This document shows, piece by piece, positions 1 through 56,836 of a DNA stretch of 56,836 bases. Origin of the DNA: Minisyncoccia bacterium (GTDB taxonomy: Bacteria > Patescibacteriota > Minisyncoccia > Phycocordibacterales > UBA918); NCBI GenBank assembly GCA_964229335.1, contig CAXRCZ010000013.1, positions 1-56,836 on the forward strand, in the 5' to 3' direction. The position numbers and the translations under genes were made by a program. The notes below the pieces were generated by a model that saw only the letters and a list, made by a program, of their open reading frames with translations, did no database searches and was not told the origin of the DNA. Position 1 is the first letter of the stretch, and every line of letters starts with the position of its first letter.

Positions 1-411
1 GAGTGCGTCTAGTGCGTCATCAAGATAGTCGTACGCATCATTGATGTCATAGCCGTCATCGTCAGCGTCTTCAATCTCATCTTCAGCGTCGTAATATGCG
101 TCCCACGCGTCGTCGATTGCATCAGCTGCATCTTCGCGGTCACGATTTGAATAATGATCTCGATCATAGTCGTAATCATGCTCGTAACTCGCTAGAAGCG
201 CTTGTAGGTAGCTTACCAAGTACAGCAAGCATTCACGGTCAGCGCTAGAAACGTAACCACTACTCGCCATAGATACATTACACATCAACGTTTGTGGTTG
301 ATATCCATAGGTTTGAGCGTTAGCGGTGTTGGTAGGTAGGAAAGAAAAACCTAGCACTACAAACGCCACTAGCAAACCGCTTACTTTTTTATGCGATAGC
401 ATATTTGTCAT
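1..411 (-). CDS. Secreted acidic (Asp/Tyr/Ala-rich) hypothetical protein, runs off the window edge
   Basis: Own translation from ATG at 411: MTNMLSHKKVSGLLVAFVVLGFSFLPTNTANAQ (signal peptide ending ANA), later DAADAIDDAWDAYYDAEDEIEDADDDGYD; open to position 1; not in ORF track. Confidence 0.8.
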   Translation of the reverse strand, partial: MTNMLSHKKVSGLLVAFVVLGFSFLPTNTANAQTYGYQPQTLMCNVSMASSGYVSSADRECLLYLVSYLQALLASYEHDYDYDRDHYSNRDREDAADAIDDAWDAYYDAEDEIEDADDDGYDINDAYDYLDDALDAL

Positions 412-520
412 AATTGTTTTTAATTATTAAATAAATAAGTTGACTCTAATCTGTTTTGTACCCTACCATTTTTTATTGATTTGTAAAGCTATTTTGCGGC
501 TATCTATCACGCGCAGTATT

Positions 521-557
521 GAAAATAAAAATCCGGACATGCCGGATTTTTATTTTC
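521..557 (-). terminator. Intrinsic terminator after rplB
   Basis: gaaaataaaaatccgg-acatg-ccggatttttattttc inverted repeat 8 nt past the rplB stop. Confidence 0.8.
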
Positions 558-565
558 TAAACTTG

Positions 566-1426
566 CTACTTGCGACTTCGCATCAATTTACCTGGCTTAC
601 GTCGAGAAACAATCATGCTGTTTGAGTATTTCTTTGGTGAGCGACTCTTTTGTCCCTTACCAGTTGGGCGACCTTGCTTGGTACGTTGTCGTCGGTGACC
701 ACGAGGTGACTTTCCTTCACCACCACCATGTGGGTGGTCTACGGCGTTGCGAGCAGCACCACGAGTTTTCGGTCGAAGACCCATGTGCCGTGCGCGTCCG
801 GCCTTACCAATGTCTACCAATCGGTGTTCTTCGTTAGAAACTTCGCCGATAGTAGCCCACGCCTTGTTTGAAACCTTGCGGATTTCGGTTGAAGGCATTT
901 TGAGAGTGGTGTGACGTGCATCTTGAGCCACTACTTCAATGTGGTTACCAGCTGAACGAGCTAACTTGGCACCCGCACCTGGTCGGACTTCGACGTTGTA
1001 GACGAAGGTACCGACTGGGATAGCTGAGAGTGGTAGCTTGTTACCAATCTTTACCTTGGCTGTTTCGGAAGCCACGATTTGATCGCCTACCGCTAGCTTT
1101 TGTGGCGCTAGGATGTAGCGACGTTCACCGTCCTTGTAGCATACAAGGGCAATGAAGCCTGAGCGGTATGGATCGTATTCAATCGTTTCTACCACTGCTG
1201 GTACTTCGAGCTTGTTGTACTTGAAGTCGATTTGGCGATAGGTGCGCTTGTTACCAGCTCCACGGTAGTGGGTGGTAATGCGGCCTTGGCTGTTGCGACC
1301 ACCAGTTGAGCGTCCACCTTTAGTCAGAGACTTGTGTGGGTTGCTTTTGGTAGTGCTTAGCTTTTTCTTGTATTCAATCACTGAGCCGTCACGACGACCC
1401 GGTGAGGTTGGTTTGTATTTCTTCAT
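566..1426 (-). CDS. rplB: 50S ribosomal protein L2
   Basis: YKPTSPGRR, GRNSQGRIT, IEYDPYRS, ARNAVDHPHGGGEG motifs. Confidence 0.99.
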   Translation of the reverse strand: MKKYKPTSPGRRDGSVIEYKKKLSTTKSNPHKSLTKGGRSTGGRNSQGRITTHYRGAGNKRTYRQIDFKYNKLEVPAVVETIEYDPYRSGFIALVCYKDGERRYILAPQKLAVGDQIVASETAKVKIGNKLPLSAIPVGTFVYNVEVRPGAGAKLARSAGNHIEVVAQDARHTTLKMPSTEIRKVSNKAWATIGEVSNEEHRLVDIGKAGRARHMGLRPKTRGAARNAVDHPHGGGEGKSPRGHRRQRTKQGRPTGKGQKSRSPKKYSNSMIVSRRKPGKLMRSRK

Positions 1427-1499
1427 AATGTTTTGGTTAGAAACTAGTGAGTTAAACTCTTATCTTCCTAACTAGTAATGTATTCGTAATTTGGTTTCA

Positions 1500-1601
1500 A
1501 TTTAAGTGCAGTACGAGGCCGTAAGTCTTGAATTTTATGAGGTAGGCCTTGTAGCCTTTCGATTAAAATTCTAGTCTTACAAACGAAGTAATGTGCTAAA
1601 T
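1500..1601. repeat. Translation-gene 3' hairpin element, copy 1 (after rplW)
   Basis: Long imperfect hairpin with internal-loop motifs gtacgaggc / aaacgaagta related to four other copies. Confidence 0.55.
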
Positions 1602-1970
1602 TTACACCAAATTAATTGTGTCGCCTTTCTTAAGGTACACATACGCTTTCTTCATCCCTGGGACGTGTTTCATCCGTCCGCGACTACCGACAAAGCGTTT
1701 ATCAGGTTTTTTGTTGACGATGTTTACCTTCACCGGCGTCACCTTGTAGAGAGCTTTGACTGCATCACGTACCTGATACTTGTTGGCATCTTTGCGAACT
1801 GTAAATGTATACACATTGTGTTCACCTTGAACCACGCTTTTTTCAGATAGTCTCGGGCGAACGAGCACATCTTCAAGAGTGTGGTTAGTAGCCAATGCTG
1901 GTGCGCTTTTGGCAGTCTTTTTAGCACTCTGCTTCTTTTCTGAATCTGTCTTTTTTCCAAAGAGAGCCAT
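1602..1970 (-). CDS. rplW: 50S ribosomal protein L23 with basic N-terminal extension
   Basis: RPRLSEKS, YTFTV, ANKYQVRDAV, KKAYVYL; position between rplD and rplB. Confidence 0.97.
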   Translation of the reverse strand: MALFGKKTDSEKKQSAKKTAKSAPALATNHTLEDVLVRPRLSEKSVVQGEHNVYTFTVRKDANKYQVRDAVKALYKVTPVKVNIVNKKPDKRFVGSRGRMKHVPGMKKAYVYLKKGDTINLV

Positions 1971-1971
1971 A

Positions 1972-2652
1972 CTAATTTGACTTAGAGATAGTAGCCACTC
2001 GCTTTTCGATCACTTCGAGTGAGCTAGTCGGATCAGCTACTATCACATACTTGTAAGTAAGGAGTTCAACCGGGTTGACGTCCTTGGCTTGTACAACTTC
2101 GATATTGCCAAAGTTGCGAAAGCTTTTTTCGGTACTAAGATTACGCTCTGGCAAAATTACCAGCGCGCTGTTTTTTCGCTTGGTAGCCATCTCAACATTA
2201 CCTGAACCATTAGCTAGGGCAGCGAAGATAGTTTTTGCTTCGGCAGTTTTTGGTGCTTCAAGTGCCAGACTGTCTACGAATACTAGTTCGTTGTCTGCTA
2301 GCTTCTTGGATAGGACGCTGGCTAGCGCCTTGGCTCGTGCCTTCTTGTTGATTTTGACTGAGTAGTCTCGTTCATTTCGTGGTCCGAAAGTAACTCCACC
2401 ACCAGTCCAGATTGGTGAACGGCGAGAACCGTGTCTAGCTCGACCAGTTCCCTTTTGACGCCATGGTTTTTTACCACCACCACGTACTTCACTACGGTCT
2501 TTGGTGTGTGCAGTGTTGGCGCGCGCATTGCTTTGCATACCAACCACCACTTCATGTACTAGGTCTGGATTCCAAGCAACTCCAAACACGCTTTCTGGCA
2601 AGGTTACCTTGCCGCTTTCTTTTCCTTCTTTTGAGAATAGTTTTGCGTTCAT
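1972..2652 (-). CDS. rplD: 50S ribosomal protein L4
   Basis: TKDRSEVRGGGKKPWRQKGTGRARHGS, GGGVTFGP. Confidence 0.99.
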   Translation of the reverse strand: MNAKLFSKEGKESGKVTLPESVFGVAWNPDLVHEVVVGMQSNARANTAHTKDRSEVRGGGKKPWRQKGTGRARHGSRRSPIWTGGGVTFGPRNERDYSVKINKKARAKALASVLSKKLADNELVFVDSLALEAPKTAEAKTIFAALANGSGNVEMATKRKNSALVILPERNLSTEKSFRNFGNIEVVQAKDVNPVELLTYKYVIVADPTSSLEVIEKRVATISKSN

Positions 2653-2666
2653 ATTGTTTTTGTTAC

Positions 2667-3278
2667 TTATGATCCGTAGACCTCTACTACTGTTCCTTTT
2701 CGACCTGGTACTGCACCTGAAACCAACAAAAGATTTTCGTCTTTGTTGACTTGCAGGACTTTTAGATTCTTCACGCTTACTGTCTCTCCACCCATACGTC
2801 CAGCCATGCGAGTACCTTTGAGTACTCGAGCATTACCAGTAGCACCAATAGAACCTGGCTCGCGTTCAGAGTGTTTTTGACCATGAGAGCGGCGACCGCC
2901 TTTGAAACCATGTCGCTTTACTACTCCCTGGAATCCTTTTCCTTTAGAAGTAGCTGATACGGTAATGGTGTCTCCAGGCTCAAATGCCGACACGTCTACA
3001 GTCGCTCCTTTTTCGAGGGTGATAGTATCACCTTCTTTCGCTCGTACTTCGCGAGCGATAGCTATAGCTCCACCAAAGTGCCCTTTTTGCGCTTTGGCTA
3101 CGCGGTGGTCTTTTTGGGTTCCACCAGCAAATTGCACGGCTTCGTAACCGTCTTGTTCAGCAGTTTTTACCTGTGAGACAGTTAGCGGTGTTGCTTTGAG
3201 CACAGTGGCTGCAACACATACTCCGTCTTCGGTGAAGACTTGTGTCATTCCGGTTTTGGTTCCTAAAATAAACTTCAT
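2667..3278 (-). CDS. rplC: 50S ribosomal protein L3 (start reassigned to MKFILGTK)
   Basis: ILGTKTGMTQVF, SKGKGFQGVVKRH, MAGRMG, GAVPG. Confidence 0.99.
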   Translation of the reverse strand: MKFILGTKTGMTQVFTEDGVCVAATVLKATPLTVSQVKTAEQDGYEAVQFAGGTQKDHRVAKAQKGHFGGAIAIAREVRAKEGDTITLEKGATVDVSAFEPGDTITVSATSKGKGFQGVVKRHGFKGGRRSHGQKHSEREPGSIGATGNARVLKGTRMAGRMGGETVSVKNLKVLQVNKDENLLLVSGAVPGRKGTVVEVYGS

Positions 3279-3312
3279 TTCTTTGAACCTAATTGATAAT
3301 ACGCTTTCAATC

Positions 3313-3431
3313 AGACCCATAATCGACAAACCGCGCTGGTAGCGCAAGCGCCCCAGGAGCACTTCCAATGCTTTCAGCAAAGGGGTGCACAGGCACTAAC
3401 GCTACAACAGCGCGGTTTGTGCCCATTGGTC
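3313..3431. ncRNA. Long GC-rich rod-like hairpin in the rplC 5' leader (candidate r-leader or small RNA)
   Basis: 13-bp perfect pairing 3326-3338/3408-3420, plus 3339-3344/3400-3405 and 3348-3354/3382-3388. Confidence 0.55.
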
Positions 3432-3474
3432 TTTCTGCAGAGCAGAAGTACGTAGGTCTTTAAAAGCTGTGCGT

Positions 3475-3502
3475 AGTATACAAATATTTTTATTAATTGC
3501 AA
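3475..3502 (-). promoter_or_regulatory. Sigma70-type promoter for rplC-rplD-rplW-rplB
   Basis: TTGCAA-16 bp-TATACT on the minus strand. Confidence 0.65.
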
Positions 3503-4411
3503 CTACTCTAATGACGTAAGGTACTTGGAGTGACTATCAGCAAATAGTTTTGCGTATTCTGCTTGAATTTTCTCCGTGATTGAATCTTTTTCGGGACAAT
3601 GTATCTTTCTCGCGTCAATTTCGACAATTGGGGTGATGTAAGCTGAGGTGCCACAGGCGAATACTTCATCAGCTACATATAGTTCGGTTAAATCTATAGC
3701 TCGCTCTTTTGTTTCTATACCTAGTTCTGTGGCTATTTCTAAGATAGTTTTCCGATTAATTCCTTCGAGAATATCGCTCGCTTCGTGAGGTGTAGACAAT
3801 ACTCCGTCACGGACTATGAATATATTGGCGGCACTTAGTTCGCATACGTGCCCATCCACATCTAAAAAGAGGCAGTCATCATAGCCGCTGTCGAGCGCAT
3901 CTTGTTTGCCGAGCACTGAGTTAACATACGCTCCATTAACTTTTGCTCTCGAAGGAATGGCATAATCAGGAATTCTCCGCCAGACACTAGTTTTTATCCG
4001 GGCAGTCTCAGGCAGGATTGAGGCAGCTTCGTAGATAAAAAGACTAACTGAAGTATGTAGACCTCGGGAGCGAGTACCAGGAACCAATTCATCTACATGC
4101 ACACTAGCTCGTACGAACACAGTTTCACTTACGTCATTTGCAGCTATTAGCTCATTTACCGCTTTCTTGAACCGAACAAAACTCCATTCTTCAGCAAAAG
4201 TGTTGATACCGATTATCTTGGCTGAGCGCAGTAGTCTATTGAAGTGATCTTCAATTCTAAATACCATTGGCTTTCCTTCAATAAACACAACAGGAAACAC
4301 TGTATACACACTCAAGCCGTACAGCACTGCTGAACTGGCGACGCTTACGTTAGCCTGTTCTATCGGGACAATATTTTCACCAAAAAAAGCGTTTTTATAT
4401 ACCTTTGCCAT
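3503..4411 (-). CDS. ilvE: Class IV PLP aminotransferase (branched-chain aminotransferase-like)
   Basis: VLYGLSVY, FRIEDHFNRL, AKVNGAYVNS (PLP lysine), ELSAANIF, ILEGINR, ADEVFACGT. Confidence 0.85.
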   Translation of the reverse strand: MAKVYKNAFFGENIVPIEQANVSVASSAVLYGLSVYTVFPVVFIEGKPMVFRIEDHFNRLLRSAKIIGINTFAEEWSFVRFKKAVNELIAANDVSETVFVRASVHVDELVPGTRSRGLHTSVSLFIYEAASILPETARIKTSVWRRIPDYAIPSRAKVNGAYVNSVLGKQDALDSGYDDCLFLDVDGHVCELSAANIFIVRDGVLSTPHEASDILEGINRKTILEIATELGIETKERAIDLTELYVADEVFACGTSAYITPIVEIDARKIHCPEKDSITEKIQAEYAKLFADSHSKYLTSLE

Positions 4412-4519
4412 CTAAATATTATACATACACATAACAGTCTCTGTATAGGATTGATTTGATTTTTTGGTGAAATATGGTTTTATTCAACAAGCTTTAACCC
4501 CAACAAACGAGGTGAGAAG

Positions 4520-5068
4520 ATGACAGTTCTTTCAAACAACAAGCGTCGGCTGGTTTTCGGCTGGTTTTCCTGGAGCAATATCCAGTTCCAGTGGACGGTG
4601 GTCGGCATCGTTGGCGGTCTTCTGATCGCTGGTCTGGCGCTATGGTTTCAGACCTTTTCCTGGTCAAATGGTGCTTTTGCAGTTGCTATAACAATAATCG
4701 GTACAATTTTCGCTGCTCAGTTTTTGTGGGCAGCGTTATGGTTTGATTTCTACACACGCAATCCCGAACGTCGTTCATTTTTTGTGAAAAGATGGGAGAG
4801 ATTGAAATGGCTCTACTGGGAATATTATACCTATGGAGAAGTTACCCACTTCAAAGGCACAGCAGTTATCGAGCGGAGGCGTCCAGATGGACTTTATGCT
4901 ATCTACCGTTTTGACGGTGTCGCAGTCGCTCTGAGGCGAGATACTGGAGAGACCAACGTACCAGCTTGGTGGCCTAAAGGAGAAGATATCGTTGCTCCGG
5001 AAGTCGATCCTCATCGAGTAAGAGACTTGTCACGTATAGCATTACATCGCACCGACCTGTATGGTTAG
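4520..5068 (+). CDS. Orphan membrane protein (two hydrophobic helices)
   Basis: 182 aa ORF, SD gaggtg before ATG, two hydrophobic segments. Confidence 0.75.
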   Translation: MTVLSNNKRRLVFGWFSWSNIQFQWTVVGIVGGLLIAGLALWFQTFSWSNGAFAVAITIIGTIFAAQFLWAALWFDFYTRNPERRSFFVKRWERLKWLYWEYYTYGEVTHFKGTAVIERRRPDGLYAIYRFDGVAVALRRDTGETNVPAWWPKGEDIVAPEVDPHRVRDLSRIALHRTDLYG

Positions 5069-5142
5069 TTGTTATTGATTTATTGGTTGCAACATACCAA
5101 TCAGTGTGTTTTAGTGTAATCCCACTCAGGAGGAGAGAAAAT

Positions 5143-5295
5143 ATGAGTGTAGCTCTTTTTACCAAACCATTGCGTTTGCGTGACGAAGAAGATGAATACG
5201 TGGAGCAGATGCGAAAGCAGTTTGCTCAGCGTCCGCGCATCTGCGTGCCCGGCGCGGGTAACGTGAAGTATCCCAACGCCTTCAGCGCGTGCTGA
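5143..5295 (+). CDS. Orphan 50-aa protein
   Basis: SD aggagg upstream of ATG 5143; gccggc hairpin plus T-tract at about 5318-5350. Confidence 0.65.
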   Translation: MSVALFTKPLRLRDEEDEYVEQMRKQFAQRPRICVPGAGNVKYPNAFSAC

Positions 5296-5387
5296 TTCTT
5301 TAACACGGGATAACAAAGGCCGGCTGCCTATACAGGCGCCGGCTTTTTCTTTTTCTGATAAAATACCAGTAGAAAGAGAGGTGGGAT

Positions 5388-5675
5388 ATGCCTACTTGGG
5401 TCATGGTTATTTTTTCGATTGTCGGCGCCGTAGCTATACTGTGGTTTCTCTACCGCATCCTTCAGTACATTAGCTACTGCAAAGCTATCGGTGTCTGCAA
5501 GAAGCAGTCAGGGTTGGCTGTGGTCCAAAACCCGGATACACGTTTGTGGGAAGCCACCAGACCACCTGATAAGTTTGACGACCGATACAGACGACCTGGT
5601 ATACTAGCTTCAGTTGCTGGTGCCGATGGTTCTTACGTTATCGAAACGTACAGAATCAACTCCGCCGTTTTCTGA
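5388..5675 (+). CDS. Orphan protein with N-terminal TM helix
   Basis: SD gaggtg; hydrophobic N-terminus; terminator gcggcctcgga...tccgaggccgc at 5683-5710. Confidence 0.75.
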   Translation: MPTWVMVIFSIVGAVAILWFLYRILQYISYCKAIGVCKKQSGLAVVQNPDTRLWEATRPPDKFDDRYRRPGILASVAGADGSYVIETYRINSAVF

Positions 5676-5755
5676 ACAACTTGCGGCCTCGGATTTGTTT
5701 CCGAGGCCGCTTTCTGTATGTATATATTTAATTATATAATTCTTTTTATAATTCA

Positions 5756-5794
5756 GCCAAACAAAAATCCCCCGTTGGGGGATTTTTGTTTGGC
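5756..5794 (-). terminator. Intrinsic terminator ending the tuf-rpsJ transcript
   Basis: gccaaacaaaaatccccc-gtt-gggggatttttgtttggc, 18-bp perfect stem. Confidence 0.8.
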
Positions 5795-5801
5795 AACTTT
5801 C

Positions 5802-5925
5802 GTCGTTGCCAAAATGAGATGAAGTGCACGACGCACCAGAAGTTGAGCGCGAGCCGTACTTATTGGTACGGTGAGCGCTTGACTTCGCCAGTGCAACAAA
5901 GCAATTCGCTCATTTTGGTGACGAC
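5802..5925. repeat. Translation-gene 3' hairpin element, copy 2 (after rpsJ)
   Basis: gtcgttgccaaaatgag...ctcattttggtgacgac closing stem; tgcacgacg / caacaaagca loop; apical ccgtac...gtacgg. Confidence 0.75.
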
Positions 5926-5926
5926 A

Positions 5927-6277
5927 CTACATCATCTTTACATCGATGTTCACACCAGACGGCAGTGAGAGGTTCGTGAGAGCCTCTACTACTTTCGGGC
6001 TCGGATTCATGATGTCGATTACACGTTTGTGAGTTCGCATCTCGAATTGTTCTCGCGCGTCCTTATGCACGAAAGTCGAACGATTGACTGTATACTTCTT
6101 GATTTCAGTCGGAAGTGGAATTGGTCCTACTACATTCGCATCAAAGCGTTGTGCAGTGTCCATGATTTGCTTCACCGAGGCATCGAGGATTTTGTGCTCG
6201 TAGGCACGCACTCGAATACGAAGCTTGTTGATCGCTCCTGGTGCTTTTGCGTCTGTTTTTTTTGTTTCTGTTGCCAT
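5927..6277 (-). CDS. rpsJ: 30S ribosomal protein S10
   Basis: LRIRVRAYEHKILD, GPIPLPT, REQFEMRTHKRVIDI. Confidence 0.99.
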   Translation of the reverse strand: MATETKKTDAKAPGAINKLRIRVRAYEHKILDASVKQIMDTAQRFDANVVGPIPLPTEIKKYTVNRSTFVHKDAREQFEMRTHKRVIDIMNPSPKVVEALTNLSLPSGVNIDVKMM

Positions 6278-6329
6278 TTTGTTAAGTTACTTTTTCGAAT
6301 TGGGCAGCCAGCTCCTAAGGGTGCTGAGG

Positions 6330-6424
6330 TTGCCCGAAATGCGAGGCGAAGTGAGGTTTTGGAAGAAGCGGTAGATGACTACCGTGCCGACAAAATCGAA
6401 GCTTCAACGACGCAGATTGGGTAA
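6330..6424. repeat. Translation-gene 3' hairpin element, copy 3 (after tuf)
   Basis: ttgcccga...ttgggtaa closing stem; tgcgaggcg / caacgacgca loop; apical cggtag...ctaccg. Confidence 0.7.
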
Positions 6425-6436
6425 GTATCAGCGCGC

Positions 6437-7627
6437 TTAGGCGATGATTTTGGTTACTACACCAGCCCCAACAGTCTTACCACCTTCACGAATAGCAAAG
6501 TTTTGCTGTTCTTCAAGGGCAACTGGAGCTACCAACTTCACTTTGAAAGTTGCAGTGTCACCAGGCATTACCATTTCTGTACCTTCAGCGAGGGTCACAT
6601 CACCGGTAACGTCAGTAGTTCGGATGTAGAACTGTGGCTTGTAACCTGAGAAGAATGGAGTGTGTCGTCCACCTTCGTCTTTAGATAGTACGTATACTTC
6701 AGCTTCGAATTCTGAGTGTGGAGTTACTGAGCCTTTTTTGGCTAGTACTTGACCACGGTGTACGTCTTCTTTCTTGGTACCGCGAAGAAGGATACCAGCG
6801 TTGTCTCCAGCTTGCGCTTGGTCAAGCTGCTTGTTGAACATTTCTACTCCGGTAACGGTAGTAGTAGTGGTGTCTTTGATACCAACGATTTCTACTTCTT
6901 CACCTACCTTAACGCTTCCTCGTTCTACACGACCAGTTACTACTGTACCGCGTCCTTCAATTGAGAAGATGTCTTCGATTGGCATCAAGAACGGCTTGTC
7001 TAAATCACGTTCTGGAGTTGGGAAGTACTCATCCATTGCGTCAACGAGTTCGATGACTTTGGCTTGGTACTCAGCGTCTCCTTCGAGCGCTTTAAGACCT
7101 GAACCTTTGATGATTGGTGCTTTTTCACCATCGTATCCGTTGGCGGTAAGCATCTCGCGAAGTTCTTCTTCAACGAGCATAAGCATTTCTTCATCATCCA
7201 CCATGTCACACTTGTTGAGGAACACGATGATTTGTGGAACTCCAACTTGCTTCGCAAGCAATACGTGCTCACGAGTTTGAGGCATAGCTCCGTCAGTAGC
7301 GGCTACTACAAGTACCGCGCCGTCCATCTGAGCAGCACCGGTAATCATGTTTTTGATGTAGTCGGCGTGACCAGGCGCATCAATGTGTGCGTAGTGACGA
7401 TTTGGAGTTTCGTACTCTGAGTGAGAAAGAGAGATAGTAATACCACGCGCCTTCTCTTCCGGCGCTTTGTCGATTTCACCTACGTCCTTGACGTTGGCAT
7501 CGTATCCTTCTCCTTTTGCTTTAAGAGAAGTGAGAATCGCCGCTGTAAGAGTAGTCTTACCATGGTCAACGTGACCAATGGTACCTACGTTGATGTGCGG
7601 CTTTGAGCGATCAAATGAATCTGCCAT
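6437..7627 (-). CDS. tuf: Elongation factor Tu (start reassigned to [11 protein letters not shown])
   Basis: [47 protein letters not shown]. Confidence 0.99.
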
Positions 7628-7656
7628 GTAAATACTTAAGTTAATTATAAGATATA

Positions 7657-7821
7657 AACCGCACACATACGCTAAAAGCGGCGTGAGTGTGCACACACCG
7701 CGGCGCGAGAAAGTCGCGCGATGTCTGAACACTCAAGTGTGAAAGATCAAAGTATTGTCTCTCTACATACTCTAGGTATGTAGCGGTGCGGCTATGGTAG
7801 CAGAGAATGACTGTTTTGCAA
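7657..7821 (-). promoter_or_regulatory. tuf promoter and structured 5' leader
   Basis: TTGCAA(7816-7821)-16-TACCAT(7794-7799); leader closed by agccgcac/gtgcggtt with internal hairpins. Confidence 0.65.
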
Positions 7822-7829
7822 GTCCTATA

Positions 7830-7870
7830 GAAGAAGCCGGATGGGGCCCATGGCACCATCCGGCTTCTTC
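7830..7870 (-). terminator. Hairpin separating fusA from tuf
   Basis: gaagaagccggatgg...ccatccggcttcttc 15-bp stem. Confidence 0.7.
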
Positions 7871-7889
7871 GCTTGATTGTGCGTAATTG

Positions 7890-10055
7890 TTACGCTTCCG
7901 CTTTTACACCTCTCGCTTTTTTGATATCTTCAGCCACATTTGGTGGGACGATAGCGTAGTGATCGAATTCCATAGTCATGCTGGCGCGACCTTGGGTCAT
8001 CGAACGTAAGGTGTTGGTGTAGCCAAACATTTCTGATAGTGGAATCTTAGCATTTACAATGGTTTTACCACCAACTTCAGTGGTACTTTCCAGTTGTCCG
8101 CGCTTACTAGAGATATTTCCTTGAATATCACCCATGTATTCTTCCGGAGTACGGACTTCTACCTTCATCACTGGTTCTAGGATTACGGCGTTCGCTTTAG
8201 CCGCAGCATCCTTGAAGGCGTTGATACCAGCTAGTTTAAAGGCGATTTCACTCGAGTCGACATCGTGGTATGAACCATCGTATAGCTCGACAGAAACGTC
8301 TTCCATTTTGTATCCAGCGACGAACCCGCGAGTCATAGCTTCTTTACAACCCTTCATAACAGCTGGGATGTATTCTTGTGGAACAACTCCTCCCTTAATG
8401 CTGTTGATGAATTCGAAGTGATCTTCGCGAGTTACGTTCTTCGCTACTGTTTCATCTTCTCCTAATGGTTCAAGTGGCTTGATGCGAATCTTGACGTGAC
8501 CGTACTGACCACGACCACCAGATTGCTTGATGTATTTATGTTCTGCTTCAGCAGCTCCTTGAATGGTTTCTCGGTAGGCCACCTGTGGAGCACCGATGTC
8601 GGCTTCGACGCCAAACTCTCGCTTCATACGGTCAACAATAATATCGAGGTGAAGCTCACCCATACCGGCGATAATGGTCTCCAGAGTTTCTTCATCAGTT
8701 GAAACACGGAACGTTGGGTCTTCGTCAGACAGACGCTTAAGGGCGGTGCTCATTTTTTCTTGGTCGTTCTTGGTTTTTGGTTCTACGCGCACTGCTACCA
8801 CTGGTTCTGGGAAAGTAATTTGTTCGAGTACGATTGGGTCGCTTTCAGCACATAGAGTGTGCGAAGTCTTTACTTCTTTGATACCTACTGCGGCAGCAAT
8901 TTCTCCGGCGTATACTTCTTCAATTTCTGTTCGCTTATCAGCTTGAAGACGAACGATTCGTCCGATTCGTTCTTTGTTACCGGTTGAGGCATTAAGAATA
9001 TATGAACCAGCTTTCACTGTTCCTGAGTAGACTCGGAAGAAGGCGAGTTGTCCGACGAATTTGTCATCTTGTAGCTTGAAGGCCAGGGCACAGAACGGTT
9101 CTTCGTCAGTCGGTGCTCGTTCGAGAGTGGTTTCTTCGTCACGAGGATCGACTCCTTTAACTGGTGGCAATTCCGCTGGTGATGGGAGGTAGTCTACCAC
9201 CGCGTCGAGTACTAGTTGTACCCCGATGTTCTTGAGGGCTGTACCAGTCATGATTGGGAAGATTTCGTTGGCGATTACAGCCTTGCGAAGAGTTTTCTTG
9301 AGGTCTTCCTTACTTGGTTCTTCCCCTCCTAGGTATGCTTCCATGAGCGCGTCATCATGCTCAACTACTTTTTCAATTAGTTCGCCACGCCATTTTTCGG
9401 CGTCAGCTTGCATGTTTTCTGGAATTTCCTCTTCGGTCACGTCCATTCCCATAGTTCCACCAAAGCGATAGGCTTTCATGGTGATGAGGTCTACGACTCC
9501 GTCCATGCTGTCCTCAGCACCGATTGGTAGTTGGATACGAACCGCTTTTGGTGACAATCGGTCGTGAATAGACTTTACTGAAGCATCGAAATCCGCACCA
9601 AGTTTGTCCATTTTGTTGATGAAACAAATTCGCGGCACGTTGGCTTCGTCAGCGTAGCCCCAGTTGGTTTCAGTTTGTGGTTCTACTCCGGCAGCACCAT
9701 CAAATACTACTACTGCACCGTCGAGTACACGCATCGACCGCTTTACTTCAGCGGTAAAGTCGATGTGTCCAGGAGTATCGATGATGTTAAAGCTGAACAT
9801 CTTATCCTTGTTAGTTCGATCTTCTTCCATGGTCTTAGACCAACTACAAGAAATCGCAGCAGCGGTAATGGTGATACCGCGCTCACGTTCTTGTTCCATC
9901 CAGTCAGTGACAGTAGCACCATCGTGTACTTCACCAATCTTGTGACTCATTCCGGTATAGAAAAGCACTCGTTCAGACGTAGTAGTTTTACCTGCGTCAA
10001 CGTGCGCTACGATACCGAAGTTTCGAAGTTTATTGAGGGGAAATTCTCGGGCCAT
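7890..10055 (-). CDS. fusA: Elongation factor G
   Basis: [45 protein letters not shown]. Confidence 0.99.
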
Positions 10056-10225
10056 AAATAATAGTAAATACTTATATATGTGTGATTATTAAATATACCT
10101 CCCTGATGCGTTCACACAGACCGCATTAGAAAATAGGCCGTTGCGGCCAGACGGCGATACTATACTGTATCTTCACTAAAACAGCAATAAGTGTTATTTT
10201 TTTATTTAGAAGAAGGAGACTCTTG

Positions 10226-10477
10226 ATGGAACGTATAAGTTATGCGGACAAGCTAAGAGCTGCAAAAGTTCTTGGCGATCCCAGGAGACCAATCCAAACA
10301 CTGGTTAGCACCAGACAACGCAAGGAACCTGGGGTTCCTGGGAAAGAAGGCAACAACTCTGAAAGTCTTCGTGAGCGAAGTCGGCGCACCGCTAAGAAGC
10401 GAGCAGGAAGGTTCGTTTTGAGATCTATTTTAGCTTCGGGCTCTAAATTGGCTATTGCAACTTCTGATTCAGAATAA
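10226..10477 (+). CDS. Orphan basic 83-aa protein
   Basis: SD aaggag; terminator cggccggaatcc-tgca-ggattccggccg at 10500-10527. Confidence 0.6.
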   Translation: MERISYADKLRAAKVLGDPRRPIQTLVSTRQRKEPGVPGKEGNNSESLRERSRRTAKKRAGRFVLRSILASGSKLAIATSDSE

Positions 10478-10571
10478 TAATCAATTTGAGCGAAGGTCAC
10501 GGCCGGAATCCTGCAGGATTCCGGCCGCTTTTAATTTTGATGTTAGTTGATTTATATAAAATACGTATCTT

Positions 10572-11885
10572 CTACCACCCTAGCTTATGCATTGCGGCAA
10601 AAACTCGCTCAAAGCCAGCTCGGTTGGCGCCGTCAACGTAGTCGACTTTCTCTCCATCGCTACCATACTGAACACACTGATCGTGGATATGACGCATAAT
10701 CCGGCGTAATTCTTGGTCTATTTGCTCTGGCGTCCAGGCGTAGTGACCAGCGTTTTGCGCCATTTCCATACCTGAAACCGATACCCCACCCGCATTCGCG
10801 GCCTTTCCGGGTCCATACAGCACATCTGATTGGCGAATTACTTTTTGTGCAGCTGCAGTGAGGGGCATATTAGCGCCTTCCACCAACAACTTCGCTGACT
10901 GCAAGACCGCTCCCATATCGCCTTCGTCTAGTTCATTTTGGGTAGCACACGGGAAATATGCCTCAGCTGACACCTCCCAGACCTTGCCCTCATGGTACGT
11001 GGTGTCAGTTATGGTGCAGTCTTTGAGGTCGTGAGTGCGACTTTTTTCTTGCGATACGGTATGAATATCTTCTTTACTAAAACCAGATTCCTTATACAAA
11101 TAGCCATGACGATCGGAAACAGTCAGCACAGTAGTTCCAATGTCGATTAATTTTAAAGCAGTATAGGTAGCCACATTACCAGCACCGGACACCACTGCAC
11201 GCAATGAAGACAGATTAATATCATGCTTGGCTGCCATTGCTTCAGCAAAGTACACTACCCCATGACCAGTCGCCTCAGTGCGGTGACAGCTACCACCAAA
11301 TAATTCATCCTTACCAGTAAGTACACCTTCGTTGGAGTTGGTAATGAGCTTGTACATACCGTAGAGGTAGCCGATTTCCCGTCCACCGACACCAATGTCA
11401 CCAGCTGGCACATCTTTATCTAGGCCGATGTGTTGGTGAAGCTTGACCATAAAGGCTTGGCAAAATGAGCGAATTTCATTGTCACTCTTTCCACGTGGAG
11501 AAAAATCACTGCCTCCTTTGGCTCCCCCGAGCTGCAAGCCGGTAAGGGAATTTTTAAATATTTGCTCAAAGCCGAGGAACTTTAATATATCTTCGTTAAC
11601 GGTCGGGTCAAAACGCAACCCTCCCTTGTATGGCCCAAGCGCCGAGTTAAATTGCACACGATAGCCGAGATTGCTCTGAAGCGCACCGTTGTCATCAATC
11701 CAATCCACTCGAAATGAAATTACTCTCTCTGGCTGCAACAAGCGTTCGAGGCGTCGGTACTCAACCTCTGTCCAATTATCACTCAGTTCATTGAGACTAT
11801 CTAAAAATTCTTTTGTGGCTTGGAGAAAGGTGGGCTGATGCTGATACTTTTCTTTGAGGTCGCTGTAGATAGTATCTAGAGTCAT
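10572..11885 (-). CDS. gdhA: Glutamate dehydrogenase (NADP-specific family)
   Basis: RVQFNSALGPYKGGLRF, GGAKGGSDF, DVPAGDIGVG, PCATQNE, EGANMP, GKAANAGGV. Confidence 0.95.
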   Translation of the reverse strand: MTLDTIYSDLKEKYQHQPTFLQATKEFLDSLNELSDNWTEVEYRRLERLLQPERVISFRVDWIDDNGALQSNLGYRVQFNSALGPYKGGLRFDPTVNEDILKFLGFEQIFKNSLTGLQLGGAKGGSDFSPRGKSDNEIRSFCQAFMVKLHQHIGLDKDVPAGDIGVGGREIGYLYGMYKLITNSNEGVLTGKDELFGGSCHRTEATGHGVVYFAEAMAAKHDINLSSLRAVVSGAGNVATYTALKLIDIGTTVLTVSDRHGYLYKESGFSKEDIHTVSQEKSRTHDLKDCTITDTTYHEGKVWEVSAEAYFPCATQNELDEGDMGAVLQSAKLLVEGANMPLTAAAQKVIRQSDVLYGPGKAANAGGVSVSGMEMAQNAGHYAWTPEQIDQELRRIMRHIHDQCVQYGSDGEKVDYVDGANRAGFERVFAAMHKLGW

Positions 11886-11914
11886 ACGCTTTGTTCTCTC
11901 TAGTCTACCATACG

Positions 11915-11943
11915 AAATCGCGCGTCTTTTGACGCGCGATTTT
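11915..11943 (-). terminator. Terminator after the Lys-rich micro-ORF
   Basis: aaatcgcgcgtc-tttt-gacgcgcgattt. Confidence 0.75.
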
Positions 11944-11957
11944 CTTCACTGGCGAAG

Positions 11958-12011
11958 TTATTTCTTCTTCGGAACTGCTTTTTTAGCTGGAGCTTTCTTT
12001 TTTGTTGCCAT
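11958..12011 (-). CDS. 17-aa Lys/Ala/Pro-rich micro-protein MATKKKAPAKKAVPKKK
   Basis: ATG after an AT-rich stretch, H1-like composition, terminator 14 nt after stop. Confidence 0.55.
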   Translation of the reverse strand: MATKKKAPAKKAVPKKK

Positions 12012-12073
12012 GGCGTATGAATTACTTACTAAGGCACGATACCAGTAGTATGGGGAGCGCCCGCAAACGCAAT

Positions 12074-12286
12074 CACCTCCTTGGCTAGAGTCGTATTTGA
12101 AATCACCACCTGATATCAACCCATCACTTGGTGTTTCGCCAACACCGTATCCCATATTTCGATATAAATAACCTTTCTTCACTCGGTGAACGTTAGTTCT
12201 CCTCAATCATGCAAGCTTATTTTTAAGCGAAATCTGAAATACTTTGGTTTGGCGATGATCCCCAACACGACTCAAGGCTTTCGTGT
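12074..12286 (-). ncRNA. Rod-shaped 190-210 nt structured RNA, 6S-like candidate
   Basis: 23-bp closing helix 12251-12273/12088-12110 with G-U wobbles on the minus strand, central bubble, further inner helices; TATACT at 12293-12298. Confidence 0.6.
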
Positions 12287-12304
12287 ACTACTAGTATAGA
12301 GCGA

Positions 12305-12601
12305 TTATTTTCTTTTGGTTAGATTGCCCTGTGCAGAAGTTTTGACCAATAACTCTTTTTCAGCCCGAGTGAGTTTTTTGATCGCGGCTTCCCTTTTCAT
12401 AGCTTCACTACGAGTAGCAAACGATTCAGTAAAGAATAATTTTACTGGTCCTCTGCCACTGGTATACCGAGCGCCAGCTCCGGATATTCCATTATTATGT
12501 TCTTTAATTCGTCTCTCCACGTCAGTGGTATAACCGGTATATAGCGTACCGTCAGCACACTCAATGATATATACGAAGAATTTAAATTTAGTTTTTGCCA
12601 T
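12305..12601 (-). CDS. GIY-YIG nuclease (UPF0213/YhbQ-like)
   Basis: FVYIIECADGTLYTGYTTDVERRIKEHN, GARYT, AMKREAAIKKL. Confidence 0.93.
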   Translation of the reverse strand: MAKTKFKFFVYIIECADGTLYTGYTTDVERRIKEHNNGISGAGARYTSGRGPVKLFFTESFATRSEAMKREAAIKKLTRAEKELLVKTSAQGNLTKRK

Positions 12602-12706
12602 CAGTAGCTATTATTCTACCTTGCCTTTAACTCATACATTGACTTTTACTAAATTTGTGATATTGTTTTTATAGAGCCCTTTTGAAAAAACTACGGGAGT
12701 TAAAAC

Positions 12707-13042
12707 ATGGAAGCTGCCAACGACATTGAAACGTTCATCGTTTTTGATCCGTTCGACAACACGAATGTCTTCATCACCGCAGACAATGTCTACATTTCTT
12801 CGGGCAAAGAAGAAAGTCAGCGGATATCCGCCGAAACCGGCGAGTACTGCAATATGCAGTTTGGTCCGACGGACCGACTGAAAATCACGATCAATGAGGA
12901 GATGATCTTCATCACTGCCACACATGATTCTCCAAATCATACTCTGCGTCGCATGCTTCAGGCCAAGATCGCTGCTGGCGACGCCAAGCCTACCCAAGAG
13001 CCGGGTCCACTGGTCGAGATCAGAATCCCGCGCGCAGACTAG
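12707..13042 (+). CDS. Orphan 111-aa protein
   Basis: TTGACT-16-TATTGT promoter, SD gggag, terminator aaagcccgg...ccgggcttt at about 13066-13100. Confidence 0.75.
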   Translation: MEAANDIETFIVFDPFDNTNVFITADNVYISSGKEESQRISAETGEYCNMQFGPTDRLKITINEEMIFITATHDSPNHTLRRMLQAKIAAGDAKPTQEPGPLVEIRIPRAD

Positions 13043-13174
13043 GGCAACGATTGTCGTTCAATAACAAAGCCCGGACGGTTGCCTCAACCGCCCGGGCTTT
13101 CTTTGTAAAAAACACAAAACCTCGCACTTATCGAAGGTAAATCAATGTAAAGATTTTGGGAATTAAATGAAAAT

Positions 13175-13762
13175 TTATTTTAGCTCTACCCATAACGGAG
13201 TCATAGTTTGAATATCTAAGTCTCCATACTTGTTTTTTCTCTTTAAATTCTTGGGATAATCACCAAACTCTGTAGAAAACCAACTTAATATTGCGAAACG
13301 ATGGAAATGTTCTTGTATATTACTAATATCAAACTTACAAACAAATCTATACTGCAATCTAAATGTTCCGTCTTTGAAAATTGTATGGTTAATTTTTCCA
13401 TAAAAATTTAAATTATCTTCCGTACCTGGCATGGTCGTTTTTCCAAGACTAATGACGGTAACTTCTACAAACTCTGGAAAATGTAAAGACCAAAAAACAC
13501 CTTCTCTTATTGGCTCTTCTGAGTCATGTCTTAAGATCGGTTCAAAATCAAATTCAAATTTTCCATTTCCACAATTTTTTGCCTTGATTTTATTACATGA
13601 GGTTTCATTGAAGAAAAATTCGACCATCTTTGGTCTTCTTAAGTAGCGCAAATACCTTGGAAGAAAAATAGAACCAATTACAAGAAGTAACAGCCCGCTC
13701 ACAAAATTAGTGATGAACGATTGTAAATCAAAGTATTTCAAATATGATTCTAAATTTTCCAT
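13175..13762 (-). CDS. AT-rich hypothetical protein with N-terminal TM helix
   Basis: 195 aa ORF, visibly lower GC than neighbours. Confidence 0.75.
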   Translation of the reverse strand: MENLESYLKYFDLQSFITNFVSGLLLLVIGSIFLPRYLRYLRRPKMVEFFFNETSCNKIKAKNCGNGKFEFDFEPILRHDSEEPIREGVFWSLHFPEFVEVTVISLGKTTMPGTEDNLNFYGKINHTIFKDGTFRLQYRFVCKFDISNIQEHFHRFAILSWFSTEFGDYPKNLKRKNKYGDLDIQTMTPLWVELK

Positions 13763-13798
13763 ACTTTCGAAATATACTCTTATTTAATGGTAAATCAA

Positions 13799-13902
13799 AT
13801 TTTCAAATGAAATACTAGGCGAGCAGCAAAAAAGCCGCGAGGCGTACTCCTTGTACGATGAGCGGCTTTTTTGTGTACTCAACGAAGTAGTTTGTTGAAA
13901 AT
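13799..13902. repeat. Translation-gene 3' hairpin element, copy 4 (after rpsG)
   Basis: attttcaa...ttgaaaat closing stem; tactaggcg / caacgaagta loop; apical cgtac...gtacg. Confidence 0.75.
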
Positions 13903-13908
13903 GGGATT

Positions 13909-14379
13909 TTACCAAGCGAAGTGGGCGAAAGCACGGTTAGCCTCAGCCATCTTGTGCGTATCTTCCTTCTTCTTCACTGCATCCCCTTCTTCTTTAGCAG
14001 CTAGCATGAGCTCTTTGGCCAATGACTTGTGCATTGGAGTACCTTTTTGCTTGCGAGCAGCGGCAATGATCCAGCGTAGAGCTAGTGAAAGTCGTCGTTC
14101 AGGACGAACTTCTCGTGGTACTTGGTAGTTGGCTCCACCAACTCGGCGAGAGCGAACCTCCATCAGTGGTCCAGCGTTGCGCAGAGCATTGTTGAAGACT
14201 TCTAGTGGATCCCCACCTTCTTTGTCGTTTTTGATAATTTCAAACGCCCCGTACACAATCTTGCGGGCGGTCTCTTTTTGACCGCGAAGCATGATGTAGT
14301 TGATGAGTCGTTCGACTTCGACTGAACCGTATTGGATGTCAGCCTTTACTTCTGGACGTTTCTTAATTGGTCGTCGCAT
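13909..14379 (-). CDS. rpsG: 30S ribosomal protein S7
   Basis: [28 protein letters not shown]. Confidence 0.99.
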
Positions 14380-14520
14380 AACTTATTTTGTTAAGTAATC
14401 GCGAGAGATGAGGAGTGTTATGGAAACATTCTTCATTCTTCGCATAATGGTCCTCTGCTGGTGCAGATACCAATCGTTATCTGTAGCGAATATAAACTAT
14501 TAATTTTTGTTGTAAGGATT

Positions 14521-14931
14521 CTATCCTTTTGGTGCTTTTGCCCCGTACTTAGAGCGCCCTCGACGTCGGTCGTCGACTCCTCCAGCGTCGTATTTACCAC
14601 GCACTACAGTGTAGTTCACACCGATGTCTTTTACGCGTCCACCACGGACGAGTACTACGGAGTGTTCCTGTAGGTTGTGCTTGATACCTGGGATGTAGGC
14701 AGTAATTTCCTGACCGTTTGAAAGTCGGACACGAGCAATTTTTCGAATCGCTGAGTTCGGCTTTCGTGGAGTCTTGGTAGTTACACGCGTACATACGCCA
14801 CGCTTAAAAGGTGAGTAGTAGCGGTTTGGTTGGTTCTTGATTTTGTTAAATCCAGACTCCAAGGCCGCTGTTTTACTCTTGCGCGCTTTGTCGGTTCGCT
14901 TCTTGCGGGTTAATTGTTGAATTGTTGCCAT
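14521..14931 (-). CDS. rpsL: 30S ribosomal protein S12 (start reassigned to MATIQQL)
   Basis: [43 protein letters not shown]. Confidence 0.99.
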
Positions 14932-14974
14932 ATGTAGCCCGCACACTCTACTATAGTTAGATAAAATTGCAAAC

Positions 14975-15061
14975 AAAAAGACCGCTTGATGCGGTCGGGG
15001 CGTGCAGGGGGCGAAGCGCAAACTCGGTGGAGGCCCTGCACGCATTTGGCCCTCCCCGAGT
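14975..15061 (-). ncRNA. Small GC-rich pseudoknot/bistable element ending in a terminator
   Basis: Two crossing helices (ctcggggagg/cctccaccgag and gcgtgcaggg/ccctgcacgc) then gaccgc-atcaa-gcggtc-ttttt. Confidence 0.5.
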
Positions 15062-15091
15062 AACTGTAATCTTTCTATTTATGAGAATATC

Positions 15092-15730
15092 TTACCCCCC
15101 AATCAAAAGCAAGGTAATCCAGCGGGTAAGTTCGTAGAGTGGTTGGCCGAGAAATACTACAAAGAGAATGATTACCAGAATGAACCCGAAAGCAATGTTG
15201 CGCTCGAAGTACACCCGGAAATTGTCGTATTTCATGGCTAGTGAAGGCGGGAGGAGTTTGGGTAGGATTTTTGACCCATCAAGCGGCGGAATTGGAAGTA
15301 GGTTAAAGAACGCCAAGAAGATATTCAAAATTATAATTTGTACTGATAGCGTCACAAAGGTATCAGATAGCGCCCACACTTCAGCCGCTCGTACTAGCAA
15401 TGCAAAGACGAGCGCAATAGCGATGTTAGCCAATGGACCGGCGATAGCCACGATAGCTTCGCCCCATTTCCTCCACTTGGTGAAGTTATATGGGTTGTAT
15501 GGTACTGGTTTGGCCGCTCCGAATAATATCGGTGAGCCAGTTAATACCAATAGTCCTGGCAAAATCACCGACATCATTGGGTCTAAGTGGACAATCGGAT
15601 TAGCCGATAGTCGGCCCTGCAGCCGAGCAGTTGGGTCACCCAGCCAGTTGGCAGCATAGCCGTGCGCCATTTCGTGTAGCACTACCGAAAGAATAAGTGC
15701 CAGTATAAGTACGATAAATATTGGATCCAT
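15092..15730 (-). CDS. Site-2 protease, peptidase M50
   Basis: HEMAHG, AGPLAN, FNLLPIPPLDGSK. Confidence 0.95.
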   Translation of the reverse strand: MDPIFIVLILALILSVVLHEMAHGYAANWLGDPTARLQGRLSANPIVHLDPMMSVILPGLLVLTGSPILFGAAKPVPYNPYNFTKWRKWGEAIVAIAGPLANIAIALVFALLVRAAEVWALSDTFVTLSVQIIILNIFLAFFNLLPIPPLDGSKILPKLLPPSLAMKYDNFRVYFERNIAFGFILVIILFVVFLGQPLYELTRWITLLLIGG

Positions 15731-15812
15731 AACGGACTAATACTATCGTACTGTTCGGTAGTTGCAAAATTAGGACACCGTGGTAGGATATCGCCACTTA
15801 AATACTTTATTT

Positions 15813-16055
15813 ATGGCAAAGCAATGTGACATCACCGGCAAGAAAACCCAAATCGGGGGCCGCTACAGTAACCGCACTCGTGCGACGCAATTTAACCCGT
15901 GCGGCAAAACTACTCGTCAGCCAAATCTCCAAAAGAAACGTATCTACGTTCCAGAGATTGATAAGACCGTAACTATTAACGTGTCTACCAAAGGCTTGCG
16001 CACTATCGCTAAAAATGGCGCGTATCAAACTCTAAAAGAAGCCAAACTTATTTAA
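15813..16055 (+). CDS. rpmB: 50S ribosomal protein L28
   Basis: MAKQCDITGK, QPNLQKKR, VSTKGLRTI. Confidence 0.95.
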   Translation: MAKQCDITGKKTQIGGRYSNRTRATQFNPCGKTTRQPNLQKKRIYVPEIDKTVTINVSTKGLRTIAKNGAYQTLKEAKLI

Positions 16056-16176
16056 TTTACCCAAACCACGCACCTCTTCTGCGTTGTCTGCAACAAAATA
16101 CCTCTCGCTGGAGCAAAAGTCCCGCTTGAGGTATTTTCTTTTGACGCCTTGCATACGCACGCGGTTTGAAAAAATT
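16056..16176. repeat. Translation-gene 3' hairpin element, copy 5 (after rpmB, inverted together with its gene)
   Basis: caaacc...ggtttg closing stem; ctgcgttg / cgccttgca loop; aaaatacctc...gaggtatttt. Confidence 0.7.
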
Positions 16177-16211
16177 ACATCAATATAGGCTACGAATGGT
16201 ATTCGGACTCC

Positions 16212-17081
16212 TTACTCTCTCCAGACAGTTTGTCCATCAGAGATAAAAGTAATCGTGCCGTCGATAGCTGTCTGACTTAGAGCAATATCTCTCTCTATCA
16301 CCCGAGCCAACACTTCCCCGGCTGGATGGCCGTAAGAGTTATCAGCGCCGGCTGATACCACCGCATATTTTGGAGCCACTGCATCGAGGAAGGTTTCACT
16401 GGTAGAGGTCTTAGAGCCATGATGTCCGAGTTTCAACACCTGACTAGTAAGCTGCGAGCCGTAGCGTTCCACTAAAGTGTCTTCGATAGAAGCTGGCGCG
16501 TCCCCCGTCAACATAAACGCTGTCTCGCCATAGACCACCCGCAATACAATCGAGGCGGTATTACTTTCCCAATTGGTCTCATCACCAACTGGCGAAAGCA
16601 CCTGCAGATACACCTCGTCATCGAGCACAATTACTTCACCGGCTTCAGCCAGTCGCTCCATCATACCCTCGGCTGCTACCGCGGTGGTTAGGGCAGTCGA
16701 TGCCGCAGTGGGATTGAGATTGCTGGTAGTGATGAGTAAACCTACTTGATACCGGTGCAATACATCAGATAAGCCACCAATGTGATCGAGGTCAGGATGA
16801 GTGGCAATCATCAGGTCTATAGACCGATCTCCAAAAGGTCGCACAGCAGCCATTGAACGCAAGACCGCTGAGCCTTTACCACCATCAATGAGTACCTCAA
16901 TGCCAGAAGGGGTGCGGAGTAGAATGGCATCACCCTGTCCCACATCAAGGAATGAGACTTCGAGACAGTCGCAGTCAGTGGTTAGGTCTGAAAATTGTGG
17001 CATCCAAACCGCCAACGCAAACAAGCTCAAAAAACCAATCAATACCGTTCTAAACCGTGGATTTGCAGTAACCAGACTCAT
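16212..17081 (-). CDS. ComEC-type metallo-beta-lactamase-fold protein (stand-alone C-terminal domain)
   Basis: FLDVGQGDA, THPDLDHIGG, LTGDA, LKLGHHGSKTS, NSYGHP. Confidence 0.93.
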   Translation of the reverse strand: MSLVTANPRFRTVLIGFLSLFALAVWMPQFSDLTTDCDCLEVSFLDVGQGDAILLRTPSGIEVLIDGGKGSAVLRSMAAVRPFGDRSIDLMIATHPDLDHIGGLSDVLHRYQVGLLITTSNLNPTAASTALTTAVAAEGMMERLAEAGEVIVLDDEVYLQVLSPVGDETNWESNTASIVLRVVYGETAFMLTGDAPASIEDTLVERYGSQLTSQVLKLGHHGSKTSTSETFLDAVAPKYAVVSAGADNSYGHPAGEVLARVIERDIALSQTAIDGTITFISDGQTVWRE

Positions 17082-17119
17082 ACCCTAGTATGTATATATA
17101 ATCCTAACACCTACACTCT

Positions 17120-17701
17120 ATGACCTACGAAGCTAAAACATTTGATATTCCTGAGACTCCTGGCATTTCAAAAGAAACCATGGATAACCACCTCAATCTC
17201 TATGCCGGGTATGTAAAACATGTGAACCTTATCCGCGACGCTATCAGTAAAGAACGTGATAGTGGTGACAAAGCTGACACCTACGCCCTGGCAGAAATGC
17301 AGCGCCGACTAGGCTTTGAATTTGGTGGTATGAAAAACCACGAGTACTACTTTGCGCAATTCGAAGGGGGGAGTAAATCACTGCCAGATGGAGCTCTTAA
17401 AGACTTGATTGAAAAGCAATGGGGATCATTCGAGGCATGGCTCGAGCGCTTCAAGCAAATTGCTGGCACCCGAGGCGTTGGCTGGGCAATGCTGTATTAC
17501 GACAATAAGACCGATCAGTTAGTGCAGACGTGGGTAGACGAGCAACAGCTTGGTCAATTGGCTGATCTCGATATCGTCCTTGCGCTCGATATGTGGGAGC
17601 ACTCTTATATGCACGATTACCTCTCAAGTGATAAGGGGAAATATATTGACGCGTTCTTCAACTGCCTCAACTGGGAAGTCGTCGCCGGTCGCCTGAATTA
17701 A
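17120..17701 (+). CDS. sod: Fe/Mn superoxide dismutase
   Basis: Metal-ligand motifs NHLNLYAGY, NHEYYF, DMWEHSY; GVGWA. Confidence 0.92.
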   Translation: MTYEAKTFDIPETPGISKETMDNHLNLYAGYVKHVNLIRDAISKERDSGDKADTYALAEMQRRLGFEFGGMKNHEYYFAQFEGGSKSLPDGALKDLIEKQWGSFEAWLERFKQIAGTRGVGWAMLYYDNKTDQLVQTWVDEQQLGQLADLDIVLALDMWEHSYMHDYLSSDKGKYIDAFFNCLNWEVVAGRLN

Positions 17702-17730
17702 ACTACCTGTAAATTTACAGCCGGCAGCCA

Positions 17731-19251
17731 TCAGCTGCCGGCTTTTACGTTGTCTTCTTCAACTATCTCCCAATCAGACATGGTATCGGTGGTTCGATTT
17801 GCCAAGTATCTTTGGTGCGCATACCAGCAGAGTGGCACAAGAATGTAACTGGCTACTACCCACCAGACGGAAAATGCTGGTAGCGTAAGGGTGGCAAATG
17901 GTAGCGCAGCAAACCACGTCGCTATCGCGATGATATACAACAGCGATAACTGCGCTATCGCCCCAAATGTCGCCACGAGCCAAGGTATAGTCATGAATAC
18001 AATGGCACTTACAAAAGCTAAGAACATAGCTACCGGTACCATCGGTAGTACCAGCACGTTCACTAACACTGCTACTACCGATACTTGACCAATGTGATAT
18101 AGCAGCAAAGGTAAAACGGCGATTTGCGTAGCTAGCGTGGCGAAAAAGAATTCTCGGAAGTAGATGGTGCCTTGGCTGGTTTGGCTGAGCACCATCTCAA
18201 ATCGCGGCACGATGAGTACCAAGCCGAGCGTGGCCATAAAGGAGAGTTGAAAGCCAATGTCATAGATAAGTACATAAGGATTAACTACTACCATCAATAA
18301 CCCAGCCAAGAACAAAGCCCTGACCACATGATACGAACGAGAGAAAAGTTGCGAGAGTAATACCAGACTGGCCATGATACTAGCACGAACTACTGTCGCA
18401 GAAAGACCCACCAAGAGCGCAAAGCCCACAATCGCCACGAGACCAAAGATGATTCGACTGCGAAGTCCCAAAAAGAGACTAAGTATCGTCATAATAAAGG
18501 CTACGACCAACATCACGTTGTAGCCAGAGAGTACGACAATATGAGTCAGACCAGAAGCTTGAAAGGCGGTTTCTAATTGTTCACCGAGTGACTGTTTCAT
18601 CCCCAGCAACAAACCCTTGGCCAAGCCGCCCGATGGTTCTTGAAGACTGTTGTCGATACCGGTGACGAGCGACTGTTTGATAGTGAATAAAGTCGCTAAG
18701 ACTGGATTACCATTATCCCCGCTCAGTACTGCAATATCAGCGAATGACACTCGATGAGTCACTCCACGAGCCAGTAAATATCCTGGATAATCAAACGTAC
18801 GACCAAATTCGGTAGCAAATTCCTCCGGTCGCTCTATTACACCAGATACCAACAGCTCATCGCCGTACGATACGTCGCTATAGCGATCAATCGTGACTAG
18901 TATCAGTTCTTCACCATGTTCTATGTATAGATGGGTGGTGGTTTCGCGGCGATCTGGTTCTCGTACTACAGTTCCAGAAAAAACTACCTCTTGTCCTTCA
19001 ACTGAATCAAATTGCGATGTGGTGAATTGCTGACTATGCCAATCAGTTCGTGCCATCCCCAGAGCGGTAGCGAGAAGGAAACAACCAGCAACCAAAATCC
19101 ATTTAGTAGCTGGAGTGGTAGCGCTTCGATACGCCACCACGGCCACTACTACACCAAGCAATAATCCCCAACATATGACTGCCAGTGGTAGCGGTGTCAC
19201 TGTCTGCCACGCTACACCGACGGCAAAGGCTCCGATAAGCCAATAATACAT
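17731..19251 (-). CDS. comEC: ComEC/Rec2 DNA uptake channel (OB and competence domains)
   Basis: GLTHIVVLSGYNV, VVRASIM, GFQLSFMAT; start reassigned to MYYWLIG, 7 nt after TATACT. Confidence 0.93.
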   Translation of the reverse strand: MYYWLIGAFAVGVAWQTVTPLPLAVICWGLLLGVVVAVVAYRSATTPATKWILVAGCFLLATALGMARTDWHSQQFTTSQFDSVEGQEVVFSGTVVREPDRRETTTHLYIEHGEELILVTIDRYSDVSYGDELLVSGVIERPEEFATEFGRTFDYPGYLLARGVTHRVSFADIAVLSGDNGNPVLATLFTIKQSLVTGIDNSLQEPSGGLAKGLLLGMKQSLGEQLETAFQASGLTHIVVLSGYNVMLVVAFIMTILSLFLGLRSRIIFGLVAIVGFALLVGLSATVVRASIMASLVLLSQLFSRSYHVVRALFLAGLLMVVVNPYVLIYDIGFQLSFMATLGLVLIVPRFEMVLSQTSQGTIYFREFFFATLATQIAVLPLLLYHIGQVSVVAVLVNVLVLPMVPVAMFLAFVSAIVFMTIPWLVATFGAIAQLSLLYIIAIATWFAALPFATLTLPAFSVWWVVASYILVPLCWYAHQRYLANRTTDTMSDWEIVEEDNVKAGS

Positions 19252-19324
19252 TATAGACAGTATACAAAACGACCGAGCCTGTAGCCCGGTCGTTGTTTCG
19301 CGTTGCACGGTAGGGAAAGCAATT

Positions 19325-19618
19325 TCACCCAGCTGCCACCGAGACCTTGGTCTCGATCTTCGATTGATTATTCTTGGGTCTACCCAAATCCTTCAGGTAA
19401 AGATTGAGCCTCTGCAGCTGGGGTCGAATTGCTTCGGCATGACAGCAATTCCGCTTAAGCTTCTTGAGGTAAACCAGTAGCTTGCGGCGAAGCGATTGAC
19501 ATTCCTCACGAGTAAACTCATGTGCTGCCTCGTATATTGCTTTGATGATCTGTGCTTGCCTTTTTGCATCTTTGTTGGGCAAATCACCAATCAATTCTTT
19601 AGCTGTAGCGTACTCCAT
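19325..19618 (-). CDS. Orphan basic 97-aa protein
   Basis: TTGTAA-16-TATTCT promoter, SD aagggag, terminator aacgaccgggc...gctcggtcgtttt. Confidence 0.7.
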   Translation of the reverse strand: MEYATAKELIGDLPNKDAKRQAQIIKAIYEAAHEFTREECQSLRRKLLVYLKKLKRNCCHAEAIRPQLQRLNLYLKDLGRPKNNQSKIETKVSVAAG

Positions 19619-19746
19619 CCGAACTCCCTTTCTAGCGGTATGGGAACTTATACCAATGGTGGAGAATACCAAAGAATTGTCATTTTACAAGCTATTTTAA
19701 TAACAAAAGGGTCGCCGTAGCGACCCCAAGTTGTGGCTCTGACTGC

Positions 19747-19908
19747 CTAAGTAGTAAAGGTACAGTTATCTCCCAAGAAGGGTTCAGAGTATGTCCCGAC
19801 CCCCTTTTGGTGATTGGGAGCCGACTTGGATTGGTCGTGCTCAGACACTGGCTGAGCAAGCGGTATGCTTTTGACCAATTCGGTTTTCTCCTGTTGCAAG
19901 TCAGGCAT
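19747..19908 (-). CDS. Orphan 53-aa protein MPDLQQEKTELVKS...
   Basis: Own translation; TATAGT, SD aaggag 7 nt before ATG, terminator gggtcgctacggcgaccctttt. Confidence 0.55.
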   Translation of the reverse strand: MPDLQQEKTELVKSIPLAQPVSEHDQSKSAPNHQKGVGTYSEPFLGDNCTFTT

Positions 19909-19968
19909 CGTACATCTCCTTCTGACACCATTTTTACTATAGCAGAGCGCCTGTCGGTTTATGGAGAG

Positions 19969-20385
19969 TTATGCATCAAGAGCTTTGTTGACGAGACGGT
20001 CAGCTTCTTTGTTTTTTTCCCGCGGGACATGAGTCAACGTTAGATTGGGAAAAGTCGAAACGCGCAGGTTATGAATTTCGATAAAGATAGGGACGAGACC
20101 TGGTTCTTTGATTTGGTATTCGTTGTTGAGCTGTTTTTTAACCAACTCACTATCCATCCTAATTTCGACGTTAGTTTCTTTAGTTTTCTTGCCCAAGACC
20201 TCTTTAGCTACTTGCATACCACGTAGGACTGCCATGTATTCAGCGTAATTATTAGTGGCGTTACCAATCTTTTCAGCTACTTCTTGGAGGACGTTGCCGT
20301 CGCCGTCTTGAATCTGCGCTCCGATGGCAGCTGGTCCAGGATTGCCTCTAGAGCCCCCGTCAGTGTAGATGAGTATTTTTTCCAT
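19969..20385 (-). CDS. rnhA: Ribonuclease HI (archaeal/actinobacterial-type family)
   Basis: YTDGGSRGNPGPA, TNNYAEY, DSELV, HVPREKNKEADRL. Confidence 0.93.
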   Translation of the reverse strand: MEKILIYTDGGSRGNPGPAAIGAQIQDGDGNVLQEVAEKIGNATNNYAEYMAVLRGMQVAKEVLGKKTKETNVEIRMDSELVKKQLNNEYQIKEPGLVPIFIEIHNLRVSTFPNLTLTHVPREKNKEADRLVNKALDA

Positions 20386-20417
20386 GCCTTAAGCCTAACA
20401 GATAAGCCCGTGAATGC

Positions 20418-20636
20418 CTAAGCATTCACGGGCTCCCCCAAAGGACTGGGTTGGATTTGGTACTTTCGCGACCGCTCACCTATTGTCACGGTGACACTAT
20501 CCGAGGTAGCTCCGATAATTAGCAGTCTGTTTTCTTTGTCGAGCACCAAAATATCGCGACCGAACTCAGAAGTGATTTTCACCTTAAGAGTCGCGTTAAT
20601 CAGGTAATCACCCGGCTTAAGTTTCAGGTTCGACAC
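20418..20636 (-). CDS. Orphan 72-aa protein
   Basis: SD aaggagga, GTG start; 12-bp hairpin gcccgtgaatgc around the stop. Confidence 0.65.
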   Translation of the reverse strand: MSNLKLKPGDYLINATLKVKITSEFGRDILVLDKENRLLIIGATSDSVTVTIGERSRKYQIQPSPLGEPVNA

Positions 20637-20678
20637 GGTAAATCCTCCTTTTCATCTAGGCTGAAAATTATATTAGTT

Positions 20679-22361
20679 CTATAAAATGTCAACGATACGT
20701 AAGCGTAGTTGCGCTCGGCCCATAAAAAACGATTTCTCGGCGTGAGCAATCAGCGTATGTGTTTCATCAACTTTCGGTGCTTTCTTGTAACTGGTCGGTG
20801 CCGCAAAAAAAGCAATCGCCTCGAGGGTTCCAGTTGGGTGTTGATACTTCAACTTTAGATGTTCTTTGCCTTTACCAAAGGTTTCGACTAATTCTGGTTG
20901 CACATCTTTAAAAGCAAAGAGTGGTTTGGGGTTGCCTGTGCCATAGGGCGCTAATCGCTCCAGGTCTTTTATTAAACCGTCAGTTACATCAGAGAGTTGT
21001 AAGTATTCATCAATTAAAAGCTCTGGTTCATGCTCGATTGCGGCTTTGTTTTCTTCAAATACTTCCTGCAAGCGTTGTGCGAAAGTATGAATATGTTCGT
21101 CTTTGACAGTAAATCCACCGGAAGCATGGTGACCGCCATGCTCAACAAACAGTTCGTTGGCTGCGTTCATTAGTTCCACCACACTGGCAGTGCCGCCTGA
21201 GCGGCAAGAGCCTTTGTACATTCCGTTACCGTCTTTGCCCCAAATGAACACTGGCCGTTGGTGTTCTTCCGCTAACTTGTTAGCGGCCAAGCCAACCAAC
21301 GACGGTCGCCAGTCAGGACTCCCGAACACTAGCACTGATGGTACTTCAGTGAGCTTTTTTAGTCGTTGATGTAACTGTCGAGTCATGACCGCTACCGTGC
21401 TCTTGCGTTCTTTGTTAAGGTCTTCGAGCCGATTAAGTCGTTCGCCAGCTTTGACGACATCTTTGGTCGCCAGTAGTTCAAACGCATCTTCTGGTGTATC
21501 CATACGCGAGGCCGCATTAATGCGCGGACCGATAGAGAAACCAATATCTTCCTCGGATAAGAAGCTTTGGTTGATTCTTTGTTTACGAAGTAACTGCTGT
21601 ATGCCGGGTCGGCGTGACTTTCGAAGGACTGTCAGTCCGTACTGGGCCAAGACCCGGTTCTCACCTCGCAACGGTACCATGTCAGCGATGGTGGCTATAC
21701 CGACCATGTCTAACCACCATTTTTCTTGCCCAGGAACAAGACTGTGAGATGTGGCAGACAGCATTGCTTGTGCCAACTTATACGCTACAGCTGCGCCACA
21801 GAGATGCGGGAACGGATACTCTCCTAACTTGGGGTTTACGATAGCTACTGCTGGCGGTAGTTCATCAGCCGGTTCGTGATGGTCAGTAACAATAATATCT
21901 ATTCCTTTTTCTTTCGCATATTCCACCACCTCGACATCATTGGTACCGCAATCAATTGTAATCACCAACTTCACACCGTCTGCTGCTAGCTTATCAATGG
22001 CTACTGAAGATAGGCCAAACCCCTCGTAATGTCGATGAGGAATGTAGTTTTGAAAGTTGTCGTACTCTAAAGCTTTAAAAAGGTCATGAAGAATAACGGC
22101 GCCTGGAATACCATCGCAATCATAATCACTGAAAATAGCAATTTGCTCTTGGTTGTCGATGGCGGCTTTTATTCGTTCTACTGCCACCGGCATGTCTGAC
22201 AAGAGGAATGGGTCGTGTAGCTCAGTATCGTAATCAGGTGATAAAAAAGAATGTACCTCTTCTGGTGATACCTCGCGATTAGCTAACAATCGATTAACTA
22301 ATGGTGAGGCATTGGGAGAAATTTGTGAAGTTTTGGTATCAGGAAAGACGTATCGAGCCAT
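20679..22361 (-). CDS. recJ: ssDNA exonuclease RecJ
   Basis: DYDCDG, ITIDCG, TDHH, ADMVPL, PRINAASR, GSCRS, GGH. Confidence 0.96.
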   Translation of the reverse strand: MARYVFPDTKTSQISPNASPLVNRLLANREVSPEEVHSFLSPDYDTELHDPFLLSDMPVAVERIKAAIDNQEQIAIFSDYDCDGIPGAVILHDLFKALEYDNFQNYIPHRHYEGFGLSSVAIDKLAADGVKLVITIDCGTNDVEVVEYAKEKGIDIIVTDHHEPADELPPAVAIVNPKLGEYPFPHLCGAAVAYKLAQAMLSATSHSLVPGQEKWWLDMVGIATIADMVPLRGENRVLAQYGLTVLRKSRRPGIQQLLRKQRINQSFLSEEDIGFSIGPRINAASRMDTPEDAFELLATKDVVKAGERLNRLEDLNKERKSTVAVMTRQLHQRLKKLTEVPSVLVFGSPDWRPSLVGLAANKLAEEHQRPVFIWGKDGNGMYKGSCRSGGTASVVELMNAANELFVEHGGHHASGGFTVKDEHIHTFAQRLQEVFEENKAAIEHEPELLIDEYLQLSDVTDGLIKDLERLAPYGTGNPKPLFAFKDVQPELVETFGKGKEHLKLKYQHPTGTLEAIAFFAAPTSYKKAPKVDETHTLIAHAEKSFFMGRAQLRLRIVDIL

Positions 22362-22373
22362 AAAAGTACTGCT

Positions 22374-22383
22374 ATGGTACCAT
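22374..22383. promoter_or_regulatory. Palindromic -10 element shared by divergent recJ and HIT genes
   Basis: ATGGTACCAT gives TACCAT on both strands, 8 and 12 nt before the two ATGs. Confidence 0.55.
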
Positions 22384-22391
22384 GTCACAAA

Positions 22392-22790
22392 ATGAGTACT
22401 ATATTCACAAAAATTATAAACAGAGAAGTGCCTGGCTGGTTCTTATATGAGGATGATAAATATGCCGCCTTTTTAGACAAATTTCCAGCAGTTCAAGGAC
22501 AGGCAGTGGTTATTATTAAAAAGGAAATTCCTTATCTGTTTTCACTAACTGATGATGAATATTCGGGTCTACTCAAAGTCGCTAAGAAAGTGGCTTTGGC
22601 TATTGACAGAACCCTTACTACTGAGCGTACGTGCATGGTCGTAGAAGGTTTTGAAGTTCCTCATGTGCACATCAAGCTTTATCCTATGACCAAAGAAAAC
22701 AACTTGGTTGAGGTTATGGCAAATCAGTCAGAAGCAAGTGCCGAAGACCTAACAAACATAGCCGACAAAATTAAAAGACAGCTTACTTGA
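22392..22790 (+). CDS. HIT family nucleotide hydrolase
   Basis: STIFTKIINRE, AFLD, GFEVPHVHIKL (HxHxK variant). Confidence 0.9.
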   Translation: MSTIFTKIINREVPGWFLYEDDKYAAFLDKFPAVQGQAVVIIKKEIPYLFSLTDDEYSGLLKVAKKVALAIDRTLTTERTCMVVEGFEVPHVHIKLYPMTKENNLVEVMANQSEASAEDLTNIADKIKRQLT

Positions 22791-23898
22791 GCAAATCAAG
22801 TACTGGAGTGGTGCCGTCTTTTAAATACGTCAACATGGCACCGCCGCCAGTAGAAACGAAGCCAAAATTTTCGTATTGACCCAGTCTTTCGATAGACGCG
22901 ACAGTATCACCGCCGCCAATTACGGAGAAGCTATCTGAATCAGCAATCATTTTTACCGTTGTTTCCGTCGCTTCAACAAAGCCGTGTTCATAATCACCGA
23001 ACGGTCCATTCCAGAGAATCGTTTTGGCTGATTTAATATATTCTTCTAACATTGTGGTGGTGGCTGGACCAGCGTCGAGTATCTTTTCTTCCTTTGACAC
23101 TTCATTCGGAGCCACTGTTCGTACTCCATTTGGACCGTCTACTATCACATCGATTGGAAGAAGTACCTTCTCATCAGACAAAAGCGGACTATCGCTAGTG
23201 AGTGCTTCTGAATATAGAGAAGTACCTATCTCGTACCCGCGAGCTTTGAAAATATCGTTGGCTAAAGCACCGCCAATGAAGATGTGGTCATAGACTGAGA
23301 GATATTTTTCTGCCAGCGGAAACTTGGTAGTTGCTTTGGCTCCCCCCAACATAAATAACGAGGGTGCCGTAGGAATCATTACCTCTTGCAAATTACTGAT
23401 CTCTTCTGTCAAGTTGAGTCCGGCATAGGCTGGCAGGAGAGTAGTTAGTGCACTCATGGAGGCATGTTCGCGATGAATGTTAGCAAACGCATCATTTACG
23501 TAGATGTCTCCCAGGGCGGCAATCTCATGCGCGAAGCCTTCGTCGTTAGTTTTTTCTCTTGGATCTTGGCGCAGGTTCTCAGCCATCAAAATGTCGCCCG
23601 GAGACATCAATCTAAGGCGATCTATAAAAGGTTGCTCATTAATGACTCCGCCCCATTTGACCGGCAAGTGCGTCTCTAACAATCGACACACTGGTAGCAG
23701 ACTGTCCTCAGGATTACGTCCTATGTGTGCTATGAGAATTATTTTTGCTCCACATTCGTGCAAGTAGCGCAGCGTTGGCAGTGCTCGCATAATACGATAC
23801 GCACTCATTACTCTTCCATCGACTACTGGCACATTTAGCGATGCGCGTACTATCACCGTCGAACCTCGTAAATCAGTTAATTCAGTTATTTTTTTCAT
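22783..23898 (-). CDS. pgk: Phosphoglycerate kinase
   Basis: LNVP, ENLR, YVNDAF, GGAK, WNGP, GGGDT, STGGGA. Confidence 0.96.
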   Translation of the reverse strand: MKKITELTDLRGSTVIVRASLNVPVVDGRVMSAYRIMRALPTLRYLHECGAKIILIAHIGRNPEDSLLPVCRLLETHLPVKWGGVINEQPFIDRLRLMSPGDILMAENLRQDPREKTNDEGFAHEIAALGDIYVNDAFANIHREHASMSALTTLLPAYAGLNLTEEISNLQEVMIPTAPSLFMLGGAKATTKFPLAEKYLSVYDHIFIGGALANDIFKARGYEIGTSLYSEALTSDSPLLSDEKVLLPIDVIVDGPNGVRTVAPNEVSKEEKILDAGPATTTMLEEYIKSAKTILWNGPFGDYEHGFVEATETTVKMIADSDSFSVIGGGDTVASIERLGQYENFGFVSTGGGAMLTYLKDGTTPVLDLLK

Positions 23899-23900
23899 AG

Positions 23901-24653
23901 TTATTCTGCAGTGGCTCTGGCAATTGCCGCAAAATCTTTGACTTTAAGACTGGCGCCGCCCACAAGAAATCCATTCATACCACCCTCTTGGTGTAGTTCT
24001 TTGGCATTATGAGGTTTTACTGAACCTCCATATAGCAATCGAACCTTGCTGGCGGTATTTTTGTCGTATAGCTTGGTTAGGACACTCAAGATGAATAGCT
24101 GCATTTCTCTCACATCTTCAGCGGTGGCAGCGTCACCAGTACCAATTGCCCATATCGGCTCATAGGCGATGTTTATTTTCTTTATCTCGTTAGCATTAAA
24201 ACCAGAACTAAGTGATTTTATCTGCGCTTCTATGTGATTAAAAAAATCACCATGCTGATTGCGTTCACTTTCTCCGATACATACTACCGGATTGATTTTA
24301 GCTGCTAGCGCAGCTCGTATCTTGGCGTTGACTTCGTCATTACTCTCCCCCGCTGCTCGACGTTCAGAGTGGCCGATAATGACGTACTTTACTCCAATAT
24401 CCTTTAGTTGTTTGGCTGACACTTCGCCAGTGAAAGGCCCCAGCGGTTGCGTGGAAATATCTTGTGCCGCAAGAGCAACTGCTGAATTTTTGGTCAATTT
24501 GTCCTGCACCACTTGCAAATGCACAAATGTCGGAGCAATGGCCAGCTCAGCAGTTAGTCCTTTACTAGCTTTCTTAATCTCACTGGCTAATGTGACTGCT
24601 TGTTTACTGGTGGTAGGGTGAAGCTTCCAGTTACCGAGTACTAGCGTTTTCAT
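23901..24653 (-). CDS. tpiA: Triosephosphate isomerase
   Basis: GNWK, IGHSERR, AYEPIWAIGTG, LYGGSV, LVGGASL. Confidence 0.98.
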   Translation of the reverse strand: MKTLVLGNWKLHPTTSKQAVTLASEIKKASKGLTAELAIAPTFVHLQVVQDKLTKNSAVALAAQDISTQPLGPFTGEVSAKQLKDIGVKYVIIGHSERRAAGESNDEVNAKIRAALAAKINPVVCIGESERNQHGDFFNHIEAQIKSLSSGFNANEIKKINIAYEPIWAIGTGDAATAEDVREMQLFILSVLTKLYDKNTASKVRLLYGGSVKPHNAKELHQEGGMNGFLVGGASLKVKDFAAIARATAE

Positions 24654-24687
24654 ATAGTTAGTATGGTAGCACGATTGGCTCTACTAC

Positions 24688-26109
24688 TTACTGCTCTTCC
24701 CTCCACTCACTAAAGACATAGACATCTGAAGTGTTAGGAATTAATGGTGGAGGGTCGGCTACCAAGTTTCTATCATAACTATTGATACGCTCACGAAAAC
24801 CTGAAATAAACGAGCCGTTGCTGGTCCATTGCGTACCCACTCCGCCGTTAGACACAATGGTGCCAGTAATAGTAAGAGAATCTCGAGCAATATTTGGTCC
24901 ATACCATTTTGTTTCACGATAGTGATTTCTTCCAAAGCGACCGTTTTGAGCGATGAAAATTCCGTTTAATACCATATTGTTTGGCACTACAGGTCCGACT
25001 AGCACATTACCTTCGGCAATGGCTACTAGACCGTCTTCACTTGGGTCATCGTAGGTAATGTTATCGGACAGGATAATGTCAGGATCTTCTCCATTTGAGT
25101 CAGTGCCGGCTACTGCCACTGTCACTTTTTGATTTATTTCACCCTCAAGTAATATCTTGTCCTCGACAAAAACTAGCGGGCAGTCAGCATCAAGTGAGTA
25201 GGTGCCGTAATTCCATTCGAAAAGAGATATGTTTCTCTCATTAAACCAACCTTTATCGGGTGAATAGGCTTCGTATTCAAGTGCATAATATAATCTTCTC
25301 ACAGTTAAGGTGCCGTTGCTATTAAAAATTAATCTATACCCATTGCTATTTGAAGGGGGTATATATAGGCCGCCGTTATTCTGCGCACTGCTTTTCATAC
25401 CCGCCAAATCAATCAGCAAGTCAGTGAAATTTATCGGTGCAGCTGGGTAGGAAAAAAGTAACGGGTTAGCTTCGTCAGTAGTGGTAAATACTCCATCTCG
25501 TTGCTGATTTGGAGTACAGCCATATGAGGAGGTACAAGTCCACTCGGTAAGACCGCTGGTCACAGTGGAGTAATTGGTTCCGTCCATCCGGATACCTTGA
25601 TTAGAATGGTAGGGTCCATAGATTTCACGATCTTCACCGGCCCAGACGTTTGAATTAATTATATAGGCGTATTCAGCCACGGTGGGGCGCGCATATCGAG
25701 CACTGACCGTTCGCTGCACCTCAGGCTGACTATAGGTGTAGCCAGTTGATGAAACATCGATTGAACTCAATTGCCCGCAAAAGCTGTTACTGGTGATATC
25801 AAGCGAAAATTCACCGATTGCTCCCAGTTCCGGATCTTCGTATTGATGAACGTATGGACCAGGTTCACCAGTGCCATTAGTCGTATCGTCGGGATAGTGG
25901 GCCAAGTACCACTTGTAGTAATTTAACCCTGCCTCAGCTATATCTGACGCTTTTTCAAGTTGGTAGCGCTGTTCGACTACTTGGTTATCACTGATAATAA
26001 ACCCGATAAAAGCCACTGAGATAGTAAAAAATATCGCACCAAAAATCAGCGCTAGGATGAGTAGATAGCCGGTCTGCTTGTGACTGATTTTTGATTCGAG
26101 TTGATTCAT
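24688..26109 (-). CDS. PilX/K-like minor pilin (no Glu5)
   Basis: QTG|YLLILALIF, later IAEAGL; last gene of the pil cluster. Confidence 0.8.
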   Translation of the reverse strand: MNQLESKISHKQTGYLLILALIFGAIFFTISVAFIGFIISDNQVVEQRYQLEKASDIAEAGLNYYKWYLAHYPDDTTNGTGEPGPYVHQYEDPELGAIGEFSLDITSNSFCGQLSSIDVSSTGYTYSQPEVQRTVSARYARPTVAEYAYIINSNVWAGEDREIYGPYHSNQGIRMDGTNYSTVTSGLTEWTCTSSYGCTPNQQRDGVFTTTDEANPLLFSYPAAPINFTDLLIDLAGMKSSAQNNGGLYIPPSNSNGYRLIFNSNGTLTVRRLYYALEYEAYSPDKGWFNERNISLFEWNYGTYSLDADCPLVFVEDKILLEGEINQKVTVAVAGTDSNGEDPDIILSDNITYDDPSEDGLVAIAEGNVLVGPVVPNNMVLNGIFIAQNGRFGRNHYRETKWYGPNIARDSLTITGTIVSNGGVGTQWTSNGSFISGFRERINSYDRNLVADPPPLIPNTSDVYVFSEWREEQ

Positions 26110-26717
26110 AAGTTGTCTTTCAAGTTCCTTGGCGCCACACTGCTCCGCAACAAAAATTCACCTGGAGAACGAAGTGGGTCAATATTCACAATGATTTGCG
26201 CTTGGATATACCGCACATCTGTGAGCGAATCTTCACCGCTTAATTGTGTTCCTTCATTATCATAATAATAGAACGTTGAGGTGGCTTGTTCTATATTTTG
26301 CACATACTCTGAGAGAGTGTCGATTTCGTCTGGAGTAGTGAAATCGTAACTTGGAGGAGAACCAGTTGGGTTGTGGGTGTATTTGTAAAAAGTAGTTGTA
26401 GCTAGTTCGTACTCGACGTATTCAACATTATCGTCTTTGTCGATATCACTATAAAACCCAAATCGGTTGTTTTCCAATATTCTAATTGGGTACGAGCCTT
26501 CTTCCCCATAGGTCATTTCGCGAACATCTTGGGTAAGAACATACAATCCTCGTCTGGCTTCAGCCACCTCATCAGCCTGAGCAAATGTATATGAATTGTT
26601 TTGGTAGATTGATTGGATACTAGTAAACAACACTAGCGACAAAACAGTGTAGATTCCTGACACCACCAACACTTCTACCAAGGTCATTCCAAAAGATTTG
26701 CTAGTAGGGTATTTCAT
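26106..26717 (-). CDS. Type IV minor pilin (PilW/J-like)
   Basis: Prepilin motif FG|MTLVEVLVV. Confidence 0.88.
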   Translation of the reverse strand: MKYPTSKSFGMTLVEVLVVSGIYTVLSLVLFTSIQSIYQNNSYTFAQADEVAEARRGLYVLTQDVREMTYGEEGSYPIRILENNRFGFYSDIDKDDNVEYVEYELATTTFYKYTHNPTGSPPSYDFTTPDEIDTLSEYVQNIEQATSTFYYYDNEGTQLSGEDSLTDVRYIQAQIIVNIDPLRSPGEFLLRSSVAPRNLKDNL

Positions 26718-28468
26718 GATTCGGAGAGAATTACAAAAGTGCTGCTGTCACTAGTGAGGTTGAGCGGATCGATTACCTGCGTTTCATAGCCAGCTTTGGA
26801 CACCGTTAAAATGTGTTCCTCATTAAATGGACTGCCGATAAGGTACGCTTTGCCACACCCAGTAGTTTCGTCACTTACTTGATATCCACTAGCTTCTATA
26901 CTCACAGTCGCTCCGGGTAGTGGAGTGCCCGCATCAGTAGTCACAGCGACTTGTAAACTTTTGCTATTATTAGCTGCAGTTACTATTTCTAATTCTGAAT
27001 CAATACCACCTCTGTGGTTGAGCGGAACACTCGGGCAGACATATGCCAGATCATACTGACTCGGCAAGGTGAAGTTATAGTTATCAAATTCAATGTCAAC
27101 AAACTCAGCTTCTCCTGCTCCGCTTGTAGTTTGATTGAGTTCGACTTTGTATATTGGGCCGCCGCTGGAGTCAGTTCCGATGGTTTTGTTACCTCGCAGA
27201 GTAAGGTTAGTGCTCCCTAGGGGCGAACTACTTTCCCGATAAAATACTCGTGCTTCTTCTATGCGAGGGGTAAAGGCTGAGTTCTCTGTCTCTAAAGTAA
27301 TCCCGACCACAATCTCTGGATATACGGACGGATTAAGTTCCGATAGGTCGATTACTTGACTGGTAAAACCTTCTTCGTTTCCAGCGAGCTCGCTGTTTTC
27401 AATTAAATCTGACGGTCCGCTAGTACCGGTGAAGAATTGTACTTTGTAATCGGTGCTACCTGGGACATTAGCTACTAGCGTAACTGCTTCCCAATGCTCG
27501 AATGGACTTGGACGCAGTGGTGTTAGATAGGCTGTGCCGGAGGACACGTAATCTCCATCGATATTGGCGAGTAGTAAATCACCGCCACTAACATTTACTC
27601 CGTCATTCACGGCAATACCGCTTTGGTCATCAAAATATTCGTCAGCACTCTCGGACACCACTCCGGAAAGGGCGGTAAATTGAATGTCACTTAATTCATC
27701 TATTTGAAATGTGAGGGTGGAAATATCTGATTCTAACACCGCAAATGGTGGCGTATTGGGGTTCGGCATCTCAGCGGTAGGTTGATATGTCTGATCAGTT
27801 GAATATTCATCCTCAGTAACGACCACCTCATAGTCGCTACCCGCTGGTGCGCCAGAGAACAATGCTACACCAGCACTATTTGTCAGTCTGGAGGTGTCAA
27901 TGGTCGGACTCAATTCGTCATTTATAAGCCGCACCGTCACTCCTTCAAGCGGCAAGGCGTCTTGGTCAATTACATTAATGCGGATTGTTCCACCGCCAGC
28001 GGTAGTTTCAATAGAACGAGGTACGATGTTACTAACTAGTTCGAGAGAATCTTCCTGTTCGTATATATTCCAAGTTAGCTCAACTTTGACTCGTTTGTAA
28101 TCAGCTGGGATACCGTTGTCGTCAGTGGTCGTAGCGGTCAATTGACCGTCAGCTGGGTCATCTACGTACTCCACCAATACTCGCTTGGTAAATTCGATAC
28201 CATTTAGCATAACAGTACTACTTTGCTCCACTGGACCCGCTGGGATACCGCCGATAGTACCTACCTCATCGTAAGAGAGCGAGCGCAAAAACTCCATCTG
28301 ATCAGTCGCCAACGAAAGCGCAGATAGCTTGGCTCTTGATTGCGCTACTAACTCGAGACTGTATCTAGTCCCAACAAAAATACCGTTGAAGATAATAGCT
28401 ACTACCGCCGCCGCAATGATTGCTGACACAAAGGTCAGTCCCGATTGCTTTCGTTGGAACGTATACAT
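26714..28468 (-). CDS. Large pilin-like protein with beta-sandwich (carboxypeptidase-regulatory-like) domains
   Basis: QSG|LTFVSAII; PLEGVTVRL and PLPGATVSI...VSKAGYET motifs. Confidence 0.8.
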   Translation of the reverse strand: MYTFQRKQSGLTFVSAIIAAAVVAIIFNGIFVGTRYSLELVAQSRAKLSALSLATDQMEFLRSLSYDEVGTIGGIPAGPVEQSSTVMLNGIEFTKRVLVEYVDDPADGQLTATTTDDNGIPADYKRVKVELTWNIYEQEDSLELVSNIVPRSIETTAGGGTIRINVIDQDALPLEGVTVRLINDELSPTIDTSRLTNSAGVALFSGAPAGSDYEVVVTEDEYSTDQTYQPTAEMPNPNTPPFAVLESDISTLTFQIDELSDIQFTALSGVVSESADEYFDDQSGIAVNDGVNVSGGDLLLANIDGDYVSSGTAYLTPLRPSPFEHWEAVTLVANVPGSTDYKVQFFTGTSGPSDLIENSELAGNEEGFTSQVIDLSELNPSVYPEIVVGITLETENSAFTPRIEEARVFYRESSSPLGSTNLTLRGNKTIGTDSSGGPIYKVELNQTTSGAGEAEFVDIEFDNYNFTLPSQYDLAYVCPSVPLNHRGGIDSELEIVTAANNSKSLQVAVTTDAGTPLPGATVSIEASGYQVSDETTGCGKAYLIGSPFNEEHILTVSKAGYETQVIDPLNLTSDSSTFVILSES

Positions 28469-28472
28469 ACTC

Positions 28473-29702
28473 CTACCCAATTCCGTCTGAAATCGAATAA
28501 ATAGGCGCAATTAATGCCAAGGCAAAGAATCCGACTCCACCACCGATAACCACCATTAATAATGGTTCGATGATAGTGGAGAGGTCTTTGGTTTTTCGTT
28601 CGACTTCAGTCTCATAAAAGGTAGCCAATTCACCTAACATTTCGCCAATCTTTCCGGTTTCCTCCCCCACCAGAATCATTTCTCCTACTAGCACTGGGTA
28701 GAGTTTGTCGTGCTCGATAAATACTTCTGAGAGAGCAGTTCCTTTCTCGACTCGTTCGGCCGCTTCGTGCAATATGCGTTTGTAGTAGACGTTTTGGAGG
28801 ACTTCTTCGGTAATTTCTATCGTACGAATCATATCTACTCCTGACCCTAGCAACGAAGAAAGAGTACGAGCGGTGCGGGCTGAGTTGGTTTCTTTTACCA
28901 ATGTTCCAATGACTGGCAACCGAACCAACGTCCATGACGCAACTATCTTGCCGAGTTTGGTTCTGAAGAAATAAATAACCCCAGCCACTAGTGCTGCCAA
29001 TCCGATTAGCACAAAGGCTGTGTATTCCACCATAAACTCACTAGCGCCAATTAAAAATCTGGTCGTGATTGGCAGCTCTTTGTCCATCCCAGCAAACACG
29101 CCAGTGATTTTTGGCATCACAAATATCATCATCAAAATTCCAATCACCACCATCACAATCAATACAATCGAAGGATAAATCATGGCACCTTTGATTTTCT
29201 TCTTCAGATTGCTCGAACGTTCGAGCTGGATTGCTAGTGTCGAGAGGGTAGAAGCGAGTGTTCCTCCTTCTTCTCCGGCTTTTACCATCGATACATACAA
29301 GTCATTAAATGTATCTGGGAACTCTTCTAACGCTTCATGAAAACCTTGGCCTTGGGTAATCTTCTCGTTTAGTCGCTTCGTGATGGCTTTTAGTTTTGGG
29401 TTTGAGCTCTGACGCTCTATCACTGATAACGCTCGGGAAACGGTCAGTCCAGCTGAAATCATTGAACCGAGATTTCGCGTCACCATCACTAACTCATCTT
29501 CTTTGACCCGACTTAAGAGCGCATTAATTCGCTGCATATCAAATATGCCGCTGAGTGAAAATTTTGTCGCCCTTTTTACCGTTGTTACTGTATGTCCAGC
29601 GTCTCTCGCTTGCGTATAGACATCAAACCGGTCGGAAGCTGTGATAGTCCTCTTTACTGACTTGCCGGTACTATCTTCTCCTTTATATATAAACGTTGGC
29701 AT
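28473..29702 (-). CDS. pilC: Type IV pilus platform protein PilC/GspF
   Basis: VKAGEEGGTL, AMIYP, VGEETG, IIEP. Confidence 0.95.
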   Translation of the reverse strand: MPTFIYKGEDSTGKSVKRTITASDRFDVYTQARDAGHTVTTVKRATKFSLSGIFDMQRINALLSRVKEDELVMVTRNLGSMISAGLTVSRALSVIERQSSNPKLKAITKRLNEKITQGQGFHEALEEFPDTFNDLYVSMVKAGEEGGTLASTLSTLAIQLERSSNLKKKIKGAMIYPSIVLIVMVVIGILMMIFVMPKITGVFAGMDKELPITTRFLIGASEFMVEYTAFVLIGLAALVAGVIYFFRTKLGKIVASWTLVRLPVIGTLVKETNSARTARTLSSLLGSGVDMIRTIEITEEVLQNVYYKRILHEAAERVEKGTALSEVFIEHDKLYPVLVGEMILVGEETGKIGEMLGELATFYETEVERKTKDLSTIIEPLLMVVIGGGVGFFALALIAPIYSISDGIG

Positions 29703-29704
29703 AC

Positions 29705-31456
29705 TTATTCATTAATTACACGTAGTACTTCTTCAATTGAAGTCAGACCTTGCGCTGCTTTAAAGATACCGTCTTCTATCAAGGTCAACATTCCTTCTTT
29801 ACTAGCTTGCGCCGCGAGCTCATCGCTGGTTTTGTCTCCCATTATCATCTCTTTGAGAGTCGGTGACATTTTTAAGACTTCGTGAATTCCCATTCGACCT
29901 GAATACCCGTCATCGGTCTTGCCTTTTTCTTTAGGAGTATAAAATGGAATATCATTCCAGGTTGCATCTTCTTTTACTACCTTTTCTTCTCTAAGCGCTT
30001 TTAACACTTTATCTAAATCAACTTTTTCATTGAGCTCATCACGCTCAGCCTTGGTGAGTGTGTATGGTTGCTTGTCATCTGCCAACTTACGTACCAGCCG
30101 CTGTCCGACGGCTACGCGTAACGTAGAGACTAGTAAAAATGATTCGGCGCCCATATCCAACAAACGAGCAATAGTACCCGCAGCTGAATTAGTGTGCAGG
30201 GTAGCCAATACCAAGTGCCCGGTAAGCGCTGCGTTGATAGCCAAACTGGCCGTTTCTTCATCGCGAATCTCTCCCACCATGATAATGTCGGGGTCTTGTC
30301 GCATTAAAGAACGTAGGCCAGAGGCAAATGTGAAGCCGATATCGGGCTTTACTTGTGATTGATTAATGCGAGGCATTTGGTACTCAATCGGATCTTCAAT
30401 GGTAGAAATATTCACATCTGGCGTATTCAGTAAATCAAGAACTGTATAGAGCGTGGTGGATTTTCCCGATCCGGTTGGACCAGTTACCAAAATGATACCG
30501 GTCGTAGCTCGCGTAGCATCATGGACTCGCTCCAATGAAGTACCGTGGAACCCAATCCCTTCTAGAGTGAAGCCACTTCGATTCTCGCGCAGCAACCGCA
30601 TGACAATCTTTTCACCAAAAAAGGTCGGGAGTACGGAGACACGAAAAGAAACTTTTTGGGTGTCCATCTCCATTTTGAAACGCCCATCTTGCGGCAAGCG
30701 TTTTTGGTCTAATTTGAGGTTTGAAAGCACTTTGACGCGTGCGGCGATACTGTCTGACGCGAGCCGGGGCAGTTTCATCGCATCGTGCAAAATACCATCA
30801 ACGCGATAGCGAACGAGCAAGTCTTCTTCCATTGGTTCGATATGGATATCGGACGCACCTTGAATGATAGCGTGACGCAGTAATGTATCGACAATCCGCA
30901 CCACTGGCAGGTCTTCAGCGACTTTTTTAAGCTCCTTTTCGCTCATCTCCTCCCCTTCACCGTTGGTAATTACCTTTAGTTTGGTGGCGTCTTTCATGAT
31001 GAGGTCACCAAACTCATCCTTGAGATTTTTTTGATATTGGCGTAGTGCTATACGCATCGACTCAGTGTCGGTGAGACGTGGCTGAATCTTGAGTCCAACT
31101 TTCTTTTTAATAAAATCAATCGCCGGCAAGTCCGCAGTATCAAGCATTGCTACTTCTAAGGCATCTTCGTGTTTTTTGAAGGCGATAATGTTGTGGTTGC
31201 GCGCCACTGGCTCGGGAATGAGAGAAAGTACGTCAAAGGGTATCTTGACTTCCTTGAGAGAAACAAAAGGAATCCCTAATACATAGGACTCGACTCGTCG
31301 CATGTCATCTTCGGTTAGATGACCTTGCGCAATCAAGGTGGCTGAAAGGCTCTTTTCCTCTTCTTTAGCGGCTTTTTCGCCCGCTTCCATATCCGCCTTG
31401 CTTATGAGGCTGGCATCTAGCAAGAATCGCTTGAGCTGTTCATCATTAATTCGCAT
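29705..31456 (-). CDS. pilB: Type IV pilus assembly ATPase PilB/GspE
   Basis: ASDIHIEP, PQDGR, GPTGSGKST, TIEDPIEY, RQDPDIIMVGEIRD, TGHLV. Confidence 0.96.
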   Translation of the reverse strand: MRINDEQLKRFLLDASLISKADMEAGEKAAKEEEKSLSATLIAQGHLTEDDMRRVESYVLGIPFVSLKEVKIPFDVLSLIPEPVARNHNIIAFKKHEDALEVAMLDTADLPAIDFIKKKVGLKIQPRLTDTESMRIALRQYQKNLKDEFGDLIMKDATKLKVITNGEGEEMSEKELKKVAEDLPVVRIVDTLLRHAIIQGASDIHIEPMEEDLLVRYRVDGILHDAMKLPRLASDSIAARVKVLSNLKLDQKRLPQDGRFKMEMDTQKVSFRVSVLPTFFGEKIVMRLLRENRSGFTLEGIGFHGTSLERVHDATRATTGIILVTGPTGSGKSTTLYTVLDLLNTPDVNISTIEDPIEYQMPRINQSQVKPDIGFTFASGLRSLMRQDPDIIMVGEIRDEETASLAINAALTGHLVLATLHTNSAAGTIARLLDMGAESFLLVSTLRVAVGQRLVRKLADDKQPYTLTKAERDELNEKVDLDKVLKALREEKVVKEDATWNDIPFYTPKEKGKTDDGYSGRMGIHEVLKMSPTLKEMIMGDKTSDELAAQASKEGMLTLIEDGIFKAAQGLTSIEEVLRVINE

Positions 31457-31602
31457 TATAAAAAGTACGTAGGAAACTATTCACCTCCGTGGTTGGACTA
31501 ATTATATCATTCAGTCTCGGTACTTAACTCAGCTATATACAAGTAAAAAAGCCCGCCAGCAAGAGTGTTAATCCTGTTGGCGGACGTAGGTGAGACTGGC
31601 TC

Positions 31603-32010
31603 CTACAGTTCTTGGTACGCGCTGTATTGGGCACAAACTTTGACCACTCGGTAGGCATCCCCGTAACGAGGACTCGTGAGTAGCTCGCCGATATGGTCGG
31701 GGTCGGGGTTCAACTTAGCTCGCGAACGAGTCTCGTAGAGGTTGTAGTTGTTGGCCACCATAACGTACAAATCCCAGTACTGCGAGGCTGTGACCTGGTC
31801 GTTGAAGTGCCGATAACAATAGTATCGCACCCCAAAGGTGATGGCTGTCGATTTGACCTCGTCTTTTCGACCGGTCTGCATGAGCCCGATATAATAATCG
31901 GCTTCTTCAGCCAGCGAAGGATCGGGTGACTCAGTCTCAGGAATGAAGAGACCGAGAGTCGCGAATTTGGCCAAGGCGATAACCACCGGCTTTGCGAACA
32001 GTAACTGCAT
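31603..32010 (-). CDS. Orphan 135-aa protein
   Basis: TTGACA-17-TAATTT promoter, SD aagggag, terminator gtccgcca...tggcgggctttttt. Confidence 0.75.
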   Translation of the reverse strand: MQLLFAKPVVIALAKFATLGLFIPETESPDPSLAEEADYYIGLMQTGRKDEVKSTAITFGVRYYCYRHFNDQVTASQYWDLYVMVANNYNLYETRSRAKLNPDPDHIGELLTSPRYGDAYRVVKVCAQYSAYQEL

Positions 32011-32111
32011 TGGTCTCTCCCTTCAATGGTTCCTCTATTATGAAATTACTCCGAGGATAGAACTTTGTCAAAAATTATCGCTGAATAGCCCGTCAAACTC
32101 ATAATCTAGCT

Positions 32112-32195
32112 TTGACAAACCCGAAAGTAAGGAGTAATATAAAGCTAATACTGATGAATGACTGCTCGGCTTTTAGCCGGGCAGTCTTCGTTACA
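32112..32195 (+). promoter_or_regulatory. nusA promoter and leader hairpin
   Basis: TTGACA-17-TAATAT; gactgctcggc-tttta-gccgggcagtc at 32160-32186. Confidence 0.65.
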
Positions 32196-32221
32196 AAATT
32201 AATAAACTAAGCCTACCAACA

Positions 32222-33640
32222 ATGTTTGACTTAAAAGTAATAGATTCTGTGCTAACTGAGCTCGAAGAAGAGCGTGGTATTCCTCGTGAGCGAATGCTTG
32301 ACGCTATCAGCCAATCACTCGCGACCGCCTACAAAAAGGAATTTGGTAAGCGAGGGCAGCTAATCACGGCTGAATTTGACCTCGATACTGGTACTACCAA
32401 CTTCAACCAAATTAAGATTGTAGTTGATGAAAGCATGTTAAAGCCTGAAATTGAAGAGGGTGAGGAAGTAGAAATTCCAGTCGAAGAGTCTGACGAGGAA
32501 GATACTCGAGTCCGTTTTGATGAGGAAAAGCACATCATGATCAACACTGCCAAAATGATCAAAAAAGACGCCCAGGTAGGCGAAGAATTGGTGTTTCCTC
32601 TCGAACCAAAAGACGATTTTGGACGGATTGCCGCCCAGACTGCTAAGCAAGTCATCATGCAAAAAATCCGTGAAGCGGAAAAAGAATCAGCTCTCGCTGA
32701 ATTTGGACAAAAGGCTGGCGATATCGTACTTGGTTTCGTACAGCGCTTTGAACGCGGTAATTTATACGTAGATTTGGGCCGCGTGACCGCCATCATGCCG
32801 TACGAAGAGCAAATCCCTGGTGAACGATTCAAACCAGGAGAACGAATTCGTGCTCTACTCTTGGCAGTAGAAGAAACTCCACGTGGTATTTTCTTAAAAC
32901 TATCTCGTTCGCACGCTGATTTCTTGGTTGGTTTGTTCGCTATCGAAGCCCCAGAGCTACAATCTGGTGCTGTTGAAGTAAAGGCAGTGGCTCGTGAAGC
33001 CGGTGGCCGGTCTAAGATTGCTGTACACGCCACTGACCCACATATCGATCCGGTTGGTTCATTAGTTGGTCAGCGCGGAGTACGAGTTTCGACCGTGATG
33101 AGTGAGCTGGGTGGAGAAAAAATCGACATTATTGAATGGTCTGAAGAACCACTTGAATTTATCGAAGACGCCCTCTCACCAGCTGAAATACTTGATATTA
33201 AAGTTGAATCAGAACCAGACGAAGAAGCTAACGAACGCGGACATGTGGTGGTAGAGGTCGCACCAGACCAACAATCGCTAGCGATTGGTCGTGGGGGACA
33301 AAATGTGCGCTTGGCCGCCAAACTAACTGGCTGGAAAATTGATATTGTTTCAGCGCGCACAGGTGAAGAACTCGCCGAAGCTGATGCTGATGGACACACT
33401 GAACTCGACGCTCCAGCTGATACTGCAGCCGGAGCAGATGATGCTGTTGTTGAAGGTGAGGATGCAACCACCGATCAACCAGAAGTTGAAGAAATGCTTG
33501 AAGAAGCTGAAGAAACCCAAGATCGTGGTCTTAACCCAGACTTAGAAGAAGAAAACGAAATCGATACTCCCGAAGAAGCTGAGGAAGAAATGAATCAAGC
33601 GAGTGAAACTGACGACTCTGCTGAAGAGGAGAAAAATTAG
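32222..33640 (+). CDS. nusA: Transcription factor NusA with acidic C-terminal tail
   Basis: FGRIAAQTAKQVI, AREAGGRSKIAV, GEKIDII, LAIGRGGQNVRLAAKLTGWKIDI. Confidence 0.98.
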   Translation: MFDLKVIDSVLTELEEERGIPRERMLDAISQSLATAYKKEFGKRGQLITAEFDLDTGTTNFNQIKIVVDESMLKPEIEEGEEVEIPVEESDEEDTRVRFDEEKHIMINTAKMIKKDAQVGEELVFPLEPKDDFGRIAAQTAKQVIMQKIREAEKESALAEFGQKAGDIVLGFVQRFERGNLYVDLGRVTAIMPYEEQIPGERFKPGERIRALLLAVEETPRGIFLKLSRSHADFLVGLFAIEAPELQSGAVEVKAVAREAGGRSKIAVHATDPHIDPVGSLVGQRGVRVSTVMSELGGEKIDIIEWSEEPLEFIEDALSPAEILDIKVESEPDEEANERGHVVVEVAPDQQSLAIGRGGQNVRLAAKLTGWKIDIVSARTGEELAEADADGHTELDAPADTAAGADDAVVEGEDATTDQPEVEEMLEEAEETQDRGLNPDLEEENEIDTPEEAEEEMNQASETDDSAEEEKN

Positions 33641-33771
33641 AGCGAAGTTAAAGTCTTAATAAAAAACAGGTACGTACCTAAGTACGTACCTGTTTTTAAT
33701 TTTATCCTTATTAGTAACAAAACGGGCGCGAATCCTATCGGATTCGCGCCATGTGTATTGCTCTTTGCGAG

Positions 33772-34074
33772 CTATTGATAAGTCATGTAGTTGCCGGATG
33801 TCGAAACACGACTTTTGCCTTGTAAAGCAAAGTGATCTTTACTTGCTTCGACCAAGTCTTCCCGCCATTGTATCGCTCGCTCAAACTGACTTTCATTGCA
33901 CTGGCCTGTCTGCGTGCGCAGGACAGCATTCACGGTACACTCCTTCGCCAGCGGCGGTTCGCGCCTAATTACATAGGCTAATAGATGGCCGTCAATTGTG
34001 TACAAGGATGTGCTGACACTTCCTGGTACTTCAACGGTTATTTCCTTAAGCCCCAAATCTTTGAGAGTACTCAC
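33772..34074 (-). CDS. Orphan 100-aa protein
   Basis: SD aaggagga before GTG at 34074; terminator ggcgcgaatcc...ggattcgcgcc. Confidence 0.65.
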   Translation of the reverse strand: MSTLKDLGLKEITVEVPGSVSTSLYTIDGHLLAYVIRREPPLAKECTVNAVLRTQTGQCNESQFERAIQWREDLVEASKDHFALQGKSRVSTSGNYMTYQ

Positions 34075-34189
34075 GAGCTTCCTCCTTTTTACTGCTCTAA
34101 AATTGAACAGTACCAGAAACCCCAAGCACTCACAACTTTGCCTTTTTGGTAGCTGTGGTACGATACGGACATCTTATAATTATTTATAT

Positions 34190-34705
34190 ATGAACCTACT
34201 ACACGATGTACCAGCCGGAACCGCCGATCAAATGAATGTGATTGTCGAAATTCCTAAGTTTTCCAAGAACAAATACGAAATTGATAAAGAAACCGGTTTG
34301 ATTGCCTTAGACCGAGTAATGCACACCGCGCAAGATTATCCTTTTGATTACGGGTTTGTACCACAAACCCTCTATGATGATGGCGATGCGCTTGATGTTA
34401 TCTTGCTCACTACCTATCCACTAGCGCCCGGTATTGTGGTGAAAGCCCGTCCAGTCGCCATTATGGAAATGGTTGATGGTGGAGAACGTGATGACAAGGT
34501 GGTAGCTGTACCAGTCGATGACCCTCGCTTTGAAGATATCCAAGATGTAGGAGACTTGAACAAGCACTTTTTGAAAGAAACTGCACACTTCTTTGAAACC
34601 TACAAACAAGTCCAAAAAAAAGAAGTCAAAATCGGCTCTTGGCTCGGTGCCTCTGATGCCAAAGCGGCGTTCGAGAAAAGTCGCCAGATGTATACCGACA
34701 ACTAA
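34190..34705 (+). CDS. ppa: Family I inorganic pyrophosphatase
   Basis: EIPK, KYEIDK, YPFDYGFVPQT, DDGDALDV, DDKVVAV, HFFETYK. Confidence 0.96.
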   Translation: MNLLHDVPAGTADQMNVIVEIPKFSKNKYEIDKETGLIALDRVMHTAQDYPFDYGFVPQTLYDDGDALDVILLTTYPLAPGIVVKARPVAIMEMVDGGERDDKVVAVPVDDPRFEDIQDVGDLNKHFLKETAHFFETYKQVQKKEVKIGSWLGASDAKAAFEKSRQMYTDN

Positions 34706-34778
34706 GATTACTCTCCCCTGAATCAGGCTTGGTCTACGACCAAGCCTGATTTTTTGTCTGTTATACTAGTTGGTATCT

Positions 34779-35042
34779 ATGAGCGAAACTAAAGAAACTC
34801 CCAGCCTACCAGACTTCTCAGACGAGGAAATGCATATGCCTGAAGATGTGGCCTACCCACCCGAAACAGAGCCCACACCTGTGAAGCATTCGCTGATTCA
34901 TGGACCAATTTTGGTACTACTTATTATTCTTTTGTTGCTCATCCTGGCTGGTCTGGGGTACTGGTACTACCTCTTAAACGGCGGTACTCCCCTCACTCTC
35001 GAAGACGTAACTGGTTGGTTCGACCCAGGTCTGTACTTTTAA
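34779..35042 (+). CDS. Small single-pass membrane protein
   Basis: Acidic N-terminus followed by a Leu-rich TM helix. Confidence 0.75.
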   Translation: MSETKETPSLPDFSDEEMHMPEDVAYPPETEPTPVKHSLIHGPILVLLIILLLLILAGLGYWYYLLNGGTPLTLEDVTGWFDPGLYF

Positions 35043-35166
35043 TTACAGTTGAAACGAAACTCACATAATATGTCGGGAATTTGCATTCCCATTGTATTTC
35101 AGTACACTAGCCGACACTGCTTCTACACAAATTGTGTAGAAATTTACTAACTTAATTTCTAGCAGC

Positions 35167-36315
35167 ATGGCAAAAGAACACCAAGTAAACTACAAAGACG
35201 CTTTTTCAGTTGAAACACTGTCGGATTCACAGGTAAAAATTACTGGTGAATTACCGTATGCCGAACTGGAAAGCGAACGAGCGGCAGCGGTGGTTGCTCT
35301 CAGTAAAGACGTATCAATCGACGGCTTTCGTAAAGGTAATATTCCCGAAAAAGTACTTGAAAAACACGTCGGAGAAATGGCTATCTTGGCCGAAATGGCC
35401 GAACGCGCCATTCGTCATTCATACGGGCATATTCTCATGGCACATGAAATCGACGCTATTGGTCAGCCAAGTATCGAATTAACCAAAGTCGCACCGCAAA
35501 ACCCACTTGGCTTCACTATTACTGTCACCGTCATGCCAAAAATAGAGCTTCCCGACTACAAAAAAATCGCCAAAGAGAAAAATACTGACCAGCCTTCAAG
35601 CGAAGTGACTGACAAAGAAGTCGAAAAGCAAATTCAAGATATTCTACGCCAAAAAGCTGCTTATGAGCGACTCCAAAACAAAGCTGCGGCTAAAGCTGAT
35701 GCTGATTCTAACGACACCGACCTCCCTACTCCGGAAAGCGAAGCCGCAAAAGCTGAAGATACAACTGAAGAGACTGAAGCTGAACTGGAAATTCCAGAGC
35801 TAACCGACGAAGTCGCCCAATCACTTGGACAGCCTGGTCAGTTTGAGAGTGTCGCTGATCTCAAGAGTAAGCTACGCGAACACCTTGAGATTGAGAAACA
35901 GCGAGAAGCTGCTGCCAAGCATCGAGCTGCCATCACGGATGCCATCATTGAGGAAACAAAACTAGAATTACCACAGGTAATGATTGATTCTGAACTCAAG
36001 CAAATGCAAGCCCAAATGCAGGAAGACTTGGATCGAGCTGAGCTGAAGTTTGATGATTATCTCTCACACATCAACAAAACTAAAGAAGAGCTCATGAAAG
36101 AGTGGGAGCCAGCGGCTATCCAGCGGGCAAAACTCCAACTTATCCTTAACGAAATCGCTAAAGCAGAAGAGCTAGTACCAGACTCAGAGAAAGTAAACGC
36201 GCAAACTAAAGAACTAATGGAACGCTTCAAAGATGCCGAAGAGCAACAAGTCCGACTGTATGTCGCTTCGGTACTGATGAACGAAGAGGTGATGAAACTC
36301 CTTGAATCACAATAG
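35167..36315 (+). CDS. tig: Trigger factor, apparently lacking the FKBP PPIase domain
   Basis: IDGFRKGNIP ribosome-binding motif; acidic linker in place of the PPIase domain; IPELTDE. Confidence 0.92.
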   Translation: MAKEHQVNYKDAFSVETLSDSQVKITGELPYAELESERAAAVVALSKDVSIDGFRKGNIPEKVLEKHVGEMAILAEMAERAIRHSYGHILMAHEIDAIGQPSIELTKVAPQNPLGFTITVTVMPKIELPDYKKIAKEKNTDQPSSEVTDKEVEKQIQDILRQKAAYERLQNKAAAKADADSNDTDLPTPESEAAKAEDTTEETEAELEIPELTDEVAQSLGQPGQFESVADLKSKLREHLEIEKQREAAAKHRAAITDAIIEETKLELPQVMIDSELKQMQAQMQEDLDRAELKFDDYLSHINKTKEELMKEWEPAAIQRAKLQLILNEIAKAEELVPDSEKVNAQTKELMERFKDAEEQQVRLYVASVLMNEEVMKLLESQ

Positions 36316-36339
36316 TTCAGCGTTTATCCACCCCATTAC

Positions 36340-36494
36340 TTGCAAATAGCGCTTCGGCTGCTATTATGCAAAGATGCTTACGGCACAAAACACCTATCGT
36401 TTCTTTGTGATTCGAGACCACTGGTCGGGTGTTTAATCGTCTGCATAGGCAAGAAAACAAAGTCCCGGCCACCAGCCGGGATTTTTGTTTCTTG
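36340..36494 (+). promoter_or_regulatory. Promoter plus structured leader ending in a terminator (attenuator or sRNA candidate)
   Basis: TTGCAA-16-TATTAT; aaacacct/gggtgttt helix; terminator 36450-36494. Confidence 0.55.
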
Positions 36495-36528
36495 TTTGTT
36501 CTTTCAACCAAACTAAAGGAGATATATT

Positions 36529-36678
36529 ATGAGTGGACATTGCAGTTCATTCACTTCGCGACAAACCCTCGGAGATGATCGCGAGGAGCCTCGCTTTACA
36601 GACAAGCAAGCAATGGCGGCTTACGAGCAGTCACGGTTCGCTGGCAAGTCTCAAGGTACCGTTGCTCACACGAGTTAA
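36529..36678 (+). CDS. Orphan 49-aa protein MSGHCSSFTSRQTL...
   Basis: Own translation; SD aaggag 7 nt before ATG; terminator aagccgcc...gcggcttt. Confidence 0.55.
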   Translation: MSGHCSSFTSRQTLGDDREEPRFTDKQAMAAYEQSRFAGKSQGTVAHTS

Positions 36679-36778
36679 CGTCACTATTACAGTTTGGTGA
36701 AGCCGCCTTTTACGGCGGCTTTGCTTTTTTTAGACACTTCCGCTAGCATGATACTTGTACTGATATAATTGAAATTAC

Positions 36779-37387
36779 ATGGAAACTAAACTTGAAAATA
36801 ACTCACCGAAAGCTCAATTGGTGCCAATGGTGATCGAAAAGACCCAAGGCGGAGAACGCGCCTTTGATATTTATTCTCGGCTCTTAAAGGAACGTATCAT
36901 TTTCGTCACTGGGCCAATTGAAGACCATATGGCTAATTTGATTGTGGCTCAGCTACTGTTTCTGGAAGCCGAAGATCCTAAGAAAGATATCTTTCTCTAC
37001 GTCAATTCCCCTGGGGGAAGTGTCACCGCTGGTCTATCTATCATTGATACCATGCATCATATCAAGCCAGATATTGCGACCGTTTGTGTTGGTATGGCCG
37101 CTTCGATGGGTTCACTCATCCTTTCTCAAGGCCAGAAAGGCAAGCGTTATATCCTGCCTAACGCCGAGGTAATGATTCACCAGCCATCTGGCGGGGCCTA
37201 CGGGCAAGCGACTGACATCGATATTACTGCCAAGCATATTCTTAAGACTCGCGACCGCTTGAACCGAATGCTAGCTAAAGCCACCGGGCAAAAATTAGCC
37301 AAAGTAGAACAAGATGTCGACCGCGACTTCTTTATGGACGCCGCAGAATCGAAGGCGTATGGCATTGTTGATGAGATTTACAAATAG
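36779..37387 (+). CDS. clpP: ATP-dependent Clp protease proteolytic subunit
   Basis: [33 protein letters not shown]. Confidence 0.98.
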
Positions 37388-37519
37388 ATTTCAGACACCT
37401 ACTGATTTATGTCTGAATTTGTTCTGCCGTTGGGCAAATTCTTGGATTAAATAATAATTAAAATTAAGGCCCAGCAATAGATGCTGGGCCTTGAAGTTGG
37501 CAGGGTTGGTTGGAGGCAA

Positions 37520-37813
37520 TTAGAATGGAAGTGAGATGGTATCCGGCATATCAACCTCCAGCCGACCGCCCAAGAGGGTAGCTCCTGCGAGCATGCCTTT
37601 CAGAAACAAATCGAGGTCCGGTTTGGAGCCAAGTGTCTCTGTCCACTCTCTGTCTTGGCAGGAGATTGCGACTGCAAAGTTGTCGTTCGGTGGTCGCGCA
37701 TCTACTTGCACAACCTTGATTGTGGCCGTAAGGGTACTCGCACCCACCCTCCTCGCAGTTGCTTCTTCTTCACTTCTTCGAACGGTTTCTTCCACATGAT
37801 CGTCATAGGCCAT
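37520..37813 (-). CDS. Orphan 97-aa protein
   Basis: TTGTAA-16-TATCTT promoter, SD gaggag, terminator aaggcccagca...tgctgggcctt. Confidence 0.7.
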   Translation of the reverse strand: MAYDDHVEETVRRSEEEATARRVGASTLTATIKVVQVDARPPNDNFAVAISCQDREWTETLGSKPDLDLFLKGMLAGATLLGGRLEVDMPDTISLPF

Positions 37814-37930
37814 GTATTCTCTCCTCTAGTCTTTCCTGGCACGAAGATACCATAGCGCAGCTATTTTACAAAGCTAAAAAAATCCGTATAGTAAATTTGT
37901 ACGACAGTTACGAATTTAAATAATTTCACT

Positions 37931-39457
37931 ATGCCACTCTCATTTACGGTTGCGCTGGCAGGTGCATTGTTTCTGGGTATTGGAGCCGGATACTACCTAC
38001 GATATCTCCACGCACTTTCAAAGAAATCTTCGCTAGAAATCAGACTGAAAGAAAAAGAGGTTGCCGCCGAACAAAAAGCGATACATATACTTGAGAGAGC
38101 TGAAGAAAAAGCTGAAACCATCCTCACCGAAGCGAAACAAAGCCGTCAGCATTTAGAAGAACGTTTAGAACAAAAGGAAACTCGCCTGGATAAGCGCGAG
38201 GAATTTTTGGATGAACGCCAAATTGATATTGATTCCCAAAAAGAATCAATTCAAACCAAGATTACCGAAATTAAATCAATCAAAACCCGCTTAGATGCGC
38301 GCGAAAGCGACATTGAAGCCAAGCTCCAAGAAGTAGCTGGGCTATCTAAAGAAGAAGCCTTAGAAAGATTGATTGACCAACTAGAAACCGAATACGAAAG
38401 CGATATTCGCGGCCGTCTCGAGAAACTTGAGCGAGCTGGTAGCGAAGCCTACGAAGAAAAGGCGCAGAGCATCTTGCTAGCGGCCATTCACCGGGTTGGT
38501 AATACAGTCCCGCCAAACTTGATGACCTCTCACATCGAAATTGAAAGTGATGACCTCAAAGGTAAAGTGATTGGAAAAGAAGGTCGCAACGTACGCGCTT
38601 TTGAGCGAGCTACTGGAGTAGATGTATTAATTGACGAATCACCAGGTTATATTGTACTGTCTTGCTTTGACCCTATCCGTCGCGAGATTGCCCGAGTGGC
38701 ACTCGAAATGTTGCTGAAAGATGGGCGCATTCAACCAGCTAAGATTGAGGAAGCAGTGGAGCAATCCCGCGCTGAGGTGGCCAAGACTATCCGCAAAATG
38801 GGTGAAAAAGCTGCCTACGAAGCGCGGGTGTCAAATCTCCACCCTGACTTACTCACCATTCTCGGCCGACTGCATTTTCGAACGAGTTATGGGCAAAATG
38901 TGTTGTGGCACTCAGTAGAGATGGCGCATATTGCTGCCATAATTGCCGAAGAGACTGGTGCTGATGTGGCTATCGCTCGCGCTGGCGCACTTTTGCACGA
39001 CATTGGCAAGACGGTCAGCCATGAGGTGGCTGGTACTCACGTTGAGATTGGTATTCGTATCCTCGAAAAATACGGCGTGGATCAACAAGTTATTCTGGCT
39101 ATGCGCGCTCACCACGAGGAATACCCGTACGAAACACCGGAAAGTATTATCGTACAAGTAGCCGATGCGCTGTCTGGTGGACGACCGGGGGCTCGTCGTG
39201 ATTCACTCGAAAACTACATCAAACGCCTCACCGAACTTGAAAGTATTGCTACTAATCTAGCTGGGGTAGAAAAAGCCTTTGCTATTGCGGCTGGTCGTGA
39301 AATTCGCGTCCTGGTAAATCCAACTACCCTCAACGAAGTCGAGGCTTCTGCCCTAGCCCGCACCATCGCCCACACTATTGAGGAACGATTGCGCTACCCT
39401 GGCGAAATCAAAGTGCATGTCATTCGTGAAACTCGAGTGGTAAGTTACGCTCGGTAA
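37931..39457 (+). CDS. rny: Ribonuclease Y
   Basis: N-terminal TM, coiled coil, KH motif KGKVIGKEGRNVR, RTSYGQN, LLHDIGK. Confidence 0.97.
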   Translation: MPLSFTVALAGALFLGIGAGYYLRYLHALSKKSSLEIRLKEKEVAAEQKAIHILERAEEKAETILTEAKQSRQHLEERLEQKETRLDKREEFLDERQIDIDSQKESIQTKITEIKSIKTRLDARESDIEAKLQEVAGLSKEEALERLIDQLETEYESDIRGRLEKLERAGSEAYEEKAQSILLAAIHRVGNTVPPNLMTSHIEIESDDLKGKVIGKEGRNVRAFERATGVDVLIDESPGYIVLSCFDPIRREIARVALEMLLKDGRIQPAKIEEAVEQSRAEVAKTIRKMGEKAAYEARVSNLHPDLLTILGRLHFRTSYGQNVLWHSVEMAHIAAIIAEETGADVAIARAGALLHDIGKTVSHEVAGTHVEIGIRILEKYGVDQQVILAMRAHHEEYPYETPESIIVQVADALSGGRPGARRDSLENYIKRLTELESIATNLAGVEKAFAIAAGREIRVLVNPTTLNEVEASALARTIAHTIEERLRYPGEIKVHVIRETRVVSYAR

Positions 39458-39626
39458 CAAAATTTAAAATTAGCCAAAAAACTACACAATAAAAATTACC
39501 TGTGGATAGGGGTGGCAGAGAATACGTGTTGCTATATAATGATTTACAAGCCACATACGGCATCGTGCCTGAGTTCCGATGGAAACTCATCACACATTAC
39601 ACGCCTTAGAAATTAAATTCTGAATT

Positions 39627-39899
39627 ATGAACAAAGCAGATATCATCAGCAAAGTACACGAGACTCTCGACACTACTAAAGCTGACGCCGAACGAGCAGT
39701 TGACGCGGTTTTCGAAACCATCGAAGCAGCTCTTAAGGACGGTAATCAAGTATCAGTTGCCGGTTTCGGTATTTTCGAAGCCAAGATGCGCGCTGCGCGC
39801 GAAGCTCGCAACCCACGCACCGGTGAAACCGTACAAGTACCAGCTATGCGCGTTCCAAAATTCCGCGCTGCTAAAGCTCTCAAGGATTCAGTTAAATAA
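39627..39899 (+). CDS. hup: DNA-binding protein HU
   Basis: MNKADII, GFGIF, ARNPRTGE, VPKFRAAKALKD. Confidence 0.97.
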   Translation: MNKADIISKVHETLDTTKADAERAVDAVFETIEAALKDGNQVSVAGFGIFEAKMRAAREARNPRTGETVQVPAMRVPKFRAAKALKDSVK

Positions 39900-39988
39900 T
39901 CCTTCTCCTAAAAAGACCGGCTCGCTAAGCGAGCCGGTCTTTTTATACATTGAATTCAGCCGTTAATGTGATAGAATCGTTGAACTCC

Positions 39989-40059
39989 GCGGGTGTAGTT
40001 TAGTGGTAAAACGACTGCCTTCCAAGCAGTAGTCGGGGGTTCGATTCCTCTCACCCGCA
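39989..40059 (+). tRNA. tRNA-Gly (UCC), no encoded CCA
   Basis: Cloverleaf gcgggtg/cacccgc, anticodon arm actgc-cttccaa-gcagt, ggttcgattcc. Confidence 0.96.
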
Positions 40060-40135
40060 CACATGATTTAAGCGCCTAGTTAGGCGCTTTTATCGTATAG
40101 GGTAATTTAATATCGAACTTTGGTATACTTCTCTT

Positions 40136-40510
40136 ATGAAGAATTACCCAGCAGGTGACGTGGTCCTTAGCGCCAGCAGTAGATTTTATGGAGATGTTAA
40201 AGGGATAAAATCAGACTTGGAATCAAAAGGATTCATAGTATACGCGCCAAATTTTGAATTTGACGAAACAAAAGTTCAAGTAGAAGAAGACGAAAAACAT
40301 AGACTTACGCACGATTTCCTTAAAAAAATCAAAGCTTCAGAGTCTCTTTATATTATTAACCCTGGTGGATATGTCGGAATGAGCGTGGCTGTAGAAGCTG
40401 GTTATGCTTCAGCATTAGGAAAAAATATTTACGCATTAGAGAAACCTAGTGAACCAGCAGTAGCTGCACTAGTATTAGCATTAAAATTGCCTGAGGAGTT
40501 ACGTAAATAA
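40136..40510 (+). CDS. Nucleoside 2-deoxyribosyltransferase-like protein
   Basis: VYAP, KIKASESLYI, GMSVAVEAGYA...GKNI resembles the NDT GxxxExGYA motif. Confidence 0.65.
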   Translation: MKNYPAGDVVLSASSRFYGDVKGIKSDLESKGFIVYAPNFEFDETKVQVEEDEKHRLTHDFLKKIKASESLYIINPGGYVGMSVAVEAGYASALGKNIYALEKPSEPAVAALVLALKLPEELRK

Positions 40511-40580
40511 GTTCGAACATCGTTGAGTTGAATAGCTTGAGCAAATACTTGAGTTTATATAAATTTGTTATACTCCACCT

Positions 40581-41159
40581 ATGCAAATCGAATACGAGGC
40601 TACATTCACTAACATAGATAAGGAAGAAATTAGAAATAAATTAAAAGAAAGTGGCGCAGAACTAGTTAAAGAAGAGTTTTTGCAAAAACGCACAGTATTC
40701 AACTTACCCAAGAACAATGAGATAAAGGGTGGGTGGCTTAGAGTACGTGATGAAGGAGATAAAATAACCTTGAGCCTAAAGATAGTAGATGGAGATAAAA
40801 TTGAAGACCAAAAAGAAGTCTGTTTGAAAGTCGATGATTACGAACAAGCGGAGTTGCTACTTTCAACACTTGGCGCTGACAGAAAAGCCTACCAAGAGAC
40901 AAAACGAGAATTGTGGGTATTGAATGATGTAGAAGTAACTATCGATACATGGCCATTCCTAGATCCTTTTGTGGAAGTGGAAGGACAGACTGAGGAAGAA
41001 GTGAAATCGGTTGCTGAAAAACTAGGATTTGAATGGGACAAGGCTAGATTCTGTGCAGTAGACACGCTTTATTCTGAGAAATACGACGTTCCAACTCACC
41101 AAATCAATAACGAAACCCCTGAGATATTGTTTGAAATGGAAAACCCTTTTCAAAAATAA
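40581..41159 (+). CDS. CYTH (triphosphate tunnel) domain protein
   Basis: IEYEA, WLRVR, TLSLK, KRELW, IDTWP, VEVEG. Confidence 0.88.
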   Translation: MQIEYEATFTNIDKEEIRNKLKESGAELVKEEFLQKRTVFNLPKNNEIKGGWLRVRDEGDKITLSLKIVDGDKIEDQKEVCLKVDDYEQAELLLSTLGADRKAYQETKRELWVLNDVEVTIDTWPFLDPFVEVEGQTEEEVKSVAEKLGFEWDKARFCAVDTLYSEKYDVPTHQINNETPEILFEMENPFQK

Positions 41160-41223
41160 CTTCAAACACCCCCTAACAACCAAAAAGCCAGCCCCGAGGG
41201 GCTGGCTTTGTTTTTTTTCTAGC

Positions 41224-41856
41224 TTAGAGCCAGACAGTCATGGTCAGAGCGATTGCTACCAGAAACAGCGTATATTCGATACCGGAAATCCAGTTTATCC
41301 GAAGATAGTACCGGTCAATCCAGTCATCGATACCATAGTTTTGGATATACTCACCCAGCTCATCGTGCGACCAAGTAACGATTAATCGCAACCGACGCTC
41401 GTCTTGCGGCAGGGTGTCCCAGAGCCCTTTTTCCTGCAAAATCTGCTTGAGCAGGTTGGCTCGTCGTCCCAGTAACTTGTACCGGCGGTTGGTCAGTGGC
41501 CATAAGAGCGGAATACCCCACCCAGTCCCGTACAAATCGTTGACGAAGTGCAGCATGGTTGCCAAAAGGAACAACGTTCCCCAGAACACATCAAACTGTA
41601 AAAGTATGGTGCCGGCCACTAGAAACAGGATGGGAAAATGCAGTGCTTCTCGGTGGTCATGGGCAAACTGACTGGAGGCTGCTACTCTCCCTCGTTTTAG
41701 TAACTCTGGTATCGCATCCAAATCAGGACTCATCGCTAGTGCGATTCCTGCCGGGATGTACCACCAAGCTAGGTCGGTTGAAGTGAGCTGAGTAGCAACC
41801 AGAACAGCAAACAGGCCATTGGCTACATCTGCCAGAATTGCGAGTAATGATTTCAT
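41224..41856 (-). CDS. Membrane-bound metal-dependent hydrolase (YdjM-like)
   Basis: PDLD, HREALH, HFVND, GIPLLWP. Confidence 0.8.
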   Translation of the reverse strand: MKSLLAILADVANGLFAVLVATQLTSTDLAWWYIPAGIALAMSPDLDAIPELLKRGRVAASSQFAHDHREALHFPILFLVAGTILLQFDVFWGTLFLLATMLHFVNDLYGTGWGIPLLWPLTNRRYKLLGRRANLLKQILQEKGLWDTLPQDERRLRLIVTWSHDELGEYIQNYGIDDWIDRYYLRINWISGIEYTLFLVAIALTMTVWL

Positions 41857-41984
41857 GATACTTACCTTTGTTTACAAAGCTTTGGCTAGTAAAGCATTTT
41901 ACCAACCCATACTCAAGCAACCAAAATCCATTAATTGAAATTCAACAAAAATATGATATAATATTAGATAGAGAGGAGAGTAGG

Positions 41985-42209
41985 ATGGATGAACTTAAAT
42001 TGTTTTTCTCCGCATTGGCGGCCGTCTGTGGCTACATGGTGATGGCATACGGCCTGATGGCCAGTGGTTTTGACCTCATGCTGACCAGCGAGGCTCACGA
42101 ACTCGTTACTGCCGGCGGAGCGGTTGGTGCCGCCTTTACGCTCTGGTTCGTCAGACTCGTGCGTCAAGACCAGCTGGAATTGCAGCCGAACCGAGCTATG
42201 CTCGGTTAA
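41985..42209 (+). CDS. Orphan 74-aa two-TM protein
   Basis: TTGAAA-16-TATAAT, SD gaggag, terminator acccgct...agcgggt. Confidence 0.7.
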   Translation: MDELKLFFSALAAVCGYMVMAYGLMASGFDLMLTSEAHELVTAGGAVGAAFTLWFVRLVRQDQLELQPNRAMLG

Positions 42210-42327
42210 CTCACACCCCCTACCGGGGCGGAAAACAACCCGCTCCTAGTTGGTAGCGGGTGTTTTCTTTTGTCTGAATTGAAGATAAAAAGAATTATAT
42301 AATTAAATATATAATTCTTGGCGAGAC

Positions 42328-43164
42328 TTACTTCTCTTTTATCATGTGAACGTCTCGTTGTGGGAACGGGATAGTGATACCAGCCTCATCGAGCGCTTCT
42401 TTACAGACTTCTGTCAGGATAAAACCGTATTTTTGCTCTTGACGAGCGTTACCAATCCAAATTCGTACTCGAAGATTAACTCCGGAATCAGCTAGTTCAT
42501 CAACTACTACTTCGGGTGATGGGTCTTGTAGTACTCCTTCAATTTTGGTGGCAGCTCGCACTAGTACATCACGCGCTTTTTCAACCTTTTCACTATATGG
42601 AATAGCTACTATGGCAGCGATACGCACCATACCGCGTTCTGACGCGTTGGTAACGGCTGAGTTAGTGACGACTGAGTTCGGAATAGTGACGTAGGTATTA
42701 TCTAACGTGCGAATTTTAGTCGTACGCAGGCTGATGTGGACGACTTCCCCATAATTATCGTCCACGGTAATCCAGTCGCCGATTTTGTATAGGTGGTCCA
42801 TAAAAATACCAAAACCGGCAAAGACATTGGAGAGGGTTTGTTGCGCTGCAAATCCGGCCGCAATACCGAGCACACCGACTCCAGCTAGCGCGGCAGTGAC
42901 GTTGATGCCGAGCTGACCCAGCATAAAGATAATGGTAAGGACGATTACCAAACCGCGGTAGACTGAGTGTACCGCAATCCGAATGAGTGATGGTTGCATT
43001 GGCGTACGCGACAGCGCTACCTCAAGTAGACGGGCGGTGATGAAATAGAACAGCGCCCCGAGCAGCAGTACTATCACCGCTGAAGTGAGGTGCGGCAACA
43101 ACGAAACTAAGTAGTCAGTTATTGACTCTTCGGTAATCCCCCAGGAGGCAAACATCTCAATCAT
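42328..43164 (-). CDS. mscS: Small-conductance mechanosensitive channel
   Basis: GIAAGFAAQQTLSN, IGDWI, IPNS, IPFPQRDVH. Confidence 0.93.
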   Translation of the reverse strand: MIEMFASWGITEESITDYLVSLLPHLTSAVIVLLLGALFYFITARLLEVALSRTPMQPSLIRIAVHSVYRGLVIVLTIIFMLGQLGINVTAALAGVGVLGIAAGFAAQQTLSNVFAGFGIFMDHLYKIGDWITVDDNYGEVVHISLRTTKIRTLDNTYVTIPNSVVTNSAVTNASERGMVRIAAIVAIPYSEKVEKARDVLVRAATKIEGVLQDPSPEVVVDELADSGVNLRVRIWIGNARQEQKYGFILTEVCKEALDEAGITIPFPQRDVHMIKEK

Positions 43165-43267
43165 GACTTTAGTATAGCGTACGGTGCTTTTTGCTTGGCG
43201 AAAGTTTGTTTATAACGAGAAAAGGGCGCGTTACACGCGCCCTTTTTTGGATTAGCTTGCTGCCGAT

Positions 43268-43546
43268 TCAGGCAGCAGCAGCTTGTTGGTGTGCTTCGAG
43301 CTTCTCGACCCCTTCGGGAGTAAGGTCTCCATCGGGTTTGTAGTCCCCGGGAAAGAGCTTGAGTCCGTCCCAGTCGGGGTTTTCAATGAAATGTCGCTGA
43401 TTCGCACGCTGATAGCGCCTATGAAGTTCCGAAGCAAACCTGTGTGTCCCGATGGTAAAACCTTCGGACTCCAGTTCAGCTCGTACCTCGGCTACTGTGA
43501 ACGTCGTCTCACCACAAAGCATGCACTTCCTCCTCTTAAAAAACAA
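43268..43546 (-). CDS. Orphan 92-aa protein with CxxC, ending QQAAAA
   Basis: SD gagg, TTG start (start uncertain); terminator aaagggcgcg...cgcgcccttt. Confidence 0.65.
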   Translation of the reverse strand: MFFKRRKCMLCGETTFTVAEVRAELESEGFTIGTHRFASELHRRYQRANQRHFIENPDWDGLKLFPGDYKPDGDLTPEGVEKLEAHQQAAAA

Positions 43547-43634
43547 TGTTCTTCCTCACTGGCGTGAGGCAACGTACCACCTCAAACGAAAACCGGTCCT
43601 CTCTTGGAGGACCGGTTTTCGTTTGAAGCAACTA

Positions 43635-43727
43635 CTATCCCAGACCTCCTCCAGAGAGAAGTAGAATCACGACCACCACGATAGCGGTAAGGGTGATTGA
43701 CTTGGGATTGATAGCTGCCTGTGGCAT
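43635..43727 (-). CDS. 30-aa hydrophobic micro-protein MPQAAINPKSITLTAIVVVVILLLSGGGLG
   Basis: Own translation; TTGACG-16-TACGAT 6 nt before ATG; tandem TAG TAG; long terminator hairpin 43583-43625. Confidence 0.65.
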   Translation of the reverse strand: MPQAAINPKSITLTAIVVVVILLLSGGGLG

Positions 43728-43765
43728 TTATTTATCGTACTCGCAGATACAGAATCGTCAAGTAT

Positions 43766-44869
43766 TTAGCTAGCAGATTTGGTGTATATGGTTTGGGTTG
43801 GGTAGGCAAATTCGATACCTTTCTCTGCAAAGGTGCGGAAGAGGTCTACGTTAAACTCTTGTTGCAAATCCATATATACCTGATAGTCAGACGCTTCTAC
43901 AAAGTAAACCACTTCATAAATCAAGGCCGAGTCACCAAACGAACTAAAATGAATGCGGTCCAATCGTGCCCCATCAATATTGGCAAATATATCTGTAACC
44001 AATTGAGGGATTTCTTCAATCAGTTTCTGATCTGTTTCGTAGGTAATACCAAACGTAGACTGAATCCGCCGCTCGGCCATCTTTTTTAAGTTTTGTACGC
44101 GAACGCTGGTCAGTTCGGCGTTTGATACCACCAATTCTTCACCACGCAGACTACGAATGCGGGTAGATTTGATACCAATCTTTTCTACAGTTCCTGAATC
44201 TTGGCCGATAATTATAAAATCTCCTACTCGAAACGGGCGGTCAAAATAGATTGAGAATGAGGCAAATAAATCAGAGAGAATGCCCTGCAAAGCAAACGCG
44301 ATGGCAATCCCACCAATCCCTAGTCCGGCCAGCAGCGAGGTAATCTCGAGGCCTAGATTAGAAAGAATAAACAAACCACCCAGTCCCCACAGGATGATGC
44401 GCACCGCTAACTTAATCATGTCGGTGATGGTCTTGGTGTTGGGGTCGTATTGCCCATCTTCGGTGGCCGTTCTCTCGACGTATTTTTGCGTACCGTAACT
44501 AACAAAACTAAGGATAATTTCGATTACTTGCCACACTACTGCCACGAGGAAAATAGCTGTAGCTATGGTGTACACCATCTCTGACAAATCAAATACCAGA
44601 AGAGCGACGTAGATAGACACAATTGAATACACCCATGATTTGATACTTTGCGCAGCGTCAATCAGCGCGTCATCAAAGGTGGTAGAAGTACGTTCTGATA
44701 TAGCTTTCAACCGGACAATGACTATTTTTCTGATTGCCCAGAACAACGCATTGAGGACAATAAATATGGCTAAGGCCATTAAAAAAGGCTGGAAATTGAC
44801 TTCACCAATCAAAGGAAATTGGTAGGTGATATTTGGTATATAGGGCAATAGTATGTCTTTAATATTCAT
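43766..44869 (-). CDS. MscS-family mechanosensitive channel (second paralogue)
   Basis: GIGGIAIAFALQ, DRPFRVGDFI, IEFAYPT. Confidence 0.93.
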   Translation of the reverse strand: MNIKDILLPYIPNITYQFPLIGEVNFQPFLMALAIFIVLNALFWAIRKIVIVRLKAISERTSTTFDDALIDAAQSIKSWVYSIVSIYVALLVFDLSEMVYTIATAIFLVAVVWQVIEIILSFVSYGTQKYVERTATEDGQYDPNTKTITDMIKLAVRIILWGLGGLFILSNLGLEITSLLAGLGIGGIAIAFALQGILSDLFASFSIYFDRPFRVGDFIIIGQDSGTVEKIGIKSTRIRSLRGEELVVSNAELTSVRVQNLKKMAERRIQSTFGITYETDQKLIEEIPQLVTDIFANIDGARLDRIHFSSFGDSALIYEVVYFVEASDYQVYMDLQQEFNVDLFRTFAEKGIEFAYPTQTIYTKSAS

Positions 44870-44965
44870 ATGTAACATTGATACAGATAATCGATACCTA
44901 CCACCCTACCAAAACCCCTCTTTATAGACAAACAAAAAAGGCCTTGTGGCCTTTTTGAATGTGTA

Positions 44966-46333
44966 TTAGTTGCGGAAGAGTGCGTTCAATATTCCAGTCG
45001 TACTAGTTGGTCGTGTCGTAGGTGTATTTACCTCTTCCTGTTCTGGTTCATTATCAACTTCTGGCTGAGGGTCTTCAACTTCTTCTTGGTTGTTAGCAAT
45101 TAATTGCAGTATCTGCTCAGCTAGCATGAGAGCTTCTTCTGACCACGCTACAATTTGGACGAGGTCTGTGCTGGTATCAATGCGAGCTTGCAAGCTTATG
45201 ATTGTTGATACGTTGGTGTCAATTTCTTGTCTGACACTATCAGAGGTTGTTGAACGCTGCTCTTCAATCGTGTCTAGTCGTGATTGAATTTCCGTTTGAT
45301 ACTGGTCAATTTTGGCAGTTTTCTCTTCCGGAGTAAGAACCACTGGTACCAATGTTTCTACTTCGACTTCATTAGCCACCGTAATATCAGTCATGAAGAT
45401 GATGAGCTTTTGGGTCCGCGCCAACACATCTACCAACTGTTCGCGAGCAGCGACTTCGTCCTGCTCCCGTAAGGCTACTGCTTCTGCAATGGAGCGGTTG
45501 ATGTCATCGAGACGGCGATTGATGTCTTTGTACTGCTGGTCTTCTGGGTTTAGTTTTAGTGACTCTTTTAGTTCGTAGGCACGAGTAGTATTGATTTCAA
45601 CCCGAGAGATTAGTTTAGGGTATTGCGGCAACGAACTTGATGCTGTCGCAGCTGTTTGTTCAGAGATGGTTTGATCAAGCGCTGAAGCGAGACGCTTGGT
45701 TGGGCTATCTTCTTCAGTAGTCATAGCTACTGCCATCATCGCCATATCTCCATCCCCTTCTCCTTTCAGCGAAGCTGATTGGACCGCCAGATTGGTGTTG
45801 AGGGTAAGTGACGCAATAGTTGCTTCGTCTTCATCAGTTTCGCGTAAAATGGCAATTTCGTTATTTACGTTGGCGGTCTGGGTTTTAATCGCTTCGACTA
45901 CTTCGGCCTCTACTTCCCCGCTCAAACGACCTTCATTGGCTAATAGTTTAGCTTCAGCGATGCGGCGATTGAGCCGCTCGGTCTCCCATTCGATTTTTTC
46001 GGTACTAGAAAATGTCAGGCTACTGCGTACCTCTTCATTAAAACGAACCTTGATGGCATAGAGACCGTCGCCTGGCACCGCACGCTCTGCTAGTACCGGA
46101 ACGACCATTAGAACCATCACCGCCATCACAGCTGCGCCGCGAGCCAAAAGCGCATACGGAATAGCAACGACTGATTTAACAGCGTTCGCTACCGGTTTCG
46201 TAGAGCGAAGATTTTCTGGTAGCGGGTGGTATTCCATATATGAAACCACACGCTCGCGAAGCTCGCGCTGTTCAGCCGCCCGTAGTTTTACAGTTTGGCT
46301 TTTGTTATAAAATTGTTTGCTAAATTTTTTCAT
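44966..46333 (-). CDS. Putative anti-sigma factor (DUF5667-like extracytoplasmic domain)
   Basis: Overlaps the sigma factor stop; single TM then AVPGDGLYAIK...RRIAEA. Confidence 0.75.
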   Translation of the reverse strand: MKKFSKQFYNKSQTVKLRAAEQRELRERVVSYMEYHPLPENLRSTKPVANAVKSVVAIPYALLARGAAVMAVMVLMVVPVLAERAVPGDGLYAIKVRFNEEVRSSLTFSSTEKIEWETERLNRRIAEAKLLANEGRLSGEVEAEVVEAIKTQTANVNNEIAILRETDEDEATIASLTLNTNLAVQSASLKGEGDGDMAMMAVAMTTEEDSPTKRLASALDQTISEQTAATASSSLPQYPKLISRVEINTTRAYELKESLKLNPEDQQYKDINRRLDDINRSIAEAVALREQDEVAAREQLVDVLARTQKLIIFMTDITVANEVEVETLVPVVLTPEEKTAKIDQYQTEIQSRLDTIEEQRSTTSDSVRQEIDTNVSTIISLQARIDTSTDLVQIVAWSEEALMLAEQILQLIANNQEEVEDPQPEVDNEPEQEEVNTPTTRPTSTTGILNALFRN

Positions 46334-46916
46334 TTTGTTTGTGTTGGCGGCGGGCCTCGGCGACCGCTTCCCCACCTTCAATCTTTTTGCGTAGCAACTT
46401 CAATGCCCGATGTATGCGGACGGAAACTACGTTTTCGCTTTCCTCGATTAACTCGCTGATTTCTCGTGGACCGAGCTGATCGATAAATCGATAGATGACT
46501 ACTTCTCGATACTGCTCCGGCAGCTCTTCCAAAAGATCGAAGGCTTGTCGGCCATCAAGGGTGGCTGCCAAAGCTTCGGTCGAGCTTTCGTTCAATTCAT
46601 CAAATGAACCTTCATCGACTCCTTCTTCTGCCAAAATGGCATCAAGCGAAAACTCTTTTCGCTTGCGGTATTCATCGATTATCAGATTGTTGAGTACCTT
46701 GTATAAAAAAGGTCTGAAATTATCGATTTCGTACCCGTTGCGGACATACGACCACACCTTGGTATAGGTATCGTGCACGATGTCAATCGCTTTTTCTCGA
46801 TTACTGACTCTGAAGTACGCGTGTCGAAACAACGCATCGTTATATTCATCAAAGGCTTTCAAGAAACGTTCTTCCTGGTTGTTCACCTTACTGTCCTGCT
46901 TTTCGGATTCAGCCAT
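46320..46916 (-). CDS. ECF sigma-70 factor
   Basis: AIDIVHDTY, FLYKVLNNLIIDEYRK, LPEQYREV, VSVRIHRA. Confidence 0.93.
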   Translation of the reverse strand: MAESEKQDSKVNNQEERFLKAFDEYNDALFRHAYFRVSNREKAIDIVHDTYTKVWSYVRNGYEIDNFRPFLYKVLNNLIIDEYRKRKEFSLDAILAEEGVDEGSFDELNESSTEALAATLDGRQAFDLLEELPEQYREVVIYRFIDQLGPREISELIEESENVVSVRIHRALKLLRKKIEGGEAVAEARRQHKQNEKI

Positions 46917-46983
46917 GTGAAAACCATTATATACGGAGACGACAAAAAAGCCGATCTCTTACGACTTATCCACAGTAGACCAC

Positions 46984-47601
46984 TTATTTGACAAGTTTCT
47001 TGAGGTATTCGGTAAGTTCTGGGAATTCTTCCAGTAAAAAGTGATTTTTATCTTCAAATGAGAGGAATTCAGCAGTGGGTAAGGCTGCAACGTATTTTTC
47101 TCCGTGTTCGTACGGCACCACAAAATCATCTTTCGAGTGGAACACAATGATATTATCAATTTTTTCAGTCAATTCAGGAACTTTGTTTTGATCTGGATAG
47201 AAATTTTCGCCATCTTCGCCCTCAATTTCAAAACGCTCGTACGGAGCGGCTAGGAGCAGCAGGGCTTTGACTTTAAACGGTGTTTCATTGTCTGATAGAT
47301 ATTTGCTCAGGAACATACCACCTTGAGACCAGCCGACTAAAATTACCCCATCGTTTAGATATTCAAAGTGTCGTTCAAACCAAATTTTCCACTCCTCATA
47401 TTTCGAATTTTGTTTATTGGGCATCGAGGGAGTGAATACTTCGAAATCACCGCCCAAGTCATCGACAAGAGTATCTGACCACTTCTTGCTAGAGTCCTTT
47501 CCCGGGAGGTTTCTTAGCGGAGTCGTCTTTAGGTAATTGAGAAACGCATCGTAGTCAGAAAAAGCAGAGCCTCCATGGATAAATACAACCTGCTGCTTCA
47601 T
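46984..47601 (-). CDS. Alpha/beta hydrolase (RBBP9/YdeN-like)
   Basis: FIHGG, GWSQGG nucleophile elbow, HSKDDFVVP, NHF. Confidence 0.9.
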   Translation of the reverse strand: MKQQVVFIHGGSAFSDYDAFLNYLKTTPLRNLPGKDSSKKWSDTLVDDLGGDFEVFTPSMPNKQNSKYEEWKIWFERHFEYLNDGVILVGWSQGGMFLSKYLSDNETPFKVKALLLLAAPYERFEIEGEDGENFYPDQNKVPELTEKIDNIIVFHSKDDFVVPYEHGEKYVAALPTAEFLSFEDKNHFLLEEFPELTEYLKKLVK

Positions 47602-47604
47602 ACC

Positions 47605-48528
47605 TTAGAGCCAATCATTATGCTTAAAGTAGCGCACCACCGCTGCCACGACAGCCACAATCAGTCCGATGACTACCCAGAATGAGTACTGCCACTCTCC
47701 TCCCGGCAACGCTACGTTCATACCGTACAAAGAAGACACGATGGTCGGGATAGTCAGGAGAATAGTGAGGATTGTGAGGGTTTTAATGGTGCTGTTTAGG
47801 TTGTTGGCCAAGATAGCCTCAGTAGCAGAGCGAAGGTTTTGAATAGTTTTTAAAACTGCACGAGAAGAGTCGACTAGCTGATTGTTATCAATCACCAAGT
47901 CTTCCATTAATTCCACATCATCCTTGTACATTTGGAAATAATTACTCTTGGTGACTTGCTGCAAGGCCGTATTGGTCGGTAGCAACGCACCCACCATGTC
48001 ATTAAGTCGATGCTCATACGTCACGAAGCGCTCGATTTCTCGGTTACCAATCTTGCGTAGTTGTACCCTATCACGGTGCACATTACGACGTAGTGAAACG
48101 AGTTGCTTTTCAAATGATTCAGTAATTGATTGCATCATTTGGAGGAACAGTTTGGTCTTTTGAGTCGTGTGAATCACTTCTTTGCCGTCAATAAACTGCT
48201 TGAAGGCTGGCACTTCACGTTGTGCAATGGTCAGCAGGAACGTGTCGCCCATAACTAGCAATATAGGTGCAGTATCGGTGTCTTCTTTTTGGTCATGGAA
48301 TGGATACCGAGTAAAGAAGAAGGTTGAGCCTTGAGAGCGTTCGAGCCGTGGCACCTCAAAGAAGTCCATCGCGTCCTCGATAATAGCCTCATCAAGTGAT
48401 AGTCGCTCAAACAGAGCTTGCAACTCCTCTTCACTAGGCTTGACCACATGAATCCAGACACCAGACCGGAGCTCGTTAATCTCTTTTAGCTCCGTATCTT
48501 TCACGGTGCGGAAGTAGTAGGTAATCAT
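47605..48528 (-). CDS. corA: CorA-family Mg2+ transporter
   Basis: YGMNVALP signature and two C-terminal TM helices. Confidence 0.93.
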   Translation of the reverse strand: MITYYFRTVKDTELKEINELRSGVWIHVVKPSEEELQALFERLSLDEAIIEDAMDFFEVPRLERSQGSTFFFTRYPFHDQKEDTDTAPILLVMGDTFLLTIAQREVPAFKQFIDGKEVIHTTQKTKLFLQMMQSITESFEKQLVSLRRNVHRDRVQLRKIGNREIERFVTYEHRLNDMVGALLPTNTALQQVTKSNYFQMYKDDVELMEDLVIDNNQLVDSSRAVLKTIQNLRSATEAILANNLNSTIKTLTILTILLTIPTIVSSLYGMNVALPGGEWQYSFWVVIGLIVAVVAAVVRYFKHNDWL

Positions 48529-48638
48529 GGTGGAATTCTAGCACATTGATATGAGCAGCTCTCGCATTTTTTTGCGTAAGGTGTTATATTTTCCCCACTT
48601 TGATATACGCTCTGTATGTCGGAGTACAGAGTGTAGTA

Positions 48639-48709
48639 CGGGGTGTAGCATAATGGTAGTGTACGCGGTTTGGGACCGTGAGGCCAGGGTTCGATTCCCT
48701 GCTCCCCGA
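48639..48709 (+). tRNA. tRNA-Pro (UGG), no encoded CCA
   Basis: cggggtg/ctccccg, anticodon arm cgcgg-tttggga-ccgtg, ggttcgattcc. Confidence 0.95.
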
Positions 48710-48712
48710 CAA

Positions 48713-48914
48713 AAAGAAACCAGTCTAGTTTTTGCTAGGCTGGTTTCTTTTTGGAGTGAGAAAAAGCGCATTTCTGCGCTTTTGTCAGTGATCAAACAGC
48801 GGAGCGTTATGAAAAGCACATTTTTAATGCTTTGAATAGCGAGCTGCGTCCAGCTACACTCAAGAACGTTATGATTGACTTGTGATAGCGGGACGATTCC
48901 CTGCTCTCCGACAA
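48713..48914 (+). repeat. tRNA-3'-associated element ending in a direct copy of the tRNA-Pro 3' end
   Basis: 48894-48914 cgattccctgctctccgacaa matches 48692-48712 at 20/21; internal cggagcgttatg, tagcgag, gacttgtga shared with the tRNA-Arg element. Confidence 0.75.
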
Positions 48915-48957
48915 TGCAAAACGAGCGTCAGAATTACTCTGACGCTCGTTTTGTTTA

Positions 48958-49227
48958 TTAGGCTAAATCAGCTATGGCGTTGGCCAAATTGATGTCCTTT
49001 TTGGTTACTACCCCTCTTTTATCATGAGTGGTTGTGGTGATTTTTACTTGGTCATACTCGACGATAAATGTAGCGTGATGTTGCTGTTGATCACAAATTT
49101 CCATAGCCTCTCTAACAAATTTCTGTACTGCGCTGTAGTTATTAAATGAAATAATTGCAGTGAGACTATTGTCTGTATGTTCCCATCTAGGATGTTTTTT
49201 TAAGAATTGTTGTAGATTATCGTTCAT
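48958..49227 (-). CDS. Pterin-4-alpha-carbinolamine dehydratase-like protein
   Basis: QHHA, TTHD, VTKKDINLA. Confidence 0.85.
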   Translation of the reverse strand: MNDNLQQFLKKHPRWEHTDNSLTAIISFNNYSAVQKFVREAMEICDQQQHHATFIVEYDQVKITTTTHDKRGVVTKKDINLANAIADLA

Positions 49228-49270
49228 ATTGTTTCACGTGAAACCTAATGCTCTGTTTCACGTGGAATGC

Positions 49271-49693
49271 TTACAGTATAACATTTGGCAGGAAATTAAT
49301 CGTAGCGTACTTTTCATGTGGAACCACCCGAACTGCCGCTACATCTAGTTGCCATGGAGTATCTAAGGCATTTTCCTGTATATATAGATCAATCGTGCGA
49401 TGTAGTCGTTGTAGTTTGTTATGAGTCACATTCTCCTCCGGACGCCACTCGCTAGTATGTATGGCCTGCTGTAAATGAGTTTTTGTTTCGTATGAAACAG
49501 TTTTCACCTCAATAAAGTGGGTTATTTGCTCATTACCTAGCGTTTCCCGCGAAACAATATCGATTTCACCGCATTTTCGTAGATAATTTACTGTTATAAT
49601 GCGGTGACCTTGGCGCTCAAGCCAATTGGCGGCTATTTTTTCGCCGATGGCGCCAGTTTTATTGTTATTTCCTTGTTTTTGGGCTTGTTTCAT
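49271..49693 (-). CDS. yraN: YraN/UPF0102 PD-(D/E)xK nuclease-fold protein
   Basis: GAIGEKIA, NY, GEIDIV, FIEVK. Confidence 0.9.
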   Translation of the reverse strand: MKQAQKQGNNNKTGAIGEKIAANWLERQGHRIITVNYLRKCGEIDIVSRETLGNEQITHFIEVKTVSYETKTHLQQAIHTSEWRPEENVTHNKLQRLHRTIDLYIQENALDTPWQLDVAAVRVVPHEKYATINFLPNVIL

Positions 49694-49885
49694 ATGAAAT
49701 GTGTTCCACGTGAAACGTATAGTACGTTCTTTTTGCTTATTTAGAGTATAGCACGTGTCTTTTACTGTGATATAAAGCTATATTTAAAGGACATTTCACA
49801 ATTTTGTCCTTTATCCACTTGTCCCCAAGTTTTTCCACACGAAACAACCCCGCTCTTGCTAAGAGCGGGGTTGGGGAGGTGCGAA

Positions 49886-50362
49886 TCAAGCAGCTTGTCG
49901 TTGTTGTCGTAGAACCGGAATGAAGTGCTTATTTGCACAAACCCGTTCCGTCATAGGCAGCATATTCCTAGCCCAGTGACAGGCATGTTCTAGTGTCGGC
50001 ACACATGACGAGCCATTTCTGTTATCGATATATCTTGAACCCATGAAGAGAATGATTGGCATATCGTAACCCTTCATTATTTTGGGTCCTTGCCAGTGCA
50101 GAGGTAAATTATCACGATTGTGGCGAATTGCTTCGCGCACATGGACATCAAAGAGGGTAAAATAGCTGCAAGATTGCAGCAATTCGGCCAGTCGGCTGAG
50201 TTCGATGCAGAATTCTTCGTCCGGAAACAAGTCCCGATGAGACAGGAGTTCGGTTTCGGACAGATTGAGTCTACTCAACCTAGTTTCACATGAAAATGCA
50301 TGGTCGAGAGTATAGCCCTTGGCTTCCTCAAGGCCATCGCAACTAATAGAAATAATAGTCAT
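49886..50362 (-). CDS. Orphan 158-aa protein ending QAA
   Basis: SD-like aggaagg; terminator aaccccgctctt...aagagcggggtt. Confidence 0.7.
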   Translation of the reverse strand: MTIISISCDGLEEAKGYTLDHAFSCETRLSRLNLSETELLSHRDLFPDEEFCIELSRLAELLQSCSYFTLFDVHVREAIRHNRDNLPLHWQGPKIMKGYDMPIILFMGSRYIDNRNGSSCVPTLEHACHWARNMLPMTERVCANKHFIPVLRQQRQAA

Positions 50363-50585
50363 CGCTAACCTTCCTGAAAAAGAGCTTGTTTTATCCTGAA
50401 TGTAAAGACGCGGATATCTGAAAACTATTACACTTTGGTAGGTGTTTCCTGTGGAACGGGGTGAAATAGGCTTATTTTAGTGATTTTTGACGTTATAGGG
50501 TAGGATTGATGGCTTGTTTTATTGGGTAAGGAGAATCGGTCACCTTTGCAGCAATATGGTGGTCAGATGAGATGTATTTTGGCGC

Positions 50586-50748
50586 AGGTTACTAACCAAA
50601 ATAATCACTTCGTGAATATTTTGCTAAGTACCGTTCAACAGTCTCCCAGACTGTTTCACCCCCATTAGCCTATTTTCTCGCTAGGATTTGCGAGAAAATT
50701 ATGGCTCCGCTTCACAAATTGGCACGAAACTGAAGCAATTCAGTTTCT
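50586..50748 (-). repeat. tRNA-3'-associated structured element behind tRNA-Gly(GCC)
   Basis: gcggagc, tagcgag, ggggtg and an aacagtc-tggga-gactgtt hairpin in the same order as in the tRNA-Arg element. Confidence 0.65.
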
Positions 50749-50793
50749 AAAGTAAAAGCCGGATTATAATCCGGCTTTTACTTTACCTATTTG

Positions 50794-50864
50794 TGCGGCC
50801 AGGGAGAATCGAACTCCCGACTAATCCTTGGCAAGGACTCATTAGACCACTTAACCCTGGCCGC
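50794..50864 (-). tRNA. tRNA-Gly (GCC), no encoded CCA, G at position 8
   Basis: gcggcca/tggccgc, anticodon arm agtcc-ttgccaa-ggatt, gttcgattc. Confidence 0.92.
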
Positions 50865-50869
50865 CTATG

Positions 50870-51538
50870 CTATTTTGCTAGTTCTTTCTGCACGAGCTCA
50901 ATCCATTTTAAGAGCTTGCGCTTCAAAACTGTGCTGCCGATTATAGTATTTCCGACGCCATAGTGCAATCGGTTAGCTGACTTCTTGGTCTTCGTGAATT
51001 GGGTTTTATAGAACTGACTGTAACTAAGACCAGTAGTCTTCTTCCATTTCTCCAGACAGGGCGCTTCTTTTTGACCTTGATAGAGCAGTAACCAACAATG
51101 TATATCCCTTTTATCTACCCCTAAATACTCGGTTAAAAACTTGATGAAGATTTTATGGGTAACAATATCCTGGCTCGAGAGGCGGATTTGGTTGGCAGCA
51201 TTCAAGTCACCCTGAGTGAGATAAATCATTAGTCCAGCAATGAAGCGGGGTTTGCTTTTATAATGCTTGAACTCTGTAACAGCAGACCGCTCTGCTTCTT
51301 TATAACGATTGAGGCGTTCGCGGGTGCGAGTTTTACTCATCAGTTTTAGGCGTTTCGCATTATCTTGTCCGGCTCGTCGCTTATTTTGCTTCGTTACAGT
51401 CTCAGAAAAAGCTTTGTTTTTCAACCATTTTGAAGCGGTGGACTTAGATATATCGCACAACTTGGCAATCTCTTCTAGAGTAAAGCCGCGCTTGCGAAAC
51501 TGCACCGCTTGCTCGTATTTTTCCTGATTCCGAACCAT
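50870..51538 (-). CDS. HTH plus degenerate LAGLIDADG-like domain protein
   Basis: GFTLEEIAKLCDISKSTASKWL helix-turn-helix; IAGLMIYLTQGD, RLSSQD resemble a LAGLIDADG fold (by eye). Confidence 0.65.
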   Translation of the reverse strand: MVRNQEKYEQAVQFRKRGFTLEEIAKLCDISKSTASKWLKNKAFSETVTKQNKRRAGQDNAKRLKLMSKTRTRERLNRYKEAERSAVTEFKHYKSKPRFIAGLMIYLTQGDLNAANQIRLSSQDIVTHKIFIKFLTEYLGVDKRDIHCWLLLYQGQKEAPCLEKWKKTTGLSYSQFYKTQFTKTKKSANRLHYGVGNTIIGSTVLKRKLLKWIELVQKELAK

Positions 51539-51669
51539 ATTGTGTGTATATTATATACTAATTACATATGTTTATTTTTAGGAGTTGGGTACAGCGTAGT
51601 TGAGAAGTTGTTAGATACTTGTCTATTGGTTGCAATGGAGTATTTTTCAACGTATGATGCTGCCACCCT

Positions 51670-51741
51670 GCACCCATGGTGAAATGGATATCACAACTGA
51701 CTTCGGATCAGTCGTTCTGGGTTCGAGTCCTGGTGGGTGCA
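51670..51741 (+). tRNA. tRNA-Arg (UCG), no encoded CCA
   Basis: gcaccca/tgggtgc, anticodon arm actga-cttcgga-tcagt, ggttcgagtcc. Confidence 0.95.
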
Positions 51742-51790
51742 CAAATCGGCCGGCCCGAAAGTGAAAGCTTTCGGGCCGTTGCCGTTTGTA

Positions 51791-51925
51791 GCACCCGCCA
51801 GGACTCGAAAGACGGAAGCGGTATGCAAGACGAGCGTAGCGAGAGGTTGGAGGGGTTGGAATAATCTGGGAGATTATTCCAAGGGTCGCGAGCCAAATCT
51901 TTGATTTGGACTTGTGACCGAGTCC
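51791..51925 (+). repeat. tRNA-3'-associated element starting with an inverted copy of the tRNA-Arg 3' end
   Basis: 51791-51809 is the reverse complement of 51722-51740 (18/19); ends in cgagtcc, the tRNA T-arm sequence. Confidence 0.75.
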
Positions 51926-51988
51926 AACGCATAAAACGTAAAAGAAAACCGCCTTTAAAGACGTTTTTCTGCTAAAATACAGCAACGT

Positions 51989-53461
51989 ATGAAAATCACT
52001 CCAGTCAATATTCCGGACGAAGTAAAAGAGGTGGCGACAGAATTAGAAAATGCTGGTTTTGAAGCATATTTAGTTGGCGGCTGTGTACGCGACCTTCTTC
52101 GTGATGTGGACCCTAAAGACTGGGACCTAACAACTAATGCTTCACCAGAGGAAATTGCGAACTTGTTCCCAGAACACTACGCCAACAATGATTTTGGTAC
52201 TGTCGGGGTAAAAACTGGCTCTGAAGATGACCGATTGGCAATTGTAGAGGTTACTCCCTATCGCAGCGAGAGCGGCTACAGTGACCGTCGACGGCCAGAT
52301 ACAGTGACCTTTGGTGTTTCACTGGAAGAAGACCTGACTCGGCGTGATTTCACTATCAATGCGCTGGCATACAACCTGAAAAAACAAGAAATAATTGATA
52401 ATTTTGAGGGTATCAATGACCTAAAAGCTGGTCGTTTGCGCACCGTAGGTGATCCAAGCGAACGATTTGCCGAAGATGCGCTACGGATGATGCGAGCAGT
52501 GCGTTTAGCAACTGAAATGGGGTTTGTAATTGAACCTGCGACTATGCAAGCCATTAGTGACAACAATCAACTATTGCGTGAAATCTCGATGGAACGTATC
52601 GCGGCGGAATTTTTACGCATTCTAGCGGCTCCTCATGCCATGAACGGACTGATTTTCCTCCAAAAATTAGGTCTATTGCAACATTTCATCCCTGAATTAG
52701 AGGAAGGTATCGGCTGTGAGCAGGGAGGAGCACATGCGTTTGATGTATTTGAACATAATTTGCGCACTATGCAGGCCGCGGTAGACAAAGATTATGACTT
52801 GCATATGCGCCTCGCCGGGCTGTTTCATGATATTGGAAAACCACGTACGCGCAGAGAAGGGGGTAAGAACAAGCGCTACACCTTCTTTGGGCACGAGGTA
52901 GTGGGAGCGAAAATGACCAAGAAAATCCTCGGCCGTCTTAAAATTCCTCGTGAAACCAGCCAGACAGTGGTGGATTTGGTGCGTTGGCATATGTTTTTTG
53001 CTGATCCTGACGAAATCACACTCTCGGCAGTCCGTCGCACCATCACTAGAATCGGGGAAGACCATATAGAAGACCTGTTAAATCTACGTGTCTGCGACCG
53101 AATTGGTACTGGCCGGCCAAAAGAACAACCGTTCAGGTTTCGTAAGTACAAAGCGATGGTAGACCAAGCCCTGCGCGACCCTATTTCGGTAAAATTATTG
53201 AAAATAAACGGGGACCGTATCATGGAACTCAGTGAAGAGCCTCCGAGCAAGCGATTGGGCTTTGTTTTACACGCTCTATTGGAGGAAGCTTTGGAAGATG
53301 CGAGTAAAAATACCGTTGATTATATGGAAAAACGAGCCCTGGAACTTCTTAAGTTGCCTGATTCGGAACTAGAAACCCTGGCTGAAGCAGGGAAGAAAAA
53401 GCAGGCTGAGGAAGAGGCAGCGGCACTAAAAGATATTGCAAGAGAGCACCGCGTGGGGTAA
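51989..53461 (+). CDS. cca: CCA-adding tRNA nucleotidyltransferase with HD domain
   Basis: LVGGCVRD, DWD, RRDFTINA, EDALRMMRAVR, FHDIGK. Confidence 0.92.
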   Translation: MKITPVNIPDEVKEVATELENAGFEAYLVGGCVRDLLRDVDPKDWDLTTNASPEEIANLFPEHYANNDFGTVGVKTGSEDDRLAIVEVTPYRSESGYSDRRRPDTVTFGVSLEEDLTRRDFTINALAYNLKKQEIIDNFEGINDLKAGRLRTVGDPSERFAEDALRMMRAVRLATEMGFVIEPATMQAISDNNQLLREISMERIAAEFLRILAAPHAMNGLIFLQKLGLLQHFIPELEEGIGCEQGGAHAFDVFEHNLRTMQAAVDKDYDLHMRLAGLFHDIGKPRTRREGGKNKRYTFFGHEVVGAKMTKKILGRLKIPRETSQTVVDLVRWHMFFADPDEITLSAVRRTITRIGEDHIEDLLNLRVCDRIGTGRPKEQPFRFRKYKAMVDQALRDPISVKLLKINGDRIMELSEEPPSKRLGFVLHALLEEALEDASKNTVDYMEKRALELLKLPDSELETLAEAGKKKQAEEEAAALKDIAREHRVG

Positions 53462-53489
53462 ATAACTAACAATTCTAGCTAGAATAAAG

Positions 53490-53845
53490 AAAGGCCTGGG
53501 GAGTCGATGGATAAGCGTTGCTTATCAGCCGACTTCCCAGGCCTTTATGGAGCTATCGGGATTCAGGTAATCCCAGGTGGTGTCCTTTAGAGGACGAACC
53601 GTCAGACTCCAGCTCTACGTTGTAGAGGTCTTGTGGATCTATGTAAGAAAAAATATAGTTCCGACCTCATAAATTTGGGTGGTTGTTAATGTGAACTAAT
53701 GAGTTGATCAATTTGGAGAAATTGATTGGAGGTAACTCACTTATGGCTATAAAGAACTCTTTAAGTGGTGCCTCCAGTGCTCTTTGTCGAAGTCTTCGGC
53801 AGAGAACACTGGAGGTTCCGGCTTGCCCTCTCTGGGCCTGCATAT
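53490..53845 (-). ncRNA. Stand-alone structured transcript candidate containing a 22-aa ORF (53602-53670)
   Basis: -10-like TATACT/TACTAT near 53846-53860; 13-bp stem 53771-53815; further hairpins; long hairpin 53490-53546. Confidence 0.4.
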
Positions 53846-53925
53846 ATAGTACTCAGTATAAAGGACAGCGTAAAGGACAAGTGTGGGGATAAGTGGGGAA
53901 AACTGTCCTTTATAAGGTTTCGCCT

Positions 53926-54717
53926 TTATAAACTGAGCTCAATTGAGACTGGACAATGATCAGAACCATACACATCACTGTGAATCCGAGCGCTTTTTAT
54001 GAGAGGTGTCAGCTCTTTGGCAGCTAATACATAGTCAATCCGCCAACCAACATTCCGTTCACGGGCGTTGGCAAAGTGTGACCACCAAGTGTAGTGACCT
54101 GGTTCAGTGTTGAATAATCTAAAGGTATCGACAAATCCAGCGTCTAAATAGGCCTGAAATCCAGCCCGCTCTTCCTCGGTAAAACCTTTCTTCCCTTGAT
54201 TTGGTTTTGGTCTGGCTAAGTCTAGTTCCGTGTGTGCCACATTTAAATCACCGCAAAATATAACTGGTTTTTCATTATTGAGGCGTTTCATATACTCCAA
54301 ATAGGTCGGATCCCAGTTTTGTCGCATGGGTATACGAGATAAATCGTCTTTGGCATTGGGCGTATATACAGTACTGACGTAGTAATTTTCAAATTCGGCG
54401 GTGATTACGCGTCCTTCAAGAGTAGTATCGCCATACTCATCAGCTAGGGTGTATTGTTTACATATATCTGCGGGAATGCCGTGAATGACTTCTAGTGGTT
54501 CCTCTTTACTAAAGATAGCCGTGCCAGAATAGCCTTTTTTCTCTGCTGAGTGCCAATATTCAAAATAGTCAGGCAAATCAAGGCTTACTTGGCTCTCATG
54601 GGCCTTCGTTTCTTGCAAACACAGTATGTCAGGATTGTGTTTAGCTAAAAATGGCTGTAATTCACCCTTGCGTTCCACCGCACGGATGCCATTTACGTTC
54701 CACGAGTAGATTTTCAT
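53926..54717 (-). CDS. xth: Exodeoxyribonuclease III (AP endonuclease)
   Basis: SWNVNGIRA, LQETK, GYSG, GDLNVAH, GWRIDY, SDHCP. Confidence 0.97.
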   Translation of the reverse strand: MKIYSWNVNGIRAVERKGELQPFLAKHNPDILCLQETKAHESQVSLDLPDYFEYWHSAEKKGYSGTAIFSKEEPLEVIHGIPADICKQYTLADEYGDTTLEGRVITAEFENYYVSTVYTPNAKDDLSRIPMRQNWDPTYLEYMKRLNNEKPVIFCGDLNVAHTELDLARPKPNQGKKGFTEEERAGFQAYLDAGFVDTFRLFNTEPGHYTWWSHFANARERNVGWRIDYVLAAKELTPLIKSARIHSDVYGSDHCPVSIELSL

Positions 54718-54785
54718 AACCCTCAGTGTAACAAAAAACCCTCTATACATATATATGTATAGATTTTTGTTACACTACACCAACT

Positions 54786-55382
54786 ATGGAAAAGAAACGT
54801 GTTTTAAAAATACTCTTCACTACCACACTGCTGTTTATATGTATATGGGTTTGGTATTACTCGTACAATCTCTACACTACCCACAAAGCTGACATCGTGA
54901 TTCAGTTATCAGAAATAGCCCAGCAGCTGGCGTTACCCTTTCGACTGGCAGAGCTAGCGCTAGAAGAGCCGATTGAAAATCTACCGGTGCCAGTATACGG
55001 TGTGGCGGTCGTAGACATTGCTGATACATGGGGCGAACCGCGTGGGGGAGGAAGAACTCACGAAGGAGTAGATATTTTTGCTGAGAGAGGAACGCCAGTA
55101 TTGTCTGCCACCCGAGGCTATGTGGTGCGAAAAAACTTTGGTTCACTGGGCGGACTCAATGTCATGGTAGTGGGTCCAGGTGGGCATCGCTACTACTACG
55201 CCCACCTTGATAGAATCGCTGACGGTATTAAAACTGGTACTGTTGTCACAGCTGATACAGTCTTGGGTTTTGTTGGCACTACAGGAAACGCAGAAACGAC
55301 TCCGCCCCATTTGCACTTTGGTGTGTACCCTATGCAGTGGGAGGCAATTAACCCGTATCCACTATTGGTTGACAGACTATAA
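54786..55382 (+). CDS. M23 family peptidase with N-terminal anchor
   Basis: HEGVD, YYAHL, VGTTGNA, HLHFG. Confidence 0.93.
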   Translation: MEKKRVLKILFTTTLLFICIWVWYYSYNLYTTHKADIVIQLSEIAQQLALPFRLAELALEEPIENLPVPVYGVAVVDIADTWGEPRGGGRTHEGVDIFAERGTPVLSATRGYVVRKNFGSLGGLNVMVVGPGGHRYYYAHLDRIADGIKTGTVVTADTVLGFVGTTGNAETTPPHLHFGVYPMQWEAINPYPLLVDRL

Positions 55383-55489
55383 ATTAGGTGTTGACAAATG
55401 GAACCGGGTATGCTATCATCTTGAAGTCTGAAGGAGCGATTTATTTCGATGTCCTAAAGGCTGCACAACCACAATTAGGGAGACCTACG

Positions 55490-55621
55490 ATGATGACGAT
55501 GAATATGCCGCCGGCCGCCGGTGGAAACCCGGCTTTGCGCAGTGGAGACACCAACATCGGCCAGAACTCGACGGTGGCGATCGGCGCCGGCGCGCCGCAG
55601 GCGGATCCCGCCCTGGCATAG
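55490..55621 (+). CDS. GC-rich orphan 43-aa peptide
   Basis: TTGACA(55391)-17-TATCAT, SD gggag, terminator tggccgggga...tcctcggcca plus T-tract. Confidence 0.55.
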   Translation: MMTMNMPPAAGGNPALRSGDTNIGQNSTVAIGAGAPQADPALA

Positions 55622-55769
55622 CCGAGCGCGCGGATCGACAACTTCGTACAAGGGGTGGATTCCCTTACAAAAAGACATCCAACCGTGGCCGGGGAGCAAA
55701 TCTCCTCGGCCATTTCTTTTTTAGAAACGTGCCGCCAATTGGCGGTTTTTTTATTGCTATACTACTGCC

Positions 55770-56834
55770 ATGAAGGTATTGATAGTTGGCGCTGGACCCA
55801 CTGGACTAATGGCCGCACTTGAGTGTGTGCGTTTGGGAATCACTCCTGAAATAGTTGATGCTAAGCCAGAACCCTCAAAGTTATCTCGCGCTGTTGGAAT
55901 CTTGCCTCGCAGCATTGAACTACTAACTTGGTCTGGAGTAGGAGAACAACTGAAGGAACAGGGGGTGAAAGCCGGTTCAGTACACATACAAAAAAACAAT
56001 AAGACATTATTTAAAGCCACGTTCGAAAAAGAGGAGAGGGGAATCATCGGCTTGCCACAAGATCAGACCGAACTATTAATGAGCAAGGCGCTCACGAAAC
56101 ACGGGGTAACGGTGCAGTACGATACTGCAGTTGAGTTTGTAAAAAATAGTGATGATAATGTAGTAGTTGATTTTAAAACTGGTGAGCAAAAAGCCTACGA
56201 CTGGGTCATCGGCGCTGACGGCATTCGCTCAACTGTACGACAATCACTCAACATTGATTTCTCTGGCTACGATTTGCCGGAAGAGTGGTCAATAGCTGAT
56301 ATCGAAATACTGAGTGAGTATGATCAATACGAATTCAAAGCCTGGCTATTGGATAACAAAGAAATGACCAAAGATGTATTGGTAATGGTGCCGATTGCTC
56401 CTAAGCGGGTGCGTCTTGTTTCTTCTACACCTGATAGCTTGGCGGCTCTACCGCTACAACTTAAAGTGAAAGAAATCCGACGCTCAGGCACCTTTACAAT
56501 TTCGGTACGACAAGCAGCTCAATATGTAAGGGGGCGAGTATTGCTCGCCGGTGACGCTGCTCATGTGCATTCACCAGTCGGCGGTCGAGGTATGAACTTG
56601 GGAATAGAAGATGGCGCTATGGCAGCCCGAGCGATTGTCGAAAACAAAGTGATTGAATACAACCAAGAACGCCGAGCTCGCGCCAACAAAATCATCAAAG
56701 ATACCGAAGCTATCAGGAAAGCATTGGTCTCGAATAATTTTTTGACCAGTCTTCTTATCGCTGTGCTAGCGACACTAATAAATACTATTCCAGCGGCAAA
56801 GAATATTTTTGTAAAACGAGTGACCAGTCTTTAA
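55770..56834 (+). CDS. FAD-dependent monooxygenase (PheA/TfdB-like)
   Basis: GAGPTG, GADG, LAGDAAH, PVGGRGMNLGIED. Confidence 0.93.
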   Translation: MKVLIVGAGPTGLMAALECVRLGITPEIVDAKPEPSKLSRAVGILPRSIELLTWSGVGEQLKEQGVKAGSVHIQKNNKTLFKATFEKEERGIIGLPQDQTELLMSKALTKHGVTVQYDTAVEFVKNSDDNVVVDFKTGEQKAYDWVIGADGIRSTVRQSLNIDFSGYDLPEEWSIADIEILSEYDQYEFKAWLLDNKEMTKDVLVMVPIAPKRVRLVSSTPDSLAALPLQLKVKEIRRSGTFTISVRQAAQYVRGRVLLAGDAAHVHSPVGGRGMNLGIEDGAMAARAIVENKVIEYNQERRARANKIIKDTEAIRKALVSNNFLTSLLIAVLATLINTIPAAKNIFVKRVTSL

Positions 56835-56836
56835 TC

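Follow-up and report, generated by a model that had tools for sequence, protein, structure and literature searches.

The window, by which we mean the whole stretch of 56,836 nucleotides analysed here, carries five related hairpins at the ends of genes whose identity was established with Pfam: rplW (1602..1970), rpsJ (5927..6277), tuf (6437..7732 as the listed open reading frame, the true start lying later) and rpsG (13909..14379) on the minus strand, and rpmB (15780..16055) on the plus strand. The copy downstream of rplW spans 1487..1614. Its purine-loop strand is the plus strand and runs antisense to the gene; the stem takes in the final codons of rplW and its stop (1602-1604), and 10 of the 12 final gene bases are mirrored by the far arm. 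The rpsJ copy (5802..5925, plus) starts 1 nt past the TAG; beyond it in mRNA sense lies a hairpin resembling a terminator (5768-5782). In the tuf-rpsJ spacer (6312..6443, plus) the stem base pairs across the tuf stop (6437-6439), and in the rpsG copy (13788..13914, plus) the far arm is paired to the last codon and stop. The copy downstream of rpmB (16053..16177, minus) is inverted together with its gene. An earlier note, made from the letters alone, had these hairpins, their two loop motifs and the gene names right. The lengths of 95-125 nt that it gave belong to real hairpins, but their full extent is 124-132 nt, and its statement that they begin 0-12 nt past the stop holds for the rpsJ copy only, the stop codon falling wholly or partly within the other four. 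That the window contains no further copy was borne out by the covariance model, in which the five score 66-91 bits and the next-best sequence 13.4 bits.

Two boxes make up the conserved outer loop. CnAGGCG forms its 5' half (rpsG copy 13815..13821, plus; other copies 1514-1520, 5827-5833, 6342-6348 and, on the minus strand, 16145-16151), and CAACGmAG its 3' half (rpsG copy 13880..13887, plus; others 1581-1588, 5894-5901, 6405-6412 and 16079-16086, the last again minus). Whereas 200 Markov resamples contain the two-box motif 0.125 times on average (maximum 2), the window contains it five times, a flattering comparison, as the motif was written from the five copies themselves. A second conserved loop, overlooked at first, lies further in, with GAG...TGA enclosing a short stem of GTAC type; this module (GAG, short stem, variable loop, TGA; 13839..13861, plus, in the rpsG copy) is common to the ERIC repeats discussed below.

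With 13 copies elsewhere, the genome holds 18 distinct copies. Seventeen follow a stop codon and have their purine-loop strand antisense to the host gene, and the eighteenth is located before rpsS. The proposed tie to translation genes survived the genome-wide covariance scan in part, with eight of the 17 hosts being translation genes and nine being other genes. The suggested association with highly expressed genes fared better: by codon-bias score, 16 hosts differ from 596 other genes (p = 2e-6), which supports a dispersed hairpin family tied to genes predicted to be highly expressed. TGA is found among 2/70 host stops compared with 51/428 in this genome's genes, and among 2/33 compared with 16/231 in the relative G026. 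The eight translation hosts and the copy before rpsS are what speaks for the other explanation put forward earlier, a common control element of split ribosomal-protein operons. The host list itself largely refutes it. Matches per genome within one genus range from 0 to 79, one relative having 79-81 matches behind genes of many kinds; a site may be empty or filled, those at ribosomal-protein genes often being empty; and homologues in other phyla adjoin metabolic genes. We give this explanation almost no credence.

The closest named family is ERIC, a repeat known since 1990 and employed in strain typing; the earlier note did not name it. Of 15 E. coli ERIC copies, a covariance model built from 13 of our own copies recovers eight, all on the same strand; its top ERIC hit scores 33 bits (E 3e-6), and the highest score outside ERIC is 13.3 bits. 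Conversely, an ERIC covariance model puts 10 Patescibacteria copies first in 88.7 kb searched, and the rpsG and rpmB copies of the window are matched by the E. coli ERIC model at E 0.008 and 0.014. The published ERIC consensus contains both motifs first noted here (PMC2759123 Table 1a). Judged by these models, the window hairpins share a folded core with E. coli ERIC. The kinship is distant, since the first model missed 7/15 ERIC copies and the second 14/28 copies, and since a filtered search of the whole E. coli chromosome gave no matches, those to ERIC requiring that filters be off. ERIC, also called IRU or RU-1, is 127 bp long and forms a long imperfect hairpin, as given in the accessible text of PMC2229807 and PMC2759123, and the present elements resemble it in both respects (median 126 nt in 85 copies). 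Both conserved loop modules are present in both families. Intergenic siting in transcribed regions is likewise common to them, the position behind a stop in 17/18 copies being known here from sequence alone, and of seven E. coli copies lying no more than about 12 nt from a stop, five are antisense. As for the TA that is duplicated at ERIC termini on insertion, some rpsJ and tuf sites would fit it, but no general rule emerges. In contrast to ERIC, the present family occurs far outside enterobacteria, its copies are about 55% alike instead of 82%, its polarity is nearly strict, and the 7-bp terminal inverted repeat is absent. Its outer arms are site-specific and host-mirroring, and we therefore class it as ERIC-related, not as ERIC proper.

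The same core extends over many phyla: the covariance model scores 62/80 pattern hits from them but 0/80 viral controls. One plasmid query gave no match. In mostly freely available literature that did not include the primary ERIC papers, we found no description of the repeat family in Patescibacteria and no account of ERIC across phyla; 13 of 19 Geobacter supplementary files contained no occurrence of the motif. The repeat may also resemble pneumococcal BOX (boxA/boxC).

Orientation follows transcription and not replication, as had been claimed from the inverted rpmB copy: this is so at 7/7 head-on genes in a relative. In a relative with 42 copies, 32 of 33 stop-adjacent calls are antisense, as are 23/28 multi-phylum pattern hits. 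Folding of both strands gave antisense z-scores of -3.8 to -10.5, stronger than the mRNA strand in all five window copies, and the purine strand is the better folder in 84/86 copies. Retention of pairing on the antisense strand, also proposed earlier, is seen as an excess of G-T over A-C (31:14, 34:11 and 58:24, the last in locus-specific outer arms). Better folding and G-U bias of the purine-loop strand would be expected if that strand were the source of an antisense sRNA family, and two Rfam families point the same way by overlapping ERIC on it. V_AS5 (RF02818), a 133-nt V. cholerae RNA detected on northern blots according to the available text of PMC2665243, matches the purine strand of 4/6 E. 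coli ERIC loci with scores of 44-45 bits (cut-off 96), and CssrA (RF02798) begins within the rpsB-tsf ERIC. Both, however, are entered in Rfam as single-locus sRNAs; V_AS5 matches nothing in this genome, and the Rfam search placed no family on the window copies. CssrA derives from a sense-oriented copy, and is thus explained by processing out of an mRNA. Promoter-like sites in positions 1-17000 of the window are at chance level (27, with 23.8 expected), and GNRA, UUCG or GNA apical loops are found in none of 137 copies. We regard an antisense RNA family as highly unlikely.

Changes on both sides of a pair are seen at 29/30 pairs among 72 copies and at 27/30 pairs among 65 multi-phylum matches, a pattern of covariation indicating that structure is kept over sequence. 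The arm from loop to base measures 21-29 nt in 46/65 copies, with the stop 9-33 nt from the loop (r 0.10). The copies have no terminal repeat in common; each locus has outer arms of its own, which in many cases mirror the end of the host's coding sequence. At nusG the far arm mirrors the last codons at 61/70 variable coding sites (37 +/- 4 expected), and 18 copies behind mostly different genes do so at 178/216 sites (121 +/- 6 expected); the mirroring extends to synonymous positions. We read the mirrored arm as the trace of a mechanism that works by copying, in contrast to ordinary cut-and-paste. The mirror could instead arise after insertion, by template switching and selection.

The whole stop lies inside the stem in 46/65 copies, where the terminating ribosome sits. 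This position is consistent with an mRNA stability element as proposed for Yersinia ERICs, in which the copy would be transcribed along with the gene, the terminating ribosome would open or shield the hairpin, a nuclease would set the stability of the upstream message, and polarity and stop proximity would be selected. The hosts appear to be highly expressed, the mRNA strand retains a fold (mean -39.5 kcal/mol), and orientation-dependent RNase E cleavage has been reported for ERIC, second-hand in the accessible parts of PMC2229807 and PMC3049150. However, wobble pairs and purine-rich conserved loops favor the non-mRNA strand, many relatives have these sites empty, and both the spread of copies and the gene-mirroring far arm are left unexplained. 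We consider such an element unlikely as the main explanation.

Empty as well as filled sites occur among relatives at rpsJ, tuf, nusG and rpsG. The nusG copies are 66% alike where the nusG genes are 94% alike, and the rpsG copies 57% where the genes are 92%, whereas tuf copies are 98% alike and the tuf gene 86%. One core is most similar to a copy at a different locus, and the inner module is flipped in 2/4 rpsG copies compared. Some copies carry nested inserts, which also occur in some ERIC copies. Between close relatives, these alignments indicate, cores are either swapped or kept better than the host gene. The outer-arm G-T excess, together with copies better kept than genes, argues for selection at resident sites, and purifying selection probably acts on some of the resident copies. 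Selection of this kind is something pure selfish spread would not need.

Copies better kept than adjoining genes also suit a DNA signal kept by the host, in which negative supercoiling behind RNA polymerase would extrude the hairpin where strongly transcribed genes end, a host protein acting in topology, repair or termination would dock on the template-strand loops, and the mirror would result from template switching and selection. The loops are kept across many phyla while the stems covary, polarity tracks transcription, about half to two thirds of the nusG and rpsG sites are filled across the genus, and the lack of RNA-type apical loops and of scoring viral hits is in keeping with such a signal. 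The reading is weakened by two genomes of the genus without any match, by a match in only 12/140 other genomes of the phylum, by the range of copy number (0-79) and by the flipped inner modules, which disrupt a one-strand structure. The docking protein is purely putative, and we searched the literature for a supercoiling-linked DNA hairpin system and found none. We judge it rather improbable that the family is at bottom such a signal.

What moves the element was sought both beside its copies and among candidate enzyme genes. The idea of a REP family does not hold in the strict sense: no tyrosine-transposase gene is flanked by copies, and the 15 tyrosine-transposase loci carry no strong copy, one weak match about 1.2 kb off, and short hairpins of their own that are not the present element. 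REP/REPIN sequences with RAYT or TIRYT (PMC3733652) are similar in being extragenic palindromes downstream of genes with a likely single-stranded hairpin reading, but the present unit is 126 nt long instead of 20-40 and lacks the GTAG/CGTC foot. TIRYT-like genes occur in 18/31 genomes of the genus, with a median of 24 copies compared with 6 (p = 2e-4, unadjusted). This should be interpreted with caution, as the six copy-richest genomes are one clade and the link on 5 independent pairs is not significant (p about 0.25; same direction 3.4, opposite 0.0). Action from elsewhere by a tyrosine (HUH) transposase is no more than a lead.

Ssn nucleases with NTS/SRM repeats (PMC11893778) provide a precedent for a small protein reading a repeated ssDNA hairpin; SRMs, however, are 20-50 nt, and ERIC is unmentioned in that paper. 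Membership in this system was rejected, the 98-aa GIY-YIG gene of the window not being flanked by the element. GIY-YIG genes are present in 31/31 genomes, small ones in genomes with and without copies, and at 28 GIY-YIG/DDE loci the rpsG copy of the window was the only strong copy alongside. A DDE-mobilised MITE was rejected too: copies have no common ends, and DDE_Tnp_1, to which the DDE survey was confined, occurs in 3/31 genomes, 2 of these without copies. Reverse transcriptase, present in 9/31 genomes including both copy-free ones and not found here, does not track copy number and was discarded as mobiliser. Among 81 proteins neighboring multi-phylum hits there was one transposase and no recurrent mobile gene; the search assigned no family to two open frames between paired copies, and this genome and 400 kb of G026 contained no lone half-elements able to bracket a gene.

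Our preferred explanation, to which we give roughly even credence, is that the ~126-bp ERIC-core repeat is a non-autonomous mobile element. A protein likely reads it as a single-stranded hairpin, and its insertion likely proceeds by fold-back copying. In this scheme a coding-strand 3' end close to the stop of a busy gene would be extended on a donor copy, the template being the purine strand of that copy, as DNA or as excised RNA. The new strand would then fold back, copying about 12 target bases, and further fold-back events would later swap or flip cores. Extension on the donor purine strand would give the antisense polarity, which is likely also the tolerated one because the weaker fold falls in the mRNA, and fold-back copying would give the mirrored arm and the fixed length.

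More tentatively, and short of what we would call probable, ERIC may be merely the enterobacterial branch of a pan-bacterial class of structured elements, ~126 bp long, which have no terminal repeats and yet move. One conserved protein would read the two purine-rich loops on a single-stranded hairpin and prime copying off the coding strand at busy gene ends, fold-back synthesis would leave some 12 bases of the target in inverted copy, and hosts would keep many copies as template-strand DNA signals. According to a review (PMC2229807), transposases for ERIC are without experimental support; the wider reading, if true, would amount to a way of transposing not described before and would explain the spread of ERIC.

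That one folded core recurs in Patescibacteria and in many other phyla shows which bases matter, namely two loops, on one strand, at a fixed length. The question of how ERIC moves and what reads it thereby becomes bench-testable in E. coli K-12. Many of the gaps in core operons of near-minimal genomes are filled by repeats of this kind, which will be taken in error for leaders or regulatory RNAs.

The five hairpins of the earlier note were found where it had placed them, with both loop motifs, and Pfam bore out its names for the genes ahead of them: rplW (hairpin folded with its flanks, 1487-1614), rpsJ (5802-5925), tuf (6312-6443), rpsG (13788-13914) and rpmB (16053-16177). The hairpins adjoin the gene ends as described, but rather than starting after the stop codon, four of the five extend into it when folded with their flanks. 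Folding of both strands gave the better structure on the antisense strand in all five (z -3.8 to -10.5); on this purine-loop strand the outer loop reads CnAGGCG ... CAACGmAG and the inner module has the form GAG-stem-loop-stem-TGA. An Rfam search matched no family to the five window hairpins. As a separate observation, a glutamate dehydrogenase-like gene (10572-11885, minus strand; translation read by eye) lies between rpsG and fusA and is a further break in the str operon.

The element family is real, far beyond chance. When 119 gaps were scanned blind for hairpins, extra copies came to light in the genome assembly (13 contigs, 741 kb), and R1, a covariance model built from 13 of its copies, gave 19 matches, none weaker than E 4e-9. 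Because the first half of contig C7 (126,716 nt) is exactly the reverse complement of the second, likely an assembly artefact inflating counts as well as the contamination figure, these represent 18 distinct copies, of which five lie outside the training set. Seventeen follow a stop codon, and in these the purine strand is antisense to the gene; the eighteenth, in sense orientation, lies directly 5' of rpsS, where a split-off operon begins that is also preceded by a promoter-like site. The S10 operon is broken after rplB (566-1426; G000:C11:1183-1872), with rpsS and the remainder starting elsewhere. The 17 hosts comprise eight translation genes, secY, nusG, nusB, khpA, ssb, a Mur ligase, mreB, a pilin-like gene and one gene without a family. 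Their suggested tie to highly transcribed genes held: codon usage in 16 of the 17 (rpsJ left out) was nearer to that of other translation genes than was that of 596 other genes (p 2e-6), as it was for the nine non-translation hosts alone (p 0.003). At G000:C4:50413-51306 a NUDIX domain is fused to NusB, followed by an element copy and an RNase III-like gene. Long hairpins that R1 does not score also follow stop codons at C4:55925-56075, C4:30310-30460, C4:39075-39235, C10:14040-14200 and C7:22790-22970 of this genome; the first two, one of them behind smc, have an inner motif in common and may constitute a second hairpin class.

Elsewhere in the genus, R1 matched 28 of 30 genomes (0-79 matches per genome) and, phylum-wide, 12 of 140 genomes under stricter filters with 28 candidates scored per genome. 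In one 400-kb relative (G026), 42 copies yielded 33 stop-adjacent calls, 32 of them antisense; the single sense call comes from a copy that at once lies antisense to a convergently transcribed gene, and the few others in sense orientation sit at a greater distance from stops or ahead of starts. Hosts transcribed head-on to replication, as judged by GC skew in G026, were antisense in 7/7 cases, and hence polarity is set by transcription and not by replication, as the earlier note had proposed. Several copies contain nested inserts; in G026 (C1 near 21020, 97900 and 138400; C2 near 126900; C3 near 53000) the insert has a small conserved hairpin at varying positions and in both orientations.

The element works like ERIC and is very probably related to it. 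R1, which contains no enterobacterial sequence, matched the E. coli rpsB-tsf spacer with filters off. That sequence was used to fetch 19 K-12 loci, 15 with full copies; several K-12 copies contain the ERIC2 primer sequence. R1 matched 8 of the 15 at full length and on one strand, aligning both loop modules, with a best score of 33 bits (E 3e-6) and five matches at E <0.01; the best score outside ERIC copies was 13.3 bits. Conversely, the top ten ranks of R2, a model of the 15 ERIC copies with a poor predicted structure, were all Patescibacteria copies in 88.7 kb (E 0.0035-0.26), including those of rpsG and rpmB, and at E 5 it missed 14 of the 28 copies there. Moreover, the 127-nt ERIC consensus in Table 1a of PMC2759123 holds both loop motifs. 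R1 with filters on found no match in the whole K-12 chromosome, which counts against kinship. The element differs from ERIC in having no shared terminal repeat, and is thus filed as an ERIC-related variant. Identity with REP/REPIN, DDE MITE or Ssn/SRM elements was rejected after testing for the defining features of each. A literature search, with most subscription journals outside its reach, returned no paper that describes this family in Patescibacteria or follows ERIC across phyla.

A loop-box pattern found at least 121 loci in GTDB genomes. Among the matches listed, 80 had full flanks, and R1 scored 62 of these with a cut-off of E 0.5 and 50 with one of E 0.001; it scored 0/80 viral-contig hits of a slightly looser pattern, so its score is not earned by the pattern alone. 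Titles among the matches listed include Desulfobacterales, other deltaproteobacteria, Pseudomonas, Halomonas, Bacteroidales, Flavobacteriales, Chlorobium, Chloroflexia, NC10, Clostridia, Sedimentisphaerales, Terriglobia, Peribacteria and Saccharibacteria. In a model-fitted alignment of such multi-phylum matches, 27 of 30 pairs had two-sided changes. By crude ORF calls, 28 of 61 listed matches examined had a stop no more than 30 nt away, and of these 23 were antisense and 5 sense. Neighbours of the listed matches were housekeeping genes, with an IS982-type transposase in 1/81 proteins. On a Desulfatibacillaceae contig, an ORF of ~190 aa without a family (L207:335-973) is flanked by two copies.

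Copies have a median length of 126 nt (n=85), and the loop-to-base arm measures 21-29 nt in 46/65 stop-adjacent copies, though the distance between stop and loop ranges over 9-33 nt; the stem spans the entire stop in 46/65 and at least six gene bases in 34/65. The far arm mirrors the last codons of the host. At nusG, in 14 filled sites chosen by eye among 28 readable ends, it complements 61/70 variable coding positions versus 37 +/- 4 by permutation, or 144/168 versus 122 +/- 4 with register re-optimised, statistics that are inflated by kinship. In 13/14 the match extends to the last codon's synonymous third base. At seven empty sites only 6-8/12 positions are complemented. Across 18 copies behind mostly different genes the mirror amounts to 178/216 versus 121 +/- 6. 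The same sites are filled in some genomes and empty in others, and the nusG end is the same in both. Cores turn over: those at nusG are 47% alike (r 0.00 versus gene identity), G007 and G033 have 94% identical nusG and a common far arm with only 66% identity in the 145 nt behind the stop, and a core in G026 is similar to a G001 copy from another locus. Other copies are kept better than their hosts (tuf 98% versus 86%, nusG 88% versus 83%). Alternatively, the mirror could postdate insertion and be the work of template switching acting under selection. A flipped module is the mark expected from template switching within a palindrome, and two of four rpsG copies compared have the inner module turned round relative to the outer loop.

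In the mechanism we favor, a protein would read the purine-strand hairpin, and extension of a coding-strand end on this form would make each new copy antisense; both the mirror and the constant length would come from fold-back synthesis. We put the chances of this full scheme, an ERIC-related element read as a purine-strand hairpin and spread through fold-back copying, at about even. GIY-YIG, DDE_Tnp_1 and reverse transcriptase genes were rejected as mobilisers since none tracks the element in genus genomes; a stand-alone GIY-YIG nuclease gene (98 aa; 12305-12601, minus strand) has no element at its flanks. Genomes carrying TIRYT-like tyrosine transposases (n=18) have a median of 24 copies versus 6 in 13 others, a link in which the six richest genomes form one clade and independent pairs are too few. 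These genes (~200-240 aa; G000:C10:10330-11070, L359; L351-L361) are flanked not by the element but by short perfect hairpins of their own, and the flanking motifs tried returned one hairpin by the gene and no genome-wide family.

The purine strand folds better in 84/86 copies with RNA and DNA parameters, and the antisense wobbles of the earlier note recur as an excess of G-T over A-C (31:14 and 34:11, mostly Watson-Crick columns; 58:24 in the outer arms, beyond the columns that the model pairs). GNRA, UUCG or GNA apical loops occur in 0/137. Host tolerance probably sharpens polarity further, because the weaker fold falls to the mRNA. V_AS5 is a 133-nt V. cholerae RNA visible on northern blots (PMC2665243). 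Its Rfam model matches, below its cut-off, the purine strand of 4/6 ERIC loci, and Rfam CssrA begins within a sense-oriented ERIC (loci of overlap or resemblance: L075:1579-1688; L081, L084, L086, L089). Both sRNA families may be processed ERIC RNA and, given these overlaps, the donor could be RNA. More tentatively, the element could belong to a pan-bacterial class of ~126 bp, with ERIC as its enterobacterial branch, that is fold-back-copied and kept as template-strand DNA signals, a possibility we regard as rather unlikely.

Follow-up and report, generated by a model that had tools for sequence, protein, structure and literature searches.

Small structured elements behind tRNA and protein-gene ends of Patescibacteria, with an inverted gene-end copy as a likely base-pairing guide

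In integron attC cassettes and at attP(+) of the CTX phage, a folded single strand is the substrate of recombination, and the e14 element in icd reportedly carries a substitute end of a protein gene. In the tRNA and tmRNA islands and prophages of the Islander type, the target gene is split and then restored by sequence of the element, a displaced fragment lies at the far end, junctions fall in the T-loop and tandem arrays occur (PMC4383910). For IS608 of the IS200/IS605 family, PMC5934647 describes strand-specific hairpins and a proposal that the site is chosen by base pairing of the element with the target, the bases concerned lying immediately outside the left junction; the guide there is fixed at 4 nt, TnpA is encoded and no piece of the target is carried. 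The REP, REPIN and BIME sequences associated with TnpA-REP (RAYT) are, according to PMC6006769, multi-copy, extragenic, modular and non-autonomous hairpins and likely single-stranded substrates, while the IS110 bridge RNA and TIGR-Tas, according to PMC12045711, hold a variable target-matching stretch in a conserved fold.

The elements considered here lie in a 56.8-kb stretch of DNA from a Minisyncoccia bacterium (the whole stretch analysed, hereafter the window) and in related bacteria, with a layout common to tRNA and protein-gene sites: gene end, hairpin, inverted copy of that end, 3-nt linker, core and displaced copy. As in the Islander-type islands, a restored gene and a displaced fragment in direct orientation are present, with T-loop junctions and tandem arrays; unlike those islands, the units measure about 150-200 nt, need no integrase or cargo and contain an inverted gene-end copy, one core family serving many unrelated targets. 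Strand-specific hairpin folds of the IS200/IS605 type are found in the cores, whereas, in comparison with IS608, the arm is 8-20 nt long and target-specific, and no link to Y1 genes was found at the loci examined; instead of a fixed tetra- or pentanucleotide target without target duplication, the junction context varies and the gene end is duplicated. The traits listed above for REP and REPIN recur here, but the target-specific arms and the replacement of the gene end are foreign to those sequences as that source presents them, and a GTAG/GTGG-type foot is absent from the type A consensus. Unlike in a MITE, the inverted pair is host-gene sequence that changes with the target, and the duplicate is a different allele. 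Like attC cassettes and attP(+), the new units stack at a regenerated site and occasionally carry a single-gene cargo; unlike them, they appear to have no IntI and no fixed attI- or dif-like site, and a single Xer-like gene is the only tyrosine recombinase found in the genome, the arm being built from the host gene. The variable target-matching stretch resembles that of bridge RNAs and TIGR-Tas, from which the elements differ by one contiguous arm in place of two spacers with box C/D motifs, by dispersal rather than an array beside an effector gene, and by the lack of a DEDD or Nop protein among those found in the genome.

In the window, the gene for tRNA-Pro(TGG) (48639..48710, plus strand; ARAGORN, Rfam), whose 3' portion from the T-loop onward constitutes the upstream target copy, the functional one, is followed on the same strand by a terminator-like hairpin (48710..48753, inverted repeat I5), by a decayed inverted copy of the T-arm at approximately 48786..48796, whose arm includes a small hairpin module seen in the sequence (48762..48783), and by a type A core (48798..48893; fold and covariance model) composed of P1 with a GGA/GA internal loop and the closing helix P2, with a covariance model match at 48794-48897 (E 0.002). 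The initial annotation had this element close with a direct copy of its own tRNA 3' end, and such a copy, beginning from C56, indeed occupies 48894-48914 with 20/21 identical positions; a second terminator-like hairpin after it (48917..48953, plus strand, inverted repeat I7) likely represents the earlier terminator. The gene for tRNA-Arg(TCG) (51670..51742, plus strand; ARAGORN, Rfam) is followed by a hairpin with an internal loop that reaches from the tRNA end to the inverted arm (51743..51790, plus), and hairpins related to it lie 3' of Gly and Arg tRNAs in relatives. The opening of this element with an inverted copy of its own tRNA end was likewise confirmed: the proposed guide at 51791-51809 (plus) copies tRNA positions 54-72 with 18/19 identical. 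The type A core (51811..51918, plus; covariance model, BLAST) has a model match at 51870-51921 (E 6e-4), a TGGGA hairpin module at about 51856-51882 and BLAST matches to Asp, Ala, Arg-CCT and Ser elements, and the closing CGAGTCC (51919..51925, plus), already noticed earlier, is a short displaced copy of the T-loop from C56. Both the Arg inverted copy and the Pro direct copy fit their own tRNA best, above all the other 35 tRNA tails in the genome.

The tRNA-Gly(GCC) gene (50793..50864, minus strand; ARAGORN, Rfam) is followed on the minus strand by a perfect terminator-like hairpin (50748..50785; inverted repeat, terminator scan) and a small hairpin module ahead of the inverted arm (50726..50747; sequence). 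This element had been thought to keep no clear copy, which was mistaken, since short copies of the last tRNA bases and the trailer exist together with a remnant: a short inverted copy of the 3'-end target class (50713..50723, minus) with ATTTGTG at 50719-50713, a displaced copy (50574..50581, minus, from 50581; CAAAATA vs CAAATAG) that is short and weak alone, and an older, worn second right end of the T-loop class (50530..50544, minus), where GGTGAC is followed by CGATTCTCC, the T-loop copy at 50538. The type A core between them (50582..50711, minus; covariance model) has a model match at 50582-50715 (E 8e-4), an inserted TGGGA hairpin module and an exact 51-nt identity to an Arg-GCG element. 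The TGGGA hairpin reported for Arg and Gly is shared, but by the model alignments it is a separate inserted module outside the core consensus, and tagcgag is no ordered common block, its positions being non-equivalent in the three elements. The terminator-like hairpins exist as described, although those of Pro and Arg are not flagged on the tRNA strand by the terminator scan.

That the three tRNA-associated elements form one family was confirmed by a covariance model built from 41 cores, all from other genomes, which picks exactly the Pro, Gly and Arg cores: these are the top matches in the window (E 6e-4, 8e-4 and 2e-3 for Arg, Gly and Pro), the next having E 0.55. In the model alignment, 18/26 pairs have changes on both sides, and 98% of cells pair vs 27-41% in slid controls. 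The pairwise likeness of the cores is weak, the numbers of shuffles per 1000 reaching the score being 305 for Pro-Gly, 8 for Pro-Arg and 2 for Gly-Arg, and a sequence-only profile misses the Pro core. The earlier view that no named family applies also holds: in an Rfam 15 search of the window only the four tRNAs reach the gathering score, the matches with E up to 1 include none that spans a core with a score close to its cut-off, and no description of the family was found in literature listings and the beginnings of abstracts.

Enrichment near tRNAs, proposed as a check, was found, with 11/15 model matches in this genome located <=250 nt behind a tRNA, for which 0.7% of genome positions qualify; in five distant genomes 23/25 loci are tRNA-associated. 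However, the same cores stand at the 3' ends of ftsZ, rplL, rplK and fusA, essential protein genes of related bacteria, and are thus not tRNA-specific. Empty orthologous sites, the other check proposed, were also found: behind the same tRNA a core of type A, a core of type B or cores of both types stand in some genomes, and none was detected in others, the tally of "none" being an upper limit for empty sites because the orthologue classifier misses the Gly core of the window itself. The ftsZ and rplL ends are about half empty, cores form tandem stacks at target genes, and 10/67 type B copies with their own hairpin are nested inside a type A junction motif. All locus counts are not independent, because the genomes are related. 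Type A cores occur in 5/150 other genomes of the phylum, with 5-8 copies wherever they are found, and the type B pattern there is at chance level (8 single matches vs 11 in the control); type B motif matches number 0-48 per genome in 61 genomes. Carriage by phages was considered and rejected, as the 5 type B and 70 type A pattern matches in viral contigs are chance-like, with 0/5 type B and 0/57 distinct type A matches behind a tRNA. No excision, circle or empty-site joint was found in DNA contigs over 48000-53000 or over an 18-kb stretch with the ftsZ copy, in a contig set of depth ~10 whose best run may be the source sample.

Thus, of the earlier proposal of a non-autonomous mobile element that targets tRNA 3' ends and templates its termini from them, the mobility stands, supported by empty and filled orthologous sites, differing core types at one tRNA, stacked and nested copies and the tRNA enrichment, while the tRNA specificity and the simple templating do not. 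Its counterpart, a cis RNA switch that would control tRNA maturation through sequestration of the T-arm by the inverted arm, is in keeping with a predicted read-through fold of tRNA-Arg and its element, where the arm pairs with the T-arm and the acceptor strand at the cost of the whole cloverleaf (-139.7 kcal/mol). Such a device would not explain the cores 3' of protein genes, the empty sites or the DNA-type loops; orthologous tRNAs often have no core or one of the other type, the arms decay, and stacks and nests would be senseless for a switch, so that we regard it as highly improbable.

Against simple templating, the displaced copy is in many cases a different, functional allele, and it is the upstream allele that the inverted arm follows. 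In the 19 full-length displaced copies counted, the duplicated protein-gene ends differ by 52 synonymous vs 7 non-synonymous codons, where 12 vs 46 are expected at random and the maximum in 2000 trials was 26 synonymous; they are accordingly different working alleles. The inverted arm agrees with the upstream allele at 45 sites, with the displaced one at 8 and with neither at 7; for the 59 tRNA loci the respective values are 43, 9 and 9, and in stacks the second arm agrees with the copy that it follows (loci L536, L577 and L174). The arms are often worn or interrupted, with 81 positions at which only the arm differs. Two synonymous alleles and an arm that follows the upstream one point to a unit that likely carries in a gene end of its own and moves the resident end aside, instead of obtaining both ends by copying the host.

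Foreign alleles, and an arm that matches bases upstream of the junction, would also be accounted for by spread mostly through natural transformation and homologous recombination, with one crossover upstream in the gene body, one join at the right end of the core, and hairpin fold-back with template switching as the process that creates the arm and maintains its match. In some rplL and rplK copies the stop codon is the centre of a near-perfect palindrome, which is consistent with this, as are the presence of ComEC in this genome and the fact that no dedicated enzyme was found by the searches given below. Yet without a structure-specific enzyme the precision, to the base, of the right junction at numerous unrelated targets would be left unexplained, and likewise the fixed 3-nt linker, the conserved unpaired motifs of the core and the nesting of type B in A; as a full account we hold this route to be quite unlikely, though it may hold for the left junction and so partly merge with the explanation preferred here.

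The junctions, at C56, at the acceptor end (19/85 type A tRNA loci) and in the four protein genes, have no common consensus. The 3-nt linker is kept in 39/42 type B cases, and in 27/29 protein-gene cases two extra bases of the arm are complementary to the host dinucleotide that precedes the junction; at ftsZ these extra bases follow a variable Gly codon (chance 0.29 each). Because the junctions lack a common sequence yet keep one register to the arm, the inverted arm may be a guide, and its role as a base-pairing guide for a putative enzyme is considered likely. The two-base rule, however, fits equally well with a left crossover by homology at a point upstream of the junction, and type B copies whose first hairpin is their own, mostly located after GGG (27/59), insert without a target-matched arm, so that a guide is not always needed.

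As for the folded form, C(GNA)G triloops number 52 in the sense vs 8 in the antisense orientation, GA-flanked GNA mini-hairpins 48 vs 0, and UNCG loops 6 vs 9; GNA mini-hairpins of such type are far more stable as DNA than as RNA (PMC13037366). These motifs favour a folded single-stranded DNA over RNA, while the census is compatible with RNA too. It may be supposed that the core acts as an RNA, either catalytic or bound by protein, and that movement of the element involves an RNA step (reverse transcription, reverse splicing or a guide of the bridge or TIGR type) in which the inverted arm serves as RNA guide; the constant sense strand, the more stable sense fold of 135/135 type A cores under RNA parameters and the strong covariation speak for it. 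But DNA parameters give the same bias, likewise 135/135, and the sense strand is forced because the gene must be restored; the loops are GNA triloops and not UNCG or GNRA, many cores lie behind terminator-like hairpins, Rfam gives no match, and PF00078 (reverse transcriptase), PF02371 (IS110) and PF01798 (Nop) were not found in this 98%-complete genome. An RNA step therefore appears very unlikely.

The layout, the fixed register, the two-allele duplications, the empty and filled sites, the stacks and the nests are direct observations, and we consider it probable that they reflect a small non-coding mobile element of Patescibacteria whose moving unit comprises gene end, hairpin, inverted copy and core. 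The unit would enter a matching gene, the incoming end restoring the gene and the resident end being pushed behind the core. It would fold as single-stranded DNA on the sense strand of the gene, and a trans-acting enzyme would bind the core and cut where the inverted arm pairs with the target strand, two bases inside the core-side end of the arm, which would serve as a programmable guide in the manner in which IS608 picks its site by base pairing. New copies would stack beside the gene because the target site is regenerated, and between strains the unit would likely pass as single-stranded DNA taken up through the competence system. The further step, that this is a natural, re-programmable, DNA-guided insertion with a protein-free single-stranded DNA core and a swappable guide of 8-20 nt, is put forward tentatively, at somewhat below even chance; a putative Patescibacteria enzyme would then perform base-exact, gene-restoring insertion at any conserved gene end, and the ends of essential genes would be swapped between lineages during spread. 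If the guide reading is true, nature already has the feature engineered into IS608, a long changeable pairing that sets the exact site, in an element without coding sequence that keeps the target gene intact, and its enzyme would be a new programmable tool for single-strand DNA integration. On a cautious reading, the elements are an unrecognised, abundant class of mobile DNA in streamlined bacteria, by which the ends of tRNA, ftsZ, rplL, rplK and fusA genes are made mosaic and cargo insertion slots are opened behind tRNAs. They are prone to misannotation as att scars of islands, pseudo-tRNAs or terminators, and from the fixed register a cut site can be predicted that is open to direct test.

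In the search for a mobilising enzyme, no ORF was found to fit between the gene-end copies, no integrase occurs among the protein clusters at 356 core-bearing loci, as judged from sequence starts, and the only proteins that recur beside the cores are a LAGLIDADG-like family and small GIY-YIG ones. The HTH protein of 222 aa encoded at 50870-51538 is LAGLIDADG-like by VIA-align (best Z 7.6) without a Foldseek match; present in 29/150 genomes of the phylum and in only 1/5 with type A cores, it was rejected as a general mobiliser. The Y1 transposase PF01797 occurs in 33/61 genomes of the genus and in 1/5 distant core-bearing genomes, 0/30 Y1 loci have an A or B motif and no core lies within 1.5 kb of the 30 Y1 genes examined; Y1/RAYT showed no link to the cores at these loci, though a remote HUH enzyme may act on them in trans. 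Alternatively, a host Xer-like tyrosine recombinase might integrate a small circle or folded strand in an attC- or CTX-like manner, the inverted arm merely rebuilding a double-stranded site in the folded strand, with no site choice. The T-loop junction and the layout of restored gene and displaced fragment are those of tyrosine-integrase islands (PMC4383910), and one Xer-like gene is found in this genome and at least one in 5/5 distant core-bearing genomes. This presence is uninformative, because 14/14 control genomes also have tyrosine recombinases, while type A cores are found in only 5/150 other genomes of the phylum; furthermore, the targets (T-loop, acceptor end, ftsZ, rplL, rplK, fusA) have no binding-site consensus and no integrase stands beside the cores, so that we judge a Xer-type integration unlikely. 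Hairpins other than those of the cores flank the RAYT-like gene in this genome. Two large serine recombinases are also present.

On the sense strand the elements follow one order: gene end, hairpin, inverted copy of that gene end (the arm, often interrupted by a small hairpin), 3-nt linker, core and displaced direct copy. Two recurrent core types were found: type A, whose helix carries an internal loop of GGA/GA and whose closing helix ends in GTGAC, and type B, which combines a long helix and a 4-bp stem under a T(GTA)A loop with a GTAC(A/T)G linker, each position of this stem being paired in 195-196 of 201 matches; the three window elements are type A. The three tRNAs (Pro, Gly(GCC) and Arg(TCG)), their hairpins and copies lie where the initial annotation placed them, and the reported matches of the Arg inverted copy (18/19) and the Pro direct copy (20/21) were reproduced, neither of them fitting any of the 35 other tRNA tails of the genome as well as its own tRNA. 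The Gly element, said to keep no clear copy, has short copies of the last bases and trailer, in addition to a worn, older right end, and the Pro element retains a decayed inverted arm. The TGGGA hairpin reported for Arg and Gly exists, but as a module in its own right, inserted into the core; the module also occurs at 17557-17757 of contig C1 of the window's genome (G000), in a partial self-copy behind tRNA-Lys(TTT) that ARAGORN miscalled tRNA-Pro(GGG). By sequence alone the likeness of the cores is weak, the score being reached by 305 (Pro-Gly), 8 (Pro-Arg) and 2 (Gly-Arg) of 1000 shuffles. The suggested covariance model, built from 41 cores of other genomes, placed exactly the three window elements on top (E 6e-4 to 2e-3; next match 0.55). 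Both sides have changed in 18 of 26 pairs of its alignment, and pairing holds in 98% of cells versus 27-41% with the partners slid, invariant columns and counts being inflated by seeds that were motif-selected from related genomes. Rfam returned only the tRNAs and no family for the cores, and no description was found in the openly accessible literature at the level of titles and abstract openings. The family is real, wider than tRNAs and, as far as searched, undescribed.

The window's genome comprises 741 kb and is 98% complete; its contig C7 (126.7 kb) is identical along its entire length to its own reverse complement, an assembly artefact through which genes are counted twice, and was halved ahead of counting in this genome. 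Eleven of the 15 model matches there are no more than 250 nt downstream of a tRNA, positions that make up 0.7% of the genome; two of the other four have tRNA arms, one for Val across a contig break and one for Phe behind an insert, and the last two follow ftsZ and rplE. The proposed tRNA link stands as a strong enrichment, but cores are also found at protein-gene ends. Among 61 genus genomes, the type A motif is present in 53 (223 matches versus 4 in the control) and type B in 58 (513 versus 2), while under stricter filters type A was present in 5 of 150 other genomes of the phylum, at 5-8 copies apiece, 23 of 25 loci lying behind a tRNA. Judged by relatives and the record titles of matches, the family belongs to Patescibacteria: among the 80 type B matches listed from the species collection, the title points to a Patescibacteria group in 61 cases, to no group in 15 and to other bacteria in 4. 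On a contig titled Acidimicrobiales lie two complete type B cores (L117, L118), which would be either misbinned Patescibacteria DNA or a transfer.

At ftsZ, rplL, rplK and fusA the layout is identical to that of the tRNA loci. From 74 loci checked, 19 were kept, in which the displaced copy runs from the right end of the core and is at least 68% identical up to the stop codon, the others being empty, truncated or more diverged. These 19 copies differ from the upstream gene end synonymously in 52 codons and non-synonymously in 7, the expectation under random change being 12 and 46, with no trial out of 2000 exceeding 26 synonymous; when 36 loci were counted less strictly, under a trimming rule biased toward synonymous changes, the figures were 108 and 17. 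Since the differences are mostly synonymous, the copy that was displaced was once a functioning allele, as opposed to a decaying duplicate. The arm agrees with the upstream allele at 45 sites of protein genes, the displaced one at 8 and neither at 7, and at 59 tRNA loci the figures are 43, 9 and 9, respectively; at the ftsZ locus of the window's genome, 3/3 differences are synonymous and the arm fits the upstream allele. In stacked loci (L536, L577, L174), the second arm fits the copy directly ahead of it and terminates in bases of gene-body context. On the simplest reading, the moving unit would consist of gene end, hairpin, arm and core, the newest adjoining the gene, for which islands restoring a split tRNA give a precedent (PMC4383910). 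That a mobile unit brings its own gene end we consider probable. At G000:C4:21030-21400 the start of gap is interrupted by a small GIY-YIG gene that has inverted repeats of its own; upstream of it a truncated start remains, and downstream lies a start with synonymous variants, an arrangement that may reflect the same allele-swap logic in a different element.

The elements are probably mobile. Orthologous Arg and Gly tRNAs among the relatives carry type A, type B, both, stacks or none detected, and the arm tracks each host's own tRNA variant. The recommended comparison for empty sites found about half of the ftsZ and rplL loci filled (18/31 and 17/31 by a loose motif test with a few miscalls in either direction) and some tRNAs without a detected core. 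Nesting was observed in 10 of 67 type B copies whose first hairpin is their own (self-hairpin copies), which lie within the type A junction motif. No circle or excision joints were seen in the DNA contigs compared, one of which covers the Pro element without differences and comes from a run that may be the source sample. An initiator-Met-like tRNA at G000:C6:42921-43254, missed by ARAGORN, has an intron-like insert with what we take to be candidate group I-type motifs and is followed by a type A core and an oppositely oriented type B core. Behind the tRNA-Gln element at G000:C7:62400-63108 (minus strand), a NUDIX-like gene precedes a second displaced Gln end and would be a single-gene cargo.

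Type A tRNA junctions fall at T-loop position C56 in 54 of 85 loci and, by our reading, at the acceptor end in 19, with 6 more unplaced and 6 mis-anchored; other junctions lie within four protein genes, and no sequence is common to all junctions. It is the register that stays constant. In type B the distance from paired arm to core is 3 nt in 39 of 42 cases; 4 of 5 control matches gave this value too, the T-loop being shared by tRNA loci that had gone unrecognised. At protein genes, the first two of these nucleotides complement the two host bases ahead of the junction in 27 of 29 cases; in ftsZ, where these include the variable third codon position (chance match 0.29), this holds in 11/11 correctly anchored rows and, by eye, in 2/3 mis-anchored ones. 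Pairing of the arm is possible with either gene-end copy at an unchanged register, and both cut sites would thereby be set; in IS608 such pairing selects the site through a 4-nt guide, which engineering can extend to 12-17 nt (PMC5934647). The complementarity also follows from a homologous left crossover upstream of the junction, which predicts the two-base rule equally without a guide. Against a guide, moreover, arms are frequently worn, and a matched arm is absent from self-hairpin type B copies, which nevertheless insert, in 27 of 59 cases after GGG. We incline mildly to single-stranded DNA with the arm as guide. Self-hairpin copies are also seen within gene starts and tRNA 5' ends, supplying a new start (G000:C5:27700, C7:55200; L083, L084, L122, L203, L204, L206, L208), in genes presumably msrA-, glycoside-hydrolase- and rnhB-like, with clear duplication in 8/59 versus 0 controls.

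The sense strand folds better in 135/135 type A cores under both DNA and RNA parameters; since selection forces this strand, wobbles do not decide between DNA and RNA. In 310 elements, C(GNA)G triloops number 52 on the sense and 8 on the other strand, GA-flanked mini-hairpins with covarying stems 48 and 0, UNCG loops 6 and 9, and GNRA loops 47 and 29, with 169 T(GTA)A loops excluded as set by the search pattern. This census leans toward DNA; GCGNAGC mini-hairpins melt at ~76 C as DNA and the RNA form of the related GCGAAAGC at 39 C (PMC13037366). RT, IS110 and Nop proteins were not found in the window's genome; ComEC is at window 17815-18612. In the predicted fold of a read-through RNA the Arg cloverleaf is lost, which we read as a probable cost and not a function. 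The cis RNA device once proposed, in which T-arm sequestration controls tRNA maturation, is not supported, as it does not account for protein-gene targets, empty sites or DNA-type loops.

No mobilising enzyme was found near the cores among 747 ORFs of 356 loci, where recurrence at different targets was limited to an HTH-LAGLIDADG-like family and small GIY-YIG proteins. The former, considered as general mobiliser, was rejected, being present in only 1 of 5 distant core-bearing genomes. Its window member (50870-51538, minus strand, 222 aa) has an N-terminal HTH, a long helix and a C-terminal domain best matched by LAGLIDADG folds (Z 7.6 to an intein homing endonuclease and 6.3 to I-DmoI, both below Z 8), suggestive of a LAGLIDADG-like domain. 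Of its homologues in the loci collected, many of them orthologues, 43/48 have their ends at most 50 nt upstream of a tRNA on the same strand, the tRNA being of various kinds and the arrangement at times tandem, and it looks like a separate tRNA-5'-linked gene family. Y1 transposases occur in 33/61 genus genomes and 1/5 distant core-bearing genomes, with no core motif within 1.5 kb of 30 Y1 genes, and a Xer-like recombinase is present in all genomes checked, controls included. The elements resemble tDNA islands in the restored gene (PMC4383910) and, as we propose, IS608 in site choice (PMC5934647), but lack defining features of islands, IS200/IS605, MITEs and retroelements, and of REP (PMC6006769) and bridge/TIGR systems (PMC12045711).

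In this genome and a few relatives the tRNA-Arg(TCG) gene (window 51670-51989) is directed toward the gene of the CCA-adding enzyme, and in most relatives it points away from it (compared: L002, L003, L008, L012-L030), which would be a local inversion. A TGTTTCACGTGAAA-type palindrome, which we assume to resemble parS sites, occurs four to five times at window 49230-49717 and suggests an origin region.
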